A program made the position numbers and the translations under genes. A stretch of 64,000 nucleotides of DNA from Clostridiales bacterium (GTDB taxonomy: Bacteria; Bacillota; Clostridia; TANB77; CAG-508). The notes under the pieces were generated by a model that did not search any database, was not told where the DNA came from, and saw nothing but the letters and a program-made list of their open reading frames with translations. The DNA is taken from positions 12,425-76,424 of the forward strand of contig SVGD01000007.1 in the NCBI GenBank assembly GCA_015056485.1. The letters are read 5' to 3'. This document shows positions 1 to 64,000 of the stretch, one piece after another (position 1 is the first letter of the stretch; every line of letters begins with the position of its first letter).

Positions 1-206
1 TATTATTTTATATTAAAGTTGCAAATGAATTAAATCTTAGTTTAGATTATTTATTTAGCGAGGAATTACCACAAGTAAATACAGAAACAGCTAATAGTAA
101 GGAAATAATTGAAATGATAGATATGTTGAGTAAAGATGAGAAACAAATGGCCAATGTATTTATAAAAAATATTGTTAAAAGTCTAATTGAATTGAGAGAA
201 CAATAG
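1..206 (+). CDS. XRE-family helix-turn-helix transcriptional regulator, C-terminal fragment (5' end outside window)
   Basis: Frame 3 is open from the window edge to TAG at 204-206: ...VANELNLSLDYLFSEELPQVNTETANSKEIIEMIDMLSKDEKQMANVFIKNIVKSLIELREQ*. The motif 'LNLSLDYLF' is the typical end of a Cro/CI-type HTH. The ORF track has no start in the window, so this is not listed there. Same architecture as the XRE gene at 55202..55579, which also abuts a copy of the cassette. Confidence 0.5.
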   Translation, partial: LFYIKVANELNLSLDYLFSEELPQVNTETANSKEIIEMIDMLSKDEKQMANVFIKNIVKSLIELREQ

Positions 207-210
207 TAGC

Positions 211-340
211 TTGACATAATTTTTTGCAAAAACCTTGCAAAATCCTGCAGTATACATTCAATTTTTCAAGTGCTAAAATATTAATATGAAAAATTATATT
301 TAAAGAAAGCGAGAGAAAATCTTGGCTTTCTTTTTTTGTG
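211..340 (+). promoter_or_regulatory. Conserved regulatory cassette copy 1: TTGACA, palindrome TTTTTGCAAAAA (221-232), second TTGCAAAA (235-242), -35-like TATACA (251-256), 17-nt spacer, extended -10 TGcTAAAAT (271-279), leaderless mini-ORF ATG AAA AAT TAT ATT TAA (286-303, MKNYI), terminator hairpin AAAGAAAGC/GCTTTCTTT (302-333) plus T-run
   Basis: Near-identical copies at about 15737, 28050, 42524 and 55577. The -10 and the 17-nt spacing are conserved in all copies. The hairpin stem is conserved while the loops differ. Confidence 0.6.
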
Positions 341-359
341 TACAAAGGAGGAAATAACA

Positions 360-1625
360 ATGGCTACTTTATTAGAGAAGCATTTAAAGTTAGAAGAAAT
401 TAAAAAAATTAGGAATTGGAGGAATGAAGGATATGGATTAAATCAAATTAAAGATCTGGTTGATAAGACAAATATTACAGATGAAGAAATTGAAGAAATT
501 TTCTATGAAAATAATTCAAAACCAGACACAGAAGAAGTTGAAAAACAATTTGAGGAAGAAAACCATATTCAAGAAGTTCAGGAAGAAAATAATTCTGATG
601 AACCACCACAAGAAGAACAAGAAGTGATTCAAGAGGAAGAAGAAATAGTTGACTATGAAGAAGAATCATTAGAAGAATTAGAAGAAATTGAAGAAGATGA
701 AATTGAAATTATTGAAGAAAATCAAGTTGGAGTTCAAGATAATATTATACAACTTAAAGAAAATGAAAGATATGAAATTATTAGAGATGAAGATTTAGAA
801 GATTTTCCAAATCAACCTTTTAAAATGTATTCAGAATCAAGAAAAAACACAATGATAGAAAGTATAAAAATTAACGGAATAATAGAACCAATAGTAGTTA
901 GAAAAACTGAAAATGGAAAATATCAAATACTTTCTGGACATAATAGAAGACTATGTGGAAGAGAAGCAGGATTAACAGAATTTAAGTGCATTGTAAAAGA
1001 GAATATGTCAGAAGATGAAGCTAGACTATATATGGTTGATAGTAATTTAATGGTAAGAGATGTAATGCCAACAGAAAGAGGAAAAGCTTTAAGTATTAGA
1101 AAAGAATGTTTAAAAAATGAGAAGATTGCTTCAAAAATAGAAAATGAAATCCTACAAGATAATATAGACAAGCAAGATACAATTCAACAAAAAATGATAG
1201 AAGAAAACCATATGAGTAATGGTAATATTCAAAGATATATAAGATTGAATTATTTAATTCCACAACTTGGAGAAATGGTTGATGACAAAAAAATTAATCT
1301 AAGAACAGGAGAAAATTTAAGCTTTTTAAGTAAAAAAGAACAAAGAGATATAGTCAATATAATTGAAAAAGAAAATGTTAAAGTATCAGAAGCTATGTCA
1401 AAGAAAATAAAAAAATCTTCTGAAAATGGAGAATTAACAAAATATGTAATGAAACAAATTCTAATTAAAGAAAAAGATAAAAAACTTGAAATAAGAGTAA
1501 TATTTTATGAAGATGAAATCAAAAAATACTTCAATAATATAAACAATGGTAATGTAACAGCTAAAGACTGTAAAGACCTTATTATTGCCCTTTTAGAAAG
1601 AGAATTTGTAGAAAAAATACACTGA
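360..1625 (+). CDS. ParB/Spo0J-like nuclease-domain protein with acidic N-terminal region
   Basis: Motif ...INGIIEPIVVRKTENGKYQILSGHNRRLCGREAGL matches the ParB N-terminal domain (GxxEPixV...Y.ixsGhrR). ATG at 360 follows RBS AAGGAGG (346-352). The ORF track starts at the TTG at 336. Confidence 0.7.
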   Translation: MATLLEKHLKLEEIKKIRNWRNEGYGLNQIKDLVDKTNITDEEIEEIFYENNSKPDTEEVEKQFEEENHIQEVQEENNSDEPPQEEQEVIQEEEEIVDYEEESLEELEEIEEDEIEIIEENQVGVQDNIIQLKENERYEIIRDEDLEDFPNQPFKMYSESRKNTMIESIKINGIIEPIVVRKTENGKYQILSGHNRRLCGREAGLTEFKCIVKENMSEDEARLYMVDSNLMVRDVMPTERGKALSIRKECLKNEKIASKIENEILQDNIDKQDTIQQKMIEENHMSNGNIQRYIRLNYLIPQLGEMVDDKKINLRTGENLSFLSKKEQRDIVNIIEKENVKVSEAMSKKIKKSSENGELTKYVMKQILIKEKDKKLEIRVIFYEDEIKKYFNNINNGNVTAKDCKDLIIALLEREFVEKIH

Positions 1626-1639
1626 AATGTATGACATCT

Positions 1640-1780
1640 GTATTGTATCTGCAAAAGAAAACATCTAGCAGAGGAGTAGAGAGCTTGGCTCTCTAACTGT
1701 TGACAGGAAAGACACTTCTTTCCTTATCCTGCCCTTAAATTTTTCTGAAATTTAAGGGAACACGAAAGAAAAAGCAAGGA
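1640..1780. other. Putative oriT: three consecutive inverted repeats between the ParB-like gene and the relaxosome genes
   Basis: Three inverted repeats are visible: AGAGAGCttgGCTCTCT; GGAAAGAcacTTCTTTCC; CCCTTAAATTTttctgAAATTTAAGGG with an 11-bp perfect stem. GC here is locally higher than in flanking DNA. The position just upstream of the RHH and relaxase genes is typical for an oriT. No nic site could be assigned. Confidence 0.4.
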
Positions 1781-1791
1781 GAGAGAGCAAA

Positions 1792-2277
1792 TTGAATAAA
1801 AAAATAGTTAAGAAAAAAGAAGATAGTAGAACTGAAAAAGTTTATGCTGTTGTCCCTAAATCTCTAAAGGACGCATTAAGGACATATGTTGCTTCAATAT
1901 GTAAAGAAGATAGAAAAGCAACTGAAAGTGAAATTATAAACAGAGCATTAGAAGAATATTTAGAAATAAAGGCAAATGAAAAAAGTGTAAGTAAATTAGA
2001 AAAAATGCTAGAAAAGATTATAGATGAAAAATTGGGAAGAAAATTTGAAAGACACATTGCTTTATTAAGTAAAAGTGCGAAAGCAAGCTTTTCATCAATC
2101 TTTTTACAAGCATATGTATTAGCGTATATTTTTAATAGTGAGGACGATCAACAATTCATAAAAGAAAAGATTAATTTAGCAAATAAGTTGGGGTATCAGG
2201 CCATCAAGTCGCCATATTTTGAAGATGACATTACAAGGATATTACCAAAAGATATGAATTTCAAAAATATTATATAA
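1792..2277 (+). CDS. Ribbon-helix-helix (CopG/MetJ-like) protein, putative relaxosome accessory factor
   Basis: N-terminus KVYAVVPKSLKDALRTYVASICKEDRKATESEIINRALEEYLE fits a beta-strand plus two-helix RHH pattern. The gene sits immediately upstream of the relaxase-like gene. Confidence 0.5.
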   Translation: MNKKIVKKKEDSRTEKVYAVVPKSLKDALRTYVASICKEDRKATESEIINRALEEYLEIKANEKSVSKLEKMLEKIIDEKLGRKFERHIALLSKSAKASFSSIFLQAYVLAYIFNSEDDQQFIKEKINLANKLGYQAIKSPYFEDDITRILPKDMNFKNII

Positions 2278-2289
2278 AGGAAATAAAGT

Positions 2290-3951
2290 ATGGATAAAGA
2301 TAGATTTAGTGATGGAGTATTTTTTAAATGGCTTAATCAAAAAGAAATATACGCAAAATATGATAATAAAGGTAGAGCAAGGAAACTTCAAGCTTATTTA
2401 GATAAATTACACGAAGACTATATAGCAACAAGACCAGGTGCGGATTTTGGAGATGATTCTCACGGACTTTTTGGATATATTCTTGAAAATAATAATGTTG
2501 AAAAAATGGAATTAGATCAAGTAAAAAAATATGTAGAAAAGCTAACTCTTAATGATATTGATATACAAAAGACTGTAATTTCACTAAGTGAAGCAGACGC
2601 AATTAAATATGGATATACAACAAAAGAAGCTTGGAAGAATCTTATTATTGAAAGAATAAATGAAATCGCAGAAGAATTTGGTATTAAACCTGAAAATGTT
2701 GAATGGACAGCTTCATACCATTCAAAGAAAAATAATCCTCATTGTCATTTGTTGTTTTGGAATAAGAATCAAAATTTAGAACTACAGAAGAAACCATATG
2801 TAAGATACAAAAAAATTAGGAAGGCTCTTGCTAAAACTATATTTAAACTAAAATTAAAAAGTTTATATGATATAAAAAATGTTTCTAAAAAATTAATTGC
2901 AGAAATGACTAATGAAGAATTAGCAAAATACAAGAATGACTTAAAAGAAATATATAAAAATCCAGATATGAAATTAAGAATTGTTGATACAAATAGAGAA
3001 GAACAATTGATTTTAGATAGCTTAAAAGATTTGAATATTGATGAAAAACTATATATTTGTGATATTGAAGAACCAACTAATTTTACAGAAATAAAGAAAA
3101 TAGAAGTAGATAAATATGAATATAAAAATTTTGGAGAGCAAGCTATTCTTTATAGAGAAAATTCATATTTAGATTCAGCACAATTTTTAGCAAACTTTTC
3201 TGATTTAAAAGTATATAAAACAATAGAAGAATTACAAAATTATATTAATGTAAAGAAACAAGAACATTTTGATATTGAAAATAACTTAAAAGAAATAATG
3301 CCAGACATATTTGGTATACCAATTATTTCTAATAAATTTAAAGAAGAAAATTTTAGTATTTTACTTAGCAAAATAATTAGACTTAAAGAAATATCTAATG
3401 ATTTTGAAAAAGGATTTAAGTATCAATATCAAATACCAGAAGTAAAAATGTATGTAAATGAAATTTCTAAATTAATATTAAATTCATCAGAAGATTGCAA
3501 AAATGAATTTAATGAATATATTCAAGCAAGTATAAATGCTTCAAGAATACTTGAAGAAATTTCAAATAAAAAGGACTATGAAAAAATTAAGAAAATAGCA
3601 GAAAGAGATATGTTAAATAAAATGGGAAACCAAATTTTGCAATTAATAAAAGAAGTAAATTTGGAAGAATATTTAAGGAAAAAACAAGAATGGAAAGATA
3701 ATACAATTAAATTTCAAGAAGCACAAGGTATAAAAAAAGCAAATATAGAGCAAGAAATAAAAAATATAGAAAGTAAAAATGCTAGAAGGATAATAAATGA
3801 TGTTTTTAAAATGCTTTCAGAAGAAAACATTTCTCATAATGCGTATTATAATAGAATTAAAAATAGTACAAATCTTTCAAAACAAGCAAAAAGAGAAATA
3901 TATTTAAAGAATAGAATGAAAGGAAGTATAGATTGGGGAACAGAAAGATGA
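2290..3951 (+). CDS. MobP/MobQ-type relaxase-like protein (553 aa)
   Basis: 'YHSKKNNPHCHLLFWNK' resembles relaxase motif III (HxDxxNxHxH: H-x-x-x-N-N-P-H-C-H). Position is downstream of the putative oriT and RHH gene. The catalytic Tyr could not be assigned with certainty. Confidence 0.5.
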   Translation: MDKDRFSDGVFFKWLNQKEIYAKYDNKGRARKLQAYLDKLHEDYIATRPGADFGDDSHGLFGYILENNNVEKMELDQVKKYVEKLTLNDIDIQKTVISLSEADAIKYGYTTKEAWKNLIIERINEIAEEFGIKPENVEWTASYHSKKNNPHCHLLFWNKNQNLELQKKPYVRYKKIRKALAKTIFKLKLKSLYDIKNVSKKLIAEMTNEELAKYKNDLKEIYKNPDMKLRIVDTNREEQLILDSLKDLNIDEKLYICDIEEPTNFTEIKKIEVDKYEYKNFGEQAILYRENSYLDSAQFLANFSDLKVYKTIEELQNYINVKKQEHFDIENNLKEIMPDIFGIPIISNKFKEENFSILLSKIIRLKEISNDFEKGFKYQYQIPEVKMYVNEISKLILNSSEDCKNEFNEYIQASINASRILEEISNKKDYEKIKKIAERDMLNKMGNQILQLIKEVNLEEYLRKKQEWKDNTIKFQEAQGIKKANIEQEIKNIESKNARRIINDVFKMLSEENISHNAYYNRIKNSTNLSKQAKREIYLKNRMKGSIDWGTER

Positions 3952-3965
3952 TTTTTTTTAATATA

Positions 3966-4053
3966 TTTGTACAGAAAATTGATACAAAAAACGAGTTTTT
4001 GAAAACCTGCAAACCCTTTTTTTATCTACAATGTACAGAGAATTGATACAAAA
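3966..4053. repeat. Two 22-nt direct repeats TGTACAGA(A/G)AATTGATACAAAA separated by about 40 nt, flanking palindrome CAAAAACGAGTTTTTG
   Basis: Seen directly in the intergenic region between the relaxase gene and 4110. 21 of 22 positions are identical. Confidence 0.5.
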
Positions 4054-4109
4054 TGTTCCACAATAAACGTAAATGTCAAAAAGAATATCAATTATAAAAA
4101 GGAATAAAA

Positions 4110-4346
4110 ATGATTAATGCTTTAGTTTTTGTAATATCAATAATTACTTGTGGAATTTTATTAAGAATATTTGGTTATTCTCAAAAAAATCTTATTCAAA
4201 TAATCATAAATGCACTAATAGGGATAACTGCATTATATGTACTTAAATATGTTGGAATAGCAATAACTATAAATTGGATTTCAATAATGATAGCAAGTTT
4301 TTTTGGATTACCAGGTGTGATTATAATCTTAATTTTTTCAAACTGA
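4110..4346 (+). CDS. Small membrane protein (2 TM)
   Basis: 78-aa hydrophobic ORF, RBS AAAAGGAA upstream. Confidence 0.5.
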   Translation: MINALVFVISIITCGILLRIFGYSQKNLIQIIINALIGITALYVLKYVGIAITINWISIMIASFFGLPGVIIILIFSN

Positions 4347-4358
4347 AAGGAGGAATTT

Positions 4359-4640
4359 ATGATTACAGAAGAAACAAGACGTTTAAGTTATGAAGAAATT
4401 AAACCCAAAAGACCAGTTAGATATGATCAAATAATTTATATATTAAGAAATAATCCAGAAGGAATGACAGCAAAGGAAATAGCTGTTGAATTATACAATT
4501 TAAAACTAATTCCAAGCACAGAAAGAAATTTCGTTTCGCCTAGATTAACGGAATTAGTAAAAAAAGAGAAAGTGAGAGTGGTAGGAGAGAGAGTTTGCAA
4601 ATATACAAATAGAAAAGTTGCTGTATTTCAAGCAATTTAA
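4359..4640 (+). CDS. Small winged-helix-like DNA-binding protein (candidate oriT/relaxosome or regulatory protein)
   Basis: RBS AAAGGAGGAA upstream. Basic 93-aa protein with an HTH-like segment EGMTAKEIAVELY. Confidence 0.4.
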   Translation: MITEETRRLSYEEIKPKRPVRYDQIIYILRNNPEGMTAKEIAVELYNLKLIPSTERNFVSPRLTELVKKEKVRVVGERVCKYTNRKVAVFQAI

Positions 4641-4672
4641 AAAATAGGTACACAAAAGAGGAGAAAATAATA

Positions 4673-6833
4673 ATGAACAAAAGATTAAGTTTAAAAATAG
4701 TAGGTTTAATATTTGCATTTATTATCAGTATATTTTTATCTAGCTTAATTACATTTTGTTTAATGCAAATATTTTTAAAACAACCAGAAAAAATATTAGA
4801 AATTAATGTTTTTAAAGTTATTGAAACTGTAAAAAGTTCAAAAGAAAGTATACAGATTTTCATATTAACAATTATATGCTTTATGCTTTTTGCAACAATT
4901 TCAATTTTTAGATTCTTTAGAGGAAAGAATTATCATAGCAAAACTTATAAAGTAACAGATAACATAGAAATTCCAATGCCTGTTGGGCTTCATCAAAATC
5001 AGCACGGTTCTGTATGGTGGCTAAGCAAAAAGAAATTCAAGAAAACATTTGGCGTAAATACGATAGATGAAGAAAATCCAACAATAAAGGCTTTATTGGA
5101 AAAGGCAGAAGAAGATAGAGGGATAATTGAAAAATCAGAAAAAGATAAAAACACAAAATTAAATTTAGAAGTAGAGCCTTTACCAGAAGAATTAAAAAAA
5201 CCAATATTTAAAAAAGGTGGATTAGTTGTTGGAAAAAAAGACAGGATAATATTTAAACCTTATATAAAAAAGATAAGAATATTCAAAACAAATAAATATC
5301 TAAAAATTCCAACAATTAAAACAAGAAAAGTAGAAGATGTTTATTTTATAGATGATGATTTACATTCGATTACTATAGGTGCAACAAGATCAGGTAAGAC
5401 AAGAAGTTTGGTTCTTCAAAGCATAAATAACATAGCTTTAGCAGGCGAAAATATGGTAATTAGTGATCCAAAAGGAGAATTATTTGAATATACCTGTGTT
5501 GAATTAAAAAGATTAGGATATAACGTATTAACACTAGATTTTAAGACACCACTTAAAAGCTCAAAATATAATTTCCTACAGCCAGTTATTGAAGCAATAA
5601 AACAAAAAAATACACCAAAAGCAGAAAACTATGCAAGTGATATTGTACAAAGTTTAGTTGGAGATGTTAAAGGAAATGGAGAAGCTATTTGGAACAATGG
5701 AGAAAAAGCTGTAATAAGAGCAACTATTATGGCTGTTGTTATGGAAAATATTGAGAATCCTAAACTACAAAATTTACCTAATGTATATCACTTTATAGCT
5801 GAAATGTGTAAAGAACAAGAGGATAAAACAACACTAATAGATACATATTTAGACTTTTTAAAAGAAATAGATAATACGCACCCTGCTATTGCAAGTTTTG
5901 CTCCAGCCCAGATGGCGGCGAGCAAAACGAGAGCGTCTTTTTACACTTCTGCATTATCGACATTAAATATATTTATGGACAGTTATGTAGCAAGTATGAT
6001 TAGTGAAAATGAAATAGATATAAACAAATTTAATGAAGAAAAAACGGCTTTGTTTATGATACTTCCTGATGAAAAAACAACTTTTTATGGTTTATGTAGT
6101 TTATTTGTTAATCAAGTATATACAAAACTTGTAGAAATGGCTGATGAACGTGGTGGGCGTTTAAAAATACGTACGAATTTTGTATTAGACGAATTTCGGA
6201 AACTTTTCACAAATACCAAATTTTCGGTGGTTTTTTAACTGTTGGTGGTCGGAAGACGGAATTAGATTCAATTTATTTGTACAGTCATTTAGTCAGCTAA
6301 ATGAAAAATATGGAGATAATACAGCTCAAAACATTCTTGATAATGCTTATGTGTGGAATTATCTTCGTACGAGTAATGAAACAACAGCTGAAAAGATTTC
6401 CAAAAAAATTGGTACATATACTACAACAAGTTGGTCTGAAAGCAGTGATAAAAAATCTGATAATGGTGGAAGTAATTCAATGAACTTAATTTCAAGAGCT
6501 TTATTAACACCAGATGAAATATTAAGACTTCAAAGACCTTATTTGTTAGTTATGGCTTCAGGAACTGAACCTGCAATAACCAATTCTCCTGATTTAAGTA
6601 AATGGTTATTTAATCGACTTTTAGGATTAGGAGATAAAAACTGGAACATCAAAGTAAGACAGATGAGAGAAGACGCAAGAGAAATAAAAGAAATATCGCC
6701 ACTTCAATTATGGGATATTGATAAACAAACAATGGAATTAAAACAAATGAAAAAAGAAAAAGAACTTGAGGAAAGAAGATTAAACTTTATGAAAAGACAA
6801 GGTGGAATTGACTATCCAAAAGGAAATTTATAG
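4673..6833 (+). pseudogene. Type IV coupling protein (VirD4/TraG family), reading frame broken near 6185-6300 (track ORFs 4673..6238 and 6351..6833)
   Basis: N-terminal TM segments. Walker A 'ITIGATRSGKT...ISDPKGELFEYT' and 'FVLDEF' are present. The C-terminal TraG motifs '...RFNLFVQSFSQLNEKYGDNTAQNILDNAYVWNYLRTSNETTAEKIS' continue in another frame. Pieces of the expected motif (GNFSQIPNF / GGFLTVGG / RFNLFVQSFSQL) lie in three different frames within about 80 nt, next to homopolymer runs. Confidence 0.75.
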
Positions 6834-6845
6834 GAGGAACGAAAG

Positions 6846-7202
6846 ATGAAAATTAAAGAAAAATTATTAACATTGGGAACATCATTAGCTTTAGGCATAA
6901 TTACACTAAATAATACTGTTTTTGCAGATATTGTAACAGAAGTACAAGGTGGAGGAGAAATACAAAAAAGTAAAATTGGTACAGGAGTTATGAAACTTGT
7001 ACAAGATTTAACAGGAACTTTACAATGGATAATTCCTTTCATAGGAGTTGGCTTCATTTTGTGGCACGTTTTTAAAATTATGACTGGAGATGAACGTGAT
7101 CAAGATATTCATAAAAAGGGCATAATTAAGGTTTTAGTATGTATTGTTGTTGGTTTAATCGTAGTAACAATTGTAAATTTAATGGGTAAATATTTTCAAT
7201 AA
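6846..7202 (+). CDS. Small exported membrane protein (signal peptide plus 2 TM; VirB2/pilin-like topology candidate)
   Basis: MKIKEKLLTLGTSLALGIITLNNTVFA signal peptide followed by two hydrophobic helices. Shares the motif FKI(M/L)TGDE with the ORF at 9396. Confidence 0.45.
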   Translation: MKIKEKLLTLGTSLALGIITLNNTVFADIVTEVQGGGEIQKSKIGTGVMKLVQDLTGTLQWIIPFIGVGFILWHVFKIMTGDERDQDIHKKGIIKVLVCIVVGLIVVTIVNLMGKYFQ

Positions 7203-7222
7203 AATCAAGGAGGTAAAAGAAA

Positions 7223-7984
7223 ATGGATATAAGACAAGAGCAAATTGAAAAAATGAATTTAGAAGTTAAGGAAAAATTGAATTTAACAGACAAAGAATAT
7301 GAAAAATCAAAAGATGTATTAAGTAGATTAAACGAAATGGATTTAGAAGCAAATCCAGAATTATATGAAAATAAGCAAGAAAAAAATCAAACAGAAAACC
7401 AGAAAAAAATTAAAGAGCTAGAAGAACGTAAAAAACAAGCTGAAGAAGAAGAACAATTACTTATAGAAAGCTTTTCACAAGAGATTGGCCAAAGTGTAAA
7501 AGACACAGAAAAAATATGGGGATATTTAAAAAGATATACTCTTATAGGAATGGTAACAGGAGTACCAGGAATTGCTTTAACTTGCTTGTATGATAAGTGG
7601 AAAGAAAACGCAATGGCTAAAGAATTAAAAGAATTGAATCAAAAAGTTATAGCAAGTCAAAATGAACCTGAACTGCACAAAGAATTGGCAGAAAAATATC
7701 AAAAATATGAGAGAGAATTTTGCAAAGTTCATCATATAGATGAGTTACAAAAATGTATAAAGAAATCAAACTATATTTCTCAAATAAAGAATAGTAAAGA
7801 AGCTCTTTTAGGTTTAGTTGATGAAATTAACAAATATAGAGAAATAGACAAAAAAGAAACAGAAAAAGAGTTTGAAAAATTAAAACAATTATCTGATGAA
7901 TTTGTAAAAAAAGAATTAAGTGAAGAAATTGTGCAAGAAACTGTAATTGAAGAGGAAGAAGAATTGGTAATAGAACCTAAATAA
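7223..7984 (+). CDS. Coiled-coil protein with central TM segment
   Basis: 253-aa K/E-rich ORF with hydrophobic segment LIGMVTGVPGIALTCLY. RBS AAGGAGG upstream. Confidence 0.5.
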   Translation: MDIRQEQIEKMNLEVKEKLNLTDKEYEKSKDVLSRLNEMDLEANPELYENKQEKNQTENQKKIKELEERKKQAEEEEQLLIESFSQEIGQSVKDTEKIWGYLKRYTLIGMVTGVPGIALTCLYDKWKENAMAKELKELNQKVIASQNEPELHKELAEKYQKYEREFCKVHHIDELQKCIKKSNYISQIKNSKEALLGLVDEINKYREIDKKETEKEFEKLKQLSDEFVKKELSEEIVQETVIEEEEELVIEPK

Positions 7985-7997
7985 ACTGGAGGTAAAA

Positions 7998-8846
7998 ATG
8001 GTAATAGGAACTTTAATTGCAACTGCGATTTCATTTCTATTTGGCTATATAGCACAAATAATATTCACTTGGTTCAATGGTGTATATGATGTAATGTTTT
8101 GGAACGCATTTGCTATAGAAATTAATTTCAGAGGATTATCAAATTTTAGTATTTCAGGTTTATACAATGCAATTTATTCTTTTGCAATTGCATTACTAAT
8201 TATGTTTTTTGTTAAGAAAATGATTGAAGTTTATATGGCTTGGTCAAATGGAGATCCAGAAGTAAGTCCTTTAACAGTAGTTGTAGGATTTGTAAAAGCA
8301 ATGATTATTATGATTTGTTTTGGATTTATCTATACTCAATTTGCCTGGATTTGTTATGACTTATATCAATCAATATTTATAGGAATGTTAGGAAACTTCC
8401 AAACAATGGGTGTAACAATAGGAAATGTAGCTTGGAATATATTAGGTGCATTTTTCTATCTAATAATAGCAATTTATATGATACTTATATATTTTCAAAC
8501 TATTACAAGAGGAATTGAAATGTTTATATTACGTTTAGCAATTCCATTCGCTTGTTTAGGCTTGCTCAATTCAGATGGAGGAGCATTTAATGGATATGTA
8601 AAGAAATTTATATCAAATGCTTTTACAGTAATAGTCCAATTAGCATTATTGCAATTTGCTATTTTATTAATGAATAACGCTCATCTAATTCTATCATTAT
8701 CTACAGTAATGATAGCAAATAGAACTCCACATATGCTTAGAGAGTTTATGGAAACGTCTGGAGGAAACAACGGATTAGGTTCTAAAGTATCAACAGCAAC
8801 AAGAACAGTAAGTAGCTTTAAAAATATTATAAGTAAAGGTAGATAA
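7998..8846 (+). CDS. Polytopic membrane protein (VirB6/TrbL-like candidate of the mating channel)
   Basis: At least six hydrophobic helices and a C-terminal hydrophilic tail. Lies within the T4SS gene block. Confidence 0.4.
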   Translation: MVIGTLIATAISFLFGYIAQIIFTWFNGVYDVMFWNAFAIEINFRGLSNFSISGLYNAIYSFAIALLIMFFVKKMIEVYMAWSNGDPEVSPLTVVVGFVKAMIIMICFGFIYTQFAWICYDLYQSIFIGMLGNFQTMGVTIGNVAWNILGAFFYLIIAIYMILIYFQTITRGIEMFILRLAIPFACLGLLNSDGGAFNGYVKKFISNAFTVIVQLALLQFAILLMNNAHLILSLSTVMIANRTPHMLREFMETSGGNNGLGSKVSTATRTVSSFKNIISKGR

Positions 8847-8847
8847 A

Positions 8848-9378
8848 ATGATTTATATAAGGAAAAATTTAGACAATATTTTACACCCTAATGAGCCATA
8901 TACAATAACATATTTAGATCACAAAGGAAGATTAGTAAAAACCACAAATGAAATTGATTTATTTAAAATTTGTAATCAATTATATGGAATAAAAGAATTA
9001 ATTGAAAAGGGGATTATAGCTTCTAGTAAATATGATTATGATGATTGCTGTACATATGTATATGGATTTAACACCAGGAAAGCAATTGAATTAGTAAAAG
9101 AACATATACAAGATTTAAACGTAACAATTATTCAAATTACACTTGATAAAGAACAAGTATTTTCAGTACAAAATTTAACAAATGTATTAAAAAACGTACA
9201 AGAAGCTATAAAGGTAAGAAATGAACTTATAAAGGAATATCAAGAGGAAGAAAAAGGATATAGAAAAGATTTAGTACAAAAAGTTATTCATATTCAGTCT
9301 GAAAGGGATTTTAGAAATGAAGAAATATCAAAGTATAAACAAAGATTGAAACAATATGAAAATGTAGCTGAAAGATAA
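8848..9378 (+). CDS. Hypothetical cytoplasmic protein
   Basis: 176-aa ORF translationally coupled to the upstream gene (TAAAATG overlap). Confidence 0.5.
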   Translation: MIYIRKNLDNILHPNEPYTITYLDHKGRLVKTTNEIDLFKICNQLYGIKELIEKGIIASSKYDYDDCCTYVYGFNTRKAIELVKEHIQDLNVTIIQITLDKEQVFSVQNLTNVLKNVQEAIKVRNELIKEYQEEEKGYRKDLVQKVIHIQSERDFRNEEISKYKQRLKQYENVAER

Positions 9379-9395
9379 TTAATACGGAGGATAAA

Positions 9396-10022
9396 ATGAG
9401 TAGAATATATCACATTGTAAATTATTTGGGTTATTTAGCAGGATTTTGTTGTGTATTAATGATAGGAATGGCTGTATTTAAAATACTGACAGGAGATGAA
9501 ATGGAATATAGAAAATATTTAACAAGAATAAGAAATGGATTAATAGCATTAGTTCTTGTCCTAACAATAAGCACAACAAAGAATCTAGTTTTAACATATT
9601 TCCCATATGTAGAATCATCAGACGCAATTGGAGATTTTTCAACACTTCAAGCAACCTTAACTGATGGAACACTTGAAAAAGAAGCAAATGACAAAAAAGG
9701 GAGATGGACAATTTCGATTGATGGGGATTTATATGTAAAAACTGGTGTTAAGAAAATAAATTTTGGAAGTTTTTTAAATTCTTGGAAAAAAGATGTAGAT
9801 GTTTTCAAAACATATGATGAATGTCAAGGAATAACAAGTGGTTCAGTAGCAGAAGAAAAATATTATATGTATTGGACAGAATATAATGGGAAAAACGTAG
9901 GTCTTCTTATAAGTCCTTCATTAAAGGGATCAATACACAATGATGATGAGTTCAAGGAGCTTGTATTAAATCCCTGGATAAATAGTGGTTGTGAATCACA
10001 ATATGAACATATAGCAAATTAG
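9396..10022 (+). CDS. Membrane-anchored extracytoplasmic protein (N-terminal TM; VirB8/TcpC-like candidate)
   Basis: N-terminal hydrophobic helix followed by a roughly 170-aa soluble domain. RBS GGAGGA upstream. Confidence 0.4.
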   Translation: MSRIYHIVNYLGYLAGFCCVLMIGMAVFKILTGDEMEYRKYLTRIRNGLIALVLVLTISTTKNLVLTYFPYVESSDAIGDFSTLQATLTDGTLEKEANDKKGRWTISIDGDLYVKTGVKKINFGSFLNSWKKDVDVFKTYDECQGITSGSVAEEKYYMYWTEYNGKNVGLLISPSLKGSIHNDDEFKELVLNPWINSGCESQYEHIAN

Positions 10023-10036
10023 GAGGATTTTGAAAT

Positions 10037-10381
10037 ATGAAAATAATAAGAAAATCTAAAATGCCAAATGGGACAGATATACAAATTGAAGATTGGAGAT
10101 TAGATTATCCATTTATAGATACACTTCAAATTGCAGTATATCCTAAAGCTAAAAACACAAGTAAATATGGGTGGGTAGAAAGCAATAAATGTTTTAGATT
10201 AACTTTAGTGAATTTTAAAAATGATGAAGATGTAGAAGACACTTTTAAAAAATTAGAAGCAGGAAAAATAAAGCTTGAAACATTAGAACAACATTTTGAA
10301 AATGGACACAGAGATAAATTTTATTTAGGTCTTGATAATACAGAAGAAATAGAACAAGACCAGGAAGGAGAAGAAATTTAA
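10037..10381 (+). CDS. Hypothetical protein
   Basis: 114-aa ORF with RBS AGGAGGA upstream and an acidic C-terminus. Confidence 0.5.
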   Translation: MKIIRKSKMPNGTDIQIEDWRLDYPFIDTLQIAVYPKAKNTSKYGWVESNKCFRLTLVNFKNDEDVEDTFKKLEAGKIKLETLEQHFENGHRDKFYLGLDNTEEIEQDQEGEEI

Positions 10382-10383
10382 AA

Positions 10384-10701
10384 ATGGAAGATGAAAATAG
10401 ATTTCAAATAAATATGCCTGCAAATGTGAAAACAAGAGTAGAAGTCATTAATGGTATTGGGATTCAAGAAATGATTATAACAGCTGTTGCTAGCATAATT
10501 GCTGTGTTTATAGCCCTGATTTATAATGCAATCTTTAATAATTATTTAGTTGCAGTTGGAATATGGGGATTTATAACAGCTATAGCTTTTATTTCAGTTA
10601 TGAAAGATAAATACAACACCTGTATTGCAGAGTTGATTGGGAATATTATTAAGTTTTATCAAAGCCAAAGAATATATGAATATACAATCAAGGAGGAATA
10701 A
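10384..10701 (+). CDS. Small 2-TM membrane protein, TcpE/VirB3-like position ahead of the VirB4-like ATPase
   Basis: 105 aa with two adjacent hydrophobic helices. Gene order small TM protein then VirB4 is typical of Gram-positive T4SS. Confidence 0.5.
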   Translation: MEDENRFQINMPANVKTRVEVINGIGIQEMIITAVASIIAVFIALIYNAIFNNYLVAVGIWGFITAIAFISVMKDKYNTCIAELIGNIIKFYQSQRIYEYTIKEE

Positions 10702-10705
10702 TTAA

Positions 10706-11311
10706 ATGTTATTTTCACGAAAGAAAAAAGATAAAGACAAAGTAAAAATGTCAGCAAATTTATTTTTAAATATTAAAGATGTACAGGGAAATTTTCTATA
10801 TACAATTGACAACAAAGTTTTGTGCTATTTAAGAATATTTCCAAAAAATTGTAAGTTGATGTCGAAAGTAGAACAAGTAGCTCACGGAAAAAGTATAACT
10901 AGAAATTTTGCTAGTGAGCTTAAACCTTTAAAGCTATATTTTACCAATAGACCAATAGATTTAAGAAAAAATCAAGACTTTCAAGCAAGCCTTATGGAAA
11001 AGGAAAAGGAAGCTCTAAAATTTTCATTATTGGATAAAAGAAGTAGAAGTTTTGGAGTTTTATCAACTACTGGAAAAGCTCTTGAAAGTGAGATTTATCT
11101 AATTATATGGGCTGATAATGATGAATATGTAGAACAAGAGTTAATAAAAAGAGTAAGCGAAATACGAATGAAATTAACTAACAGTGGATATAAAACGCAA
11201 ATATTAGATGAAAGACTAATAATTCAATTAATAAATAGTTATAACAATCCAGATATTGCTTATATAGAAGATCAAAATTATTTAGAAAGTCCATTACAAG
11301 TTAAGATATAA
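10706..11311 (+). CDS. Hypothetical protein, possibly the detached N-terminal module of the VirB4/TcpF-like ATPase
   Basis: 201 aa. Together with 11371..13202 the total is about 800 aa, the usual size of Gram-positive VirB4 homologues. The two are separated by a 60-nt segment with stops in all frames. Confidence 0.4.
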   Translation: MLFSRKKKDKDKVKMSANLFLNIKDVQGNFLYTIDNKVLCYLRIFPKNCKLMSKVEQVAHGKSITRNFASELKPLKLYFTNRPIDLRKNQDFQASLMEKEKEALKFSLLDKRSRSFGVLSTTGKALESEIYLIIWADNDEYVEQELIKRVSEIRMKLTNSGYKTQILDERLIIQLINSYNNPDIAYIEDQNYLESPLQVKI

Positions 11312-11370
11312 TTTTAAATTTACGAAAGATAAAAATAATTAGCACTTGGCTAATAGAAAGAGAGTTACAA

Positions 11371-13202
11371 ATGAAAACAAAAGAAATTGAAATAATGCCT
11401 ATAAATCAAGAGTTATTAGCACTTATAACTCCACAAGGGATTGAATTAAAACATAATAAAGTGCAACTTGGAGAATATCAACATAAATTACAGTATGTAA
11501 GTGGCTATCCATCTGCAGTAAATGTAGGTTGGCTTTTAAATCTTAAAGACATACCAAATACAACAGTAAGTCTTGTAATAGCACCAATAGAAAATGTGCA
11601 AGAATATGTAGAAGGAATATCAAAAGGACTAACAACAGATAAAAATATTTATAATACAACTAATAACGAAGCTTTGAAAACACAAGCTGAATTTAAAATA
11701 AGATCAGCAGAAAAGATAATAAAAGATATAACAGTTGATAATATTCCGTATGTAAATGTATCTTTTGTATCAAACACAATTGGCGAAAATGATAATAATT
11801 TTAGCGAAAATTGTAGAACTGTAAGAAATAAAATTGCAGGTATGGGATTAAAAGCAAGAGTTCCTGCATTTACACAAGAAAAAGCATTAAGACAGAGTTC
11901 TCCATATGATACTTATTATCAAGATATAACTAAAATATCTAATAAAACAATGAGCTTAGAAGCATTGTTTTTAGGATTACCTTTTTCAGGAAGTGGATTA
12001 GTAGATGTAGAAGGTTATTATTTAGGAACTGATGAAGATGGAAGAATGATAGCTGTTTCGCCATTTTTCAAAGGAAATGACAGAACTAATTCTAACATTG
12101 TAATTGAAGGTTCTTCTGGTTCAGGAAAATCATTTTTGGCTAAAAAAATAATGCTAAACGAATGGTTAAATCGGTACAAAAATTTTTGCAATTGATCCTG
12201 AATCAGAACTACGCCCTATGTGTAAATTATTGGGTGGAAAATGGATTGATTGTTCAGGAGGAACTGGAAAAAATGTAGGAAGAATAAATCCGTTGCAAGT
12301 AAATCCATTGCCTAAAATTACAGATTTTGAAGATGATGAAGAAGAAGAATATATTTCAAAAAAGTCAGCATTAGGTTTACATTTAGATTTTTTAAGTACA
12401 TTTTTTAAATTATATTATCCTGAAATAACTTCTCTGCAAATGAGCTTATTGATGGAGATATTAGAAGAGTTATATAAAAACTTTAATATTACATATGACA
12501 CAGATATAACAAATATTGATTCAAATAAATTTCCTATTATGGAAGATTTATATGAGTTATTATTAAAAAAAGTAAATTCAAATATCGAGCATAAAAGAGA
12601 AATTGAAGAAATAAGAGCAGTTGTAAGAGAACTTTCAATTGGTCATCACGGAGAAATATTCAATGGTTATACTTCATTAGATTTGGACAGTAGCTTTATA
12701 TGTTTAGATGTTTATAGTTTACAAGGAGCTTCTGAAAAAGTAAAAAGATGTCAGTATTTTAATATATTAAGGTATTGTCAAGATCAAGCTTTTAAAAACA
12801 GAGAAGAGCGTTGTTATGTGGTTTGTGATGAAGCATATTTATTAGTTGATAGAAAAGTACCACAAACAATAGAATTTTTAAGAAATTTCTGTAAGCGTGC
12901 AAGAAAATATGAATGTGGCCTAATGACAATTACACAAAGTTTGGTAGACTTTTTAGCACCAGAAGTTAAGATGTATGGACAAGCATTACTTGACAACTCA
13001 ACTTATAAATTCTTTTTCGGAATAGATCGGAAAAGATTTAGAGGAAGTAGTAAATCTATATAATTTGAATCAAGAAGAAAAAGCTATATTAAGTCAAAAA
13101 GATAAAGGACGTGGATTATTCTTTGTTGGTTCAGGCCATACGTTAATTAATGTTAAAGCTCTTGATTGGGAAAAAGAATATTTAATTGGTGGTGGAAGAT
13201 AA
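11371..13202 (+). pseudogene. VirB4/TcpF-like conjugation ATPase, interrupted by frameshifts near 12180 and 13040 (track ORFs 11371..12195, 12218..13063; C-terminal tail to about 13202)
   Basis: Walker A 'VIEGSSGSGKSFLAKKIM' is present. The continuation 'AIDPESEYRALCKLLGGKWIDCSGG...INPLQV' and the C-terminal tail 'YNLNQEEKAILSQKDKGRGLFFVGSGHTLINVKALDWEKEYLIGGGR*' are in shifted frames. Both breaks sit in A/T homopolymers. Confidence 0.75.
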
Positions 13203-13891
13203 TGTCGGAAAATAAAGCAAAAGATTTAACAGAAACAGTATTTAGTTTTTTATCAATTAAAGTAAAAATGATAATTATTGGAGTTTGTCTTGGATTATTT
13301 ATAATATTTATTGGAGTGTTTGCTCTTATTGGAATATTTTCTAATAATTCAAGCACAAATTTAGATGATGAGGAAAAAGGTGGAAGTTCAGGAAGTGTTG
13401 CAATAGCAGAAAATCCATATAAATATACAGGAGCAAAATTTAATATGCCATTTGAAGTATGGGATAGTACAAGAGATGTTATTACATCAAAATTTTCTCC
13501 AAAGAGAACTATAACAGTAAATGGTGTAACTCAAACAAGACCACATACAGGAATAGACCTAGTTGTTGTATCAAAGTCTAGTCCTAAAATATGTTCTGCA
13601 TTAAGTGGTAAGGTTATTGTAGCAACAGCAGGAAGTACAGGGTATGGAAATTATGTGGTTTTAGAACATAATTTAGATGATGGAACAAAGATATATACAT
13701 TATATGGACATATGATACATAATTCAATACAAGTAGCTGTTGGAGATGAAGTTGCACAAGGTCAAATTTTAGGTACAATGGGTAGCACAGGAAATTCAAC
13801 AGGTTCACACCTACATTTTGAAGTGAGAATTGGAGAAAATTTAAGTAGTAAAACTGTTGATCCTTTTCCATATCTTTTTGGAACAGCATAA
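13202..13891 (+). CDS. M23 family metallopeptidase (peptidoglycan hydrolase of the transfer apparatus)
   Basis: N-terminal TM segment. 'PHTGIDLVV...GYGNYVVLEH...YGHM...GSTGNSTGSHLHFEV' carries the HxxxD and HxH signature of LytM/M23 peptidases. ATG at 13202 overlaps the VirB4 stop. The track start 13166 is out-of-context read-through. Confidence 0.85.
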   Translation: MSENKAKDLTETVFSFLSIKVKMIIIGVCLGLFIIFIGVFALIGIFSNNSSTNLDDEEKGGSSGSVAIAENPYKYTGAKFNMPFEVWDSTRDVITSKFSPKRTITVNGVTQTRPHTGIDLVVVSKSSPKICSALSGKVIVATAGSTGYGNYVVLEHNLDDGTKIYTLYGHMIHNSIQVAVGDEVAQGQILGTMGSTGNSTGSHLHFEVRIGENLSSKTVDPFPYLFGTA

Positions 13892-13913
13892 AACTAAAAA
13901 GGAGTAAAAAAAT

Positions 13914-14249
13914 ATGAAAGAAAAACAAGACTTAAAAAAACAATTAATTATATTAAGTATAGTATTAGTTTTAGTAATTATTTTAGCAATTATAATGAAT
14001 ATGAATAGCAGAGAAAATGAAAGCTATACAAAGATAAAGGATTCTACTGAAAATCAAACTACAACACAAGAGCCAAGTGTTGAGGATTTTATGGATAAAT
14101 TAAAAGGGTTAGTTGAAGAATCTACAACAAGTACAAATGAAAATACTACAAATGAAGAACAAAATTCTATTAATTATGAGGAAACAGAAATAATAGAGTT
14201 AGATACAGGAGAAATTGTTTTATTTAATGAACAAGATCACGGAGAATAA
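13914..14249 (+). CDS. Small membrane-anchored acidic/Thr-rich protein
   Basis: N-terminal TM (ILSIVLVLVIILAIIM), RBS AAAGGAG upstream. Confidence 0.5.
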   Translation: MKEKQDLKKQLIILSIVLVLVIILAIIMNMNSRENESYTKIKDSTENQTTTQEPSVEDFMDKLKGLVEESTTSTNENTTNEEQNSINYEETEIIELDTGEIVLFNEQDHGE

Positions 14250-14265
14250 AAGGGAGAGTTGATCA

Positions 14266-15450
14266 ATGGAGAATGATAGATTATATAAGAAATATATTTA
14301 TATTTCAAAAGAACCACGAGCAATAATTGAAGAGTATTGCAAAGAACACAGAATTAATTTAGTAATGAGATTTATAAATGAATATAATTTAAAAAAATTC
14401 CTAGAAACAGAGTTGAGAAATTTGAATGGCGTAGATTATTTAATAATTGATTTACAAGCAATTATTAATACTACACCAGAAAATGAGATTGCTAGTTCCA
14501 TAGAACTTATTAGAAGAATGTATAATGTTAGAATCATTATATTAGCAGAAGGGTACAAAGAAGGAAATGTACTTTTAGGAAGGATTTTTAATTTAGGCAT
14601 TTATAATATTGTTACAGCAAGAAATGATGTTATGTTTGCAGAAGAAATTGAAAGAGTTTTTTCAGAAGAAGGTATGACTTTTGGAAATGCAATGAAATAT
14701 AAAATAAGTGATAGTATGTTAGTAATTAATAAAACAACAAAAGTTGTAAAAGAAAATATAAAAAGAGCTAAACAAACTATTACAATTGGTATTGCAGGAA
14801 CAGAAAAACATATAGGAGCTACAACTGTTGCTATAAATATAGTGAAATATCTATCAGAATTAACAAATGTTACAGCTTGCTATATTGAAAATAATAATCA
14901 TAATTCAATATATAGCTTGGTAGAAGATGAAAGTTTACAAACAGTTTATAATGAAGTTTTAAAGAAAATTACATATGAAGGTATTGATTTATATGAAAGA
15001 CCAGAGAATCTTGCTGATATTTTAAAATTTGAATACGAATTTTATGTATTTGATTTTGGGAATTTTGAAGAAATGTCCAAAGAAGAAATATCTTCATTTT
15101 TGACAAGAGATTTAAAAATTATTGTATCTGGTAATAAAACTTGGGAAATAAGCAAATTAATTGAAACATTTATGATAATTGGCGAAGATATAAACTCTTA
15201 TCTAATATTTAATTTTGTCAGAAATGAGAATAAAGAAACGTTTAGAGAAAGTCTAGGAAAGTTTTGGAAAGAAAGGGCTTCATTTAGTGAATTTGTTCCT
15301 GAACCTTTTATAGTAGGAAACAGAAAGTTTTATGAAACAATATTAAAAGACTATTTATTAAATACTAATATAGAGGAAGTGAAGGAAAAAAAGGGAATAT
15401 TTAATATATTAAAAAATAAAAAAGGAAAAGAAAATGTTAAAAAGAAATAA
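14266..15450 (+). CDS. Protein with N-terminal receiver-like region and degenerate ParA/MinD-like P-loop (TadZ/CpaE-like architecture)
   Basis: 'ITIGIAGTEKHIGATTVAINIVKYL' sits where a deviant Walker A (KGGxGKTT) would be, but it is degenerate. N-terminal roughly 130 aa are alpha/beta-like. The assignment is tentative. Confidence 0.35.
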   Translation: MENDRLYKKYIYISKEPRAIIEEYCKEHRINLVMRFINEYNLKKFLETELRNLNGVDYLIIDLQAIINTTPENEIASSIELIRRMYNVRIIILAEGYKEGNVLLGRIFNLGIYNIVTARNDVMFAEEIERVFSEEGMTFGNAMKYKISDSMLVINKTTKVVKENIKRAKQTITIGIAGTEKHIGATTVAINIVKYLSELTNVTACYIENNNHNSIYSLVEDESLQTVYNEVLKKITYEGIDLYERPENLADILKFEYEFYVFDFGNFEEMSKEEISSFLTRDLKIIVSGNKTWEISKLIETFMIIGEDINSYLIFNFVRNENKETFRESLGKFWKERASFSEFVPEPFIVGNRKFYETILKDYLLNTNIEEVKEKKGIFNILKNKKGKENVKKK

Positions 15451-15745
15451 GCAAAAATCAATTTATGATAAGGCACTAGAAAAAAAGAAAGAGAACTTAG
15501 AAAGAGAAAATCTTTATAAAAATCTTGATTTAGATCGAGAGAAAAATACAATTATTTTTGAACAAAAAAATAATACATTCATTAAAGTATTGAATTTTTT
15601 GTTAGATACAATTGAAAGAATAATAAAATTTTTTATTATTATAATTGCTTTTATATTATTAACTATTGGAGCAACAGTATTATTCAATCCTGGTTTGAGG
15701 GAGAATCTGTTAGAAATAATTAACAATATAAATATATTGACATAA
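15434..15745 (+). CDS. Small membrane protein
   Basis: 103 aa with a C-terminal hydrophobic helix. Ends inside cassette copy 2. Confidence 0.45.
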   Translation: MLKRNKQKSIYDKALEKKKENLERENLYKNLDLDREKNTIIFEQKNNTFIKVLNFLLDTIERIIKFFIIIIAFILLTIGATVLFNPGLRENLLEIINNINILT

Positions 15746-15806
15746 TTTTTTGCAAAAACATTGCAAAATTCTGCAGTATACATTCAAGAAATAAGGTGCT
15801 AAAATA
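15737..15806 (+). promoter_or_regulatory. Regulatory cassette copy 2 (promoter part): TTGACA 15737-42, palindrome 15746-57, TATACA 15777-82, extended -10 TGcTAAAAT 15797-15805
   Basis: Same sequence family as copy 1. The downstream leader differs; see the finding on 15826..15957. Confidence 0.6.
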
Positions 15807-15974
15807 TAGTTACAAATTAAGAAAAAGGTATGTACTTTTTAAATAAGTATGTAGAGTAAAGCTATATTTTTAAAAATATTATTCTTGCTCCTTTCGGTAA
15901 TATTTTTTGTAATCCCCTTTTATATTTCTTGATCTGCATACTTATTTAAGGAGTACATAAAAAAGGAGGGTAAA

Positions 15975-16394
15975 ATGAAGAAGAAAATAATAATCATATC
16001 AATAATACTACTTGTTATAATTCTAATTATAGTAGGAATTGTTTTATACAAAAATTTTGATAAAACAGATTATGACAGAGTATATATAAGTTCATTTGAT
16101 ATTGATGGAAGATTAGCTGAATATAAGTTTAAGCCAGGAGTAGATACAACAGAAACTTGTAAAATTAAATTTAAGTTAAAAGAAAATTTAAAAGACAACA
16201 TTCGCATAAGTCTTTATAAAATAGAAGATGGAAGAGAATTAAATGTTAAACTGAATGAAAATCTAGAAACAGCTGAATTGCAAAATATTAATGAATTAGA
16301 ATTAAAGCTAGTAGTATATATAGAAAAATCATATGAATTGTTAGATAAAGACTATATTGATATAGGCTATTTATCTATAAATAATGCTAACTAA
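15975..16394 (+). CDS. Membrane-anchored protein (N-terminal TM), unknown function
   Basis: RBS AAAAGGAGGG. 'IIIISIILLVIILIIVGIVL' is a TM helix. Confidence 0.55.
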   Translation: MKKKIIIISIILLVIILIIVGIVLYKNFDKTDYDRVYISSFDIDGRLAEYKFKPGVDTTETCKIKFKLKENLKDNIRISLYKIEDGRELNVKLNENLETAELQNINELELKLVVYIEKSYELLDKDYIDIGYLSINNAN

Positions 16395-16448
16395 AGATAA
16401 AATATATAAGATACAAAAGATAAAATTAATAAAATACTAAAGACAAAA

Positions 16449-16480
16449 GCCAAGAACAGTAGTTCCTGGCTGATTTTATT
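16449..16480 (+). terminator. Intrinsic terminator-like hairpin AGCCAAGAAC-agtag-GTTCCTGGCT plus T-rich tail
   Basis: 10-bp stem with one mismatch, downstream of 15975..16394. Confidence 0.45.
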
Positions 16481-16579
16481 AATATTGAAAAAAACATTAA
16501 AAAGTGCTATAATTATAATAGATTTACAATAAGTAAATTCAGTAAAAACACTAATGTCGACAACACGGAGGAAAAGATT

Positions 16580-16741
16580 ATGATTGACACCAAAAATTAC
16601 ATCTTAGTAGAAGGCGAAGGATATGCCAACAAGTCTGAAGCATACGATACGATTCGGTTGTGCTACAGCACTCTGAAAGGCGTAACTACCTATTACGACA
16701 ATGGCCTTTGGTACATTGTTCAATCTAAGGCTCTTATGTGA
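16580..16741 (+). CDS. Small (53 aa) hypothetical protein encoded in a locally GC-rich (about 40%) segment
   Basis: RBS ACGGAGGAAAAG then ATG. Protein is MIDTKNYILVEGEGYANKSEAYDTIRLCYSTLKGVTTYYDNGLWYIVQSKALM. Not in the ORF track because it is under 60 aa. The antisense track ORF 16604..16918 is rejected. Confidence 0.45.
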   Translation: MIDTKNYILVEGEGYANKSEAYDTIRLCYSTLKGVTTYYDNGLWYIVQSKALM

Positions 16742-16896
16742 GCTATCATCACAGTAATGTGGAGGAGGGAAGCACCTGCAACCCTCTTTTATTTTTGGAA
16801 AAAATTTGATATTTTTTAGCGAAAAATAAGCCATTTTATTGTCGAAAATAATGATTTGTGATAGAATAACTCCTGTAAGGAGTATAGGGGGTAAAA

Positions 16897-18357
16897 ATGG
16901 ATAGTAATATAAAATCAATTATAGATAAAATATGGTTAGTTTTCCATTCAGGAGGAGTAGCAAATCCTTTAACTTGCATAGAGCAAATTACTTATTTATT
17001 ATTTATTAAAGGATTAGATGATATAGAATTAAAAAATGAAAAAGATGATGTTTTATTAGGTATAACATCTAAAAGAATATTTGATGAAGATCATCAAGAT
17101 TGTAGATGGAGTATTTTTAAAGAATACGAAGCTTCAAGAATGTTCAAAGTAATGCAAGAAAAAGTATTTCCATTTATTAAACAATTAGGAAATGACAAAG
17201 AATCAAGTTATGCAAAATATATGGAAGACGCAATGTTTTTAGTACCAACACCAATAGTATTACAAAAAGTTGTATCTTCATTAGATAAAATAGAAATGAA
17301 TGATAGAGATACAAAAGGAGATTTGTATGAATATCTTCTTTCTAAACTATCAACAGCAGGAACAAATGGTCAATTTAGAACTCCAAGACATATTATTAAA
17401 ATGATGGTTGAATTAATGCAACCTACTGAAAAAGATGTTATTGTTGATCCTGCTTGTGGAAGTGCAGGTTTTTTAGTTGAAGCAGGGGAATATTTAAGAA
17501 ATAATAGACCTGAATTATTCAATTATGAAGAAAGTCTACAACATTTTAATAATACAATGTTTTATGGATTTGATATGGATAGAACAATGTTAAGAATTAG
17601 TGCAATGAATCTTATTCAACACGGAATTGAAAATCCTAATATTGAGTATAAAGATTCGCTATCAGAAGATAACCAAGATGAAAGCAAATATACTTTGATA
17701 TTAGCAAATCCACCATTTAAAGGTTCTATAAATAGTGATATAACATCAAAAAAATTACTAGATATGACAAATAAAACGAAGAAAACAGAATTATTATTTT
17801 TAGCACTATTTTTAAAAATATTAAAAATTGGTGGAAGATGTGCTTCAATAGTACCAGATGGAGTGTTGTTTGGAAGTTCAAATTCTCATAAAGCAATCCG
17901 AAAAGAACTAATTGAAAATCATAAATTAGAAGCTGTTATTTCAATGCCTAGTGGTGTGTTTAAACCTTATGCAGGAGTTTCTACTGCTATACTAATATTT
18001 ACTAAAACAAACGCAGGTGGAACAGATAAAGTTTGGTTTTATGATATGACTGCAGATGGATATAGTTTAGATGATAAAAGACAGAAAGTTAAAGAAAATG
18101 ATATTCCTGATATAATAGAAAGATTTAAAAATAGATATTCAGATGAAGAACAAGAAAGAGGAAGAACAGAAAAGTCATTTTTTATAAATAAAGAAGAAAT
18201 AACAGAAAATGATTATGATCTATCAATAAAAAAATATAAAGAAGTTATTATAGAAAAAAGAGAATGTCGAGATACTAATGTAATTTTAGAAGATTTAAAA
18301 AAGGGACAAGAATTGCTAAAAAAAGGAATTGAAGATTTAGAGGAATTATTAAAATGA
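16897..18357 (+). CDS. hsdM: Type I restriction-modification system, DNA methyltransferase subunit M
   Basis: Motif I 'VDPACGSAGFLV' and motif IV 'ILANPPFKG' of N6-adenine methyltransferases. Followed by overlapping hsdS and hsdR. Confidence 0.9.
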   Translation: MDSNIKSIIDKIWLVFHSGGVANPLTCIEQITYLLFIKGLDDIELKNEKDDVLLGITSKRIFDEDHQDCRWSIFKEYEASRMFKVMQEKVFPFIKQLGNDKESSYAKYMEDAMFLVPTPIVLQKVVSSLDKIEMNDRDTKGDLYEYLLSKLSTAGTNGQFRTPRHIIKMMVELMQPTEKDVIVDPACGSAGFLVEAGEYLRNNRPELFNYEESLQHFNNTMFYGFDMDRTMLRISAMNLIQHGIENPNIEYKDSLSEDNQDESKYTLILANPPFKGSINSDITSKKLLDMTNKTKKTELLFLALFLKILKIGGRCASIVPDGVLFGSSNSHKAIRKELIENHKLEAVISMPSGVFKPYAGVSTAILIFTKTNAGGTDKVWFYDMTADGYSLDDKRQKVKENDIPDIIERFKNRYSDEEQERGRTEKSFFINKEEITENDYDLSIKKYKEVIIEKRECRDTNVILEDLKKGQELLKKGIEDLEELLK

Positions 18358-19541
18358 AAAAAATAAAATTAAAAGATTGTGGAACTATTTTAACAGGAAA
18401 TACACCAAGCAAAAAAGTTGAGGAGTTTTACTCTTCTAATGATATTAACTTTTTTACACCAGGTGATTTTTCAGAAAACAGATTAAATTGGCTAAATAAA
18501 TCAAATAATTATATTTCAGTAATAGCAAAAGATAAAGCTAGAATTATACCAAGTGGAAGTTTATTAGTAACGTGTATTGGTACAATTGGAAAAGTTGGAA
18601 TAAATGACAAAGAATGTGCATTTAATCAACAAATAAATGCTATAATACCAAATGAGAGTATTATAAACAAAAAATATTTAGCTTATTGGTTTATAGCAAA
18701 TTCAAAATATTTACAGGAAAAAGCAAATGCTCCAGTAGTACCGATTTTAAATAAAACTGATTTTGAGAATATAGAGATTGATATTGTCGATTTAGAAGAA
18801 CAAAATAATATAGTAGAGAAAATTGAAAAAATACAAAATTTAATAATTACTAATGAAAAACAAATTGAATTATTAGATGAACTGATAAAAGCTAAATTTA
18901 CAGAAATGTTTGGAACACCTATTACTAATTCAAAAAATTGGGATAAAAAACATTTAAAAGAACTTACAGAAACAATAGTAAATGGAAATACTCCGAAGGG
19001 TGGAGATAAAGTTTATGTTGATGAAGGTATAATGTTTTTTAGAAGTCAAAATGTATGGAAAAACAGATTAGAAATGGATAACATTGCTTATATTGATATT
19101 GATACACACAATAAAATGAAAAAATCAAGTTTAAAACATAATGACATTTTAATAACAAAGACTGGAAGAATAAATACAGAAAATAGCAGTTTAGGAAGAA
19201 CAGCTATTTATACAGGAGAAGATGATAAAGCAAACATAAATGGACACGTTTATCTAGTTAGATTAAAGAAAAATATAATTAATCACGAGTTTGTTCTGTT
19301 TATTCTTACTTCTGATGAATATAGGGAACATATTAGAAATGTTTGTGTTGGAGGAATAGATAAAAGACAATTAAACAAAGACCATATAGAAAATTTTCCT
19401 ATTATAATTCCACCAATAGAACTTCAAGAAGACTTTGCTAAAATTGTTAAAAAAATAGAAAAGCAAAAAATAATGTATGAAGAAAATTTAAAAAGTCTTG
19501 AAGAATTAAATGAAAAGTTAATGAATAAATATTTTAATTAG
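18354..19541 (+). CDS. hsdS: Type I restriction-modification system, specificity subunit S (two target-recognition domains)
   Basis: 395 aa. The conserved central repeat '...LEEQNNIVEKIEKIQNLI...' lies between two variable halves. The start overlaps the hsdM stop. Confidence 0.85.
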   Translation: MKKIKLKDCGTILTGNTPSKKVEEFYSSNDINFFTPGDFSENRLNWLNKSNNYISVIAKDKARIIPSGSLLVTCIGTIGKVGINDKECAFNQQINAIIPNESIINKKYLAYWFIANSKYLQEKANAPVVPILNKTDFENIEIDIVDLEEQNNIVEKIEKIQNLIITNEKQIELLDELIKAKFTEMFGTPITNSKNWDKKHLKELTETIVNGNTPKGGDKVYVDEGIMFFRSQNVWKNRLEMDNIAYIDIDTHNKMKKSSLKHNDILITKTGRINTENSSLGRTAIYTGEDDKANINGHVYLVRLKKNIINHEFVLFILTSDEYREHIRNVCVGGIDKRQLNKDHIENFPIIIPPIELQEDFAKIVKKIEKQKIMYEENLKSLEELNEKLMNKYFN

Positions 19542-19550
19542 GGGAAAAAT

Positions 19551-22500
19551 ATGTCAAATTTTGAGTTTTTAAAGAAAAATAAATTATTTAAAAGTTTTGC
19601 AGGAGCAAGTATTGAAGCAGAAGAAGGATTAAGAACCAATCCTGTAACTTGTATAATGCTTAGTAGAAAAGCATTAGAATTGGGAGTTAAATGGCTATAT
19701 GCGAATGATAAATTATTGATAATGCCATATCAAAACAATTTGTCAGCTCTTATACATACAATAACTTTTAAAAATATAGTAAATGAAGAAATAAGAAAAG
19801 GAATAGATTTTATAGTTAAGAAAGGTAATTTTGTTGTTCATACAAATGCTGATGTTTCGAGAGATGAAGCTATTCTAGTTTTAAAATGTTTATTTAACTT
19901 TATGAAATGGATCTATTTTAATTATGATAAAAATTATGAAAATATTGAATTTGACATTAATTTCATTCCACAAGAGAACAATGATAATATTAAACAAGCT
20001 GAAAGAGAAAAATTAGAAGTTGAATTACAAGAGCAAACAAAAAAACTAGAAGAAACCTTAAGAGAAAATGAAGAATTAAGAAAACAACTAACTGAAGAAA
20101 GAGAAAATAAACAAAAAAGTAAAGATTTTGTTGTAAAAGATTTATCTGAATTTGAAACAAGAAAACAATTTATTGATTTAGATTTACAAATTTCTGGTTG
20201 GGATTTTAAAGAAAACATTACAGAAGAATTAGAAGTTCAAGGTATGAAAAATTCCGAAGGTATTGGATATGTAGATTATGTTTTATTTGGAAAGAATGGA
20301 TTACCTGTAGCAGTTGTTGAAGCAAAAAGAACAAGCAAAAATGCTCACGAAGGAAAGCAACAAGCGAGCCTTTATGCAGACTGTTTAGAAGAAAAATATG
20401 GTCAAAGACCTTTAATATATTATACAAATGGTATTGAGATTTATTTTTGGGATAATCTTGATTATCCAGAAAGAAAAGTTCAAGGCTTCCATACACAAGA
20501 TGAATTACAAAGAATTATAAATAGAAGAAAGTCAAAAGAAGATTTAGAACATATCTTTATTAATGATGATATAACAAATAGACCTTATCAATTAGAAGCA
20601 ATAAAAAGAGTATGTGAATCTTTTGAAAATAAACATAGAAAAGCACTATTAGTTATGGCCACTGGTACTGGAAAAACAAGAACTGCAATATCATTAGTTG
20701 ATGTTTTAACAGGAAAAGGTTGGGTTCAAAATGTATTGTTTTTAGCAGATAGAACAGAATTAATAAAACAAGCAAAGAAAAATTTTGTAAAATTATTACC
20801 TGATATGTCTTGCTGTAATCTTTTAGATTCAAAAGATAATCCAGAAGATTCAAGAATTGTATTTTCAACATATCAAACAATGATAAATGCTATTGATACA
20901 ATGAAATGCAAAGATGGTAAAAAATTATTTACACCAGGACATTTTGATTTAATAATTATAGATGAAGCTCATAGAAGTATATACAAAAAATATCAATCAA
21001 TATTTGAGTATTTTGATAGTTTATTAGTTGGATTAACAGCTACTCCAAGAAGTGATGTTGATAAAAATACATATAGCTTCTTTGAATTAGAAAATAATGT
21101 TCCTACGTTTGCTTACGAATATCAAGAAGCAATTGATGATGGATATTTAGTTGATTATCATAATATAAAAACAACTACTGAATTTTTGGAAAGAGGAATT
21201 AAATATAGTCAATTAAAAGATGAAGAGAAAGAAGAATATGAAAACTTATTTGAAGAAGAAGAAAGCGTTCCAGAAGAGATAAATTCATCAGCAATAAATT
21301 CCTGGTTATTTAATAGAGATACAATTAAAAAAATATTAGAAACATTAATGGAAAAAGGATTAAAAGTTGAGGGTGGAGATAAATTAGGAAAAACAATCAT
21401 TTTCGCAAAGAATCATAGACACGCAGAAGAAATAAGAAATGTATTTGATTCTTTATATCCACATTATAATGGAGAATTTGCAAGGGTTATAGATAACAAA
21501 GTAAATTATGCAGATACACTTATAGAAATGTTTGAAGATCCTAAAAAATTACCACAAATTTCTATATCAGTTGATATGTTAGATACAGGTATAGATGTTC
21601 CAGAAATTTTAAATTTAGTATTTTTTAAACCTGTAAAATCTAAAGTTAAATTTTGGCAAATGATAGGTAGAGGAACTCGCTTATGTAATAATTTGTTTGG
21701 AGAAGGAGTTCATAAAAAGGAATTTTACATATTTGATTGTTGTAATAACTTTGAATTTTTTGAAGAAAATGAAAAAGGTATAGAAACAGGAAATACAGAG
21801 GGATTGACAGAAAAAATCTTTAACTTAAAATTAGATTTTATTGTAGAATTGCAAAATTTAGATTATCAAGATATAGATGAATATGTGAAATACAGAGAAG
21901 AATTAGTTCAAGATTTTATAACAGCAATACAGAATCTAAATGGAGAAAGTTTTGTTGTGAAATCAAAGAAAAAATTTATTGAAAAATATTCAATATTAGA
22001 AAGTTGGAATAGTATTTCAAGTATTGATAAAATGGAAATAAAAGAAAATCTTACACCAATATTTGTAGTTACAGATTTAGATGAATCAGCAAAAAGATTT
22101 GATAATCTAATATATTCTTTACAAATAAGAAAGATGAAAGAAAAAAACTACAGTATGCAAGTTAATGGTATTATAAGCTTAATTGAGAGTTTAAAAGAAC
22201 TAGGAACTATATCACAAATTAAAGAAAAAGCAGAAATAATAAAAATAACTTGTAAACAAGAGTATTGGGAGCGAGCAACATTTTTTGATATAGAAAATAT
22301 AAGAAAAGAACTAAGAGATTTGATAAAATTTATAGAAAATCCACCAAGAAAAATATGGAATATAGATATAGAGGATCAAATTATAGTAGATGAAGAACAA
22401 AAGAATGTTATTAGAAATAACTTTGAAGATTATAAGAAAAAAGTAAAAAAATTCTTAGATGGCAATATGGATAATCTAGTAATATATAAAATAAAACATA

Positions 22501-22889
22501 ATCAATTATTAACAGAAAGTGAAAAAAGTGATTTAGAAAGAATTATGTTTGAAGAATTAGGAAACAATAAAGAATTTGTTGATACATTTGGAGATTCAAA
22601 CGTAGTACAAGTTGTTAGGAATTTAGTTGGATTAGATAGAGAAACAGCAAATCAAATTTTTTCAAAATATATAAATGATTATAGATTAAATAGCAAACAA
22701 ATACAATTTGTTAAGACTTTAAAAGAATATATAATTGCAAATGGATTAATAAGCTTAGATAAATTAAGAGAACAACCATTTAGCACGATAGGTTCTGTAT
22801 CTGATATTTTCAAAGATAATATAAATACTTTCAATGAAATTAAAGAAGATATTGAAATGATAAATGAAAGTACAATTAAATTAGCCTAA
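19551..22889 (+). CDS. hsdR: Type I restriction enzyme, restriction (helicase/endonuclease) subunit R, with N-terminal extra domain and coiled coil
   Basis: PD-(D/E)xK-like 'VDYVLF...VAVVEAKR'. Helicase motif I 'LVMATGTGKT' and motif II 'IIIDEAHRS'. 1112 aa. Confidence 0.9.
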   Translation: MSNFEFLKKNKLFKSFAGASIEAEEGLRTNPVTCIMLSRKALELGVKWLYANDKLLIMPYQNNLSALIHTITFKNIVNEEIRKGIDFIVKKGNFVVHTNADVSRDEAILVLKCLFNFMKWIYFNYDKNYENIEFDINFIPQENNDNIKQAEREKLEVELQEQTKKLEETLRENEELRKQLTEERENKQKSKDFVVKDLSEFETRKQFIDLDLQISGWDFKENITEELEVQGMKNSEGIGYVDYVLFGKNGLPVAVVEAKRTSKNAHEGKQQASLYADCLEEKYGQRPLIYYTNGIEIYFWDNLDYPERKVQGFHTQDELQRIINRRKSKEDLEHIFINDDITNRPYQLEAIKRVCESFENKHRKALLVMATGTGKTRTAISLVDVLTGKGWVQNVLFLADRTELIKQAKKNFVKLLPDMSCCNLLDSKDNPEDSRIVFSTYQTMINAIDTMKCKDGKKLFTPGHFDLIIIDEAHRSIYKKYQSIFEYFDSLLVGLTATPRSDVDKNTYSFFELENNVPTFAYEYQEAIDDGYLVDYHNIKTTTEFLERGIKYSQLKDEEKEEYENLFEEEESVPEEINSSAINSWLFNRDTIKKILETLMEKGLKVEGGDKLGKTIIFAKNHRHAEEIRNVFDSLYPHYNGEFARVIDNKVNYADTLIEMFEDPKKLPQISISVDMLDTGIDVPEILNLVFFKPVKSKVKFWQMIGRGTRLCNNLFGEGVHKKEFYIFDCCNNFEFFEENEKGIETGNTEGLTEKIFNLKLDFIVELQNLDYQDIDEYVKYREELVQDFITAIQNLNGESFVVKSKKKFIEKYSILESWNSISSIDKMEIKENLTPIFVVTDLDESAKRFDNLIYSLQIRKMKEKNYSMQVNGIISLIESLKELGTISQIKEKAEIIKITCKQEYWERATFFDIENIRKELRDLIKFIENPPRKIWNIDIEDQIIVDEEQKNVIRNNFEDYKKKVKKFLDGNMDNLVIYKIKHNQLLTESEKSDLERIMFEELGNNKEFVDTFGDSNVVQVVRNLVGLDRETANQIFSKYINDYRLNSKQIQFVKTLKEYIIANGLISLDKLREQPFSTIGSVSDIFKDNINTFNEIKEDIEMINESTIKLA

Positions 22890-22893
22890 AATT

Positions 22894-22931
22894 AAAGTCA
22901 AGAGCATATTAAGGTTCTTGACTTTAAATAA
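22894..22931 (+). terminator. Hairpin AAGTCAAGA-(12)-TCTTGACTT after hsdR
   Basis: 9-bp perfect stem followed by an A/T-rich tail. Confidence 0.5.
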
Positions 22932-22972
22932 CAAAAGATAAGTATAGAGAAATTTAGAAAGTAGGGAAAGTA

Positions 22973-23224
22973 ATGGGGAAAATTTATAAAGAAGCAAACA
23001 AATGTGAAACTGAAACTACTATAAATGTGTTGTATAGTGAAAAAATTCTATCAATCTATACCAATAAAGTTGATTTACAGAGAAGACTATATAAAATTTT
23101 AGGAGAACCAAAAAAAGAGTATATAAAAGGAAGATCAGTAGTAGGAAGTTGTTGGGAAATACCTTTGACAGATGTGAGTAAAATAAATAAAATTATTTTA
23201 AAAGCAGATTTATATGGAATGTAG
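22973..23224 (+). CDS. Hypothetical protein (83 aa)
   Basis: ORF with RBS AGTAGGGAAAG upstream. Confidence 0.45.
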   Translation: MGKIYKEANKCETETTINVLYSEKILSIYTNKVDLQRRLYKILGEPKKEYIKGRSVVGSCWEIPLTDVSKINKIILKADLYGM

Positions 23225-23245
23225 GAAAATAAGAAAGAGGGAAGA

Positions 23246-23743
23246 ATGGAAGTTTTAAAAGCAATACCAAATTATTTATTTATAGTTATTTTTGATATTA
23301 TAGAATTTTTCTATATGCTAATATCTAATATTATATGTTTAATAAAGAAGAAAAAATATAGTTATGAGGATATTATTGCTGTTGAATATATAGAAAATTG
23401 TCCACCAGATTTTGAATCTGATTTGATTTATAATACAAAATATTTTAAAATAGATTTAGAAAAAGAAAAAAAGAATTATGAAAATATTATTCAATTAGAA
23501 AACAAAGATTTTCATAAAATAATAGATGTTTTAAAAAATAATAAAATATTCAAATATAACAAATACATTTTTAAATTTTATATTACTCCTTTTTCTGAAT
23601 TATTTATGGAAGATGGAGGAAGTGGAGAAGAAATATTGATTATTCATTTAAAAGATAATATAAAGTATGAAATTAGTTCGAGATGTTCATCAAAAAGATT
23701 TGACAATACAATAATGTATATAAAAGATATTATGAAGATATAG
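23246..23743 (+). CDS. Hypothetical membrane protein (N-terminal TM)
   Basis: RBS AAGAGGGAAG. N-terminus 'NYLFIVIFDIIEFFYMLISNIICLI' is hydrophobic. Confidence 0.45.
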   Translation: MEVLKAIPNYLFIVIFDIIEFFYMLISNIICLIKKKKYSYEDIIAVEYIENCPPDFESDLIYNTKYFKIDLEKEKKNYENIIQLENKDFHKIIDVLKNNKIFKYNKYIFKFYITPFSELFMEDGGSGEEILIIHLKDNIKYEISSRCSSKRFDNTIMYIKDIMKI

Positions 23744-23748
23744 GAGAA

Positions 23749-24198
23749 ATGAATATGAATAAAATGTATGAAAAACAATTAGACTTTTTATATGATATAT
23801 TTAATAGAAATATGGACGAATTTGATACTATTGATGATTCGTATGGGTTTTGGGATAATTCAGATCCTGCAATGGAGGGATATGGTTTTAAATTTTATGG
23901 TAAAAAGGATAATTTTCAACCAACTTTTAGAGTAAGATGTGATTTAAACGAAAAACAACCAAGTATAACAATTTTTGTAGAAAACAGAAATGGAAATGTA
24001 GTAATAAATGGGAATTTGGTTGCTATGTATACTATGAAGATTGACTATAAAGAAAATATGGCAGAAGAAGAACTAAAAGTAATTGATGAAAAATATAGGA
24101 AAATGGTAAAATATACACTTGATAAATGGGCTTGTTATAATAAACAAAATCAATTAGGATATGTAGAAGAAGATGATGAAGAAAGAGAAGAATTTTAA
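23749..24198 (+). CDS. Hypothetical acidic protein
   Basis: RBS TAGGAGAAATG. 149 aa. Confidence 0.45.
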   Translation: MNMNKMYEKQLDFLYDIFNRNMDEFDTIDDSYGFWDNSDPAMEGYGFKFYGKKDNFQPTFRVRCDLNEKQPSITIFVENRNGNVVINGNLVAMYTMKIDYKENMAEEELKVIDEKYRKMVKYTLDKWACYNKQNQLGYVEEDDEEREEF

Positions 24199-24215
24199 TA
24201 TTAAAAAGTGATTAG

Positions 24216-24252
24216 TGAAGAGAAGAAATTTTGAATTTCTTCTCTTTTTGAA
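24216..24252 (+). terminator. Intrinsic terminator GAAGAGAAGAAATT-ttg-AATTTCTTCTCTT plus TTTT
   Basis: Near-perfect 13-bp stem plus a T-run directly after 23749..24198. Confidence 0.7.
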
Positions 24253-24409
24253 TGTTATATATTCAAATGAAATTATTAAATATACAACTACTCCTATTTA
24301 GCGTAGAAACTTCGCTAAAAAGAGTAGAAAATGTTGTTTTATAGATTAATTTGATGTAAAATAATACCAAACGAACTAAGAATTAATGCACAAGGAGATG
24401 AAAAAATAA

Positions 24410-25153
24410 ATGAAATTAGTATCTTGGAATGTAAACGGATTCAAGTCTATAATGAGTAAAGATTTTATGCCTATATTCAATACAATCAATGCAGATATAT
24501 TTTGTGTTCAAGAAACAAAGATACAAGAAGGACAATTTGAATTAGAGCTTCCAAATTATTATCAGTATTGGAATTATTCAGAGAAAAAAGGATATTCTGG
24601 AACAGCAGTTTTTTCAAAAGAGAAACCATTAAATGTATTATATGGTATTAATGCTGAAGAATTAGACAACGAAGGGAGAGTTATAACATTAGAATATGAA
24701 GACTTTTATTTAGTTAATACATATACTCCTTGCTATCAGAAGGACATAAAAAGACAAAATTATAGATTAGAATGGGACGAAAAATTTATAGAATATATAG
24801 AAGAATTAGAAAATAGAAAAAACGTAATTATGTGTGGAGATTTTAATGTAGCATATCAAGAATTGGATTTAGGAAAATTAAACAAAGAAATATTGGGTTT
24901 TTCAGATGAAGAAAGACAACAATTTGGTAAATTATTAGAAATGGGATATATAGATACATTTAGATATAAAAATCCAAATTATAGAAAGTATACCTGGTGG
25001 AAAAATAACAAAAGAGAAATTGAAGACAATGGTTGTAGGCTAGACTATTTTTTAATTTCAGAAGAATTAAAAAATAAAATTATAGCAGTGCAAATAAGGA
25101 ATGATATAGGAGGATCAGACCACTGTCCGATTGTGTTGAAAATAAGAATGTAG
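24410..25153 (+). CDS. xth: Exodeoxyribonuclease III / AP endonuclease (Xth/ExoA family, EEP fold)
   Basis: Near-colinear with cellular ExoA/ExoIII: MKLVSWNVNGFKS...ADIFCVQETK...KKGYSGTAVFSK...EGRVITLEYEDF...CGDFNVAYQELD...GFSDEERQQF...RLDYFLISEEL...GGSDHCPIVLKI. Only 18 nt separate its stop from the RT start. Confidence 0.9.
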   Translation: MKLVSWNVNGFKSIMSKDFMPIFNTINADIFCVQETKIQEGQFELELPNYYQYWNYSEKKGYSGTAVFSKEKPLNVLYGINAEELDNEGRVITLEYEDFYLVNTYTPCYQKDIKRQNYRLEWDEKFIEYIEELENRKNVIMCGDFNVAYQELDLGKLNKEILGFSDEERQQFGKLLEMGYIDTFRYKNPNYRKYTWWKNNKREIEDNGCRLDYFLISEELKNKIIAVQIRNDIGGSDHCPIVLKIRM

Positions 25154-25170
25154 AATATACAATAAATGAT

Positions 25171-27244
25171 ATGCGTTTTTACAATAAAATTGATTTCCCT
25201 GTTGAAGTATTAAGAAAAGCTTGGCAAGAATTTGAATGGGATAAAGCAGAAGAAAAAGTATTTCAATGGCAAAAAGATTTAACAAAAGTAGCATTTAGAA
25301 AAGATTATGAAGAAATAAAAAAAATACAAAATAAAATAGTTAGTTCGTTAGAAGCAAGAGCATTAGCTGTCAGAAGGGTTTCAGAGCAAACAAAGTCATC
25401 TCCTGGAATTGATGGTGTAAGATGGAGAAAAGACGAAGAAAAAATGCAAGCTACTATTTCATTAAATAGTACAGAATACAAGTCAAAACCATTAAGAAGA
25501 ATAGTTATACAAGATAAAAGAGGAATAAAAGAACGTAGGATTGGTATTCCTGCAATGAATGATCGTGCAATGCAAGTATTACATTCTTATGCACTAGAAC
25601 CTGTTGCAGAAGCATTTGGAGATAGAAAATCATTTGCATTTAGAAAAGGAAGAACAGCTTTAGACGCACACGCTTGTTTATGGAATAATTTATGTGATGA
25701 AACGTGTCCTGAATGGGTTTTAATTGCAGATGTAGAGAACTATTACGAATCTGTTTCTCACGATTGGTTAATGAGAAATATTCCAATGAATAAAAGAGTA
25801 TTGAAAGAACTGCTGAAGTCTGGTGTATGTTTTAATGGAGAGATTTTTCCTACTGAAGTTCGGAATTTCACTTGGTTGTTCTTTATCTCCTATGTTAGGA
25901 AATATGATACTAGATGGCCTACAATATAAGCTTTACGATTTACAAGGAGAAAAAATTACAGATTATAAAGATGGGTATATGGTTAGATTTGCAGATGACT
26001 TTGTAATAACAGCAAGAAGTAAAGAACAGGCTGAAAAGTTTAAAGTGGTAGTTGAAAATTTTATAGGAGAAAGAGGTTTAAGGCTGTCAGAAAGGAAAAC
26101 AAAGATTGTTAATGTTAGGGAAGGTTTTGATTTTTTATCAAGGCATTATATAAAAATTCATAATCAAATTAATGTTATTCCTAGCGAAAAATCCGTAACA
26201 AATTTAGAAAAAGAGTTAGAAGATTTAATATTAAATCCTGAAAAGCATTGGACACAAAGATCACTTATTCAATCAATAAACTCTAAATTGTATGGTTGGG
26301 CTACTTATCACAGAGTAGAAGAAGCAAAAGATATTTTTTCTCATATAGATGTCCTGGTTAATGCCTTGTTATTAAAGTTAATGCAAAAAACATATCCTAA
26401 TAAAAGTTTACAGCAATTAAAAAATAAATATTGGTATAAGTTACCTGACGGGAGATATGTATTTGCATTAGTAACTAATAGAAATTTTTCAGTAATTAAT
26501 TTATCAGATATTATTTTGGTAAGACACAAAAGAATGGATTTAAAGAAAAACATATTTTTAGATGATGATTATTTTGAGGAAAGAGAACAACTACAAGAAA
26601 TAAACAAAATATCTGGTAAATACAAAAGTGTTTGGGAAAGACAAGGTGGTAAATGTTATTTTTGTGGTAAGCCAATAGGTAAAGAACAGGATAAAAGGAT
26701 TATTTATAAAACATTTACAAGGATTAATACTATTGAAGATATGGCCTATGTTCACGAGTTTTGTAAAGATGATGATGTACTGTATCTTGATACAGACATT
26801 GTCCATATAAATAATAGTAAGTTAAATAATATCCTTAAAGATATACAAAAAGTAAATCCTAAAAGTAAAACAAAAAAATGGAAGTTTAGAGCGTTAGAAG
26901 ATTATTTTAGAAAAACAAATACAACTCCTATAACATTGAAATTTGCTGAAATTGAAAAAATAATTGGATTTAAACTTTGTGGATCTGCACTAAAATATCC
27001 TTCATATTGGTATCAATCAAGAAAAGGTAATATCTCAAATGCTTGGCTCAATCAAAATTATGAAATTTTGAAATTAGATTTAGAGGGTAAAAAAATAACT
27101 TTTAGAAGGGGTGTAAATAAAAGTTCAAAATTAAATATCCCACAAGTGTTTTTAACCAACAAAATTCCAGATGGTGCAAAATATGAGTTGGAGGAATTTT
27201 TTAAGTATATAACAAAAAAATATGGATTAAGCAATAAAAAATAA
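25171..27244 (+). CDS. Group II intron-like reverse transcriptase/maturase with HNH-like Cys motif and about 170-aa C-terminal extension. No intron RNA. Single-nt frameshift near 25855-25865 (track ORFs 25171..25929 and 25823..27244).
   Basis: RT0/1 'ALAVRRVSEQTKSSPGIDGV', RT2 'RIGIPAMNDRAMQVLHSYALEPVAEAFGDRKSFAFRKGRTALDA', RT3 'WVLIADVENYYESVSHDWL', RT4 'FGISLGCSLSPMLGNMILDGL' (second frame), RT5 'VRFADDFVI', RT7 'GFDFLSRHY' and an X/maturase region '...SINSKLYGWATYH' are all present. The RT4 motif continues only after a one-nt shift around 'gaagttcgg'. Confidence 0.8.
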
Positions 27245-27264
27245 AGAAAAGTGAGGAGTGAAAT

Positions 27265-46678: not shown

Positions 46679-46720
46679 TAGGCTAGTTTAGTTAATCTAT
46701 TCTAGCCTATATTATTTAAA
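46679..46720 (+). terminator. Intrinsic terminator ATAGGCTAG-(15)-CTAGCCTAT plus TATTATTT after the adhesin gene
   Basis: 9-bp stem directly after the stop. Confidence 0.55.
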
Positions 46721-46787
46721 CAAGAACTTTATAATGAAGTTTTTGTTTAAGTAATATAAATGTTTAAACAAAGTAAAGGTAATACAA

Positions 46788-47495
46788 ATGAAGAAAATTT
46801 TTGCAAGTAAGGAATATAAAGATTTTATAGAATTACTCGATATTAGTAGAGGAAGATATAAAAAAGAAGATGTATTTAAAGATTTAATAACAACAATGGC
46901 ATTAAAAATAAGCAATTCAATTAAATATGATGAGAAAAACGAGGAATATTGCTCTAAAATAATGGAAAAGTATAGTGAAGGAGAAGAAATCCAGTTTGTA
47001 ATATTAAGTTATAGATTAAGCAAAATCTATAATAAATGTACTGAAATAATAGATGTTTTAGGACATATATACACTGATATTTCACTAAATAAAAAGGGAT
47101 TAAAACAGGATTTTACACCACAAAATTTGGCAAATCTAATGGCTGAAATTCAAGTTAAATTAGGAAATGATAAAAAAACAATTAAAGAAAAAGGATTTGT
47201 TACTATTGAAGATAGTTGTTGTGGTTCAGGAGTTCTTTTGCTTGAAAGGGCAAATACTATGAAAAAGGAAGGTATTGACACAACATCTGAATTGCTTGTT
47301 ATTGCAAATGACATAGATCCTATATGTGCCTATATGACATATATTCAATTATATATTTATTCAATACCAGGAGTTGTTACAATTGGAAATCCATTACAAC
47401 TAGAAACAAAAGAAACTTTTTATACACATAAATTATTAGCAATAGATCTAAATTTTGAGCAGGGATATACTGAAGAAAAAGAGATAGAGGAGTAG
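46788..47495 (+). CDS. Short HsdM/N6-adenine-methyltransferase-like protein with degenerate catalytic motif (possible inactive MTase or antirestriction decoy)
   Basis: 'GLKQDFTPQNLANLMAEI' and 'TIEDSCCGSGVLLLE' match MTase motif X and motif I. Motif IV reads 'IGNPLQ' instead of NPPF/Y. Only 235 aa. Confidence 0.5.
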   Translation: MKKIFASKEYKDFIELLDISRGRYKKEDVFKDLITTMALKISNSIKYDEKNEEYCSKIMEKYSEGEEIQFVILSYRLSKIYNKCTEIIDVLGHIYTDISLNKKGLKQDFTPQNLANLMAEIQVKLGNDKKTIKEKGFVTIEDSCCGSGVLLLERANTMKKEGIDTTSELLVIANDIDPICAYMTYIQLYIYSIPGVVTIGNPLQLETKETFYTHKLLAIDLNFEQGYTEEKEIEE

Positions 47496-47499
47496 TAAT

Positions 47500-48507
47500 A
47501 TGGCAGATGTAAAACAAAAGAAAAAGAAGAAAAATGCAAAAGAAATAATTGAAGAAAACAGAAAAAAGATAGTAGAGCAACTCATTCAAAATATGGAAAA
47601 GGGATATATATTTTCAGAATGGGCTTGGAATAGAAATGCTTTTTTACCTCAAAATGCAATAACTGGCAAAATATATCAAGGAATAAATAGATTAAATTTA
47701 AGTTTAGTAGCAATAGCGAATAAATATGAAGATCCTAGATGGCTAACATATAAAAAGCTTGATGAATTAGGTTATAAATTAAAGGAAGGTTCAAAAGGTA
47801 TATTATGTGAAAAATGGCTGTGGGAAAGACGAGAAAAAGTGGTAAATAAAGAAACTGGCGAAATAGAAAAAGATGAAAACGGAAAAGATAAGTATCAAAT
47901 AATACAACTTGAAAGACCAATTATTAATTTTTTTTATTTATATAATGCTAGTCAAATAGAAGGAATACCACCATATATTGGAGCAAAAACATTAGAAAAA
48001 ACAGATATTTTAGATATTGCTGATAATTTCATTGTTTCATCAGAATGTCCGATAGAAGAGAAATTTCAAGAAAGTGCTTATTATAGTCCAATTGATGACA
48101 AAATAACACTTCCTCCAAGAAAGTTTTTCAAATCTGATGAAGCTTTTTTAGGAACATTGTTACACGAAATGAGCCACTCTACAGGCAATGAAAATAGACT
48201 TAATAGAGATATAAAAAATACATTTGGTACAGAAAAATATGCGATAGAAGAATTAACTGCAGAACTTTCTTGTGTTTTTTTAGAAGCAGAATTGGACAAA
48301 GATATAGACTTTTCAAGGCAAGACCATATTAACTATTTTAATTCTTGGATTCAAGTATTAAAAAATGATCCAAATGAATTATATAAAGTTTGTGCAAATG
48401 CAAGTAAAAGTTGTAATAGATTGATGGGAAACTTTGAAAAAGTAAGGAATATAGAAAATATTCAAATGCTTGTAGATGAAGAAAATGAAATTGATGAAGC
48501 AATATAG
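47500..48507 (+). CDS. ardC: ArdC-like antirestriction protein (ssDNA-binding N-domain plus zincin HExxH domain)
   Basis: 'KIYQGINRLNLSLVAIANKYEDPRWLTYKKLDELGYKLKEGSKG' matches the ArdC-N/DUF1738 pattern (Y.GiN...dPrW.Ty.Q....G..v.kGekg). 'LLHEMSHSTGN' is an HExxH metallopeptidase motif. Confidence 0.8.
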   Translation: MADVKQKKKKKNAKEIIEENRKKIVEQLIQNMEKGYIFSEWAWNRNAFLPQNAITGKIYQGINRLNLSLVAIANKYEDPRWLTYKKLDELGYKLKEGSKGILCEKWLWERREKVVNKETGEIEKDENGKDKYQIIQLERPIINFFYLYNASQIEGIPPYIGAKTLEKTDILDIADNFIVSSECPIEEKFQESAYYSPIDDKITLPPRKFFKSDEAFLGTLLHEMSHSTGNENRLNRDIKNTFGTEKYAIEELTAELSCVFLEAELDKDIDFSRQDHINYFNSWIQVLKNDPNELYKVCANASKSCNRLMGNFEKVRNIENIQMLVDEENEIDEAI

Positions 48508-48522
48508 AAAAGAGGTAATTAA

Positions 48523-49647
48523 ATGGAGGCCTATGGAAATGTTGTAGAAACACCAGTATATAATCAAATAGAAGAAACAAATGAGATATATTTTTCAATT
48601 AAAGTAAAAACAATAAATCAAGAAATAATTAAATTCGCATTGGCAAGTTCAGTAGATAATGATTATGAGAAATATGAATTAGGCAGGCCAATCTATGCTT
48701 CAGTGATAGAAAATGAATTTGGATTGAAAATAGCAAATGAAATTAAATTTCTATCACAAAGAGATTTAATAGATGAAGCTTTAAAAAAATACAATAATAA
48801 AGAAATAAATTTAGAACAATATATTCAAGTATGTAAAGATAACAAAACGTATTTATCAGAAGATATAAAAAGAGAAGAAGTAGAAGAAATAGAATATGAA
48901 CGAAATATTACACGAAAGCCACTTATGAATCAAAAATATAAAGCAAAAGGCGAAATTATAAAAGGATATTCAGAAAATGAGCTTTATGAAATAATAGAAA
49001 ATTATTTAAAAGAAGTGTTGGAATTAAACGATATTGATACAGATATAGTGAATTTTCAGATAATTGGTTCTCGAAATAAGGGAGTTGCAAAAGCAAATTC
49101 AGATTTAGATGTATTAATTGAGTACAATAATGATTGTATAAGTGAAGATAGCTTTTTTGATATACTTAATAACGAAGAAGATAAGCTGATTATAGCTGAT
49201 ATAGAAGTAGATTTTAATCCAATCACATCATCTAAATCAGGAACATTAGAGGAATGGTTAGAAAGAAATTATAATTTTGATAAGTATAAAGAAAATATGA
49301 AAGAATATGCAAGGTATATAATTAACTCTTTAAAAGAAAAATTTAAAGATGAAATTAGTTATGTCTATAAAATTACTTTTCTTAAAGATAATAAAACAGA
49401 TAGATATACTGTTTCTTTAGCAATAGATATAGATAATAATGGAAGTAAAAATCAAATTAATTTCATTTCTGCTGATAAATTTTATAAATTGAATCATAAT
49501 GAACAGGTAAAATATATTGGGAATTTTTATAATGCTTCTATATTAGGGAAAAAGAAAGAAGATTTTGGATATGATGAAGCAAAAAAAGATTTTTTATTGA
49601 TGTGTGATTTTAATTACGCCAGAGATAAAGAAGAGGAGGAATTATAA
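48523..49647 (+). CDS. Nucleotidyltransferase-fold protein (pol-beta superfamily)
   Basis: 'FQIIGSRNKGVAKANSDLDVLIEY' matches the hG[GS]x9-13Dh[DE]h signature. Confidence 0.55.
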   Translation: MEAYGNVVETPVYNQIEETNEIYFSIKVKTINQEIIKFALASSVDNDYEKYELGRPIYASVIENEFGLKIANEIKFLSQRDLIDEALKKYNNKEINLEQYIQVCKDNKTYLSEDIKREEVEEIEYERNITRKPLMNQKYKAKGEIIKGYSENELYEIIENYLKEVLELNDIDTDIVNFQIIGSRNKGVAKANSDLDVLIEYNNDCISEDSFFDILNNEEDKLIIADIEVDFNPITSSKSGTLEEWLERNYNFDKYKENMKEYARYIINSLKEKFKDEISYVYKITFLKDNKTDRYTVSLAIDIDNNGSKNQINFISADKFYKLNHNEQVKYIGNFYNASILGKKKEDFGYDEAKKDFLLMCDFNYARDKEEEEL

Positions 49648-50658
49648 ATGAAAAATATAAATAAGGAAAGTATAAAGCTTCTTTTTAACGAAGGAATAAA
49701 TTTTCTACAATTTCAAATTGAATTACTTGCAGAAAATAATGACAATTTAAAAAATTATACATATATGCAGTATATTGAAAAAAATACTCCACTGATAGCA
49801 AGTGAATCTATTTCGAAGATATTACATAAAGAAGAGTTCTCACAAAAAGTTAAAAAGTTGGCCGACACATTTACTAATATAAAAGAGTATATGCAGTTAA
49901 AAGAAAAAGAAATAAAAAACAACAAACTATGTGGAATAAAAGAATTACAAGATATTTTTACAGATTATACAGATATGTTATTTAACAATTTAGAGAATTT
50001 TGATTTACACGAAAGCTTTGAAGGGTGGACAGAAGATGGAACAATTTATAATACCAGAGCTGATGATAATATAATTTCTTCTCATACAGCAGGAGTAGAA
50101 ACACTATTATTAAATCACTTTTCAGAAGATTTAGACAAGTTTACTTGGGAACTTGCAGATTTGTTAGAGGAGTTTCTGGAATTAACAATTGAAAAAATTA
50201 AATTGATATATAAATATGAAGAGAATGGCAATTATTATTATGAAGATGAAAACGAGAAATTATATTGTGAAAATGGCAACCACAATATAGGAGAAGTATG
50301 TTTATGGCATTGTACGAAGGATTATGGAGAACCTATATGCGAGGTTAAAAATTTAGATAAGTATGAATTAGTTAATAATCCAAAAGATGATCCTAACTTT
50401 GAGAAAAAACAAGCTAACAAATTTGACTATATGATGTTAGGTAGATTACAGTCAGATTGTGATTATTTTTTAGGTTGTGGTAATGGATCTCTTAATTCTC
50501 TTTATTATCACAATGTTGACAGGCATATAGAAGAAATGAAAAAAATATATAATTCTTTTTCAAAAGAAGAAAAACCTGAATGGATAAGTTTAGAAGAAAT
50601 AGACAGCTATCAAGAAAAAATGAATAAAATGTTAGAAAAAGATGAAGAAGAGATATAA
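49648..50658 (+). CDS. Hypothetical Cys-rich acidic protein
   Basis: 336-aa ORF translationally coupled (TAAATG). Confidence 0.45.
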   Translation: MKNINKESIKLLFNEGINFLQFQIELLAENNDNLKNYTYMQYIEKNTPLIASESISKILHKEEFSQKVKKLADTFTNIKEYMQLKEKEIKNNKLCGIKELQDIFTDYTDMLFNNLENFDLHESFEGWTEDGTIYNTRADDNIISSHTAGVETLLLNHFSEDLDKFTWELADLLEEFLELTIEKIKLIYKYEENGNYYYEDENEKLYCENGNHNIGEVCLWHCTKDYGEPICEVKNLDKYELVNNPKDDPNFEKKQANKFDYMMLGRLQSDCDYFLGCGNGSLNSLYYHNVDRHIEEMKKIYNSFSKEEKPEWISLEEIDSYQEKMNKMLEKDEEEI

Positions 50659-50673
50659 AAAAGGAGAAAAGAA

Positions 50674-51786
50674 ATGACTAGGAGAAAAATATATTTTTTT
50701 GATTCAAAAACTAAAAAATTATATTCAACGCCAGAATTTAATGGAGATAAAAATGAATTTGGATTTTTTAGAAAAAGAGGAGATTCTTGTGATAAAAATT
50801 TTGATGAAATTTTAAAAGAATTTGATAATATTAAAACACTAGAAGAGTTTAAAAAAGCTTCTAACAAAGCACAAAGTTATTATCATTCTGGATTTGGAAG
50901 TGATTCAATTCTATCAATAGAAGAAACGAGTAAAGTAACATATAATGATGAAATTTATTTGATTGATAAAGAAGGAAAGCCTTTTCTTTATAATCCACAG
51001 GAATTAAAAAGAGAAAATATTCTTAATATGTGTAACATAGGGAAGTTCATATACAAGGATTTCACAGCAAGCATAAGTAAAATAAAACATTCAGAAAAAA
51101 ATTATGATATTTATATTTTAAATATAGAACCTATTGAAAATATTTATTCAGGATTAGAATTGTATTTAGGAGATTTTGCTAATGATGAAAAAAATAAAAA
51201 TTGGGGTTATAAATTTAATGAAAATATAAATACACTTATTAGAAAACTTGAAGTTTGTAAACAAAACTTAAATAGAAAACCTGTGAAAGTAGAATTGGTA
51301 GATTTATTTAATGTTGAATATAGAATTTGCTTTAAAGATGAAAATGGTAAATTATATGGAGTTTCAAATGGTGGAGATTGTATATTTTTAACAACAATAG
51401 ATAAAAAAGGAAATGAAGAAAGCAAATATTATGACTTTAAAGATCCAATAAAATGGGAAGATAAAAATATATATTCAATATTTTTAGAATCTCATAATGA
51501 TATAGGTTATGAAACAAAACATTTTGATATTCCAAGAATCAAAATGGCATACAAAATAAATTCTTATATTACACAAAAAGAAGATATTTTATATAGTGAA
51601 ACAATAAATAAAAATCTTAATGACATATATGCTGATATTTACAATGTAAAAAGTATAGAAGAAAATTTCTTTAAAGTATATGAAAATGAAAGAGATATTA
51701 AAGAATTGAGAAATGAGTATTATAAATTATTAAATGATACTATGGGAATTGATATTGAAAAAGAAGAAGAGGAGAATGAAATATGA
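50674..51786 (+). CDS. Hypothetical protein
   Basis: 370-aa ORF with RBS AAGGAGAAAAG upstream. Confidence 0.45.
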   Translation: MTRRKIYFFDSKTKKLYSTPEFNGDKNEFGFFRKRGDSCDKNFDEILKEFDNIKTLEEFKKASNKAQSYYHSGFGSDSILSIEETSKVTYNDEIYLIDKEGKPFLYNPQELKRENILNMCNIGKFIYKDFTASISKIKHSEKNYDIYILNIEPIENIYSGLELYLGDFANDEKNKNWGYKFNENINTLIRKLEVCKQNLNRKPVKVELVDLFNVEYRICFKDENGKLYGVSNGGDCIFLTTIDKKGNEESKYYDFKDPIKWEDKNIYSIFLESHNDIGYETKHFDIPRIKMAYKINSYITQKEDILYSETINKNLNDIYADIYNVKSIEENFFKVYENERDIKELRNEYYKLLNDTMGIDIEKEEEENEI

Positions 51787-52007
51787 CAGTATATCAATTG
51801 AATAGAGATGAATTAAGAGAATTAAAGCAAAGACATTATTCTAAAGAACATACAAATTTAAGCTATTATGAAATTGTTTCGATTGATACTTTAGTTACAG
51901 ATGAAGAAATCTATAAAGAATATGGAGATACAATATTTACAACAGAAGATTTTTTCTGTAATTCAAATGATGAAAAAAGAAAAGATGAGGAAGAAAATGA
52001 AATATAA
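51783..52007 (+). CDS. Hypothetical small protein
   Basis: 74-aa ORF with overlapping start/stop. Confidence 0.4.
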   Translation: MTVYQLNRDELRELKQRHYSKEHTNLSYYEIVSIDTLVTDEEIYKEYGDTIFTTEDFFCNSNDEKRKDEEENEI

Positions 52008-52350
52008 ATATATACACTGGCTAAAAATAGACCTTTCAAATGAAACAGAAAATGGAATAGAATGGAGCAACTTAAAAAAATACAAAGAAAACTATGATTG
52101 TAATATAGAAGTATATTATTATGAAAGTAATCCTTTTACTATGAAAGCAATAAAACTTGAATGTAATCAAAGTTACCAGGATTTAGATTTAGATGTTAAT
52201 TCTTCATTTGATGGTAGTTTGATAAGACTAAATAATAAACCTAAAAATATAGAGCCATACAATAAACCAATAGAACAATTCTTTGAAAGATACATAAGAG
52301 TTCATAATAATTTGGGTATAGACGAAGAAAATGAGGAGGAAACACTATGA
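51994..52350 (+). CDS. Hypothetical protein (start at ATG after RBS GAGGAAG; track lists 51901)
   Basis: ORF begins MKYKYIHWLKIDL. Confidence 0.4.
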   Translation, partial: KMKYKYIHWLKIDLSNETENGIEWSNLKKYKENYDCNIEVYYYESNPFTMKAIKLECNQSYQDLDLDVNSSFDGSLIRLNNKPKNIEPYNKPIEQFFERYIRVHNNLGIDEENEEETL

Positions 52351-53297
52351 GAAGTAAAACATATAAATATGATGGAACTGATGAATTTCCTAAAAAAATT
52401 AAAACATCAGATGGTTATATTTTATCAAAATTAAATGATGGATTATATAACAATGCTTTTTTACCTGAATATATTAATGAAAGAGGAGATATTTGTGTAA
52501 TTCCAGATGTTGAAAAATATAGGGTTGTAGAAGAAAATGAATATAGATTTTATATTTATGATTTTTTAATTGGCCAACAGTTATTGACAGTAGATACAAT
52601 AAAAAACAGAACTAGAATAGATTGTTTTAATATATATGGACAATGTTCTACTTTAGGGGAAAAATGGGATAAAGTAACAAAAGCAACTATAAATAAAGCT
52701 TTAAATCGTATTGGTTATTGTATTGATAAATATATAGAAGAGCATTTTACAGACCGAGAAAAAATCTTAAAGGATAAAGTTTTATTCAAGTCAAATGACT
52801 ATAATGAGTGTATAAAATTTTTAGCTGATTACGGAGAAAAAAATCATAATTATACTAAATATACAAGCGAAGAATATGAAAAAAGATATAAAGGATATTA
52901 TAAAAAATACTTAGATATTCCAGAAAATAAAATTGGAGAAATATTAGAAGATGGTACTGTAAAAAAAGAATATTTTCAGGAAGGACATATCTATAAAAAC
53001 ATCTGTAATTTTTATAGACAAGATGGTATTTGCTATATTTCAGAATATCAAGCAGATAAAATCAATAAAAAAAGCAAACCAGGAGAAGATTATGAAACAT
53101 ATCAAACCATTTTTGAAAAGGTAAAAGAAAAATATGAAGAAAGAGGTATTAATTCAGAAAAATATAAGCTTGAAGATTTTGTAGAAACTATATTTAATGA
53201 TCTAAATTGGCAATCTGTCGAAGCATTAACAATAGATTCAATTGACGCATTAGATGATGAATATTTTTTGGATTATGAAGAAAGAGAAAATGAATAA
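52347..53297 (+). CDS. Hypothetical protein
   Basis: 316-aa ORF. Confidence 0.45.
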   Translation: MRSKTYKYDGTDEFPKKIKTSDGYILSKLNDGLYNNAFLPEYINERGDICVIPDVEKYRVVEENEYRFYIYDFLIGQQLLTVDTIKNRTRIDCFNIYGQCSTLGEKWDKVTKATINKALNRIGYCIDKYIEEHFTDREKILKDKVLFKSNDYNECIKFLADYGEKNHNYTKYTSEEYEKRYKGYYKKYLDIPENKIGEILEDGTVKKEYFQEGHIYKNICNFYRQDGICYISEYQADKINKKSKPGEDYETYQTIFEKVKEKYEERGINSEKYKLEDFVETIFNDLNWQSVEALTIDSIDALDDEYFLDYEERENE

Positions 53298-53311
53298 AAA
53301 GGAGATTTTAA

Positions 53312-53638
53312 ATGGACTTAATAGAAATGAATTTACAAAAACAAATTGATAAACTAAAAAACGAAATTCAAAATTGTGATTTTGACGAGTTTGATAATTT
53401 AATACAAAAATATAATTTATTTAATAATGTAAAAAATTCATACACAGAAGAGCTAATTGACTCTGATAGATATAAAAAGATATTAGAAGAAGATGAAGAA
53501 TTGCTTGATAAAATTTATAAAGAGTTTTCTGGATTAAATATGTACTCATTACCTGAAACTTTTGACGAAGTTATATTGGAAGAATTTTTAAACAAATTAA
53601 ATAATTCAAATATGCTTGAAGAAAAAGAAGAGATATAG
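53312..53638 (+). CDS. Hypothetical small acidic protein
   Basis: 108-aa ORF. Confidence 0.4.
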   Translation: MDLIEMNLQKQIDKLKNEIQNCDFDEFDNLIQKYNLFNNVKNSYTEELIDSDRYKKILEEDEELLDKIYKEFSGLNMYSLPETFDEVILEEFLNKLNNSNMLEEKEEI

Positions 53639-53659
53639 GCTGTTGAGGGAGGACTTGAT

Positions 53660-53872
53660 ATGAAAAGAAGTAAAGTTAATTTAAAAGAAAGAATTGAAGA
53701 GAATTTAATGGCATTGGATTTTGATACTCAAAGAATGAGTGAAAGTGGAAATATTGCATATAGAGAACTAAGAAATATAGTAATAGATTTATATAATAAT
53801 AATTTAGAATTAAAAGAAAAAGTTAAACAATATGAAGAAAAATTAAAAGAACAGGAGGAAAAACAATTATGA
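53660..53872 (+). CDS. Hypothetical small coiled-coil protein
   Basis: 70-aa ORF with RBS GGGAGGA upstream. Confidence 0.4.
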   Translation: MKRSKVNLKERIEENLMALDFDTQRMSESGNIAYRELRNIVIDLYNNNLELKEKVKQYEEKLKEQEEKQL

Positions 53873-54666
53873 GTTTTGAAATTGTTAAAGGAATATCAAT
53901 AAAAAAAGGTAAAGTTTTTACTAGAATGTGTAGTAATAATGTTTATCCCTATGAGTTTAAAAGTGAAGAAAATAAATATTTAACGCAAGTTTTAAAAGAA
54001 AATGGATTACTATCGTTATATAAATTACTTGTCGAAGGTGGGCTTGAAGGAAATTTACATTTTCGTAGAAGTAGTGGAAGTCGAATAGTTAAACATTTGG
54101 ATTATGCAGTAAAATCGTTAGAAAAAGATAAAGAATATATTTCGTTAAGGAATAAAGTTTTAGAACTTGAAAATAAACTTTGGGGATTTAAAGAAGAATG
54201 TAAAGAAAAAGAACAATTAAATAAGGAGATAGATAGTTTTAGAGATAGATTAAATAAATATATAGATTTTAAAGTCAGAGAACTTTTTGATTCAAAAATA
54301 AAAGTACCGAGTTCTATAGAAAAAGAATTAGAAAATGTTTTGGAAATGTATGAAGAAAATTTAGAAAATGATGAAGGAGATGTTTTTTCTAGCTCTAAAA
54401 GTAGTTATGCAAATGAAATGCTATCTCAAAATATTTTTGATGTATTAAGCAAAGAAAATGTTGAAAAGATTATGGCATTAAATAATAATTTATATATTGT
54501 TTTAGACTTGAGTTATGCAAATAAAACTTATGATGAAGTATTAAATGAAATTACTGATAAACTAATCGAAAAATTTGAATATTATATAGAGAGTTTAGAA
54601 GATTTTATAAATGTAGTTAAAGAAGAAAATGAAATGGAGGAAAGGAATGAATATTCAATTTCATAA
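53869..54666 (+). CDS. Hypothetical protein
   Basis: 265-aa ORF. Confidence 0.45.
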   Translation: MSFEIVKGISIKKGKVFTRMCSNNVYPYEFKSEENKYLTQVLKENGLLSLYKLLVEGGLEGNLHFRRSSGSRIVKHLDYAVKSLEKDKEYISLRNKVLELENKLWGFKEECKEKEQLNKEIDSFRDRLNKYIDFKVRELFDSKIKVPSSIEKELENVLEMYEENLENDEGDVFSSSKSSYANEMLSQNIFDVLSKENVEKIMALNNNLYIVLDLSYANKTYDEVLNEITDKLIEKFEYYIESLEDFINVVKEENEMEERNEYSIS

Positions 54667-55129
54667 AAATCAATTAAATAATTTATTACTCCAGTTTAAT
54701 GTTGATGATATTTCAATAGAACGAATAGAACTTTTCTTTGAAAACTATACAATAGAAACAAAAGATATGCTTTACTATTATGAATTAATGCTAAATACAA
54801 ATAATGGTGCAGGATTGATGTTTTTAAAAGAAAAATATCAAGATAATTTCATTATAGAAGAATTAATAGATACTAAGATCAAGTATATTGATTTGAGAAT
54901 GAAGGAATACCAAGAAAGATATTTTAAATTCTGCAATATCTTTGTGGGATTTTATGGAACTGACAACAAAGATTTTACCGAAGAGATAGAAAAAATGACA
55001 AACAAAAATAGAAGAAATAAATTTGTTGAAGATAACCTTAATGATATAAATAAATATACTCAACAATATGAAGAACAAGTGAAATTATACAAAGAAGAGC
55101 AAATGCAAAAAGAAGAAAACGAACTATAA
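54647..55129 (+). CDS. Hypothetical protein (start at ATG after RBS GGAGGAAAGG; track lists 54629)
   Basis: ORF begins MNIQFHKNQ... Confidence 0.4.
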   Translation: MNIQFHKNQLNNLLLQFNVDDISIERIELFFENYTIETKDMLYYYELMLNTNNGAGLMFLKEKYQDNFIIEELIDTKIKYIDLRMKEYQERYFKFCNIFVGFYGTDNKDFTEEIEKMTNKNRRNKFVEDNLNDINKYTQQYEEQVKLYKEEQMQKEENEL

Positions 55130-55201
55130 CAATAAGCTAAAAGAAACGGCTTACGGATTATTAAAAAATTTGTCGAAAAATAATATACTGATACTAACTA
55201 T

Positions 55202-55579
55202 ATGTGGAAAGGTCGTAAAAATATGGAAGTAGCAGTAAATTATAATAAAATAGGGGACAAAATTAGAGAAAGAAGAATGTTTTTAAAGATGACACAAGAA
55301 AAATTGGCTAATGAAATAGACGTTTCAGCGTCTTTTATTTCTGATATAGAAAATGGAAGAAGAAAAATGAGTTTAGAAACTATGATAAAAATATCAATTG
55401 TTTTAAAAACAAGTTTAGATTATTTTATATTAGATAATATAAATAGTGTCAAAATAAAAAATGAAATAAAAATAGAACAATTAAAAAATTTGTTACAGCC
55501 AATTGATGAAAAAGAACAATCAACATTCTTAGATTTTACAATTAATTCAGCACGATATTTAGCAAGTCGAAAAAGATAA
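55202..55579 (+). CDS. XRE-family HTH transcriptional regulator abutting cassette copy 5
   Basis: 'MTQEKLANEIDVSASFISDIENGRRKMSLETMIKISIVLKTSLDYFI' is an HTH_3 motif. The stop codon overlaps the first bases of the cassette. Confidence 0.8.
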   Translation: MWKGRKNMEVAVNYNKIGDKIRERRMFLKMTQEKLANEIDVSASFISDIENGRRKMSLETMIKISIVLKTSLDYFILDNINSVKIKNEIKIEQLKNLLQPIDEKEQSTFLDFTINSARYLASRKR

Positions 55580-55698
55580 ACATAATATTTTGCAAAAAGT
55601 TTGCAAAATACTGCAGTATACACTCAAATTTTAATGTGTTAATATTATATTATGAACGGATTAGAGAAAGGAATTTAACATTCTTTTCTCTTTTTTTG
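55577..55698 (+). promoter_or_regulatory. Regulatory cassette copy 5 (TAAACATAATATTTTGCAAAAAGTTTGCAAAATACTGCAG; TATACA 55617-22; TGtTAATAT 55637-45; leaderless mini-ORF MNGLEKGI; hairpin AGAGAAAGGAAT-ttaac-ATTCTTTTCTCT plus T7)
   Basis: Same family as copy 1. 12-bp stem with one G-U pair. Confidence 0.6.
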
Positions 55699-55721
55699 TA
55701 AAAATTTTAGGAGGTAAAAAT

Positions 55722-56342
55722 ATGAGTATTAAAGTTAAATCATTAGGATTAGTGAAAAATGAAGAAATCGAAATAAAGGCAGTAGCTTCAATTGAAGCAA
55801 ATGGAATGAAAATTGATGGAATTAAAATTAATGAGAGTGAAAATGGTAATTATTATTTACAGTTTCCAGAAAGAAAATTCAAAAAGAAAAATACAGATGA
55901 ATTGATTACAACAAGATTAATGTATGTAGATAATGACCTATTTAGAAAAATAAGTGATGTTTTAATAAGTAAATATCAAGAAAAGAAGGAAAATGGAAAT
56001 TTTGAAGTTTCTGAAATAGAAACAGAAAAACAAGATGTTGTTGTAACACAATCAAATCCTTTAAAGGATCAAAGCAGAAAAACAAAAGCAATGGTAAGTA
56101 TAGACGTAAACGGAATACATCTAAAAGATATTAGATTAAATGAAAGTAATGATGGAAATTTATATTTACAATTCCCTAATAGAAAAAATAAAGACGAAGA
56201 ATATGTAGATATGTTTTATCCTACAACATCAGAATTAAGAAAACAATTAACTGAAGAAGCTATAAGCATTTATCAAGAAAAATTGCTAGCAAAAGAATTT
56301 GATGAATCAGCACAAGAACAAGAGGAAGGAGAAAGAGAATAA
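55722..56342 (+). CDS. Tandem SpoVG-domain protein (two SpoVG-like repeats)
   Basis: 'IEIKAVASIEANGMKIDGIKINESENGNYYLQFPERKF...' and 'KAMVSIDVNGIHLKDIRLNESNDGNLYLQFPNRKNK...' each match the SpoVG fold pattern (IkAvasItld..f.ihdirv....nG.fvamPsrk). Confidence 0.65.
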   Translation: MSIKVKSLGLVKNEEIEIKAVASIEANGMKIDGIKINESENGNYYLQFPERKFKKKNTDELITTRLMYVDNDLFRKISDVLISKYQEKKENGNFEVSEIETEKQDVVVTQSNPLKDQSRKTKAMVSIDVNGIHLKDIRLNESNDGNLYLQFPNRKNKDEEYVDMFYPTTSELRKQLTEEAISIYQEKLLAKEFDESAQEQEEGERE

Positions 56343-56343
56343 A

Positions 56344-56748
56344 ATGACAAATGCAGTTAAACTAAATAAAGATGTAAAGAAACATTTGAAGAAAATATAT
56401 ATGAAAGGAAATTTCTCTGATGTCAAAATAAAGGATAAAGAAAGCGAAAGTTGGAATTGGAATAGTATTGGGATAACATTCAAATTTAAAAATGGAATAT
56501 TAGTAAATTTTTGGCTTACAGGAAACACTTTGAAATATACTGTTTTTAGTGTTATACAACCAATGGCTACTTGTAAAGAATATGTAATGTATAGTTATAA
56601 ATCAAGTGAAATAAATGAATTAGACGTGAATATGTTATATTCAGATATTATAAATAAAATAGATAAAATAATTAAACATACAAGATCAGCTGTAGATTGT
56701 ACAGCAATTGATTTTGAGAATATTGATAAAGCAATTGAGGAAATCTAA
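56344..56748 (+). CDS. Hypothetical protein (track start 56299)
   Basis: ATG directly after the stop of the SpoVG gene. Confidence 0.4.
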   Translation: MTNAVKLNKDVKKHLKKIYMKGNFSDVKIKDKESESWNWNSIGITFKFKNGILVNFWLTGNTLKYTVFSVIQPMATCKEYVMYSYKSSEINELDVNMLYSDIINKIDKIIKHTRSAVDCTAIDFENIDKAIEEI

Positions 56749-56750
56749 TT

Positions 56751-64000: not shown

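Follow-up and report, generated by a model that had tools for sequence, protein, structure and literature searches.

Gene content of the ICE core

The 64,000-nucleotide stretch of clostridial DNA analysed here (hereafter, the window) forms the core of an integrative conjugative element (ICE) whose hosts are uncultured low-GC gut Clostridia and whose length is at least ~80 kb. Pfam searches identified in it a ParB-like protein, a MobL relaxase and a T4CP, together with a type I restriction-modification system, an RT/maturase fragment, a sortase, a TED-SpaA adhesin, ArdC, methylases and a tandem-SpoVG protein. Five copies of a short cassette are spread over the window, and two of them directly follow genes for XRE-type regulators, here called XRE-A and XRE-B. 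The features considered below are as follows (window coordinates).

3..206, plus strand: 3' two-thirds of XRE-A, Tn916 Orf9-like, last gene of a response-regulator/XRE-A unit (translation; full gene in the parent contig; eight syntenic orthologs)
214..256, plus strand: cassette 1 block, ACATAA-nn-TTTTGCAAAAA-nn-TTGCAAAAT-n-CTGCAGTATACA, including the dyad at 222-242 and a -35-like TATACA at 251-256 (repeat search, alignment)
271..279, plus strand: extended -10 of cassette 1, TGcTAAAAT, 17 nt after TATACA; predicted start near 286 (consensus scan)
302..337, plus strand: terminator-like hairpin and T7 tract in the cassette 1 leader, between the predicted promoter and the RBS of the ParB-like gene (-14.4 kcal/mol, z -2.5)
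360..1625, plus strand: ParB_N/HTH_ParB-like protein, first gene after cassette 1, followed by the MobL relaxase and the T4CP (Pfam)
15740..15805, plus strand: cassette 2 (block 15740-15782, extended -10 15797-15805); the upstream gene encodes a 103-aa membrane protein, not an XRE
28058..28123, plus strand: cassette 3 (block and extended -10); the upstream gene encodes a 260-aa protein without family
about 28146-28189, plus strand: predicted terminator in the cassette 3 leader (hairpin prediction)
37093..37437, minus strand: third XRE (XRE-C), HTH_3/HTH_19, in a cargo/IS region with no adjoining cassette (Pfam, HTH_3 37.9 bits)
40961..41215, plus strand: AbrB/MazE-fold protein with a Cys-rich tail, candidate DNA-binding protein (Pfam)
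41217..41468, plus strand: HTH_26 protein, candidate DNA-binding protein (Pfam)
42527..42592, plus strand: cassette 4 (block and extended -10 TGTTAGAAT), heading the TED-SpaA adhesin/ArdC operon
42614-42663, plus strand: predicted terminator in the cassette 4 leader (hairpin prediction)
55158..55193, plus strand: invariant 36-nt block upstream of XRE-B, ATTATTAAAAAATTTGTCGAAAAATAATATACT, likely its own promoter/operator
55223..55579, plus strand (ORF opens at 55202): XRE-B, Tn916 Orf9-like XRE of 118 aa (Pfam, database forms)
55580..55645, plus strand: cassette 5 (block 55580-55622, extended -10 55637-55645)
55663..55698, plus strand: predicted terminator in the cassette 5 leader, 12-bp stem and T7; likely also the end of the XRE-B transcript
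55722..56342, plus strand: tandem-SpoVG-domain protein, first gene after cassette 5 (Pfam)

To the left of the window lie, in order, a tyrosine integrase gene, a divergent gene for a 156-aa XRE with four iterons and an early operon (Phage_rep_org_N through topoisomerase), followed by a divergent HTH_26 gene, a response-regulator gene and XRE-A. In relatives, a sixth cassette heads a gene for an 88-aa HTH_17 protein resembling excisionases, together with the gene for the same 423-aa integrase (xis88-int); this unit lies at the left end of the ICE, on contigs that also bear other cassette classes. Single variants of XRE-B or of the ParB-like protein were found on hundreds of gut-metagenome contigs, some of them Mb-sized, and ICE proteins are 70–100% identical across host species. 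Among the matches listed, all XRE-B and ParB-like homologs were at least 69% identical, and all examined copies carried the same cassette. A megablast search of positions 1-25000 against plasmids and phages returned only a 459-nt match (72% identity) to an unannotated Fusobacterium record, with no cassette. The cassette had no match in PLSDB in distant mode, and no cultured relative was found there; a literature search on the cassette motif strings gave nothing relevant. A sigma-70-family gene to the right of the ICE appears to belong to the host, because a Sigma70_r2 gene in an FtsW/PadR/XRE-TM neighbourhood lies beside an unrelated xis72-int element.

XRE-A and XRE-B are paralogs of 31% identity

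The left edge of the window cuts XRE-A. Frame 3 is open over 3..206, beginning with LFYIKVANELNLSLDYLFSEEL and ending in ELREQ, and the TAG stop codon lies at 204-206, in agreement with the original prediction that a truncated XRE gene ends at 206. The fragment reads LFYIKVANELNLSLDYLFSEELPQVNTETANSKEIIEMIDMLSKDEKQMANVFIKNIVKSLIELREQ in translation up to the stop; it gave no Pfam match, the HTH being missing from it. Using the exact ParB-like protein, we recovered the parent contig (L071), in which the full gene (9503-9847) encodes 114 aa with a Pfam HTH_3 domain. The ORF at 55202..55579 likewise encodes an HTH_3 protein (52.1 bits against a gathering cutoff of 23). Its start is likelier at ATG 55223 than at 55202, judging by the better RBS and by the 118-aa form, which dominates in public data. 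The two proteins are 31% identical (35/112) and have in common SLDY(L/F) and a 49-aa tail. Their predicted shared architecture of HTH, SLDY(L/F) and C-terminal tail was thus confirmed, the HTH of XRE-A being taken from the full gene.

The start of helix 3 differs between the paralogs (SSANY versus VSASF). The recognition helix of XRE-A, SANYISNIETG, is invariant across ICE variants, and the HTH and recognition helix of XRE-B are invariant among 28 sequences of 69–100% identity. The nearest solved relatives of XRE-B were the P22 c2 repressor, Stl, the C. difficile transposon protein 3ivp and C.BclI. An AlphaFold2 model of XRE-B built with 28 homologs reached a pLDDT of 49.5, too poor for use. 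Two further candidate regulators had been named at this locus, an XRE at 37093..37437 (minus strand) and an AbrB-like protein at 40961..41215, and the Pfam assignments (HTH_3/HTH_19 and AbrB/MazE-fold) agree with both. The AbrB/MazE-fold gene and the HTH_26 gene form a pair (40961..41468) ~1 kb upstream of cassette 4.

The cassette contains an invariant block upstream of a predicted promoter

The string TTGCAAAA-N3-TTGCAAAAT-N-CTGCAGTATACA occurs on the plus strand at 224, 15750, 28068, 42537 and 55590. These five exact matches, against 0.00 expected, confirm that the window holds five cassette copies. Scanning one genome per species for exact matches only, we found 69 further copies in 38 MAGs of uncultured Clostridia. 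The five window copies were aligned, as were the 56 unique cassettes among the 74 instances (38 MAGs plus the window). The alignment revealed an invariant block of ~43 bp, ACATAA-nn-(t)TTTGCAAAAA-nn-TTGCAAAAT-n-(C)TGCAGTATAC. Throughout the 56 unique cassettes, TATAC(A/T), a weak -35-like hexamer, is separated from TGnTAnAnT by a variable spacer of 17 nt, and what comes behind the -10 differs from class to class. ACATAA, the T-run and TGnTAnAnT lie outside the search pattern, and their conservation is therefore no search artefact.

A consensus scan found TATACA/17/TAAAAT and TATACA/17/TAGAAT, each with the TG. The placement of TGnTAnAnT 17 nt after TATAC(A/T), oriented toward the downstream gene, is that of a sigma-A promoter with an extended -10. 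Behind the -10, at about -4 to +2, there is a further hexamer like TAATAT/TATTAT in some but not all classes. Sigma-54 (-24/-12), ECF, TcdR-like and sporulation sigma factors were also considered, and none fitted when compared by eye with their consensus sequences. Within the cassette, three hexamers centred on TGCA follow one another at distances of 11 and 10 bp and so occupy one helix face. CTGCAG reads ATGCAG in JAAWDR; since its C can vary, the third of these "palindromes" is probably no dyad site. ACATAA is like a Xer arm, but past 9 nt the block no longer aligns with dif/Xer-like sites, and this reading was rejected.

Every cassette stands ahead of a co-directional gene run and is oriented toward its first gene. 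These first genes encode the ParB-like protein, a 139-aa protein, a 350-aa protein, the adhesin, the SpoVG protein, xis88-int, xis72-int, serine recombinases and RepA_N-like proteins. A single ICE carries six copies, in which the block is base-identical amid unrelated flanks and the 17-nt spacer varies. As in kor-type systems, one element recurs in several operon promoters of one replicon (five in the window and a sixth before xis88-int). We infer from this anatomy that the cassette would be a sigma-A promoter combined with a conserved upstream binding platform and a terminator.

Leader hairpins follow the predicted start

Four leaders, those of cassettes 1, 3, 4 and 5, fold into a hairpin followed by U5-7; in the cassette 2 leader the hairpin is nested. 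In all five window copies the hairpin lies ~20–30 nt after the predicted start. The stems differ between copies and between relatives while the design is kept, and the same design was seen in most other classes, the serine-recombinase and RepA_N ones among them. Three leader classes are without a simple terminator, xis72 and xis88 being two of them. An Rfam search over the whole window gave no match, and the leaders correspond to no known RNA family. We read the leader terminator as at least ending the upstream operon.

XRE genes adjoin the cassette at two syntenic junctions

XRE-A had been reported to end 5 nt before cassette 1; the measured distance is 7–8 nt after the stop (ACATAA at 214-219; the repeat finder places the boundary at 213). 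XRE-B does end at cassette 5 as predicted, its stop codon TAA (55577-55579) directly abutting ACATAA (55580-55585). Every instance was oriented, and the gene ending just before the cassette was recorded as its upstream gene. XRE-A lies upstream of the cassette-ParB junction in 8/8 cases and XRE-B upstream of the cassette-SpoVG junction in 3/3. Within the window, two of five junctions with an XRE exceed chance (hypergeometric P ~0.007 for three plus-strand XRE genes among ~93 genes, calculated post hoc). The adjacency is thus conserved and enriched.

Over the whole sample, just 11 of the 74 cassettes directly follow an XRE gene, all of them at these two syntenic junctions, and the other 63 have different upstream neighbours, such as the 103-aa membrane protein, a 268-aa protein or a histidine kinase. 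Moreover, every upstream gene ends 4–28 nt before the first TTGCAAAA of its cassette, and tight abutment is not special to XREs. The gene before one and the same cassette class also differs: the 350-aa gene is preceded by genes for a 239-aa protein, a histidine kinase, a 65-aa protein or a 260-aa protein. Neither XRE gene is transcribed from its neighbouring cassette, which lies downstream of the gene. No XRE-A/B homolog was found elsewhere in the other 8-kb cassette loci; in views of 8–20 kb, taken from incomplete MAGs, XRE-A/B do not co-occur with the cassette as a regulator would with its operator.

The dyad and the promoters of the XRE genes

The 21-bp dyad TTTTGCAA-N5-TTGCAAAA at 222-242 consists of two TTGCAA hexamers with outer flanks. 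In cassette 5 it becomes a perfect 11-3-11 inverted repeat, TATTTTGCAAA-AAG-TTTGCAAAATA (55586-55610). The size of the 21-bp dyad suits an HTH dimer, and to that extent the suggestion that the cassette holds a dyad of the kind such dimers bind was borne out. The 12-bp palindrome on which that suggestion laid its emphasis is too short: going by the established structures of the P22 c2, 434 and lambda repressors, it has no room for a pair of HTH units placed in successive major grooves. Counted from the predicted start, the dyad extends from about -64 to -44, and only the TGCAG element touches the predicted -35; this position upstream of the -35 would be more typical of an activator or a UP-like element than of an occluding repressor.

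No further copy of the dyad was found in the window or in L071 (10 kb to the left), nor, with up to three mismatches allowed, near the XRE starts, and neither XRE gene has the operator in its own promoter. The two units carry different upstream elements. The 36-nt block before XRE-B contains TTTGTCGAAAA and a perfect Spo0A-box-like TGTCGAA (55171-55177); it is unlike the cassette and is identical in five ICE variants in which XRE-B is ~70% identical and the flanks are variable. The RR-XRE-A promoter has a different, 18-bp dyad, TGTTCAA-N4-TTGAACA. Four variants of this dyad track four variants of the HTH_26 recognition helix. Because dyad and helix co-vary, we assign the 18-bp dyad to HTH_26, which leaves XRE-A without another obvious target.

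These data do not sustain the original prediction of autoregulated regulator-operator pairs. With an XRE at 11 of 74 cassettes and identical cassette cores there is no pair specificity, the dyad is absent from both XRE promoters and lies upstream of the predicted -35, and the identical cassette occurs on other mobile elements without an XRE-A/B homolog in the loci viewed. The XREs are legitimate candidates, and the original interpretation as a whole is partly supported.

The identical block occurs on unrelated mobile elements

Outside the ICE, the identical block heads a 70-aa HTH_17 xis gene with a 427-aa integrase gene (xis72-int; 17 loci), large serine recombinase genes after a leader of ~400 nt, and RepA_N-like genes of other mobile elements. 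One xis72 protein (P0257) was viewed in 20-kb surroundings at three places, where a PemK-like gene, xis, int and optional cargo lie beside a tRNA methyltransferase gene; no XRE-A/B-like gene was found within ±10 kb at any of the three. Only non-ICE cassettes were found in 24 of the 38 MAGs, a count subject to MAG incompleteness. All 74 instances, collected as exact matches only, lie in mobile-element contexts. Beyond the cassettes, 35 unrelated viral-contig loci contain the doublet TTTTGCAAAAA-nn-TTGCAAAA; by our rough estimate ~10 of them could be due to chance. In several viral loci it lies 4–5 nt upstream of a canonical TTGAC(A/T)-N17-TAnAAT promoter, and such doublets would fit a UP-like contribution of phased A-tracts.

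Which factor reads the block

We tentatively favour, at slightly under an even chance, a reading in which the block is recognized by a host factor or by RNA polymerase itself and its adjacency to XRE genes is architectural. The co-directional ICE operons would each be headed by one promoter module, the cassette. XRE-A and XRE-B each take the last place in the transcription unit before cassettes 1 and 5. XRE-A is the second gene of the response-regulator/XRE-A unit, which would have its own promoter, XRE-B stands behind its own conserved block, and both transcripts probably end at the hairpin in the leader of the next cassette. Anatomy, copy number, synteny and spread of the cassette are observations here; the promoter, the transcript ends and the binding factor are inferred. 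Adjacency would then reflect operon packing and the placement of regulator genes at operon boundaries, with no dedicated operator. The block would most likely be read by a factor common to all carriers, either host-encoded or the polymerase itself through UP-like phased A-tracts: the same block sits on unrelated elements without XRE-A/B in the loci viewed, so the simplest reader is what these elements share, the host. This reading has its difficulties. A host factor should have host targets too, yet 74/74 instances are in mobile elements (exact matches only), and the strict G/C positions (TTGCAA, TGCAG, ACATAA) exceed the needs of a UP element. MAG incompleteness weakens the argument from the 24 of 38 genomes, and the small elements may be satellites that respond to a regulator encoded by the ICE. 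XRE-A moreover sits directly ahead of the main transfer operon, the canonical place for a master regulator, and its helix is invariant where the neighbouring HTH_26 operator varies, matching the invariance of the cassette.

In a second reading, dimers of XRE-A and/or XRE-B bind the 21-bp dyad in every cassette and control all ICE operons as repressor or, in view of the dyad's position, as activator, much like Rco on pLS20, ImmR on ICEBs1 or KorA on RK2; the small cassette-bearing xis-int and recombinase elements would then be satellites listening to the ICE regulator. We consider this rather unlikely. The conserved and enriched adjacency, the perfect 11-3-11 repeat in cassette 5, the homology to the XRE of the Tn916-type regulatory region (33–38%, E about 1e-16) and the better assignment of the other local dyad to HTH_26 all speak for it, as do the HTH and recognition helices of both proteins, invariant in parallel with the cassette. 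Its best remaining argument is the invariant helix 3 of XRE-A alongside the invariant cassette. Against it, 63 of 74 cassettes lack an adjacent XRE and the other loci lack a homolog, including ±10 kb at three xis72-int places, and 24 of 38 MAGs lack ICE-type cassettes. Paralogs of 31% identity with different helix 3 starts would have to read one invariant site, which lies upstream of the -35 and has no copy at either of their own promoters. Alternatively, another element protein may read the block, and the cassette may also load terminator-resistant transcription by the logic of lambda Q (PR'-tR') or AlpA (PalpB), so that the leader terminator lets through polymerase started at the cassette but stops transcription running in from the upstream operon; this seems unlikely to us. 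Candidate factors would be the excisionase-like HTH_17 proteins xis88/xis72, the response regulator encoded upstream of XRE-A (RR256) with its conserved unknown C-terminal domain, the ParB-like protein or an early-operon product. The sequence of promoter and then hairpin/U-tract after ~20–30 nt in 5/5 window copies favours antitermination, as do the same design with unrelated stems in the serine-recombinase and RepA_N classes and the xis72/xis88 leaders, whose first gene is HTH_17, among the three classes without a simple terminator. The three TGCA-centred hexamers on one helix face likewise fit an element protein, and antitermination has precedents in conjugative elements (PMC8191782, PMC11658703) and in AlpA/Q (PMC9371919). 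Yet the AlpA and lambda Q elements lie between -35 and -10 (PMC9371919), a spacer that is variable here, and of the window proteins scanned (about half), none belonged to a Q/AlpA/NusG-like family. As for the candidate readers, xis72 and xis88 are barely similar (E 0.01–0.1), the serine-recombinase and RepA_N classes have no HTH_17 gene, and the C of CTGCAG varies; the terminators, for their part, are explicable as ends of upstream operons.

We hold it very unlikely that the adjacency is a historical by-product, with a portable promoter-terminator module spread by recombination and a block identical by descent or gene conversion. The varying gene before the same cassette class does suggest recombination at the cassette, and proteins 70–100% identical across hosts imply a young family. 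On the other side, an identical block amid unrelated flanks and a varying spacer points to selection on the block, and the XRE positions are syntenic rather than random. It is conceivable, though improbable in our estimate, that the block is a shared mobility regulon tag, by which one trans factor switches on the six ICE operons together with the xis-int, recombinase and replication genes of the small elements, and only cassette-loaded polymerase passes the leader terminators. Candidates for such a factor are XRE-A/B, the response regulator or an excisionase-like protein, and satellites would then excise when the ICE fires. Two further possibilities were considered. RR256 acting through a Spo0A-like domain on tandem TTGCAAAA, as Spo0A does on tandem 0A boxes, is unproven, Pfam and PDB searches showing the receiver domain only; the window protein at 27265-28047 is not homologous to RR256. 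An OmpR-family two-component system lies upstream of cassette 3 in some relatives but is absent from the window, and was rejected as a general factor.

In gut metagenomes from animals and humans this ICE family is very common; anti-restriction, adhesin and restriction-modification genes are among its cargo. One invariant block heads its excision, DNA-processing, mating and leading-region genes, and a protein that reads the block would be the transfer switch of the whole family, possibly also of co-resident small elements.

Comparison with known systems

XRE-B is 33% identical over 101 aa (E 9e-17) to the Tn916 Orf9-type protein WP_087157909.1 of C. perfringens pJIR4150, and XRE-A matches a Tn916 Orf9-type XRE with 38% identity over 88 aa (E 2e-16); the match to 3ivp had an E of 3e-4. 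The likeness extends to a size of ~115–120 aa, an N-terminal Cro/C1 HTH, a helical tail of ~45 aa and residence in a clostridial conjugative element. The arrangement differs. A Tn916-type Orf9 gene is antisense to the sigma-like orf7-orf8-xis-int genes in a single regulatory region, whereas XRE-A and XRE-B are two co-directional paralogs at operon junctions, with xis88-int elsewhere. We know of no established DNA target of Orf9.

Rco of pLS20 is an XRE repressor of the main transfer promoter Pc. The genes for both Rco and ImmR run divergently, and each operator overlaps the regulator's own promoter as well as the target promoter. ImmR is the XRE repressor in ICEBs1 (PMC11658703). As for ImmR at Pxis (ICEBs1) and Rco at Pc (pLS20), an XRE gene adjoins the main transfer promoter here and the xis promoter belongs to the same regulon. 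Unlike them, XRE-A/B are co-directional with the cassette operons and the dyad lies upstream of the -35. The proteins scanned included neither an ImmA-like protease nor a Rap-like partner.

Lambda Q and P. aeruginosa AlpA bring about promoter-proximal antitermination, with binding elements between -35 and -10 (PMC9371919), and conAn and canT are antitermination systems of conjugative elements (PMC8191782, PMC11658703). The cassette resembles Q, AlpA and conAn in having an intrinsic terminator predicted within tens of nt of the promoter at the head of long mobile-element operons. It differs from Q and AlpA in that the conserved element lies upstream of the -35 and the leaders are class-specific. 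No factor element was seen in the variable spacer between -35 and -10, nor a -10-like pause element within the initially transcribed region. No Q, AlpA or ConAn1 homolog was identified among the window proteins scanned.

In RK2/IncP, the KorA-KorB system uses repeated OA and OB palindromes in most plasmid operon promoters. The ICE is alike in placing a short palindromic element before every major operon, and XRE-A, cassette 1 and the ParB-like gene are adjacent here much as RK2 encodes a small HTH protein and a ParB-family protein side by side. The resemblance is one of arrangement, with no sequence relationship seen. It differs from the kor system in that the regulator genes lie outside a central control operon with the same operator, and in that the element is also found on unrelated mobile elements.

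A possible separately controlled XRE-B unit

Upstream of XRE-B, the XRE regulator gene that precedes cassette 5, sequence comparison revealed a 36-nt block, ATTATTAAAAAATTTGTCGAAAAATAATATACT (window 55158–55193), which is identical in five variants of the ICE although the flanking sequences differ. The block contains a perfect match to a Spo0A-box-like sequence, TTTGTCGAAAA, whose TGTCGAA lies at window 55171–55177. A possible promoter, TTAAAA/17/TATACT, would enclose this box. XRE-B may constitute a separate unit, under Spo0A-type control or that of a response regulator.

Candidate operators left of the window

The parent contig (L071) carries further putative regulatory sequences to the left of the window. 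An 18-bp dyad, TGTTCAA-TCGC-TTGAACA (L071 8527–8544), is positioned ~1.1 kb before the first base of the window, between a divergent HTH_26 gene and the unit encoding a response regulator and XRE-A, the XRE protein left of cassette 1. Across ICE relatives, the dyad sequence and the recognition helix of HTH_26 each occur in four variants, which track one another. Additionally, four direct repeats of TTGTACAG(A/G)(A/G)AATTGATACAAAA, spaced by ~40 nt, occupy L071 1857–2010 between a divergent 156-aa XRE gene and the early operon, which includes a Phage_rep_org_N gene. These repeats are probably either the operators of the ICE's master repressor or its replication iterons.

A structured leader downstream of cassette 2

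The leader of cassette 2 is predicted to fold into a ~130-nt hairpin with a long stem (window 15829–15959; −41 kcal/mol, z −6.7), inside which a terminator-like hairpin is nested at about 15872–15907. This long-stem hairpin is kept in eight relatives, whereas the other four leaders in the window have simple terminators.

Cargo and accessory genes

The cargo region, which also encodes a sortase and a PQ-loop protein, contains a UPF0236-family transposase split into two ORFs (window 37814–39338) beside the third XRE gene (37093–37437, minus strand). A 437-aa protein (39622–40935) comprises six tandem DUF4379 treble-clef zinc-finger repeats, with a DNA period of 210 nt; directly behind its gene come those for an AbrB-fold protein, whose tail is Cys-rich, and for a small HTH_26 protein. 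In the ORF at 25823–27244, a partial RVT_1 domain is accompanied by a group II intron maturase domain and by DUF7662, and the product may be a domesticated or degraded retroelement protein; an Rfam scan of the whole window gave no intron RNA. Sporulation-associated families also occur within the transfer operons:

4110–4346, BofA-like protein of 78 aa, between the relaxase and T4CP genes
55722–56342, protein with two SpoVG domains, first gene 3′ of cassette 5

Cassettes in xis–integrase elements

In elements pairing the excisionase-like gene xis72 with an integrase, ACTAAAC(C/T)AAACTAAAC-type repeats lie 15–40 nt 5′ of the cassette. To the right of the window, two ACTAAAC copies also directly precede XRE genes of host-like type, at a site that may be close to the right end of the ICE. 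The repeats (L116 and L115 9860–10000; L109 17450–17472) could be att sequences or arm-type sites of the integrase; if so, the cassette would stand at the extreme end of the xis72–int elements.

Some elements are very small (L116 and L117 8788–11594): apart from the cassette, they comprise just three genes, for a PemK-toxin-like protein, a 70-aa xis product and a 427-aa integrase. A relative (L115 8788–19350) has ~8 kb of added cargo, including a serine recombinase, KilA-N and CHAT, and a TRAM tRNA-methyltransferase gene adjoins all three. These elements are candidate satellites or integration modules.

At six loci, a 72-aa ORF (…VKQLANQSKTKLKDIGLLGYQISEIEVKLQLEGLDLKG) is kept 0.7–1.6 kb 5′ of the cassette heading xis88, the other excisionase-like gene (e.g. 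L058 4678–4896, minus strand; L041 1371–1589). By eye, its product, from either a host or an ICE gene, resembles the C-terminal (helix-hairpin-helix) domain of RNA polymerase alpha.

A sequence doublet in viral contigs

Unrelated viral contigs from IMG/VR (L089, L104, L106 and L083) carry the doublet TTTTGCAAAAA-nn-TTGCAAAA directly 5′ of canonical TTGAC(A/T)-N17-TAnAAT promoters. The doublet takes the form of a longer palindrome, ACTTTTTTGCAAAAAAGT, in a Bacteroidota-like group.

Follow-up and report, generated by a model that had tools for sequence, protein, structure and literature searches.

The control module and its distribution

The window (the whole stretch of DNA that was analysed, 64,000 nucleotides) belongs to an integrative conjugative element (ICE) that encodes a type IV secretion system, a MobL relaxase and, immediately beyond the left edge of the window, an integrase. 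A core of about 75 nt is repeated at five positions (Table 1) and heads genes for a ParB-like protein/relaxase, a membrane protein, a secreted protein, an adhesin and SpoVG. In related elements the module is also found in front of a serine recombinase gene and of xis-int operons, and comparison of the operon heads thus establishes membership of an element-wide regulon. Around copy 1 the gene order receiver-domain (REC) protein, Xre, module, ParB was kept in all 25 loci compared.

The repeat was detected with TTTTTGCAAAAACCTTGCAAAAT, which on the + strand matched with at most three mismatches at positions 221, 15747, 28065, 42534 and 55587, where shuffled sequence gave an expectation of 0.01 matches; the five-copy shared module described in the first-pass annotation is therefore real. 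A profile built from the core revealed no sixth copy in the window. In the alignment of the five copies a near-invariant block running from ACATAA to TTCAA is followed by a variable stretch of about 9 nt and by GTGnTAnnAT. A search for the string in other genomes, as the annotation had suggested, recovered the same core at 72 further loci in genomes of uncultured gut or rumen Clostridia, and sequence comparison thus confirmed that the repeat is widely conserved among these organisms. The motif was absent from the viral contigs searched, PLSDB and phage records contained no near-identity matches to 20-24 kb of the window, and a literature string search for TTTTTGCAAAAA yielded no relevant paper. 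Scanning the whole window against Rfam gave nothing at the gathering threshold, and a tRNA scan of the DNA found none.

Table 1. Features of the five module copies and the adjacent genes (window coordinates)
Feature	Position	Strand	Details
Xre-type HTH gene, 3' end (114 aa in full)	3..206	+	stops 5 nt before copy 1
Copy 1 operator and -35	213..256	+	ACATAA 214-219, palindrome TTTTTGCAAAAA 221-232, TTGCAAAA 235-242, CTGCAG 245-250, TATACA 251-256
Copy 1 extended -10 and start	271..286	+	TGCTAAAAT 271-279, predicted start A 286
Copy 1 intrinsic terminator, predicted	303..337	+	hairpin 303-332, T7 331-337
Copy 1 downstream RBS	345-351	+	AAGGAGG
ParB-like protein, downstream of copy 1	360-1625	+	gene from 360; ParB_N and HTH_ParB domains
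Copy 2 module	15739..15812	+	palindrome 15747-15758, TTGCAAAA 15761-15768, CTGCAG 15771-15776, TATACA 15777-15782, TGCTAAAAT 15797-15805, predicted start 15812
Copy 2 structured leader	15812..15974	+	26-27-bp long-range stem pairing 15829-15855 with 15932-15958
139-aa membrane protein, downstream of copy 2	15975-16394	+	
260-aa protein	27265..28047	+	ends 8 nt before copy 3
Copy 3 module	28057..28130	+	palindrome 28065-28076, TTGCAAAA 28079-28086, CTGCAG 28089-28094, TATACA 28095-28100, TGTTAAAAT 28115-28123, predicted start 28130
Copy 3 intrinsic terminator, predicted	28148..28189	+	hairpin 28148-28184, then T7
Secreted-protein gene, downstream of copy 3	from 28209	+	
Copy 4 module	42526..42599	+	palindrome 42534-42545, TTGCAAAA 42548-42555, CTGCAG 42558-42563, TATACA 42564-42569, TGTTAGAAT 42584-42592, predicted start 42599
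Copy 4 intrinsic terminator, predicted	42617..42661	+	hairpin 42617-42656, dG about -18, then T7
Adhesin gene, downstream of copy 4	from about 42688	+	
Xre-type HTH gene, 125 aa	55202..55579	+	stop codon inside copy 5
Copy 5 module	55579..55652	+	TTTTGCAAAA 55588-55597, TTGCAAAA 55601-55608, CTGCAG 55611-55616, TATACA 55617-55622, TGTTAATAT 55637-55645, predicted start 55652
Copy 5 intrinsic terminator, predicted	55663..55697	+	hairpin 55663-55691, then T7
Tandem-SpoVG gene, downstream of copy 5	from 55722	+	

Operator and promoter

The operator consists of three phased, TGCA-centred boxes (TTTTTGCAAAAA, TTGCAAAA and CTGCAGTA, spaced 11 and 10 bp) that lie at about -64 to -34 and were kept in every one of the 59 unique copies used for the comparison of operator and promoter. 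In copy 1 they contain the direct-repeat 7-mers TGCAAAA (225), TGCAAAA (236) and TGCAGTA (246), and a weaker ACATAA box is found further upstream. A palindromic operator is present in all five window copies; the 12-bp palindrome noted in the first-pass annotation stands in copies 1-4, whereas copy 5 has only the shorter, 10-bp TTTTGCAAAA. The CTGCAG and the promoter that it described (TATACA separated by 17 nt from an extended -10) were found in all five, and the promoter pattern is kept in the 59 unique copies from relatives.

In these 59 copies TATAC[A/T], which matches the -35 at four of six positions, invariably stands at exactly 17 nt from the -10, with CTGCAGTATAC invariant at the -35 position, and TG is always present at -15/-14, so that the extended -10 can be written TGnTAnAnT. 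The -10 hexamers themselves vary (TAAAAT, TAGAAT, TAATAT, TATACT, TAAAGT, TATATT, TATAGT and TACAGT; in the window, TAAAAT in copies 1-3, TAGAAT in copy 4 and TAATAT in copy 5), yet T1, A2 and T6 are always kept. An A stands 7 nt downstream of the -10 and is the predicted start, a position that derives from the spacing to the -10 only. The comparison thus established both the promoter architecture and the conservation of the operator: with TG at -15/-14, TAnnnT and a -35-like hexamer at 16-18 nt, the module is, as judged from its sequence, a sigma-A promoter that carries an operator for a putative regulator. We infer the start site, the identity of the regulator and the sign of its action; since TGnTAAAAT is near-consensus and might not need an activator to fire, a repressor is just as conceivable as the protein that binds the operator.

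A sigma-54 promoter was ruled out, as TT replaces the invariant GG at -24, and so was a CodY box, the palindrome being of even length and matching at 9 of 15 positions. TTGACA at 211-216 was likewise discarded as a -35, there being no -10 at 16-18 nt downstream of it.

Terminator and leader

The hairpin that had been annotated between promoter and RBS is found, followed by T7, in window copies 1, 3, 4 and 5 at about +13 to +57; copy 2 has no terminator hairpin. In the 29 unique leaders with a hairpin (the set used for the comparison of terminators and +1 triplets) the hairpin and a run of T5-7 occupy +10 to +57, with a dG of -8.6 to -18.3, and 7 of 20 stem pairs show double compensatory changes (8 sequences). 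The comparison thus established the structure of an intrinsic terminator, that is, a stable hairpin directly before a U-run with compensatory change in the stem. The ParB-class hairpins are weak (dG -8.6 to -10) and the adhesin-class hairpins strong (dG -14 to -18, T7). Stem sequences differ among operon classes; the stem AAAGAAAGC/GCTTTCTTT, earlier described as kept, recurs in copies 1, 3 and 4, and copy 5 has a different one. In total, 13 terminator-like hairpins were found on the + strand of the window, four of them within 60 nt of module promoters.

The gap between the upstream stop codon and the module measures -21 to +3 nt among the module classes compared. Since only a few nucleotides separate the upstream stop from the beginning of the module, the hairpin is the sole terminator available to the upstream operon, and it is best read as a predicted terminator that insulates and attenuates, placed after a regulon promoter. 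The order promoter-then-terminator was kept in the 29 unique leaders, at no fewer than six (at least six) kinds of operon head. Copy 2 and the xis-int classes have the operator without the terminator, which indicates that the two are separable modules and that nothing ties the operator to antitermination.

An ATG stands 7 nt after the -10 in copies 1, 3, 4 and 5 and opens the mini-ORFs MKNYI (copies 1 and 3), MKNYSKKKAIQREQSD (copy 4) and MNGLEKGI (copy 5), each followed by a stop codon, precisely as first annotated. This had led to the proposal of a leaderless leader peptide, in which a ribosome on the mini-ORF would mask the 5' arm of the hairpin and couple read-through to translation. The ATG is indeed kept by all ParB-class and adhesin-class relatives. 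However, the predicted +1 triplet is ATG in only 12 of the 29 unique leaders, the others having ATC (16) or ATA (1), and it differs between orthologous positions, including those of copies 3 and 5: the secreted-protein operon has ATG in the window and in L052 and ATC in L018, L008 and L054, and the SpoVG operon has ATG in the window, ATC in L039 and ATA in L058. In the leaders with ATG the peptide ranges from 5 to more than 20 aa, and its stop lies before, inside or beyond the hairpin. Nucleotide conservation over +1 to +13 is equally high in the ATC copies and hence not due to coding, and the hairpin is preceded by only 10-24 nt of leader, which leaves no room for an alternative antiterminator fold. 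Neither a conserved start codon or ORF nor an alternative fold overlapping the terminator was found, and the mini-ORF model, already disfavoured, appears very improbable.

Candidate regulators

Xre-type proteins, paralogues of each other, are encoded next to copies 1 and 5. The 260-aa protein encoded before copy 3 has a C-terminal domain that is predicted to adopt the fold of the Spo0A DNA-binding domain (structure model, pLDDT 73), and an N-terminal domain not recognisable as a receiver; it has few detectable homologues (10 clusters) and no sequence match in Pfam (including Spo0A_C) or PDB. We consider the adjacent Xre proteins and this protein with a Spo0A-type DNA-binding fold as candidate regulators. 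The true receiver protein encoded nearby carries an Asn where the phospho-acceptor residue would stand. A Spo0A-like character of the C-terminal domain of the REC protein found no support: BLAST and profile-profile comparison with the Spo0A-fold protein were empty, and its C-terminal half alone had no match in PDB or Pfam.

A Pfam scan of about 70 ORFs in the window returned no sigma factor, NusG paralogue or Q-like protein, and no match to an FlhDC-family activator. Co-variation of operator and regulator was uninformative when pursued via distant ParB relatives, which are 33-36% identical, metagenomic and located in ordinary ParA-ParB operons without the module. The oriT-like intergenic region at 1625-1792 contains GC-rich inverted repeats and zero TGCA boxes, so that a relaxosome ribbon-helix-helix (RHH) protein is unsupported as the operator binder.

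Relation to known systems

In the IncP-1 plasmid RK2, KorA and KorB act at short palindromic operators found at many promoters of the conjugative element, the KorB operators being 13-bp palindromes that serve as repressor sites at variable distances. The ICE described here similarly combines a repeated palindromic operator with an element-encoded ParB-family protein, the product of the first gene after copy 1 and a putative binder, but the operator stands at a fixed distance from the -35, and the palindrome occurs together with direct-repeat boxes. Spo0A acts at tandem 0A boxes (e.g. of spoIIG and abrB; PDB 1FC3, 1LQ1), 7-bp direct repeats that adjoin the -35 and are spaced 10-11 bp apart. The three 7-bp boxes of the module have the same 10-11-bp spacing and reach the sigma-A -35, and the gene for a protein with a modelled Spo0A fold ends 8 nt before copy 3; the box, however, reads TGCAAAA and not TGTCGAA, the 0A box.

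In the PR'-QBE-tR' region of phage lambda a terminator stops all transcripts unless a protein that recognises promoter DNA modifies RNA polymerase at that very promoter; Q has a single site per phage, its binding element lies between the -35 and the -10, and a sigma-dependent pause is required. Here too a terminator lies downstream of a promoter with a conserved DNA element, but an element has several such sites, the conserved DNA precedes the -35, and the scanned ORFs yielded no Q homologue. Within the first 25 transcribed nt, where a pause element would lie, -10-like hexamers do occur (copy 1 has TATATT at +10 to +15), but such hexamers are expected by chance at 25% GC. Leader-peptide attenuation, as of tet(M) by orf12 in Tn916 or of the trp type, places a short ORF before a terminator upstream of structural genes. 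Only the window copies share this short ORF, and in the module neither the start codon nor the peptide nor the place of the stop is conserved, and there is no alternative RNA fold.

In the SXT/R391 ICEs and IncC plasmids a site for the element-encoded master activators SetCD/AcaCD adjoins the -35 and recurs in front of the xis, int and transfer operons (PMC4344509). We likewise observed one operator beside the -35 of both excision and transfer operons, but in a Firmicute host, with an unrelated box sequence and no FlhDC-type protein among the scanned ORFs; moreover, most copies precede a promoter-proximal terminator, which is not reported for SetCD promoters. Terminators also insulate or attenuate the transfer genes of Tn916 (T1 and canT) and pLS20 (conAn and the zipper attenuator), where read-through needs an element-encoded antitermination device, one large cis RNA (with or without protein) that follows the main promoter and is processive on distant terminators (PMC11658703, PMC8191782, PMC13401043). 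The element shares the MobL relaxase with pLS20, but each of its terminator-bearing operons is served by a separate promoter and, only 10-24 nt beyond the start, by a separate terminator, and leaders of this length in the four terminator cassettes contain no large structured cis RNA like conAn or canT.

Proposed mechanism and alternatives

The reading that we put forward, and to which we give about an even chance, is that of an operon-head control module composed of an operator, a sigma-A promoter and an insulating terminator, with read-through probably via a trans-acting factor. An element-encoded DNA-binding protein would occupy the TGCA boxes, which reach the -35 from its upstream side, along a single face of the helix. 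The sigma-A promoter there would rely on its extended -10 and has a -35, TATACA, that matches at only 4/6 positions, and this single regulator would switch the excision, transfer, adhesin and anti-restriction operons together. The hairpin would end the transcripts of the upstream operon and so insulate operons from one another, and it would also stop the module's own transcripts, such that downstream genes would be expressed only by read-through. Most likely, read-through would depend on a trans-acting factor that is loaded either at the promoter DNA or on the short conserved leader AT[G/C]AAAAATTATA, and not on a ribosome translating the mini-ORF. Regulated read-through via such a factor is the probable case and constitutive leakiness nearly as likely; the ParB-class hairpins, with a dG of about -9, may simply leak.

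Under the constitutive alternative the module would be a fixed attenuator and insulator, with a partly efficient terminator that passes a constant fraction of transcripts, regulation confined to initiation via the operator and no antiterminator. The weak ParB-class hairpins point that way, as do the lack of an antiterminator-like protein among the scanned window ORFs, a leader too short for an RNA switch and an operator that appears to function without a terminator in other classes. Yet insulation at no cost to expression could be had from a terminator located ahead of the promoter, and the promoter-then-terminator order is nonetheless kept throughout the unique leaders and kinds of operon head compared, with strong hairpins in the adhesin class; we regard this alternative as possible but rate it below even. 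More tentative, and on balance doubtful, is the idea that the cassette is a licensing device, in which an element protein bound to the TGCA boxes or to the 13-nt leader would make only polymerases from its own promoter terminator-resistant, the terminator blocking both upstream polymerases and unmodified polymerases from that promoter. If true, this would amount to Q-like promoter-coupled antitermination operating in a Firmicute ICE at no fewer than six operon heads, and would separate early operons (xis-int, without terminator) from late ones (transfer, adhesin, anti-restriction).

The remaining explanations fit less well. A promoter and a terminator with nothing between them, and 5' ends of 13 nt common to several copies, would suit a short RNA of 45-65 nt as a trans-acting product, the downstream genes being transcribed from elsewhere, but the T-run is only 8-25 nt from the next RBS, which leaves no room for another promoter, the RNA bodies differ among operon classes and no Rfam family matches; we deem this improbable. 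It is about equally hard to credit that the conserved block is the recognition site of an alternative sigma factor encoded by the element. Tn916-type elements encode the sigma-like Orf7, and CTGCAGTATAC is invariant at the -35, but conservation extends 30 nt upstream beyond any sigma contacts, the -10 is a standard sigma-A extended -10 and no sigma-70 domain was detected among the scanned ORFs. The first-pass annotation had also allowed for the repeat being the end of a mobile element. Short palindromes within it (TTTTTGCAAAAA, CTGCAG and GTATAC) would befit such an end or a recombination site, but this did not hold: all copies have a single orientation and occupy orthologous operon heads across many elements, not variable insertion sites, and no inverted partner or inverted terminal repeat, target duplication or adjacent transposase was found at them. 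This possibility, already disfavoured, retains hardly any probability.

The operon-head control module is a sequence handle with which to find and delimit a widespread, uncharacterised family of large ICEs, hosted by uncultured Clostridia from the guts of humans, mice, rabbits and ruminants, and it predicts the complete regulon of these ICEs from sequence alone. A conserved promoter-then-terminator order at many operon heads is unusual, and through it the possibility that a conjugative element of Gram-positive bacteria uses promoter-coupled antitermination becomes concrete and open to test. Should the terminators turn out to be no more than leaky, the design is still compact, one hairpin serving as the end of an operon and as the attenuator of the next.

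At copy 2, Rfam at a relaxed threshold gave chance-level matches only; its 165-nt leader contains a 26-bp stem that is conserved. The copy 4 terminator scores as a terminator on the - strand too.

Modules of the element

The core string was found on the + strand at five positions of the window (see table) with 0-3 mismatches each, against 0.01 matches expected from shuffles, so that the repeat described in the first-pass annotation is borne out. In an alignment of the five regions a near-invariant block running from ACATAA to TTCAA is followed by about 9 variable nucleotides and GTGnTAnnAT, and the flanking sequences show no relationship. Searching with a core profile, over the window and the adjoining 10 kb on its left side, recovered no sixth copy. 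The annotated CTGCAG, TATACA, 17-nt spacer and TGn extended -10 were present in all five copies, and the ATG 7 nt past the -10 and the hairpin followed by T7 in copies 1, 3, 4 and 5; copy 2 has no such hairpin. Two details held only in part: the 12-bp palindrome is a 10-bp one in copy 5, and the stem AAAGAAAGC/GCTTTCTTT, taken to be common, is shared by copies 1, 3 and 4 and absent from copy 5.

The window is part of an integrative conjugative element (ICE). Its real genes all lie on the + strand (GC about 25%) and encode a ParB-like protein, a MobL relaxase, a VirD4-type coupling protein, a VirB4-like ATPase, further type IV secretion system components, an M23 peptidase, a type I restriction-modification system, a sortase, a thioester-type adhesin, several anti-restriction domains (e.g. 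ArdC and DarA_C) and a tandem SpoVG protein. A 'Clostridiales bacterium' metagenome-assembled genome encodes a ParB-like protein with 100% identity to that of the window, and the contig around that protein carries, immediately left of the window, genes for a tyrosine integrase and a divergently oriented Xre protein as well as a replication module with iterons. Four copies of TTGTACAGnAAATTGATACAAAA, directly repeated about every 40 bp, make up these putative replication-origin iterons; they are flanked by the Xre gene on one side and a gene encoding a Phage_rep_org_N domain on the other. PLSDB and phage records held no close relatives of the window.

A search of other genomes for the repeat string, using one genome per species, yielded 72 loci with TTGCAAAAANNTTGCAAAATNCTGCAG, all in gut genomes (human, mouse, rabbit or ruminant) of uncultured Clostridia or Clostridium; several of the loci are on contigs 160-370 kb long, and viral contigs had no module. 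The resulting set of 77 copies (59 unique), window copies included, was classed by downstream content. Besides orthologues of the five window positions (ParB-like, membrane protein, secreted protein, adhesin and SpoVG) there are two classes in which the module leads directly to an RBS, a small HTH_17 (Xis-like) gene and a tyrosine integrase, at the element edge adjoining chromosomal genes, one class with a large serine recombinase gene 400-700 nt downstream of leader and terminator, and one further class with a terminator.

Features of the window and of the related locus L073
Feature	Position	Remark
Copy 1, ParB-like	core 221; hairpin 303-337
Copy 2, membrane protein	core 15747; leader 15812-15974
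Copy 3, secreted protein	core 28065; hairpin 28148-28189
Copy 4, adhesin	core 42534; hairpin 42617-42661
Copy 5, SpoVG	core 55587; hairpin 55663-55697
Likely oriT	1625-1792	intergenic
VirD4-type coupling protein	4673-6238 and 6351-6833	two ORFs
VirB4-like ATPase	11371-12195 and 12218-13063	two ORFs
Terminator	24218-24246	intergenic, + strand
Terminator	36015-36052	intergenic, + strand, bidirectional
Group II intron-type reverse transcriptase	25171-27244	two overlapping ORFs
Transposase-like gene	37814-39338	two overlapping ORFs
Back-to-back gene runs	about 29200-34900 and 48500-62700	stops overlapping starts
Six-DUF4379 protein	39622-40935	treble-clef zinc-finger repeats
AbrB/MazE-type protein	40961-41215	C-terminal zinc ribbon
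Small HTH protein	41217-41468
TTGTACAGnAAATTGATACAAAA repeats	L073, about 1800-2010	left of window
REC protein	L073, 8614-9384	receiver-domain protein, about 1 kb left of window start

Operator and promoter

Conservation extends about 40 nt upstream of the -35 (consensus ACATAAnnTTTTGCAAAAAnnTTGCAAAATnCTGCAGTATAC) and is partly imposed by the search pattern. ACATAA and GTATAC lie outside that pattern, yet are nearly invariant, and copies found by profile rather than by pattern (CTTGCATTATAC and CCTGCAATATAC) vary solely outside the TGCA cores; the invariant feature is therefore a set of three TGCA-centred boxes. These are spaced 11 and 10 bp apart (at about -60, -49 and -39), on one helix face, and the last touches the -35; no clustered TGCA boxes occur elsewhere in the window. 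The array is the predicted signature of a sequence-specific DNA-binding protein, either an activator or a repressor. Its fixed position against a four-of-six -35 resembles that of class II activators; with its near-consensus extended -10 the promoter could also be active by default and silenced by a repressor.

Common to all unique copies are TATAC[A/T], a spacer of exactly 17 nt, TGn and a TAnAnT hexamer, the latter occurring as TAAAAT, TAGAAT, TAATAT, TATACT, TAAAGT, TATATT, TATAGT or TACAGT, with an A 7 nt downstream. Since function is thus conserved despite sequence change at positions that sigma-A reads, the comparative case for a sigma-A extended -10 promoter, with a predicted start site, is strong.

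Terminator and leader

In 29 unique leaders a single hairpin (-8.6 to -18.3 kcal/mol), starting at +10 to +24 and ending at +39 to +57, is followed by T5-7. The stems differ among operon classes; in the adhesin and secreted-protein classes both partners have changed, with pairing retained, in 7 of 20 stem pairs. Terminator-like hairpins number 13 on the + strand of the window, including the four in cassettes. The cassette starts -21 to +3 nt relative to the upstream stop codon, leaving the upstream operon no other terminator, and only 8-25 nt lie between the T-run and the next RBS, leaving the downstream operon no other promoter, which points to the hairpin as the predicted end of one operon and gate of the next. 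Two more clean intergenic terminators mark operon ends without a following cassette.

The leaderless leader peptide proposed in the first-pass annotation is not supported. At the predicted start the 29 terminator-bearing leaders have ATG in 12 cases, ATC in 16 and ATA in one, and where ATG exists the peptide is MKNYI, MKNCR, MNGLEKGI or 16 to >20 residues long, stopping before, within or beyond the hairpin. The triplet differs even between orthologous operons, being ATG in the window and L052 and ATC in L018, L008 and L054 for the secreted protein, and ATG in the window, ATC in L039 and ATA in L058 for SpoVG; leaders of the serine-recombinase class all have ATC. Leader conservation is not due to coding, because the first 13 nt (AT[G/C]AAAAATT[A/G]TA) are equally conserved in ATC and ATG copies, and the 10-24 nt preceding the hairpin leave no room for a competing RNA fold. 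ATG is kept in the ParB and adhesin classes, where a role of the mini-ORF is possible; it cannot be the general mechanism.

Copy 2 is followed not by a terminator but by a 165-nt leader that folds into a 26-27-bp long-range stem (-41 kcal/mol, z = -4.4) enclosing an AT hairpin and an unpaired AATCCCC. All stem pairs are preserved across five orthologous leaders in spite of 2 double changes and 5 compatible single ones. The leader could act in cis as an antiterminator or attenuator RNA, or could be a minus-strand terminator; antiterminator RNAs are precedented in such elements by conAn2 of pLS20 and canT of Tn916 (PMC8191782, PMC11658703).

Passage through the terminator

For insulation alone, a terminator upstream of the promoter would suffice. 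Instead, the terminator follows the promoter, an order conserved at six or more types of operon head, and the operator occurs without a terminator in the xis-int modules and copy 2, which suggests that the terminator is a second condition for expression of costly late operons. This pattern points to a trans-acting antiterminator, which would be recruited either by the promoter or by the short leader. Nearly as likely, a fixed leaky fraction of transcription passes the hairpin without any antiterminator, a reading that fits the weak hairpins of the ParB class especially. No sigma, NusG-like or Q-like domain was detected in about 70 scanned ORFs, most of which have no Pfam match at all.

Candidate regulators

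One Xre-type HTH gene ends 5 nt upstream of copy 1, another within copy 5. The order HTH_26 (minus strand), REC protein, Xre, module and ParB was found in all 25 related loci with enough upstream sequence, and Xre identity across these loci is 75-100%, a degree of conservation that binding to an invariant operator would predict; the Xre proteins are candidate regulators. Another candidate is the REC protein, whose gene always precedes the Xre gene and cassette copy 1. It has a high-confidence model (pLDDT 94), an invariant Asn replaces the phospho-acceptor Asp in 34 of 34 aligned homologues, and its C-terminal five-helix domain had no known match in PDB and Pfam searches. By analogy with KorB the ParB-like protein is a possible operator binder, and the tandem SpoVG protein a possible regulator.

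Comparison with known systems

By function, the SetCD regulon of SXT/R391 ICEs comes nearest among described systems. The plasmid counterpart of such an element-wide regulon is KorA/KorB of RK2. For SetCD, a 19-bp box adjoining the -35 is common to the xis, int and transfer operons (PMC4344509). The terminator part recalls lambda Q, the terminator and antiterminator of Tn916 (PMC11658703) and the conAn and zipper attenuator of pLS20 (PMC8191782, PMC13401043), but these are single devices per element that act at a distance, whereas the cassette places a promoter-proximal terminator at each operon head. A literature search for the motif string found no published description. In principle there is nothing unusual about a regulon promoter used across an element; what stands out is the repeated coupling of promoter and terminator.

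Other features of the element

The split of the VirD4-type gene is not a sequencing error of the window, because it recurs in three independent assemblies (L073-L075); the VirB4-like gene is also split. The broken reverse transcriptase and transposase-like genes of the cargo region may result from frameshifts or from insertions that have decayed. The likely oriT, between the ParB-like gene and the ribbon-helix-helix/relaxase genes, holds three GC-richer inverted repeats. The AbrB/MazE-type and small HTH genes adjoin the six-DUF4379 gene. Nearly all products of the two long back-to-back gene runs, most without a Pfam match, carry a short acidic C-terminal tail (e.g. EEEEI, EEEEL or EEENEL).

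Follow-up and report, generated by a model that had tools for sequence, protein, structure and literature searches.

A probable origin of transfer with two covarying hairpins upstream of a MobL-family relaxase gene in a gut Clostridia conjugative element

Background

The 64-kb stretch of DNA analysed here (the window) contains a short gap between a ParB-like gene and the genes for an accessory protein and a relaxase, and the inverted repeats in this gap raise the question of whether conjugative transfer begins there. MobL-type relaxases are the main relaxase family in many gut Firmicutes; pLS20 is the only MobL member with an experimentally defined oriT that was found in our literature search. 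A first-pass annotation of the window had proposed the gap as a putative oriT, a reading that comparative sequence analysis supports on three counts: a syntenic module, covariation in two of its hairpins (IR1 and IR2) and a nick core of the MOBP type. Positions 1636–1738, with a clade-specific extension (IR3) to 1758, very probably represent the oriT of a gut-Clostridia conjugative element, lying within its conjugation operon.

Results and discussion

Gene content of the locus

The genes surrounding the gap are arranged in the order ParB_N protein, ribbon-helix-helix (RHH)-like protein, MobL relaxase and type IV coupling protein (Table 1). The first-pass annotation had placed a ParB-like gene upstream of the gap and RHH and relaxase genes directly downstream, and profile searches agree with it: a ParB_N domain is present on the 5' side, and RHH-like and MobL matches follow in that order on the 3' side. 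The gap itself extends from 1626 to 1791 and is 166 nt in length, not 165 nt as first given. A conserved promoter-like leader is followed first by the ParB-like gene. Its probable start codon is the ATG at 361, which is preceded by AAAGGAGG; the earliest start given by the ORF caller is a TTG at 336. In the relatives, the ParB-like gene is likewise located immediately 5' of the module described below, the accessory gene adjoins the relaxase gene in every case, and the coupling protein is split into the same two ORFs. A hairpin at the position of the ParB-like stop codon is also retained in these relatives, with different stems (ACACcgaaGTGT, CTCACtggGTGAG, TTCACtaaGTGAA and CTCTCCataaTGGAGAG). 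A second hairpin, AAAGAAAGC...GCTTTCTTT, lies 5' of the ParB-like gene and was considered as a remnant of IR1; this was rejected, as its T-run fits a leader terminator better, and the covariance model (discussed below) has no match there. A megablast search of the PLSDB plasmids with positions 1–4200 returned zero matches: the element is without a close sequenced plasmid relative in this database.

The 553-aa relaxase belongs to the MobL family, scoring 42.1 bits against Pfam PF18555 (cutoff 28.5). Its best model is NCBIfam NF041499 MobP3 (136.6 bits, E = 1.4e-39), and because this score is under the cutoff of 150, the protein is referred to here as MobP3-like and not as a member. No variation is seen in H144, H151 and H153 or in Y44-I-A-x-R48 across 15 homologues with identities as low as 40%, and source names read "relaxase MobL". 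Residues 4–57 of the 161-aa accessory protein match RHH structures in a PDB profile search with modest E values (2kel, 3.6e-4; 2k9i, 6e-3; 9kkd, 0.17). No RHH family was found in Pfam at E<=10 for 15 accessory protein homologues, and a single-sequence AlphaFold model of the protein (pLDDT 43) was discarded.

Table 1. Positions of genes, repeats and the predicted nick region in the window.
Feature	Position	Strand	Remarks
ParB-like gene	361..1625	+	ParB_N, 51 bits (Pfam)
Small hairpin ATACA-ctgaaa-TGTAT	1617..1632	.	over the ParB-like stop codon; from sequence
Distal repeats (direct pair and inverted GCAGA)	1637..1672	+	candidate sites for the RHH accessory protein
Direct repeats TCTGTAT and TCTGCAA (TCTGYA)	1637-1643 / 1648-1654	+	11 nt apart; missing from the first-pass annotation
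IR0, TCTGC with GCAGA	1648-1652 / 1668-1672		weaker fourth repeat; missing from the first-pass annotation
IR1, TAGAGAGC-ttg-GCTCTCTA	1677-1684 / 1688-1695	.	8-bp stem, perfect
Conserved spacer ACTGTTGAC (family consensus TGTGTTTAC)	1696..1704	+	T72, G73 and T74 (nearly) invariant in A2
IR2, AGGAAAGA-cact-TCTTTCCT	1705-1712 / 1717-1724	.	nick-proximal; 8-bp stem, 4-nt loop
Predicted nick region TATCCTGCCC	1725..1734	+	invariant T-W-TCCTGC directly 3' of IR2
IR3, CCCTTAAATTT-ttctg-AAATTTAAGGG	1732-1742 / 1748-1758	.	11 bp, perfect
Accessory protein gene	1792..2277	+	161 aa; N-terminal RHH-like domain
HUH relaxase gene, MobL family	2290..3951	+	553 aa; NCBIfam label MobP3, score below cutoff
Type IV coupling protein	4673..6833	+	two ORFs (4673-6238, 6351-6833); T4SS-DNA_transf, TraG-D_C (Pfam)

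Repeats within the gap

Three inverted repeats had been noted in the gap and all three are present. IR3 is the 11-bp perfect repeat that was described; the stem of IR1 is one pair longer than noted, and IR2, which had been parsed with arms of 7 and 8 letters and the loop "cac", is longer in both stem and loop (Table 1). The patch is also richer in GC than its surroundings, as had been claimed (0.40 at 1651–1750 compared to 0.18–0.31 on the flanks and about 0.24 nearby). The repeats are more than would be expected by chance: when perfect inverted repeats with a stem of >=8 bp and a loop of 3–6 nt were counted in 20000 shuffles of the gap that preserved its dinucleotides, three such repeats were never reached and two were reached only four times. 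In the whole window there are 26 hairpins of this class, compared to 13.6 +/- 3.7 in shuffles. Single-stranded DNA folding of 1640–1765 gives z = -5.7 for the + strand and -5.9 for the - strand.

Conservation and covariation

Relatives whose relaxases are just 40–47% identical share a conserved module of approximately 100 nt (1636–1738) in the same location, and it occurs at the syntenic position in all related loci whose contig extends that far. A covariance model built on 26 distinct modules identifies a single copy in the 64-kb window, at 1636–1738 (92.9 bits, E = 2.5e-19), with the runner-up at 19 bits. Two loci outside the training set are also matched (L027, 41.4 bits, E = 9e-7; L025, 40.7 bits, E = 1.3e-6).

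The pairing is strongest in IR2: 97.4% of cells are paired and both sides have changed in seven of the eight pairs, so that the letters differ across clades while the pairing is kept (variants include GAGATACA with TGTATCTC in L007, GTAATGCA with TGCATTAC, ACATAGCG with CGCTATGT, and GTCCA with TGGAC). IR2 looks like a specificity determinant for mobilisation in trans by given relaxases. In IR1, which has a 7-bp stem in the family, 88% of cells are paired, both sides have changed in four pairs, and TA.A...CTTG...T.TA is invariant, with the CTTG in the loop. The corresponding values for IR0 are 74% and three pairs; the distal-repeat consensus over the 26 modules is TCTGTATTTTnTCTGnAT...TGCAGAGG. 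The overall covariation score is 0.329 compared to 0.154 +/- 0.011 in shuffles (0/500 as high), pairing falls from 76.7% in the true structure to 38–50% when it is slid by 1–3 columns, and both IR1 and IR2 are recovered independently by RNAalifold. Only three cells in IR1 and IR2 combined are G-T, a near absence that is expected if the constraint acts on duplex DNA, or on both strands, and not on RNA.

IR3 behaves differently. It is kept, including in a compensated variant (CCCTTAATTTC with GAAATTAAGGG), only where the relaxase is at least 71% identical, and it is absent from the clades with 40–47% identical relaxases. As judged from these alignments, IR3 is a clade-specific appendix outside the conserved core. 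It could act as an operator, or as a secondary part of the relaxosome located at what would be the 5' end of the transferred strand.

Predicted nick site

The sequence immediately after IR2, T-W-TCCTGC, is invariant in all 26 modules. In the window it reads TATCCTGC (1725–1732), a feature that the first-pass annotation had not listed, and TATCCTGCC has a single exact occurrence in the window. The nick core of MOBP systems is ATCCTG, with the extended consensus (C/T)ATCCTG(C/T), and the nick region of RP4 is CACCTATCCTGCCCGG (PMC3772185); TATCCTGC conforms to this consensus. Compiled nic sites that have been mapped include TATCCTG/C and CATCCTG/C (here and below, the slash in a nic site marks the nick), both cut before the last C (PMC7755788). 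By analogy, cleavage in the window would fall after the G of ATCCTG, and the nick is thus likely to lie between G1731 and C1732 on the + strand. This puts the cut at 7 nt from IR2, an arrangement (hairpin, then nick) that is usual for such sites. In a large sister clade the sequence is TTTCCTGC (TTTCCTG), in which the first base of the ATCCTG core is altered: this base is A or T in the family, hence the TTTCCTGC of some clades, and TCCTGC stays invariant. The module contains a second invariant motif, GCTTG in IR1, which resembles the Firmicute nic sites CTTG/CA and RYGCTTG/C.

An oriT in this gap is in itself ordinary, as both its kind and its location are what one would expect. The likely cut position, TATCCTG/C, is its most diagnostic element, and it was the comparison with relatives that brought it out.

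Duplicated copies in sister elements

Nine relatives carry a second, inverted copy of the module (79–119 nt) at a distance of 1.4–1.7 kb, with the ParB-like gene between the two copies; the window itself contains one copy. The members of each pair are near-identical from about -90 to TCCTGC and diverge 1–11 nt past it, and the functional unit therefore appears to end at the predicted nick. We considered whether the ParB-like cassette is an invertible segment acted on by a serine invertase, for which a 187-aa ORF beside the left copy was the candidate. This was rejected: the ORF has no Pfam match, and the cassette has the same orientation in all nine two-copy loci.

Alternative explanations

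If the gap is an oriT, its nick could lie elsewhere than at TATCCTG/C on the + strand, an arrangement that we regard as unlikely and that could take two forms. In one, the - strand would be cut at the edge of IR3 (AAATTTAAGGG/CAGG), so that the ParB-like gene would enter the recipient first. This would match pLS20, whose template strand is nicked where an inverted repeat begins, 3' of a GC-rich stretch, in an arrangement collinear with IR1, IR2, the GC-rich motif and IR3 of the window; a + strand ParB-like gene would also have the - strand as its template, as expected of a leading-region gene. However, IR3 is missing from most clades and from the duplicated module and is therefore not a general recognition hairpin, and a - strand cut would place all of the conserved repeats 3' of the nick, which is the reverse of the usual geometry. 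In the other form, the cut would be at the invariant GCTTG/G in the IR1 loop (1683–1688). The CTTG of this loop is as invariant as TCCTGC, and Firmicute nic sites listed in the literature include CTTG/CA, TGCTTG/CCA and RYGCTTG/C (PMC7755788), but GCTTG is part of a covarying palindrome and does not follow one on its 3' side, and the homology boundary of the module is at TCCTGC and not at IR1. Moreover, four distant plasmids (discussed below) keep TTATCCTG and not GCTTG, the loop of their first hairpin being GCTTTGC.

Three further readings would give the repeats a different role altogether. It is improbable that they are operators only (for example, for RHH autoregulation) controlling the accessory, relaxase and type IV secretion genes, with transfer starting elsewhere. 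RHH proteins often autoregulate through repeats 5' of their own gene, IR3 has the conserved core on one side and the ribosome-binding site of the accessory gene on the other, and there is a TTGACA hexamer at 1700–1705. On the other hand, a promoter/terminator scan called no sigma-70-like promoter inside the gap, and the hexamer is replaced in relatives by TTTACG, TTGAGG or TTTTGG, so that its reading as a promoter was dropped. All genes in the sister elements are on one strand; the second copy thus faces away from any gene and leaves an operator nothing to control. The operator reading also fails to account for a module that terminates in an invariant nick core of the MOBP type, and the covariance model finds no other candidate transfer site in the 64-kb window. 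The two roles are compatible, as oriTs often overlap operators. That IR1 and/or IR2 are parS-type sites of the ParB-like protein, serving partition or silencing, is more doubtful still, despite a gene for a ParB_N/HTH_ParB protein immediately 5' of the gap, the flanking of this gene by two module copies in sister elements, and an IR1 stem that is both palindromic and conserved in sequence, as a dimeric HTH protein needs. It is with the accessory and relaxase genes, and not with the ParB-like gene, that the module is associated; the arrangement hairpin-hairpin-TTATCCTG occurs in four plasmids with no annotated ParB-like neighbour; and the sequence of IR2 differs fully between clades, with which the HTH of the ParB-like protein would need to co-vary. 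If this protein were an additional part of the relaxosome, that would fit with the gap being an oriT. We give hardly any credence to the hairpins being structured RNA (a processing site, attenuator or small RNA) in a ParB-like/accessory intercistronic transcript. Compensatory changes are seen in two helices of a region that is probably transcribed within a one-strand operon, but G-U pairs are nearly absent (the three cells noted above) and the second copies in sister elements have the opposite orientation in an array whose genes are all on one strand, so that their transcripts would carry the complementary sequence. The T-run of an intrinsic terminator is missing after each of the three hairpins, and no terminators were called on the + strand within 1–4400. 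A scan of 1400–2100 against Rfam 15 at E<=10 yielded no family near threshold: the best match, a snoRNA model at 24.3 bits, is far under its gathering score of 53 and is therefore considered a chance match.

Proposed mechanism and significance

The generic layout of an oriT is found here, with an intergenic site beside relaxase and accessory genes in which a conserved nick sequence is preceded by inverted repeats. For this oriT we propose that the 161-aa RHH-like accessory protein would bind the distal TCTGYA repeats and/or IR1, shaping the DNA, and that the MobL-family HUH relaxase (Tyr44, His144/151/153) would recognise IR2 and the adjoining T-W-TCCTG. It would then nick the + strand between G1731 and C1732 and remain on the 5' C, while the coupling protein (4673–6833) would pass the strand 5' to 3' into the type IV secretion system. 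With the strand entering in this direction, transfer would begin with the accessory, relaxase and secretion genes and end with the ParB-like gene. Entry of the transfer genes first, as a + strand nick implies, is unusual for plasmids. The displaced, trailing copy of IR2 and the nick region may finally form a hairpin on which the relaxase rejoins the strand.

An oriT defined by distal repeats, two covarying hairpins and TWTCCTG/C could be used to annotate conjugative and mobilisable elements in metagenomes, and to predict which elements a given relaxase mobilises in trans.

Comparison with known systems

The relaxase of the window is in the same Pfam family (PF18555) as that of the Bacillus subtilis plasmid pLS20 (RelLS20, with Aux1 and Aux2; MOBL). 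The pLS20 oriT is within the conjugation operon, directly 5' of the RHH aux genes and the MobL relaxase gene (PMC5313138), and in both systems the origin thus occupies the same operon position, 5' of the accessory gene(s) and relaxase. The distal half of the pLS20 oriT holds three direct TGTGCAT repeats that are preferred by Aux2, an RHH protein (PMC5675868); the distal direct repeats of the window are TCTGYA. In both origins, small inverted repeats precede a GC-rich (nick) region, after which comes a further inverted repeat, and the pLS20 sequences AAACCGCAcTGCGGTTT, CACCATgcaaATGGTG and CCCCTTATGCTC occur in the same order as IR1, IR2 and TATCCTGC. Despite these similarities, the two systems differ in several respects. 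The pLS20 nick, GCCGG/CTTTT on the template strand, is the sole mapped nick in the MOBL family (PMC5313138, PMC7755788); it is not at TCCTG, it is on the opposite strand, relative to the genes, from that predicted here, and the pLS20 copy of the motif, CCCCTTATGCTC, is degenerate and 42 nt away. NCBI labels the pLS20 relaxase MobP2 whereas that of the window matches MobP3, and pLS20 has two accessory genes where the window has one. No similarity between the accessory protein and Aux2 was detectable with hhalign (E = 0.44 over 8 columns), and the covariance model scores a non-significant 8.7 bits on the pLS20 oriT.

The nearest plasmid relaxases found are those of pAW63/pCT72-type plasmids of B. 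thuringiensis and of other plasmids with the NCBIfam label "MobP3 family relaxase", with 28–30% identity over the N-terminal 170 residues; these relaxases are far longer, at about 800–1250 aa. By direct inspection, which is weaker evidence, (C)TTATCCTG[CT] is found behind two hairpins and 5' of accessory and relaxase genes in four distant plasmids: those of Oscillospiraceae MB08-C2-2, B. thuringiensis (pCT72), Exiguobacterium (pEYLC1.2) and Sulfobacillus (pL15). In pCT72, the ORF upstream of the relaxase is related to the accessory protein of the window (hhalign, E = 2.5e-5), and in pEYLC1.2 the accessory ORF is annotated as CopG. Unlike in the window, no ParB-like gene is annotated beside the module in any of the four, and in three of them (pCT72, pEYLC1.2 and pL15) the module and the relaxase gene are on different strands; the orientation of the module is therefore not fixed in the family. 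The best score of the covariance model on pCT72 and the Oscillospiraceae plasmid, 14.8 bits, is below significance, and no published oriT for these MobP3 plasmids was found in our literature search. We tentatively raise the possibility, about which we remain rather doubtful, that these sites and that of the window form a previously undescribed, widespread oriT family of Firmicute MobL-type relaxases, ranging from gut Clostridia to pAW63-like plasmids, in which the IncP/Ti core (T)TATCCTG/C lies behind two tandem hairpins, in either orientation or as an inverted pair around a ParB-like cassette. If this is true, the inverted pair would let transfer start in both directions and MOBL would be mechanistically tied to MOBP. 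The nick assignment of pLS20 would then also be worth re-examining because of the degenerate CCCCTTATGCTC 42 nt from the reported nick.

Paired origins with this core are known from IncX plasmids, which have two oriTs within long inverted repeats (PMC3402527), with TATCCTG/C given at both sites in R6K, pOLA52 and pMAS2027 (PMC7755788). The sister elements of the window similarly have two inverted oriT-like copies with the same nick core, but these bracket the 1.4–1.7 kb ParB-like cassette and not a replicon, as in IncX. The NCBIfam label "MobP3" does not denote the MOBP3 clade of IncX: TaxC of pOLA52 is labelled MobP1, and the IncX parallel is therefore an analogy only.

The closest resemblance in the nick region itself is to the oriT of IncP plasmids (RP4/R751) and to the Ti borders, in which YATCCTG/Y lies behind an inverted repeat as it does in the window; TATCCTGCCC is identical to the RP4 nick region at 10/10 nt. 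The window has two tandem hairpins in place of the single 19-bp repeat of the IncP/Ti paradigm, as well as a Gram-positive host and a Firmicute-type secretion system, and the systems are likened here by their nick region and not by the sequences of TraI or VirD2. Common to both are a relaxase with a catalytic Tyr and a three-His motif and, probably, an accessory protein of the RHH type.

An oriT-like module between the ParB-like and relaxase genes

[quoted passage not shown] A position upstream of these two genes is the textbook location for an oriT. Three perfect hairpin repeats were found in 0 of 20,000 dinucleotide shuffles of the gap and two in 4 of 20,000: the cluster is not due to chance. 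The gap region also folds far better than its shuffles on both strands (z = -5.7 and -5.9, one per strand), and the GC-richer patch described previously is present (0.40 at 1651-1750, compared with 0.18-0.31 in the surrounding region). Overlooked at that stage were a weaker TCTGC/GCAGA repeat (IR0), two direct TCTGYA repeats and the octamer TATCCTGC. A small hairpin at 1617-1632 overlaps the ParB-like stop codon. In relatives a hairpin also forms at this position, with stems of unrelated sequence, pointing to one more conserved structural element at the oriT region's 5' edge.

Coordinates of features in the window and in one sister locus
Feature	Position	Sequence or remark
Gap	1626-1791	166 nt; between ParB-like gene (361/336-1625) and ORF 1792-2277
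Direct TCTGYA repeats (n=2)	1637-1643 and 1648-1654	11 nt apart
IR0 (weaker repeat)	1648-1652 with 1668-1672	TCTGC with GCAGA
IR1	1677-1695	TAGAGAGC-ttg-GCTCTCTA
IR2	1705-1724	AGGAAAGA-cact-TCTTTCCT
Octamer	1725-1732	TATCCTGC
IR3	1732-1758	CCCTTAAATTT-ttctg-AAATTTAAGGG
Coupling protein, N-terminal part	4673-6238	521 aa; +
Coupling protein, C-terminal part	6351-6833	160 aa, TraG-D_C; +
Cargo/accessory genes	16897-22889, 25823-27244, 42664-46671	
Recurring palindrome	222-242, 15748-15768, 28066-28086, 42535-42555, 55586-55610	
Module copies in two-copy locus L007	1444-1552 and 2958-3066	

Neighbouring genes

The protein encoded upstream of the gap has a ParB_N domain. Of the two genes previously placed directly downstream, the relaxase gene is borne out and the RHH (ribbon-helix-helix) gene is probable. 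The 161-aa accessory protein has no Pfam match; a profile of 15 homologues, compared with the PDB, ranks RHH proteins top (2kel, E 3.6e-4; 2k9i, 6e-3; a CopG protein, 0.17), the matches covering residues 4-57. Pfam assigns the 553-aa protein to the MobL relaxases (PF18555, 42 bits; cutoff 28.5), and its top NCBIfam model is 'MobP3 family relaxase' (136.6 bits, slightly below the cutoff of 150). Fifteen aligned homologues, with identity down to 40%, all have Y44-I-A-x-R48, H144, H151 and H153.

Downstream of the relaxase, the coupling protein is encoded in two parts; the same split in L022, L030 and L032 (related loci) rules out a sequencing error in the window. TrbL-like and other transfer genes follow, with a complete type I restriction-modification system (HsdM, HsdS, HsdR) and a 1335-aa surface adhesin with a SpaA/thioester domain, all on the + strand. 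The cargo also includes a truncated group II intron reverse transcriptase/maturase ORF. All relaxase homologues found are from metagenome bins of gut 'Clostridia bacterium', and some lie on 150-350 kb contigs, so the element is probably integrative.

Other repeats are found in the window. The palindrome TTTTGCAAAAAC[C/A/T]TTGCAAAA occurs five times in the 64 kb (the 55586 copy has AG for AC) and is probably an operator or promoter element common to the operons of the element; the copy at 222-242, upstream of the ParB-like gene, is conserved in relatives. Between a promoter-like region and the ParB-like start, a terminator-like hairpin at 305-345 (AAAGAAAGC-(14 nt)-GCTTTCTTT, then a T-run) is retained, slightly altered, in 8 relatives and is a possible leader terminator, or attenuator, of the conjugation operon, at whose head it lies. 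Antitermination is a feature of pLS20-type operons. Two copies of the direct repeat TGTACAGA[A/G]AATTGATACAAAA, spaced by about 60 nt, lie at 3961-4055, between the relaxase stop codon and a BofA-like ORF.

Conservation and covariation of the module

Among 33 related loci gathered for comparison, those with upstream sequence share a gene order of ParB-like gene, gap, one, two or more small ORFs, and relaxase. Conservation of the gap is striking and extends to loci with only 40-47% relaxase identity, and 26 distinct copies align as a single module: TCTGYAT direct repeats with their inverted copy (IR0), IR1, a TGTGT-containing spacer, IR2 and, directly 3' of IR2, an invariant T-W-TCCTGC. IR1 has a 7-bp stem in which TA.A...T.TA is invariant, as is CTTG in the loop. 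The sequence of IR2 is wholly different between clades with pairing kept (AGGAAAGA/TCTTTCCT, GAGATACA/TGTATCTC, GTAATGCA/TGCATTAC, GTGATGCG/TGCATCAC, ACATAGCG/CGCTATGT and GCACA/TGTGC).

Pairing holds in 97.4% of cells for IR2 (both sides changed in 7 of 8 pairs) and in 88% for IR1 (both sides changed in 4 pairs), and just 38-50% of cells pair when the structures are shifted by 1-3 columns. The covariation score of 0.329 was reached by 0 of 500 shuffles (0.154 +/- 0.011), and RNAalifold, given no input structure, returns IR1 and IR2 exactly. Searching the window with a covariance model of the module gives a single copy, at 1636-1738 (92.9 bits, E 2.5e-19; runner-up 19 bits). Outside its training set, the model detects syntenic modules in L027 (41.4 bits) and L025 (40.7 bits), whose stems, TAAACGG/CCGTTTA and GTCCA/TGGAC, are new and compensated. 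Only the clade with relaxase identity of at least 71% retains IR3, one variant there being compensated. The earlier oriT reading stands, corrected on three points: IR3 is peripheral, the conserved core is IR1, IR2 and TWTCCTGC, and the diagnostic nick motif had been missed.

Nine sister loci (L007, L008, L010, L012, L014, L015, L016, L019 and L022; relaxases 41-47% identical) carry two copies of the module in inverted orientation (79-119 nt, 79-93% complementarity), 1.4-1.7 kb apart, with the ParB-like gene and a small ORF between them. The window has one copy. Left of the left copy, two-copy elements have a 187-191-aa ORF (no Pfam match) and orphan DNA methylases, all oriented such that a strand departing from that copy would serve as their template; this region looks like a leading region.

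Predicted nick site

MOBP relaxases nick at the consensus (C/T)ATCCTG(C/T), cutting after the G (PMC3772185; nic lists in PMC7755788), and the RP4 nick region, CACCTATCCTGCCCGG (PMC3772185), is identical over 10 nt to CCTTATCCTGCCCTT of the window. The exact TATCCTGCC occurs once in the 64 kb. This motif lies 3' of a hairpin, with the predicted cut 7 nt past the hairpin's last base; a hairpin followed by the nick is standard relaxase geometry. We place the predicted nick on the + strand between G1731 and C1732 with little better than even confidence, which is lower than our confidence in the oriT assignment, both levels being approximate. Paired copies in the sister loci are near-identical from about -90 through TCCTGC; divergence sets in 1-11 nt beyond TCCTG. 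The conserved unit therefore ends at the predicted cut, as expected if sequence 5' of the nick suffices for recognition and termination.

Alternative functions of the repeats

A purely regulatory operator is unlikely: no promoter was called in the gap and none is conserved, and in sister elements, where every gene is on one strand, the second copy has no gene in front of it. A main function as a parS-type site, bound by the ParB-like protein, is likewise unlikely, as the module accompanies relaxase genes into plasmids without a ParB-like neighbour; that protein could still be a relaxosome accessory. The inverted copies and the lack of an Rfam match disfavour a structured RNA, as does the near absence of G-U pairs: with only 3 G-T cells in IR1 and IR2 together, a constraint on DNA (a duplex palindrome or hairpins on both strands) fits better. 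Terminators at IR1-IR3 are excluded, a T-run being absent after every hairpin.

Comparison with known systems

The closest plasmid relaxases (tblastn; 26-30% identity over the catalytic domain) are labelled 'MobP3 family' in Bacillus thuringiensis pAW63-like, Exiguobacterium and Oscillospiraceae plasmids and 'relaxase MobL' in Sulfobacillus pL15. All four plasmid types have two hairpins then (C)TTATCCTG[CT] upstream of an accessory ORF, on the gene strand in the Oscillospiraceae plasmid and on the opposite strand in the other three. The accessory ORFs of pCT72 and the window are related (hhalign E 2.5e-5, 92 collinear columns). The module ties the clostridial MobL group and pAW63-type relaxases to the MOBP nick core. 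A literature search found no described oriT for the clostridial MobL group or pAW63-type plasmids; the novelty, a probable oriT for these together with the link to the MOBP nick core, is modest.

The inverted module pairs recall IncX plasmids, which have two oriTs within long inverted repeats (PMC3402527); this is mere analogy, because the NCBI label for the IncX relaxase is MobP1.

Experiments on pLS20 have established a 362-bp oriT at the equivalent position (PMC5313138). Its features are direct TGTGCAT repeats, to which the RHH protein Aux2 binds (PMC5675868), a palindrome bound by Aux1 and a GC-rich nick region (PMC5313138, PMC5675868). Within it, at 2520-2572 of the pLS20 locus (L034), two small hairpins precede CCCCTTATGCTC, a degenerate form of TTCCCCTTATCCTGC of pCT72 and pL15. 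The pLS20 sequences AAACCGCAcTGCGGTTT, CACCATgcaaATGGTG and CCCCTTATGCTC follow the order of IR1, IR2 and the motif. The published pLS20 nick, GCCGG|CTTTT on the template strand (PMC5313138, PMC7755788), lies 42 nt downstream of CCCCTTATGCTC and on the other strand from it, which is the main reason for caution over the exact cut and strand in the window.

Follow-up and report, generated by a model that had tools for sequence, protein, structure and literature searches.

The second of five promoter copies in the window (the whole stretch of 64,000 nt that was analysed, coordinates counted from its first letter) is followed by a long-range helix, P1, which forms on the + strand, is conserved among relatives and is invariably linked to the same gene, that of a 139-amino-acid (139-aa) protein. 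P1, with 26–27 bp, is predicted to be the base helix that closes a rod-like RNA hairpin of ~131 nt, and in this fold model the hairpin takes up nearly the entire 5′ UTR of the gene at 15975–16394. Our leading explanation, held tentatively and at just under even confidence, is a cis-acting 5′-UTR leader that stands in place of a promoter-proximal terminator, in a self-contained unit for the 139-aa gene on a conjugative element of uncultured gut Clostridia.

Transcription unit and its setting in the element

The window is a conjugative element in which every gene lies on the + strand; its products include a ParB-like protein, a MobL relaxase, a coupling protein, TrbL, pilins and an M23 peptidase, and it further encodes ArdC, a SpaA/thioester adhesin and, as the first gene of cassette 5, a tandem SpoVG-domain protein at 55722–56342. 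A promoter module of ~70 nt, laid out as TTTTGCAAAAAnnTTGCAAAATnCTGCAGTATAC, a spacer and an extended −10, was found five times (at 213, 15739, 28057, 42526 and 55579). Copies 1, 3, 4 and 5 carry a canonical hairpin plus U7 ~20 nt past the start; copy 2 has the long leader there, and a scan of 15806–15975 returned no terminator-like site on the + strand. A sequence-only reading of this DNA had described copy 2 as lacking the short terminator and as having a different, long and structured leader with a long-range stem, and both descriptions hold, the stem being a real conserved RNA helix by RNAalifold and alignment. The same reading had taken a small ORF to control an RNA structure at the sister copies; that ORF (ATGAAAAATTATATTTAA) reads ATC... 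in many relatives. The features of the unit are listed below, with the evidence for each in brackets.

15737–15805, + strand: promoter module copy 2 (five window copies, pattern scan, consensus scan).
Within copy 2, + strand: TTGACA, direct repeats TTGCAAAA at 15750–57 and 15761–68, and CTGCAG (sequence).
Within copy 2, + strand: −35-like TATACA at 15777–82 and extended −10 TGcTAAAAT at 15797–15805 (consensus scan, 17-nt spacer).
15829–15855, + strand: 5′ arm of P1 (repeat finder, fold, alignment, shuffles).
15830–15859, + strand: mini-ORF MYFLNKYVE, ATG at 15830 and TAA at 15857–59, lineage-specific (ATG in 3 of 18 variants).
15872–15907, + strand: putative apical hairpin P2, an A/U stem of 15872–83 with 15896–907 and a 12-nt loop CUUGCUCCUUUC at 15884–95 (alignment, fold).
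15914–15934, + strand: CU-rich segment CCCCUUUU (15914–21) followed by UAUAUUUCUUGAUC, invariant (alignment, fold).
15933–15959, + strand: 3′ arm of P1, with AAGGAG inside it at 15948–53 (repeat finder, RNAalifold, alignment).
15962–15977, + strand: real ribosome-binding site (RBS) AAAGGAGGG with the ATG at 15975, starting 3 nt past the base of P1 (sequence; predicted unpaired, 0.9).
15975–16394, + strand: gene of the 139-aa protein, with an N-terminal membrane helix and a beta-sandwich domain (AlphaFold model, synteny).
16448–16481, + strand: intrinsic-terminator-like hairpin AGCCAAGAAC-AGTA-GTTCCTGGCT, then GATTTTATTAA (terminator scan).

Transcription from copy 2 is predicted to start at about 15812, and the order of the unit is conserved promoter, leader, 139-aa gene and terminator. 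In 10 of 12 related loci that were examined, a strong intrinsic terminator stands behind the gene, the same hairpin but with covarying stems and a longer run of U, and the version in the window is weaker; since a terminator is conserved 3′ of the gene, the unit was taken to be monocistronic. In the window the cargo has a promoter of its own at 16485–16513, and the region 3′ of the leader unit holds a type I restriction-modification system, a nuclease and a reverse transcriptase. The gene just upstream of copy 2 codes for a 103-aa membrane protein that gave no family match. The 139-aa protein was modelled with AlphaFold at a pLDDT of 88, and a search of the model against the PDB gave no match at E ≤ 0.001, the neighbours being only weak beta-sandwich structures. 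Searches of the protein against Pfam, PHROGs and NCBIfam gave no match; its family comprises 140 database proteins, none of which carries a Pfam domain, and no relatives were found among viral contigs.

A long-range inverted repeat that forms an unbroken RNA helix

The inverted repeat had been noted earlier, at 15826–15850 and 15933–15957, and is present, although these coordinates are off by 1–4 nt: read directly from the sequence, the 25-mer ATGTACTTTTTAAATAAGTATGTAG occupies 15830–15854 and its partner CTGCATACTTATTTAAGGAGTACAT 15934–15958. The repeat finder widened the arms to 15829–15855 and 15933–15959, that is, to 27 nt with 89% Watson–Crick pairing and with 77 nt between them, close to the 80 nt first estimated; the AAGGAG reported within the 3′ arm was also found. 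Three mismatches had been counted, and there are indeed three non-Watson–Crick positions, but in each of them a T of the 5′ arm faces a G of the 3′ arm; because all three are U·G wobbles, P1 is unbroken as + strand RNA, with 24 Watson–Crick and 3 U·G pairs and a duplex energy of −33.7 kcal/mol. The repeat is beyond chance. Anywhere in the 64-kb window, no other 27-nt inverted repeat within 250 nt has at least 24 Watson–Crick pairs, or 27 of 27 pairs when G·U is included, and none as good was seen in 40 dinucleotide-preserving shuffles of the window (maxima 23 Watson–Crick pairs and 25 with G·U). A fold prediction had been proposed as a check on the stem; run over 15806–15990, it gave −41 kcal/mol for the RNA as against −27.8 ± 3.8 kcal/mol for shuffled sequences (z = −3.5), a value matched by 0 of 200 shuffles. 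P1 lies entirely 3′ of the predicted transcription start and, instead of being flush with the predicted 5′ end, begins ~17 nt inside it. In the fold model each flank, the 5′ arm included, is also able to form a weak local hairpin.

Homologous leaders, synteny and conservation

An exact-pattern scan for the promoter module yielded 70 loci, each of them in a MAG from an animal or human gut that is labelled uncultured Clostridia, Clostridium or Bacilli; a copy-2-type leader was present at 8 of them, each time before a 139–140-aa protein like that of 15975–16394. Loci from metagenomes and assemblies were added by protein search, a route that brings in no RNA bias. In all, Clostridia MAGs and gut metagenomes supplied 46 homologous leaders, which represent 18 different sequences; every one of the 46 lies directly upstream of the same gene and retains P1, and a profile of the leader core matched exactly once per locus, and nowhere else, across about 108 sequences including the window. 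The synteny on the 5′ side is constant (VirB4-like ATPase, M23 peptidase, three small/unknown genes, promoter, leader and 139-aa gene), and variable cargo follows the 139-aa gene (type I restriction-modification, GIY-YIG, HEPN, pP_pnuc, acetyltransferase, two-component system and others); the unit is positioned at the boundary of type IV secretion genes and this cargo.

The same P1 was recovered by RNAalifold from 14 aligned variants, in which 98.9% of the P1 cells were paired; sliding the register by 1–3 columns brought pairing down to 33–54%. Seventeen of the 26 pairs are invariant, four vary on one side (U-A/U·G/C-G), two have changed on both sides (A-U/G·U/G-C in one, G-C/A-U in the other, the latter in 4 sequences), and three, including both pairs at the base, depart only through occasional unpaired cells. 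Judged from this alignment, P1 has genuine covariation support, but little of it, as the known relatives stand close to one another, and conservation alone could maintain the pairing. Mean identity was 84% for the leader (start to ATG) and 76% for the coding sequence, third codon positions having 54–74% identity to the copy in the window; by this comparison the leader is conserved more strongly than the coding sequence. The whole window gave zero matches to Rfam at the gathering threshold, and a search of 15700–16100 at E ≤ 10 gave only chance-level matches (such as MIR828, 17.6 bits where the gathering score is 69). The region 14000–17000, compared in distant mode with 72,556 plasmids, gave no match.

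We give next to no credence to the idea that the repeat is a functionless relic of MITE type, in which 27-bp terminal inverted repeats would be bordered by a target duplication. The repeat in the window has AAAAAGG to its left and AAAAAAGG to its right, as such an insertion might, but the flanking duplication is confined to the clade of the window; instead of dispersed copies there is one copy per locus, always before the same gene (108 sequences), and the constraint on the leader exceeds that on the coding sequence and is accompanied by compensatory changes.

A retron msr/msd and an integron attC-like site were both considered and set aside, the leader tracking the 139-aa gene whatever the cargo, and the reverse transcriptase lying 10 kb off, inside the variable cargo.

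Strand and level of action

The wobbles of P1 are U·G if the + strand is transcribed and A·C if the − strand is. The RNA folds at −41.0 kcal/mol for the + strand and −28.5 kcal/mol for the − strand; folded as DNA, the two strands gave −19.1 kcal/mol (z = −4.05) and −17.4 kcal/mol, respectively. The slight advantage of the + strand as DNA would suit a hairpin that works in single-stranded DNA when the element conjugates or undergoes rolling-circle replication, and whose 5′-UTR position is accidental; it would be a single-strand origin or a priming entry signal. Such a hairpin would be long, imperfect and strand-biased and would lie in a non-coding stretch of a conjugative element, as this one does; DNA hairpins tolerate G·T wobbles, and conjugative elements of Firmicutes carry origins of this kind (ICEBs1 sso1, PMC4595007). 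We nevertheless consider a function in DNA very unlikely. The strand asymmetry is far larger as RNA than as DNA; the similarity to ssoT of pTA1060 is limited to chance-level short words, and the CS-6 motif TAGCG[TA] is on neither strand; the region had no counterpart in the plasmid set. The hairpin is also always found with a conserved promoter on one side and a single gene's RBS on the other, and ends 3–11 nt before its Shine–Dalgarno sequence (SD), and an origin needs neither.

An action on transcription, either as a processive-antitermination RNA (conAn2, put or EAR type) that reads into the cargo or as a zipper-type attenuator (cATT of pLS20), is highly improbable, although each has a resemblance to the leader. 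Round a structured centre with a G+C-rich patch, the conAn2 RNA of pLS20 likewise carries a 20-bp inverted repeat of long range (PMC8191782), in a zipper attenuator a long imperfect stem is lengthened when its flanks pair (PMC13401043), and the sister promoters with their terminators indicate that antitermination probably exists in the element. Against this, the defining feature of the zipper is absent, there being no terminator between stem and SD, where the 3′ arm is followed by AUAAAAAA. [quoted passage not shown]

The mini-ORF in the 5′ arm

The sequence-only reading had seen in the 5′ arm a 9-codon ORF running from ATG to TAA after an A/G-rich run, AAAAAGG, and had proposed that its translation melts the long stem and so governs the downstream gene. 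The ORF is present as described, and leader-ORF switches are well known, for example in ermC and in IncI-alpha repY/repZ; as an account of this leader, however, the proposal is extremely improbable. The ATG occurs in 3 of the 18 distinct leaders (the window, L092–94 and L109, which are the closest relatives) and is replaced by ATA or AGA in the other 15, in most of which an in-frame TAG stands directly before it, so that a conserved short ORF with a usable start and RBS, as such a switch has, was not found. The SD-like AAAAAGG ends 1 nt 5′ of the AUG, a gap that is too short, and in L109 it is degraded to AAAAAAG (GG lost). The AUG itself is buried within the 26-bp helix, and the G of the ATG is one half of a covarying pair (A-U in 12 of 14 variants, G·U in L092, G-C in the window); it owes its presence to helix pairing and not to coding. 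The mini-ORF probably goes untranslated, and on the evidence of the alignment it is a side effect, within one clade, of a single base pair that covaries. Nor is the SD sequestered in the structure that translation would melt: the real SD, GGAGGG at 15965–15970, is beyond the end of P1 (15959) and by prediction already open, so that in the fold model melting of P1 would hide the RBS and not expose it. When a conserved small ORF was sought elsewhere in the leader variants, the only universal one was an AUG-UAG start–stop buried in P1. The case illustrates that a start codon inside a helix can arise from base-pair covariation rather than from coding.

Leader interior and motifs complementary to the SD

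Above P1, the fold of the window copy has an extension (AAG/CUU and UAUA/UAUA), a 14-nt 3′ bulge with CCCCUUUU, and P2. The P2 loop CUUGCUCCUUUC is anti-SD-like and invariant in 14 of 14 aligned variants, among which the P2 stem varies only from U-A to U·G; P2 is less certain than P1, because the inner fold differs between variants, some of which favour another inner hairpin. The CU-rich segment is predicted to be an unpaired bulge if P1 is formed and a partner of the SD and the 3′ arm if P1 is open. The + strand of the window contains 8.9% C; CCCCTT occurs on it once in 64 kb, and CTCCTT three times as against 32 times on the − strand. These two rare anti-SD-like motifs lie 26 nt apart in the leader, and both are invariant in the 14 aligned variants.

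A simple stabiliser of the mRNA would leave the invariant sequence of the unpaired interior unexplained.

Accessibility of the SD was computed for 16 variants, and in all 16 its unpaired probability was 0.69–0.95 with P1 free to form and 0.15–0.28 with the 5′ arm blocked. In the model of the blocked state UAUUUCUUGA pairs with the 3′ arm and CCCCUUUU with the SD (in L104 the loop GCUCCUUUC does so instead). Mutation of both motifs in silico raised mean accessibility in the blocked state to 0.56, single mutations having little effect. As a control the interior was dinucleotide-shuffled; the SD value in the blocked state was then 0.25 ± 0.12, with 27% of the shuffles at or below the native value. 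Since a shuffled interior hides the SD equally, the effect in the model stems from composition and not from arrangement, and any U-rich leader would behave alike in it. No covariation between SD and anti-SD was seen among the leader variants, and a natural UU-to-AA change in CCCCUUAA (L009, L101–103, L111) has no compensating change. The shuffling result thus weakens the case for a specific latent RBS switch, which is kept as a conjecture supported by the rarity of the motifs and by the double mutant.

Two further candidates were dismissed. P2 with its U6 as a weak terminator has an all-A/U stem, an interior of only −4.7 kcal/mol and UUUGG in most relatives; a terminator for antisense transcripts would need the U-rich tract that follows the hairpin on the − strand, and relatives do not conserve it.

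The invariance of the interior bears on a different explanation, which we regard as rather unlikely, namely that the leader is a platform for a trans-acting factor or the source of a small RNA. In one form of it, the two CU-rich single-stranded motifs would be bound by an RNA-binding protein encoded by the element or the host; in the other, they would pair, after processing at P1, with the SD regions of other mRNAs. C-rich loops of the staphylococcal RNAIII, RsaE and RoxS pair with Shine–Dalgarno regions of mRNAs in this way. A role in trans would be consistent with an unpaired interior that is invariant across 18 variants while the protein goes down to about 60% identity, with the two very rare sense-strand anti-SD-like motifs in predicted loops, and with a motif, TATTATTCTTGCTC / TATATTTCTTGATC, that is repeated 44 nt apart in the leader; the tandem SpoVG-domain protein of the element belongs to a known nucleic-acid-binding family and is only a lead. 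Complements of the loop GAAAGGAGCAAG and the bulge ATAAAAGGGGATTA, however, occur in the window at chance level, and any SD would match, so that specificity is not demonstrable; moreover, action in cis is favoured by the position of the leader, strictly with one gene and right against its RBS. Were the trans explanation true, the leader would be a regulator or sensor and not a passive stabiliser.

Pairing of the leader with the sister terminators, in their purine-rich 5′ halves, was also inspected by eye and discarded (5–7 bp, not conserved).

A more ambitious proposal, which we judge unlikely, is that the P1-clamped rod represents a new riboregulator class of conjugative elements in gut Clostridia. 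It would present its two invariant anti-Shine–Dalgarno motifs either to an element-encoded RNA-binding protein, e.g. the tandem-SpoVG protein of cassette 5, or, once released by RNase III as an sRNA of ~100 nt, to the mRNAs of other cassettes, which it would repress. If so, expression of the membrane protein at the boundary would be tied to the promoter-plus-terminator circuit of the element.

Proposed function of the leader in cis

For the cis-acting leader, which we prefer, the following course is envisaged. The leader would replace the terminator that the four sister promoters carry, so that the 139-aa gene would escape the early-termination checkpoint and be handled post-transcriptionally. 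P1 would zip the U/C-rich leader into a rigid rod and thereby keep the loop GCUCCUUUC and the bulge CCCCUUUU off the RBS, 3 nt past the helix; an open RBS would be the default. Whenever the 5′ arm is unavailable, be it through slow long-range zipping, cleavage or a bound factor, the two motifs and the 3′ arm might fold onto the SD, and translation would fall. A 26-bp helix near the 5′ end would be expected to block 5′-to-3′ decay and to serve as a substrate of RNase III, as in the leader of S. aureus cspA; for an RNase III leader hairpin at least ~20–22 bp of unbroken dsRNA are called for, and P1 has 26–27 contiguous pairs including three G·U. From the folding models and known enzymology we infer effects on both translation and mRNA stability; a stabilising effect of P1 on the mRNA, or cleavage of P1 by RNase III, is probable.

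Of the cassettes in the five-promoter circuit, that of copy 2 would then be the only one to bypass a promoter-proximal terminator. Such a bypass points to the gene beside the defence/cargo hot spot as one whose expression is uncoupled from that of the other transfer genes, and a role of the 139-aa protein in exclusion or establishment is possible.

Comparison with known systems

Switches that act on the SD, of the ermC attenuation type or the IncI-alpha/IncB repY-repZ type, require a conserved, translated leader ORF, and their SD is sequestered at rest. The leader resembles them in that three mutually exclusive pairings can be drawn for it (SD with CCCCUUUU, 3′ arm with UAUUUCUUGA, and the 5′ arm competing for the 3′ arm) and in that, in the fold model, the state of an upstream helix sets the accessibility of the RBS; it differs in that its ORF is not conserved and its resting SD is predicted to be open.

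With ssoA/ssoT and the origins of ICEBs1 (Wright et al. 2015, PMC4595007) the leader shares a strand-specific imperfect hairpin of ~130–200 nt in a non-coding part of a transferable element; it has neither their sequence nor the CS-6 motif and is fixed in a 5′ UTR beside an RBS. The conAn2 RNA is 260–600 nt long, follows the conAn1 gene, has dispensable inverted repeats and acts on terminators (PMC8191782, Miguel-Arribas et al. 2021). It is likewise non-coding, lies in a cluster of conjugation genes and has a long-range inverted repeat and a structured centre with a C/G-rich patch, whereas its size, its conAn1 neighbour and its action on terminators were not seen for the leader. Zipper attenuators are reported on many Gram-positive conjugative plasmids (PMC13401043, Gonzalez-Alvarez et al. 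2026), and cATT of pLS20, like the present leader, is a conjugative-element leader in Firmicutes with a long imperfect central stem lengthened by complementary flanks. The pLS20 device, however, prevents an intrinsic terminator just before the SD, and there is none here; the analogy, if it holds at all, would hold at the level of translation.

In the S. aureus cspA mRNA a long 5′-UTR hairpin is cut by RNase III, which gives a more stable and better translated mRNA (PMC3386247, Lioliou et al. 2012). The leader has no sequence relation to it; its helix is longer, its large interior carries invariant CU-rich loops, its gene is that of a membrane protein on a mobile element and not of a cold-shock protein, and its processing by RNase III is a prediction. 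What the two have in common is a long hairpin over most of a Firmicute 5′ UTR of ~110–160 nt, just upstream of the SD, with a helix (here 26 unbroken pairs) long enough for RNase III. As a cis RNA element the leader is of a familiar kind, but it is new, specific to its family and without an Rfam family, and adds an undescribed and evolutionarily maintained RNA structure to the few post-transcriptional devices on Gram-positive conjugative elements.

Promoter module and early terminators

Five copies of a promoter module of about 70 nt were located in the window, the second of which lies ahead of the gene for the 139-aa membrane-anchored protein (15975-16394, plus strand):

213-311, promoter module, copy 1
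15739-15837, promoter module, copy 2
28057-28155, promoter module, copy 3
42526-42624, promoter module, copy 4
55579-55677, promoter module, copy 5

In the module, direct repeats TTGCAAAA-N3-TTGCAAAA lie immediately 5' of a -35-like TATACA and an extended -10, and four of the five copies carry a hairpin and U7 terminator approximately 20 nt past the start. Together, the copies look like an element-wide promoter-plus-early-terminator circuit, which would require an antiterminator; neither a sigma factor nor an antiterminator was recognised by the Pfam search. Among Clostridia MAGs the module gave 70 exact-pattern matches, behind which at least eight different leader types were found. The small ORF that the sequence-only reading had proposed as the control ORF of the sister leaders (those of copies other than copy 2) is ATGAAAAATTATATTTAA, at the start of the leader:

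283-300, proposed small ORF
28127-28144, proposed small ORF
42596-42613, proposed small ORF

This ORF is not conserved either, and many relatives have ATCAAAAATTATATG... at that position.

Two genes flank promoter copy 5, the second being the first gene of its cassette:

55202-55579, XRE-type HTH gene, its end abutting promoter copy 5
55722-56342, 206-aa protein with two SpoVG domains

SpoVG is a nucleic-acid-binding family. Promoter copy 1 is likewise preceded by the end of an XRE-like gene (window 12-52 resembles 55385-55425).

Other features of the element

A sortase gene, two proteins with tandem repeats and an inverted repeat were also recorded:

34877-35437, sortase gene
39622-40935, 437-aa protein made up of six tandem repeats of 210 nt, one DUF4379 treble-clef zinc finger per repeat
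42664-46671, 1335-aa SpaA/thioester-domain adhesin with three 303-nt tandem repeats, about 90% identical
1719-1771, inverted repeat, 24 nt with a 5-nt loop (TTTCCTTATCCTGCCCTTAAATTT / AAATTTAAGGGAACACGAAAGAAA)

The inverted repeat, placed between a ParB-like gene and the next ORF and 5' of the MobL relaxase, may represent an oriT or a partition site. Several long genes of the window appear split:

4673-6238 and 6351-6833, coupling protein (T4SS-DNA_transf) in two ORFs
11371-12195 and 12218-13063, ORFs of 274 and 281 aa without Pfam match, in the place of a 609-615-aa VirB4-like ATPase of relatives
25171-25929 and 25823-27244, reverse transcriptase in two overlapping frames (RVT_N/RVT_1; RVT_1/GIIM/DUF7662)

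The splits may mark decay of this copy of the element, or they may be assembly frameshifts.

3' UTR motif and cargo site

In the 3' UTR that follows the 139-aa gene, at 16395-16447 in the window and at the equivalent place in related loci (L002, L005, L095, L107 and others), two to four tandem copies of a AUACAAAAGAUAAAA-like motif stand ahead of the terminator, and the motif is conserved among relatives. A 53-aa ORF of visibly higher G+C (16580-16741) lies upstream of hsdM in the window. The site directly past the terminator is a cargo hot spot (window 16485-27244; related loci L092-L113), at which the cargo differs by relative: type I R-M, GIY-YIG, HEPN, pP_pnuc, NUDIX/acetyltransferase, a two-component system or zf_Tbcl.
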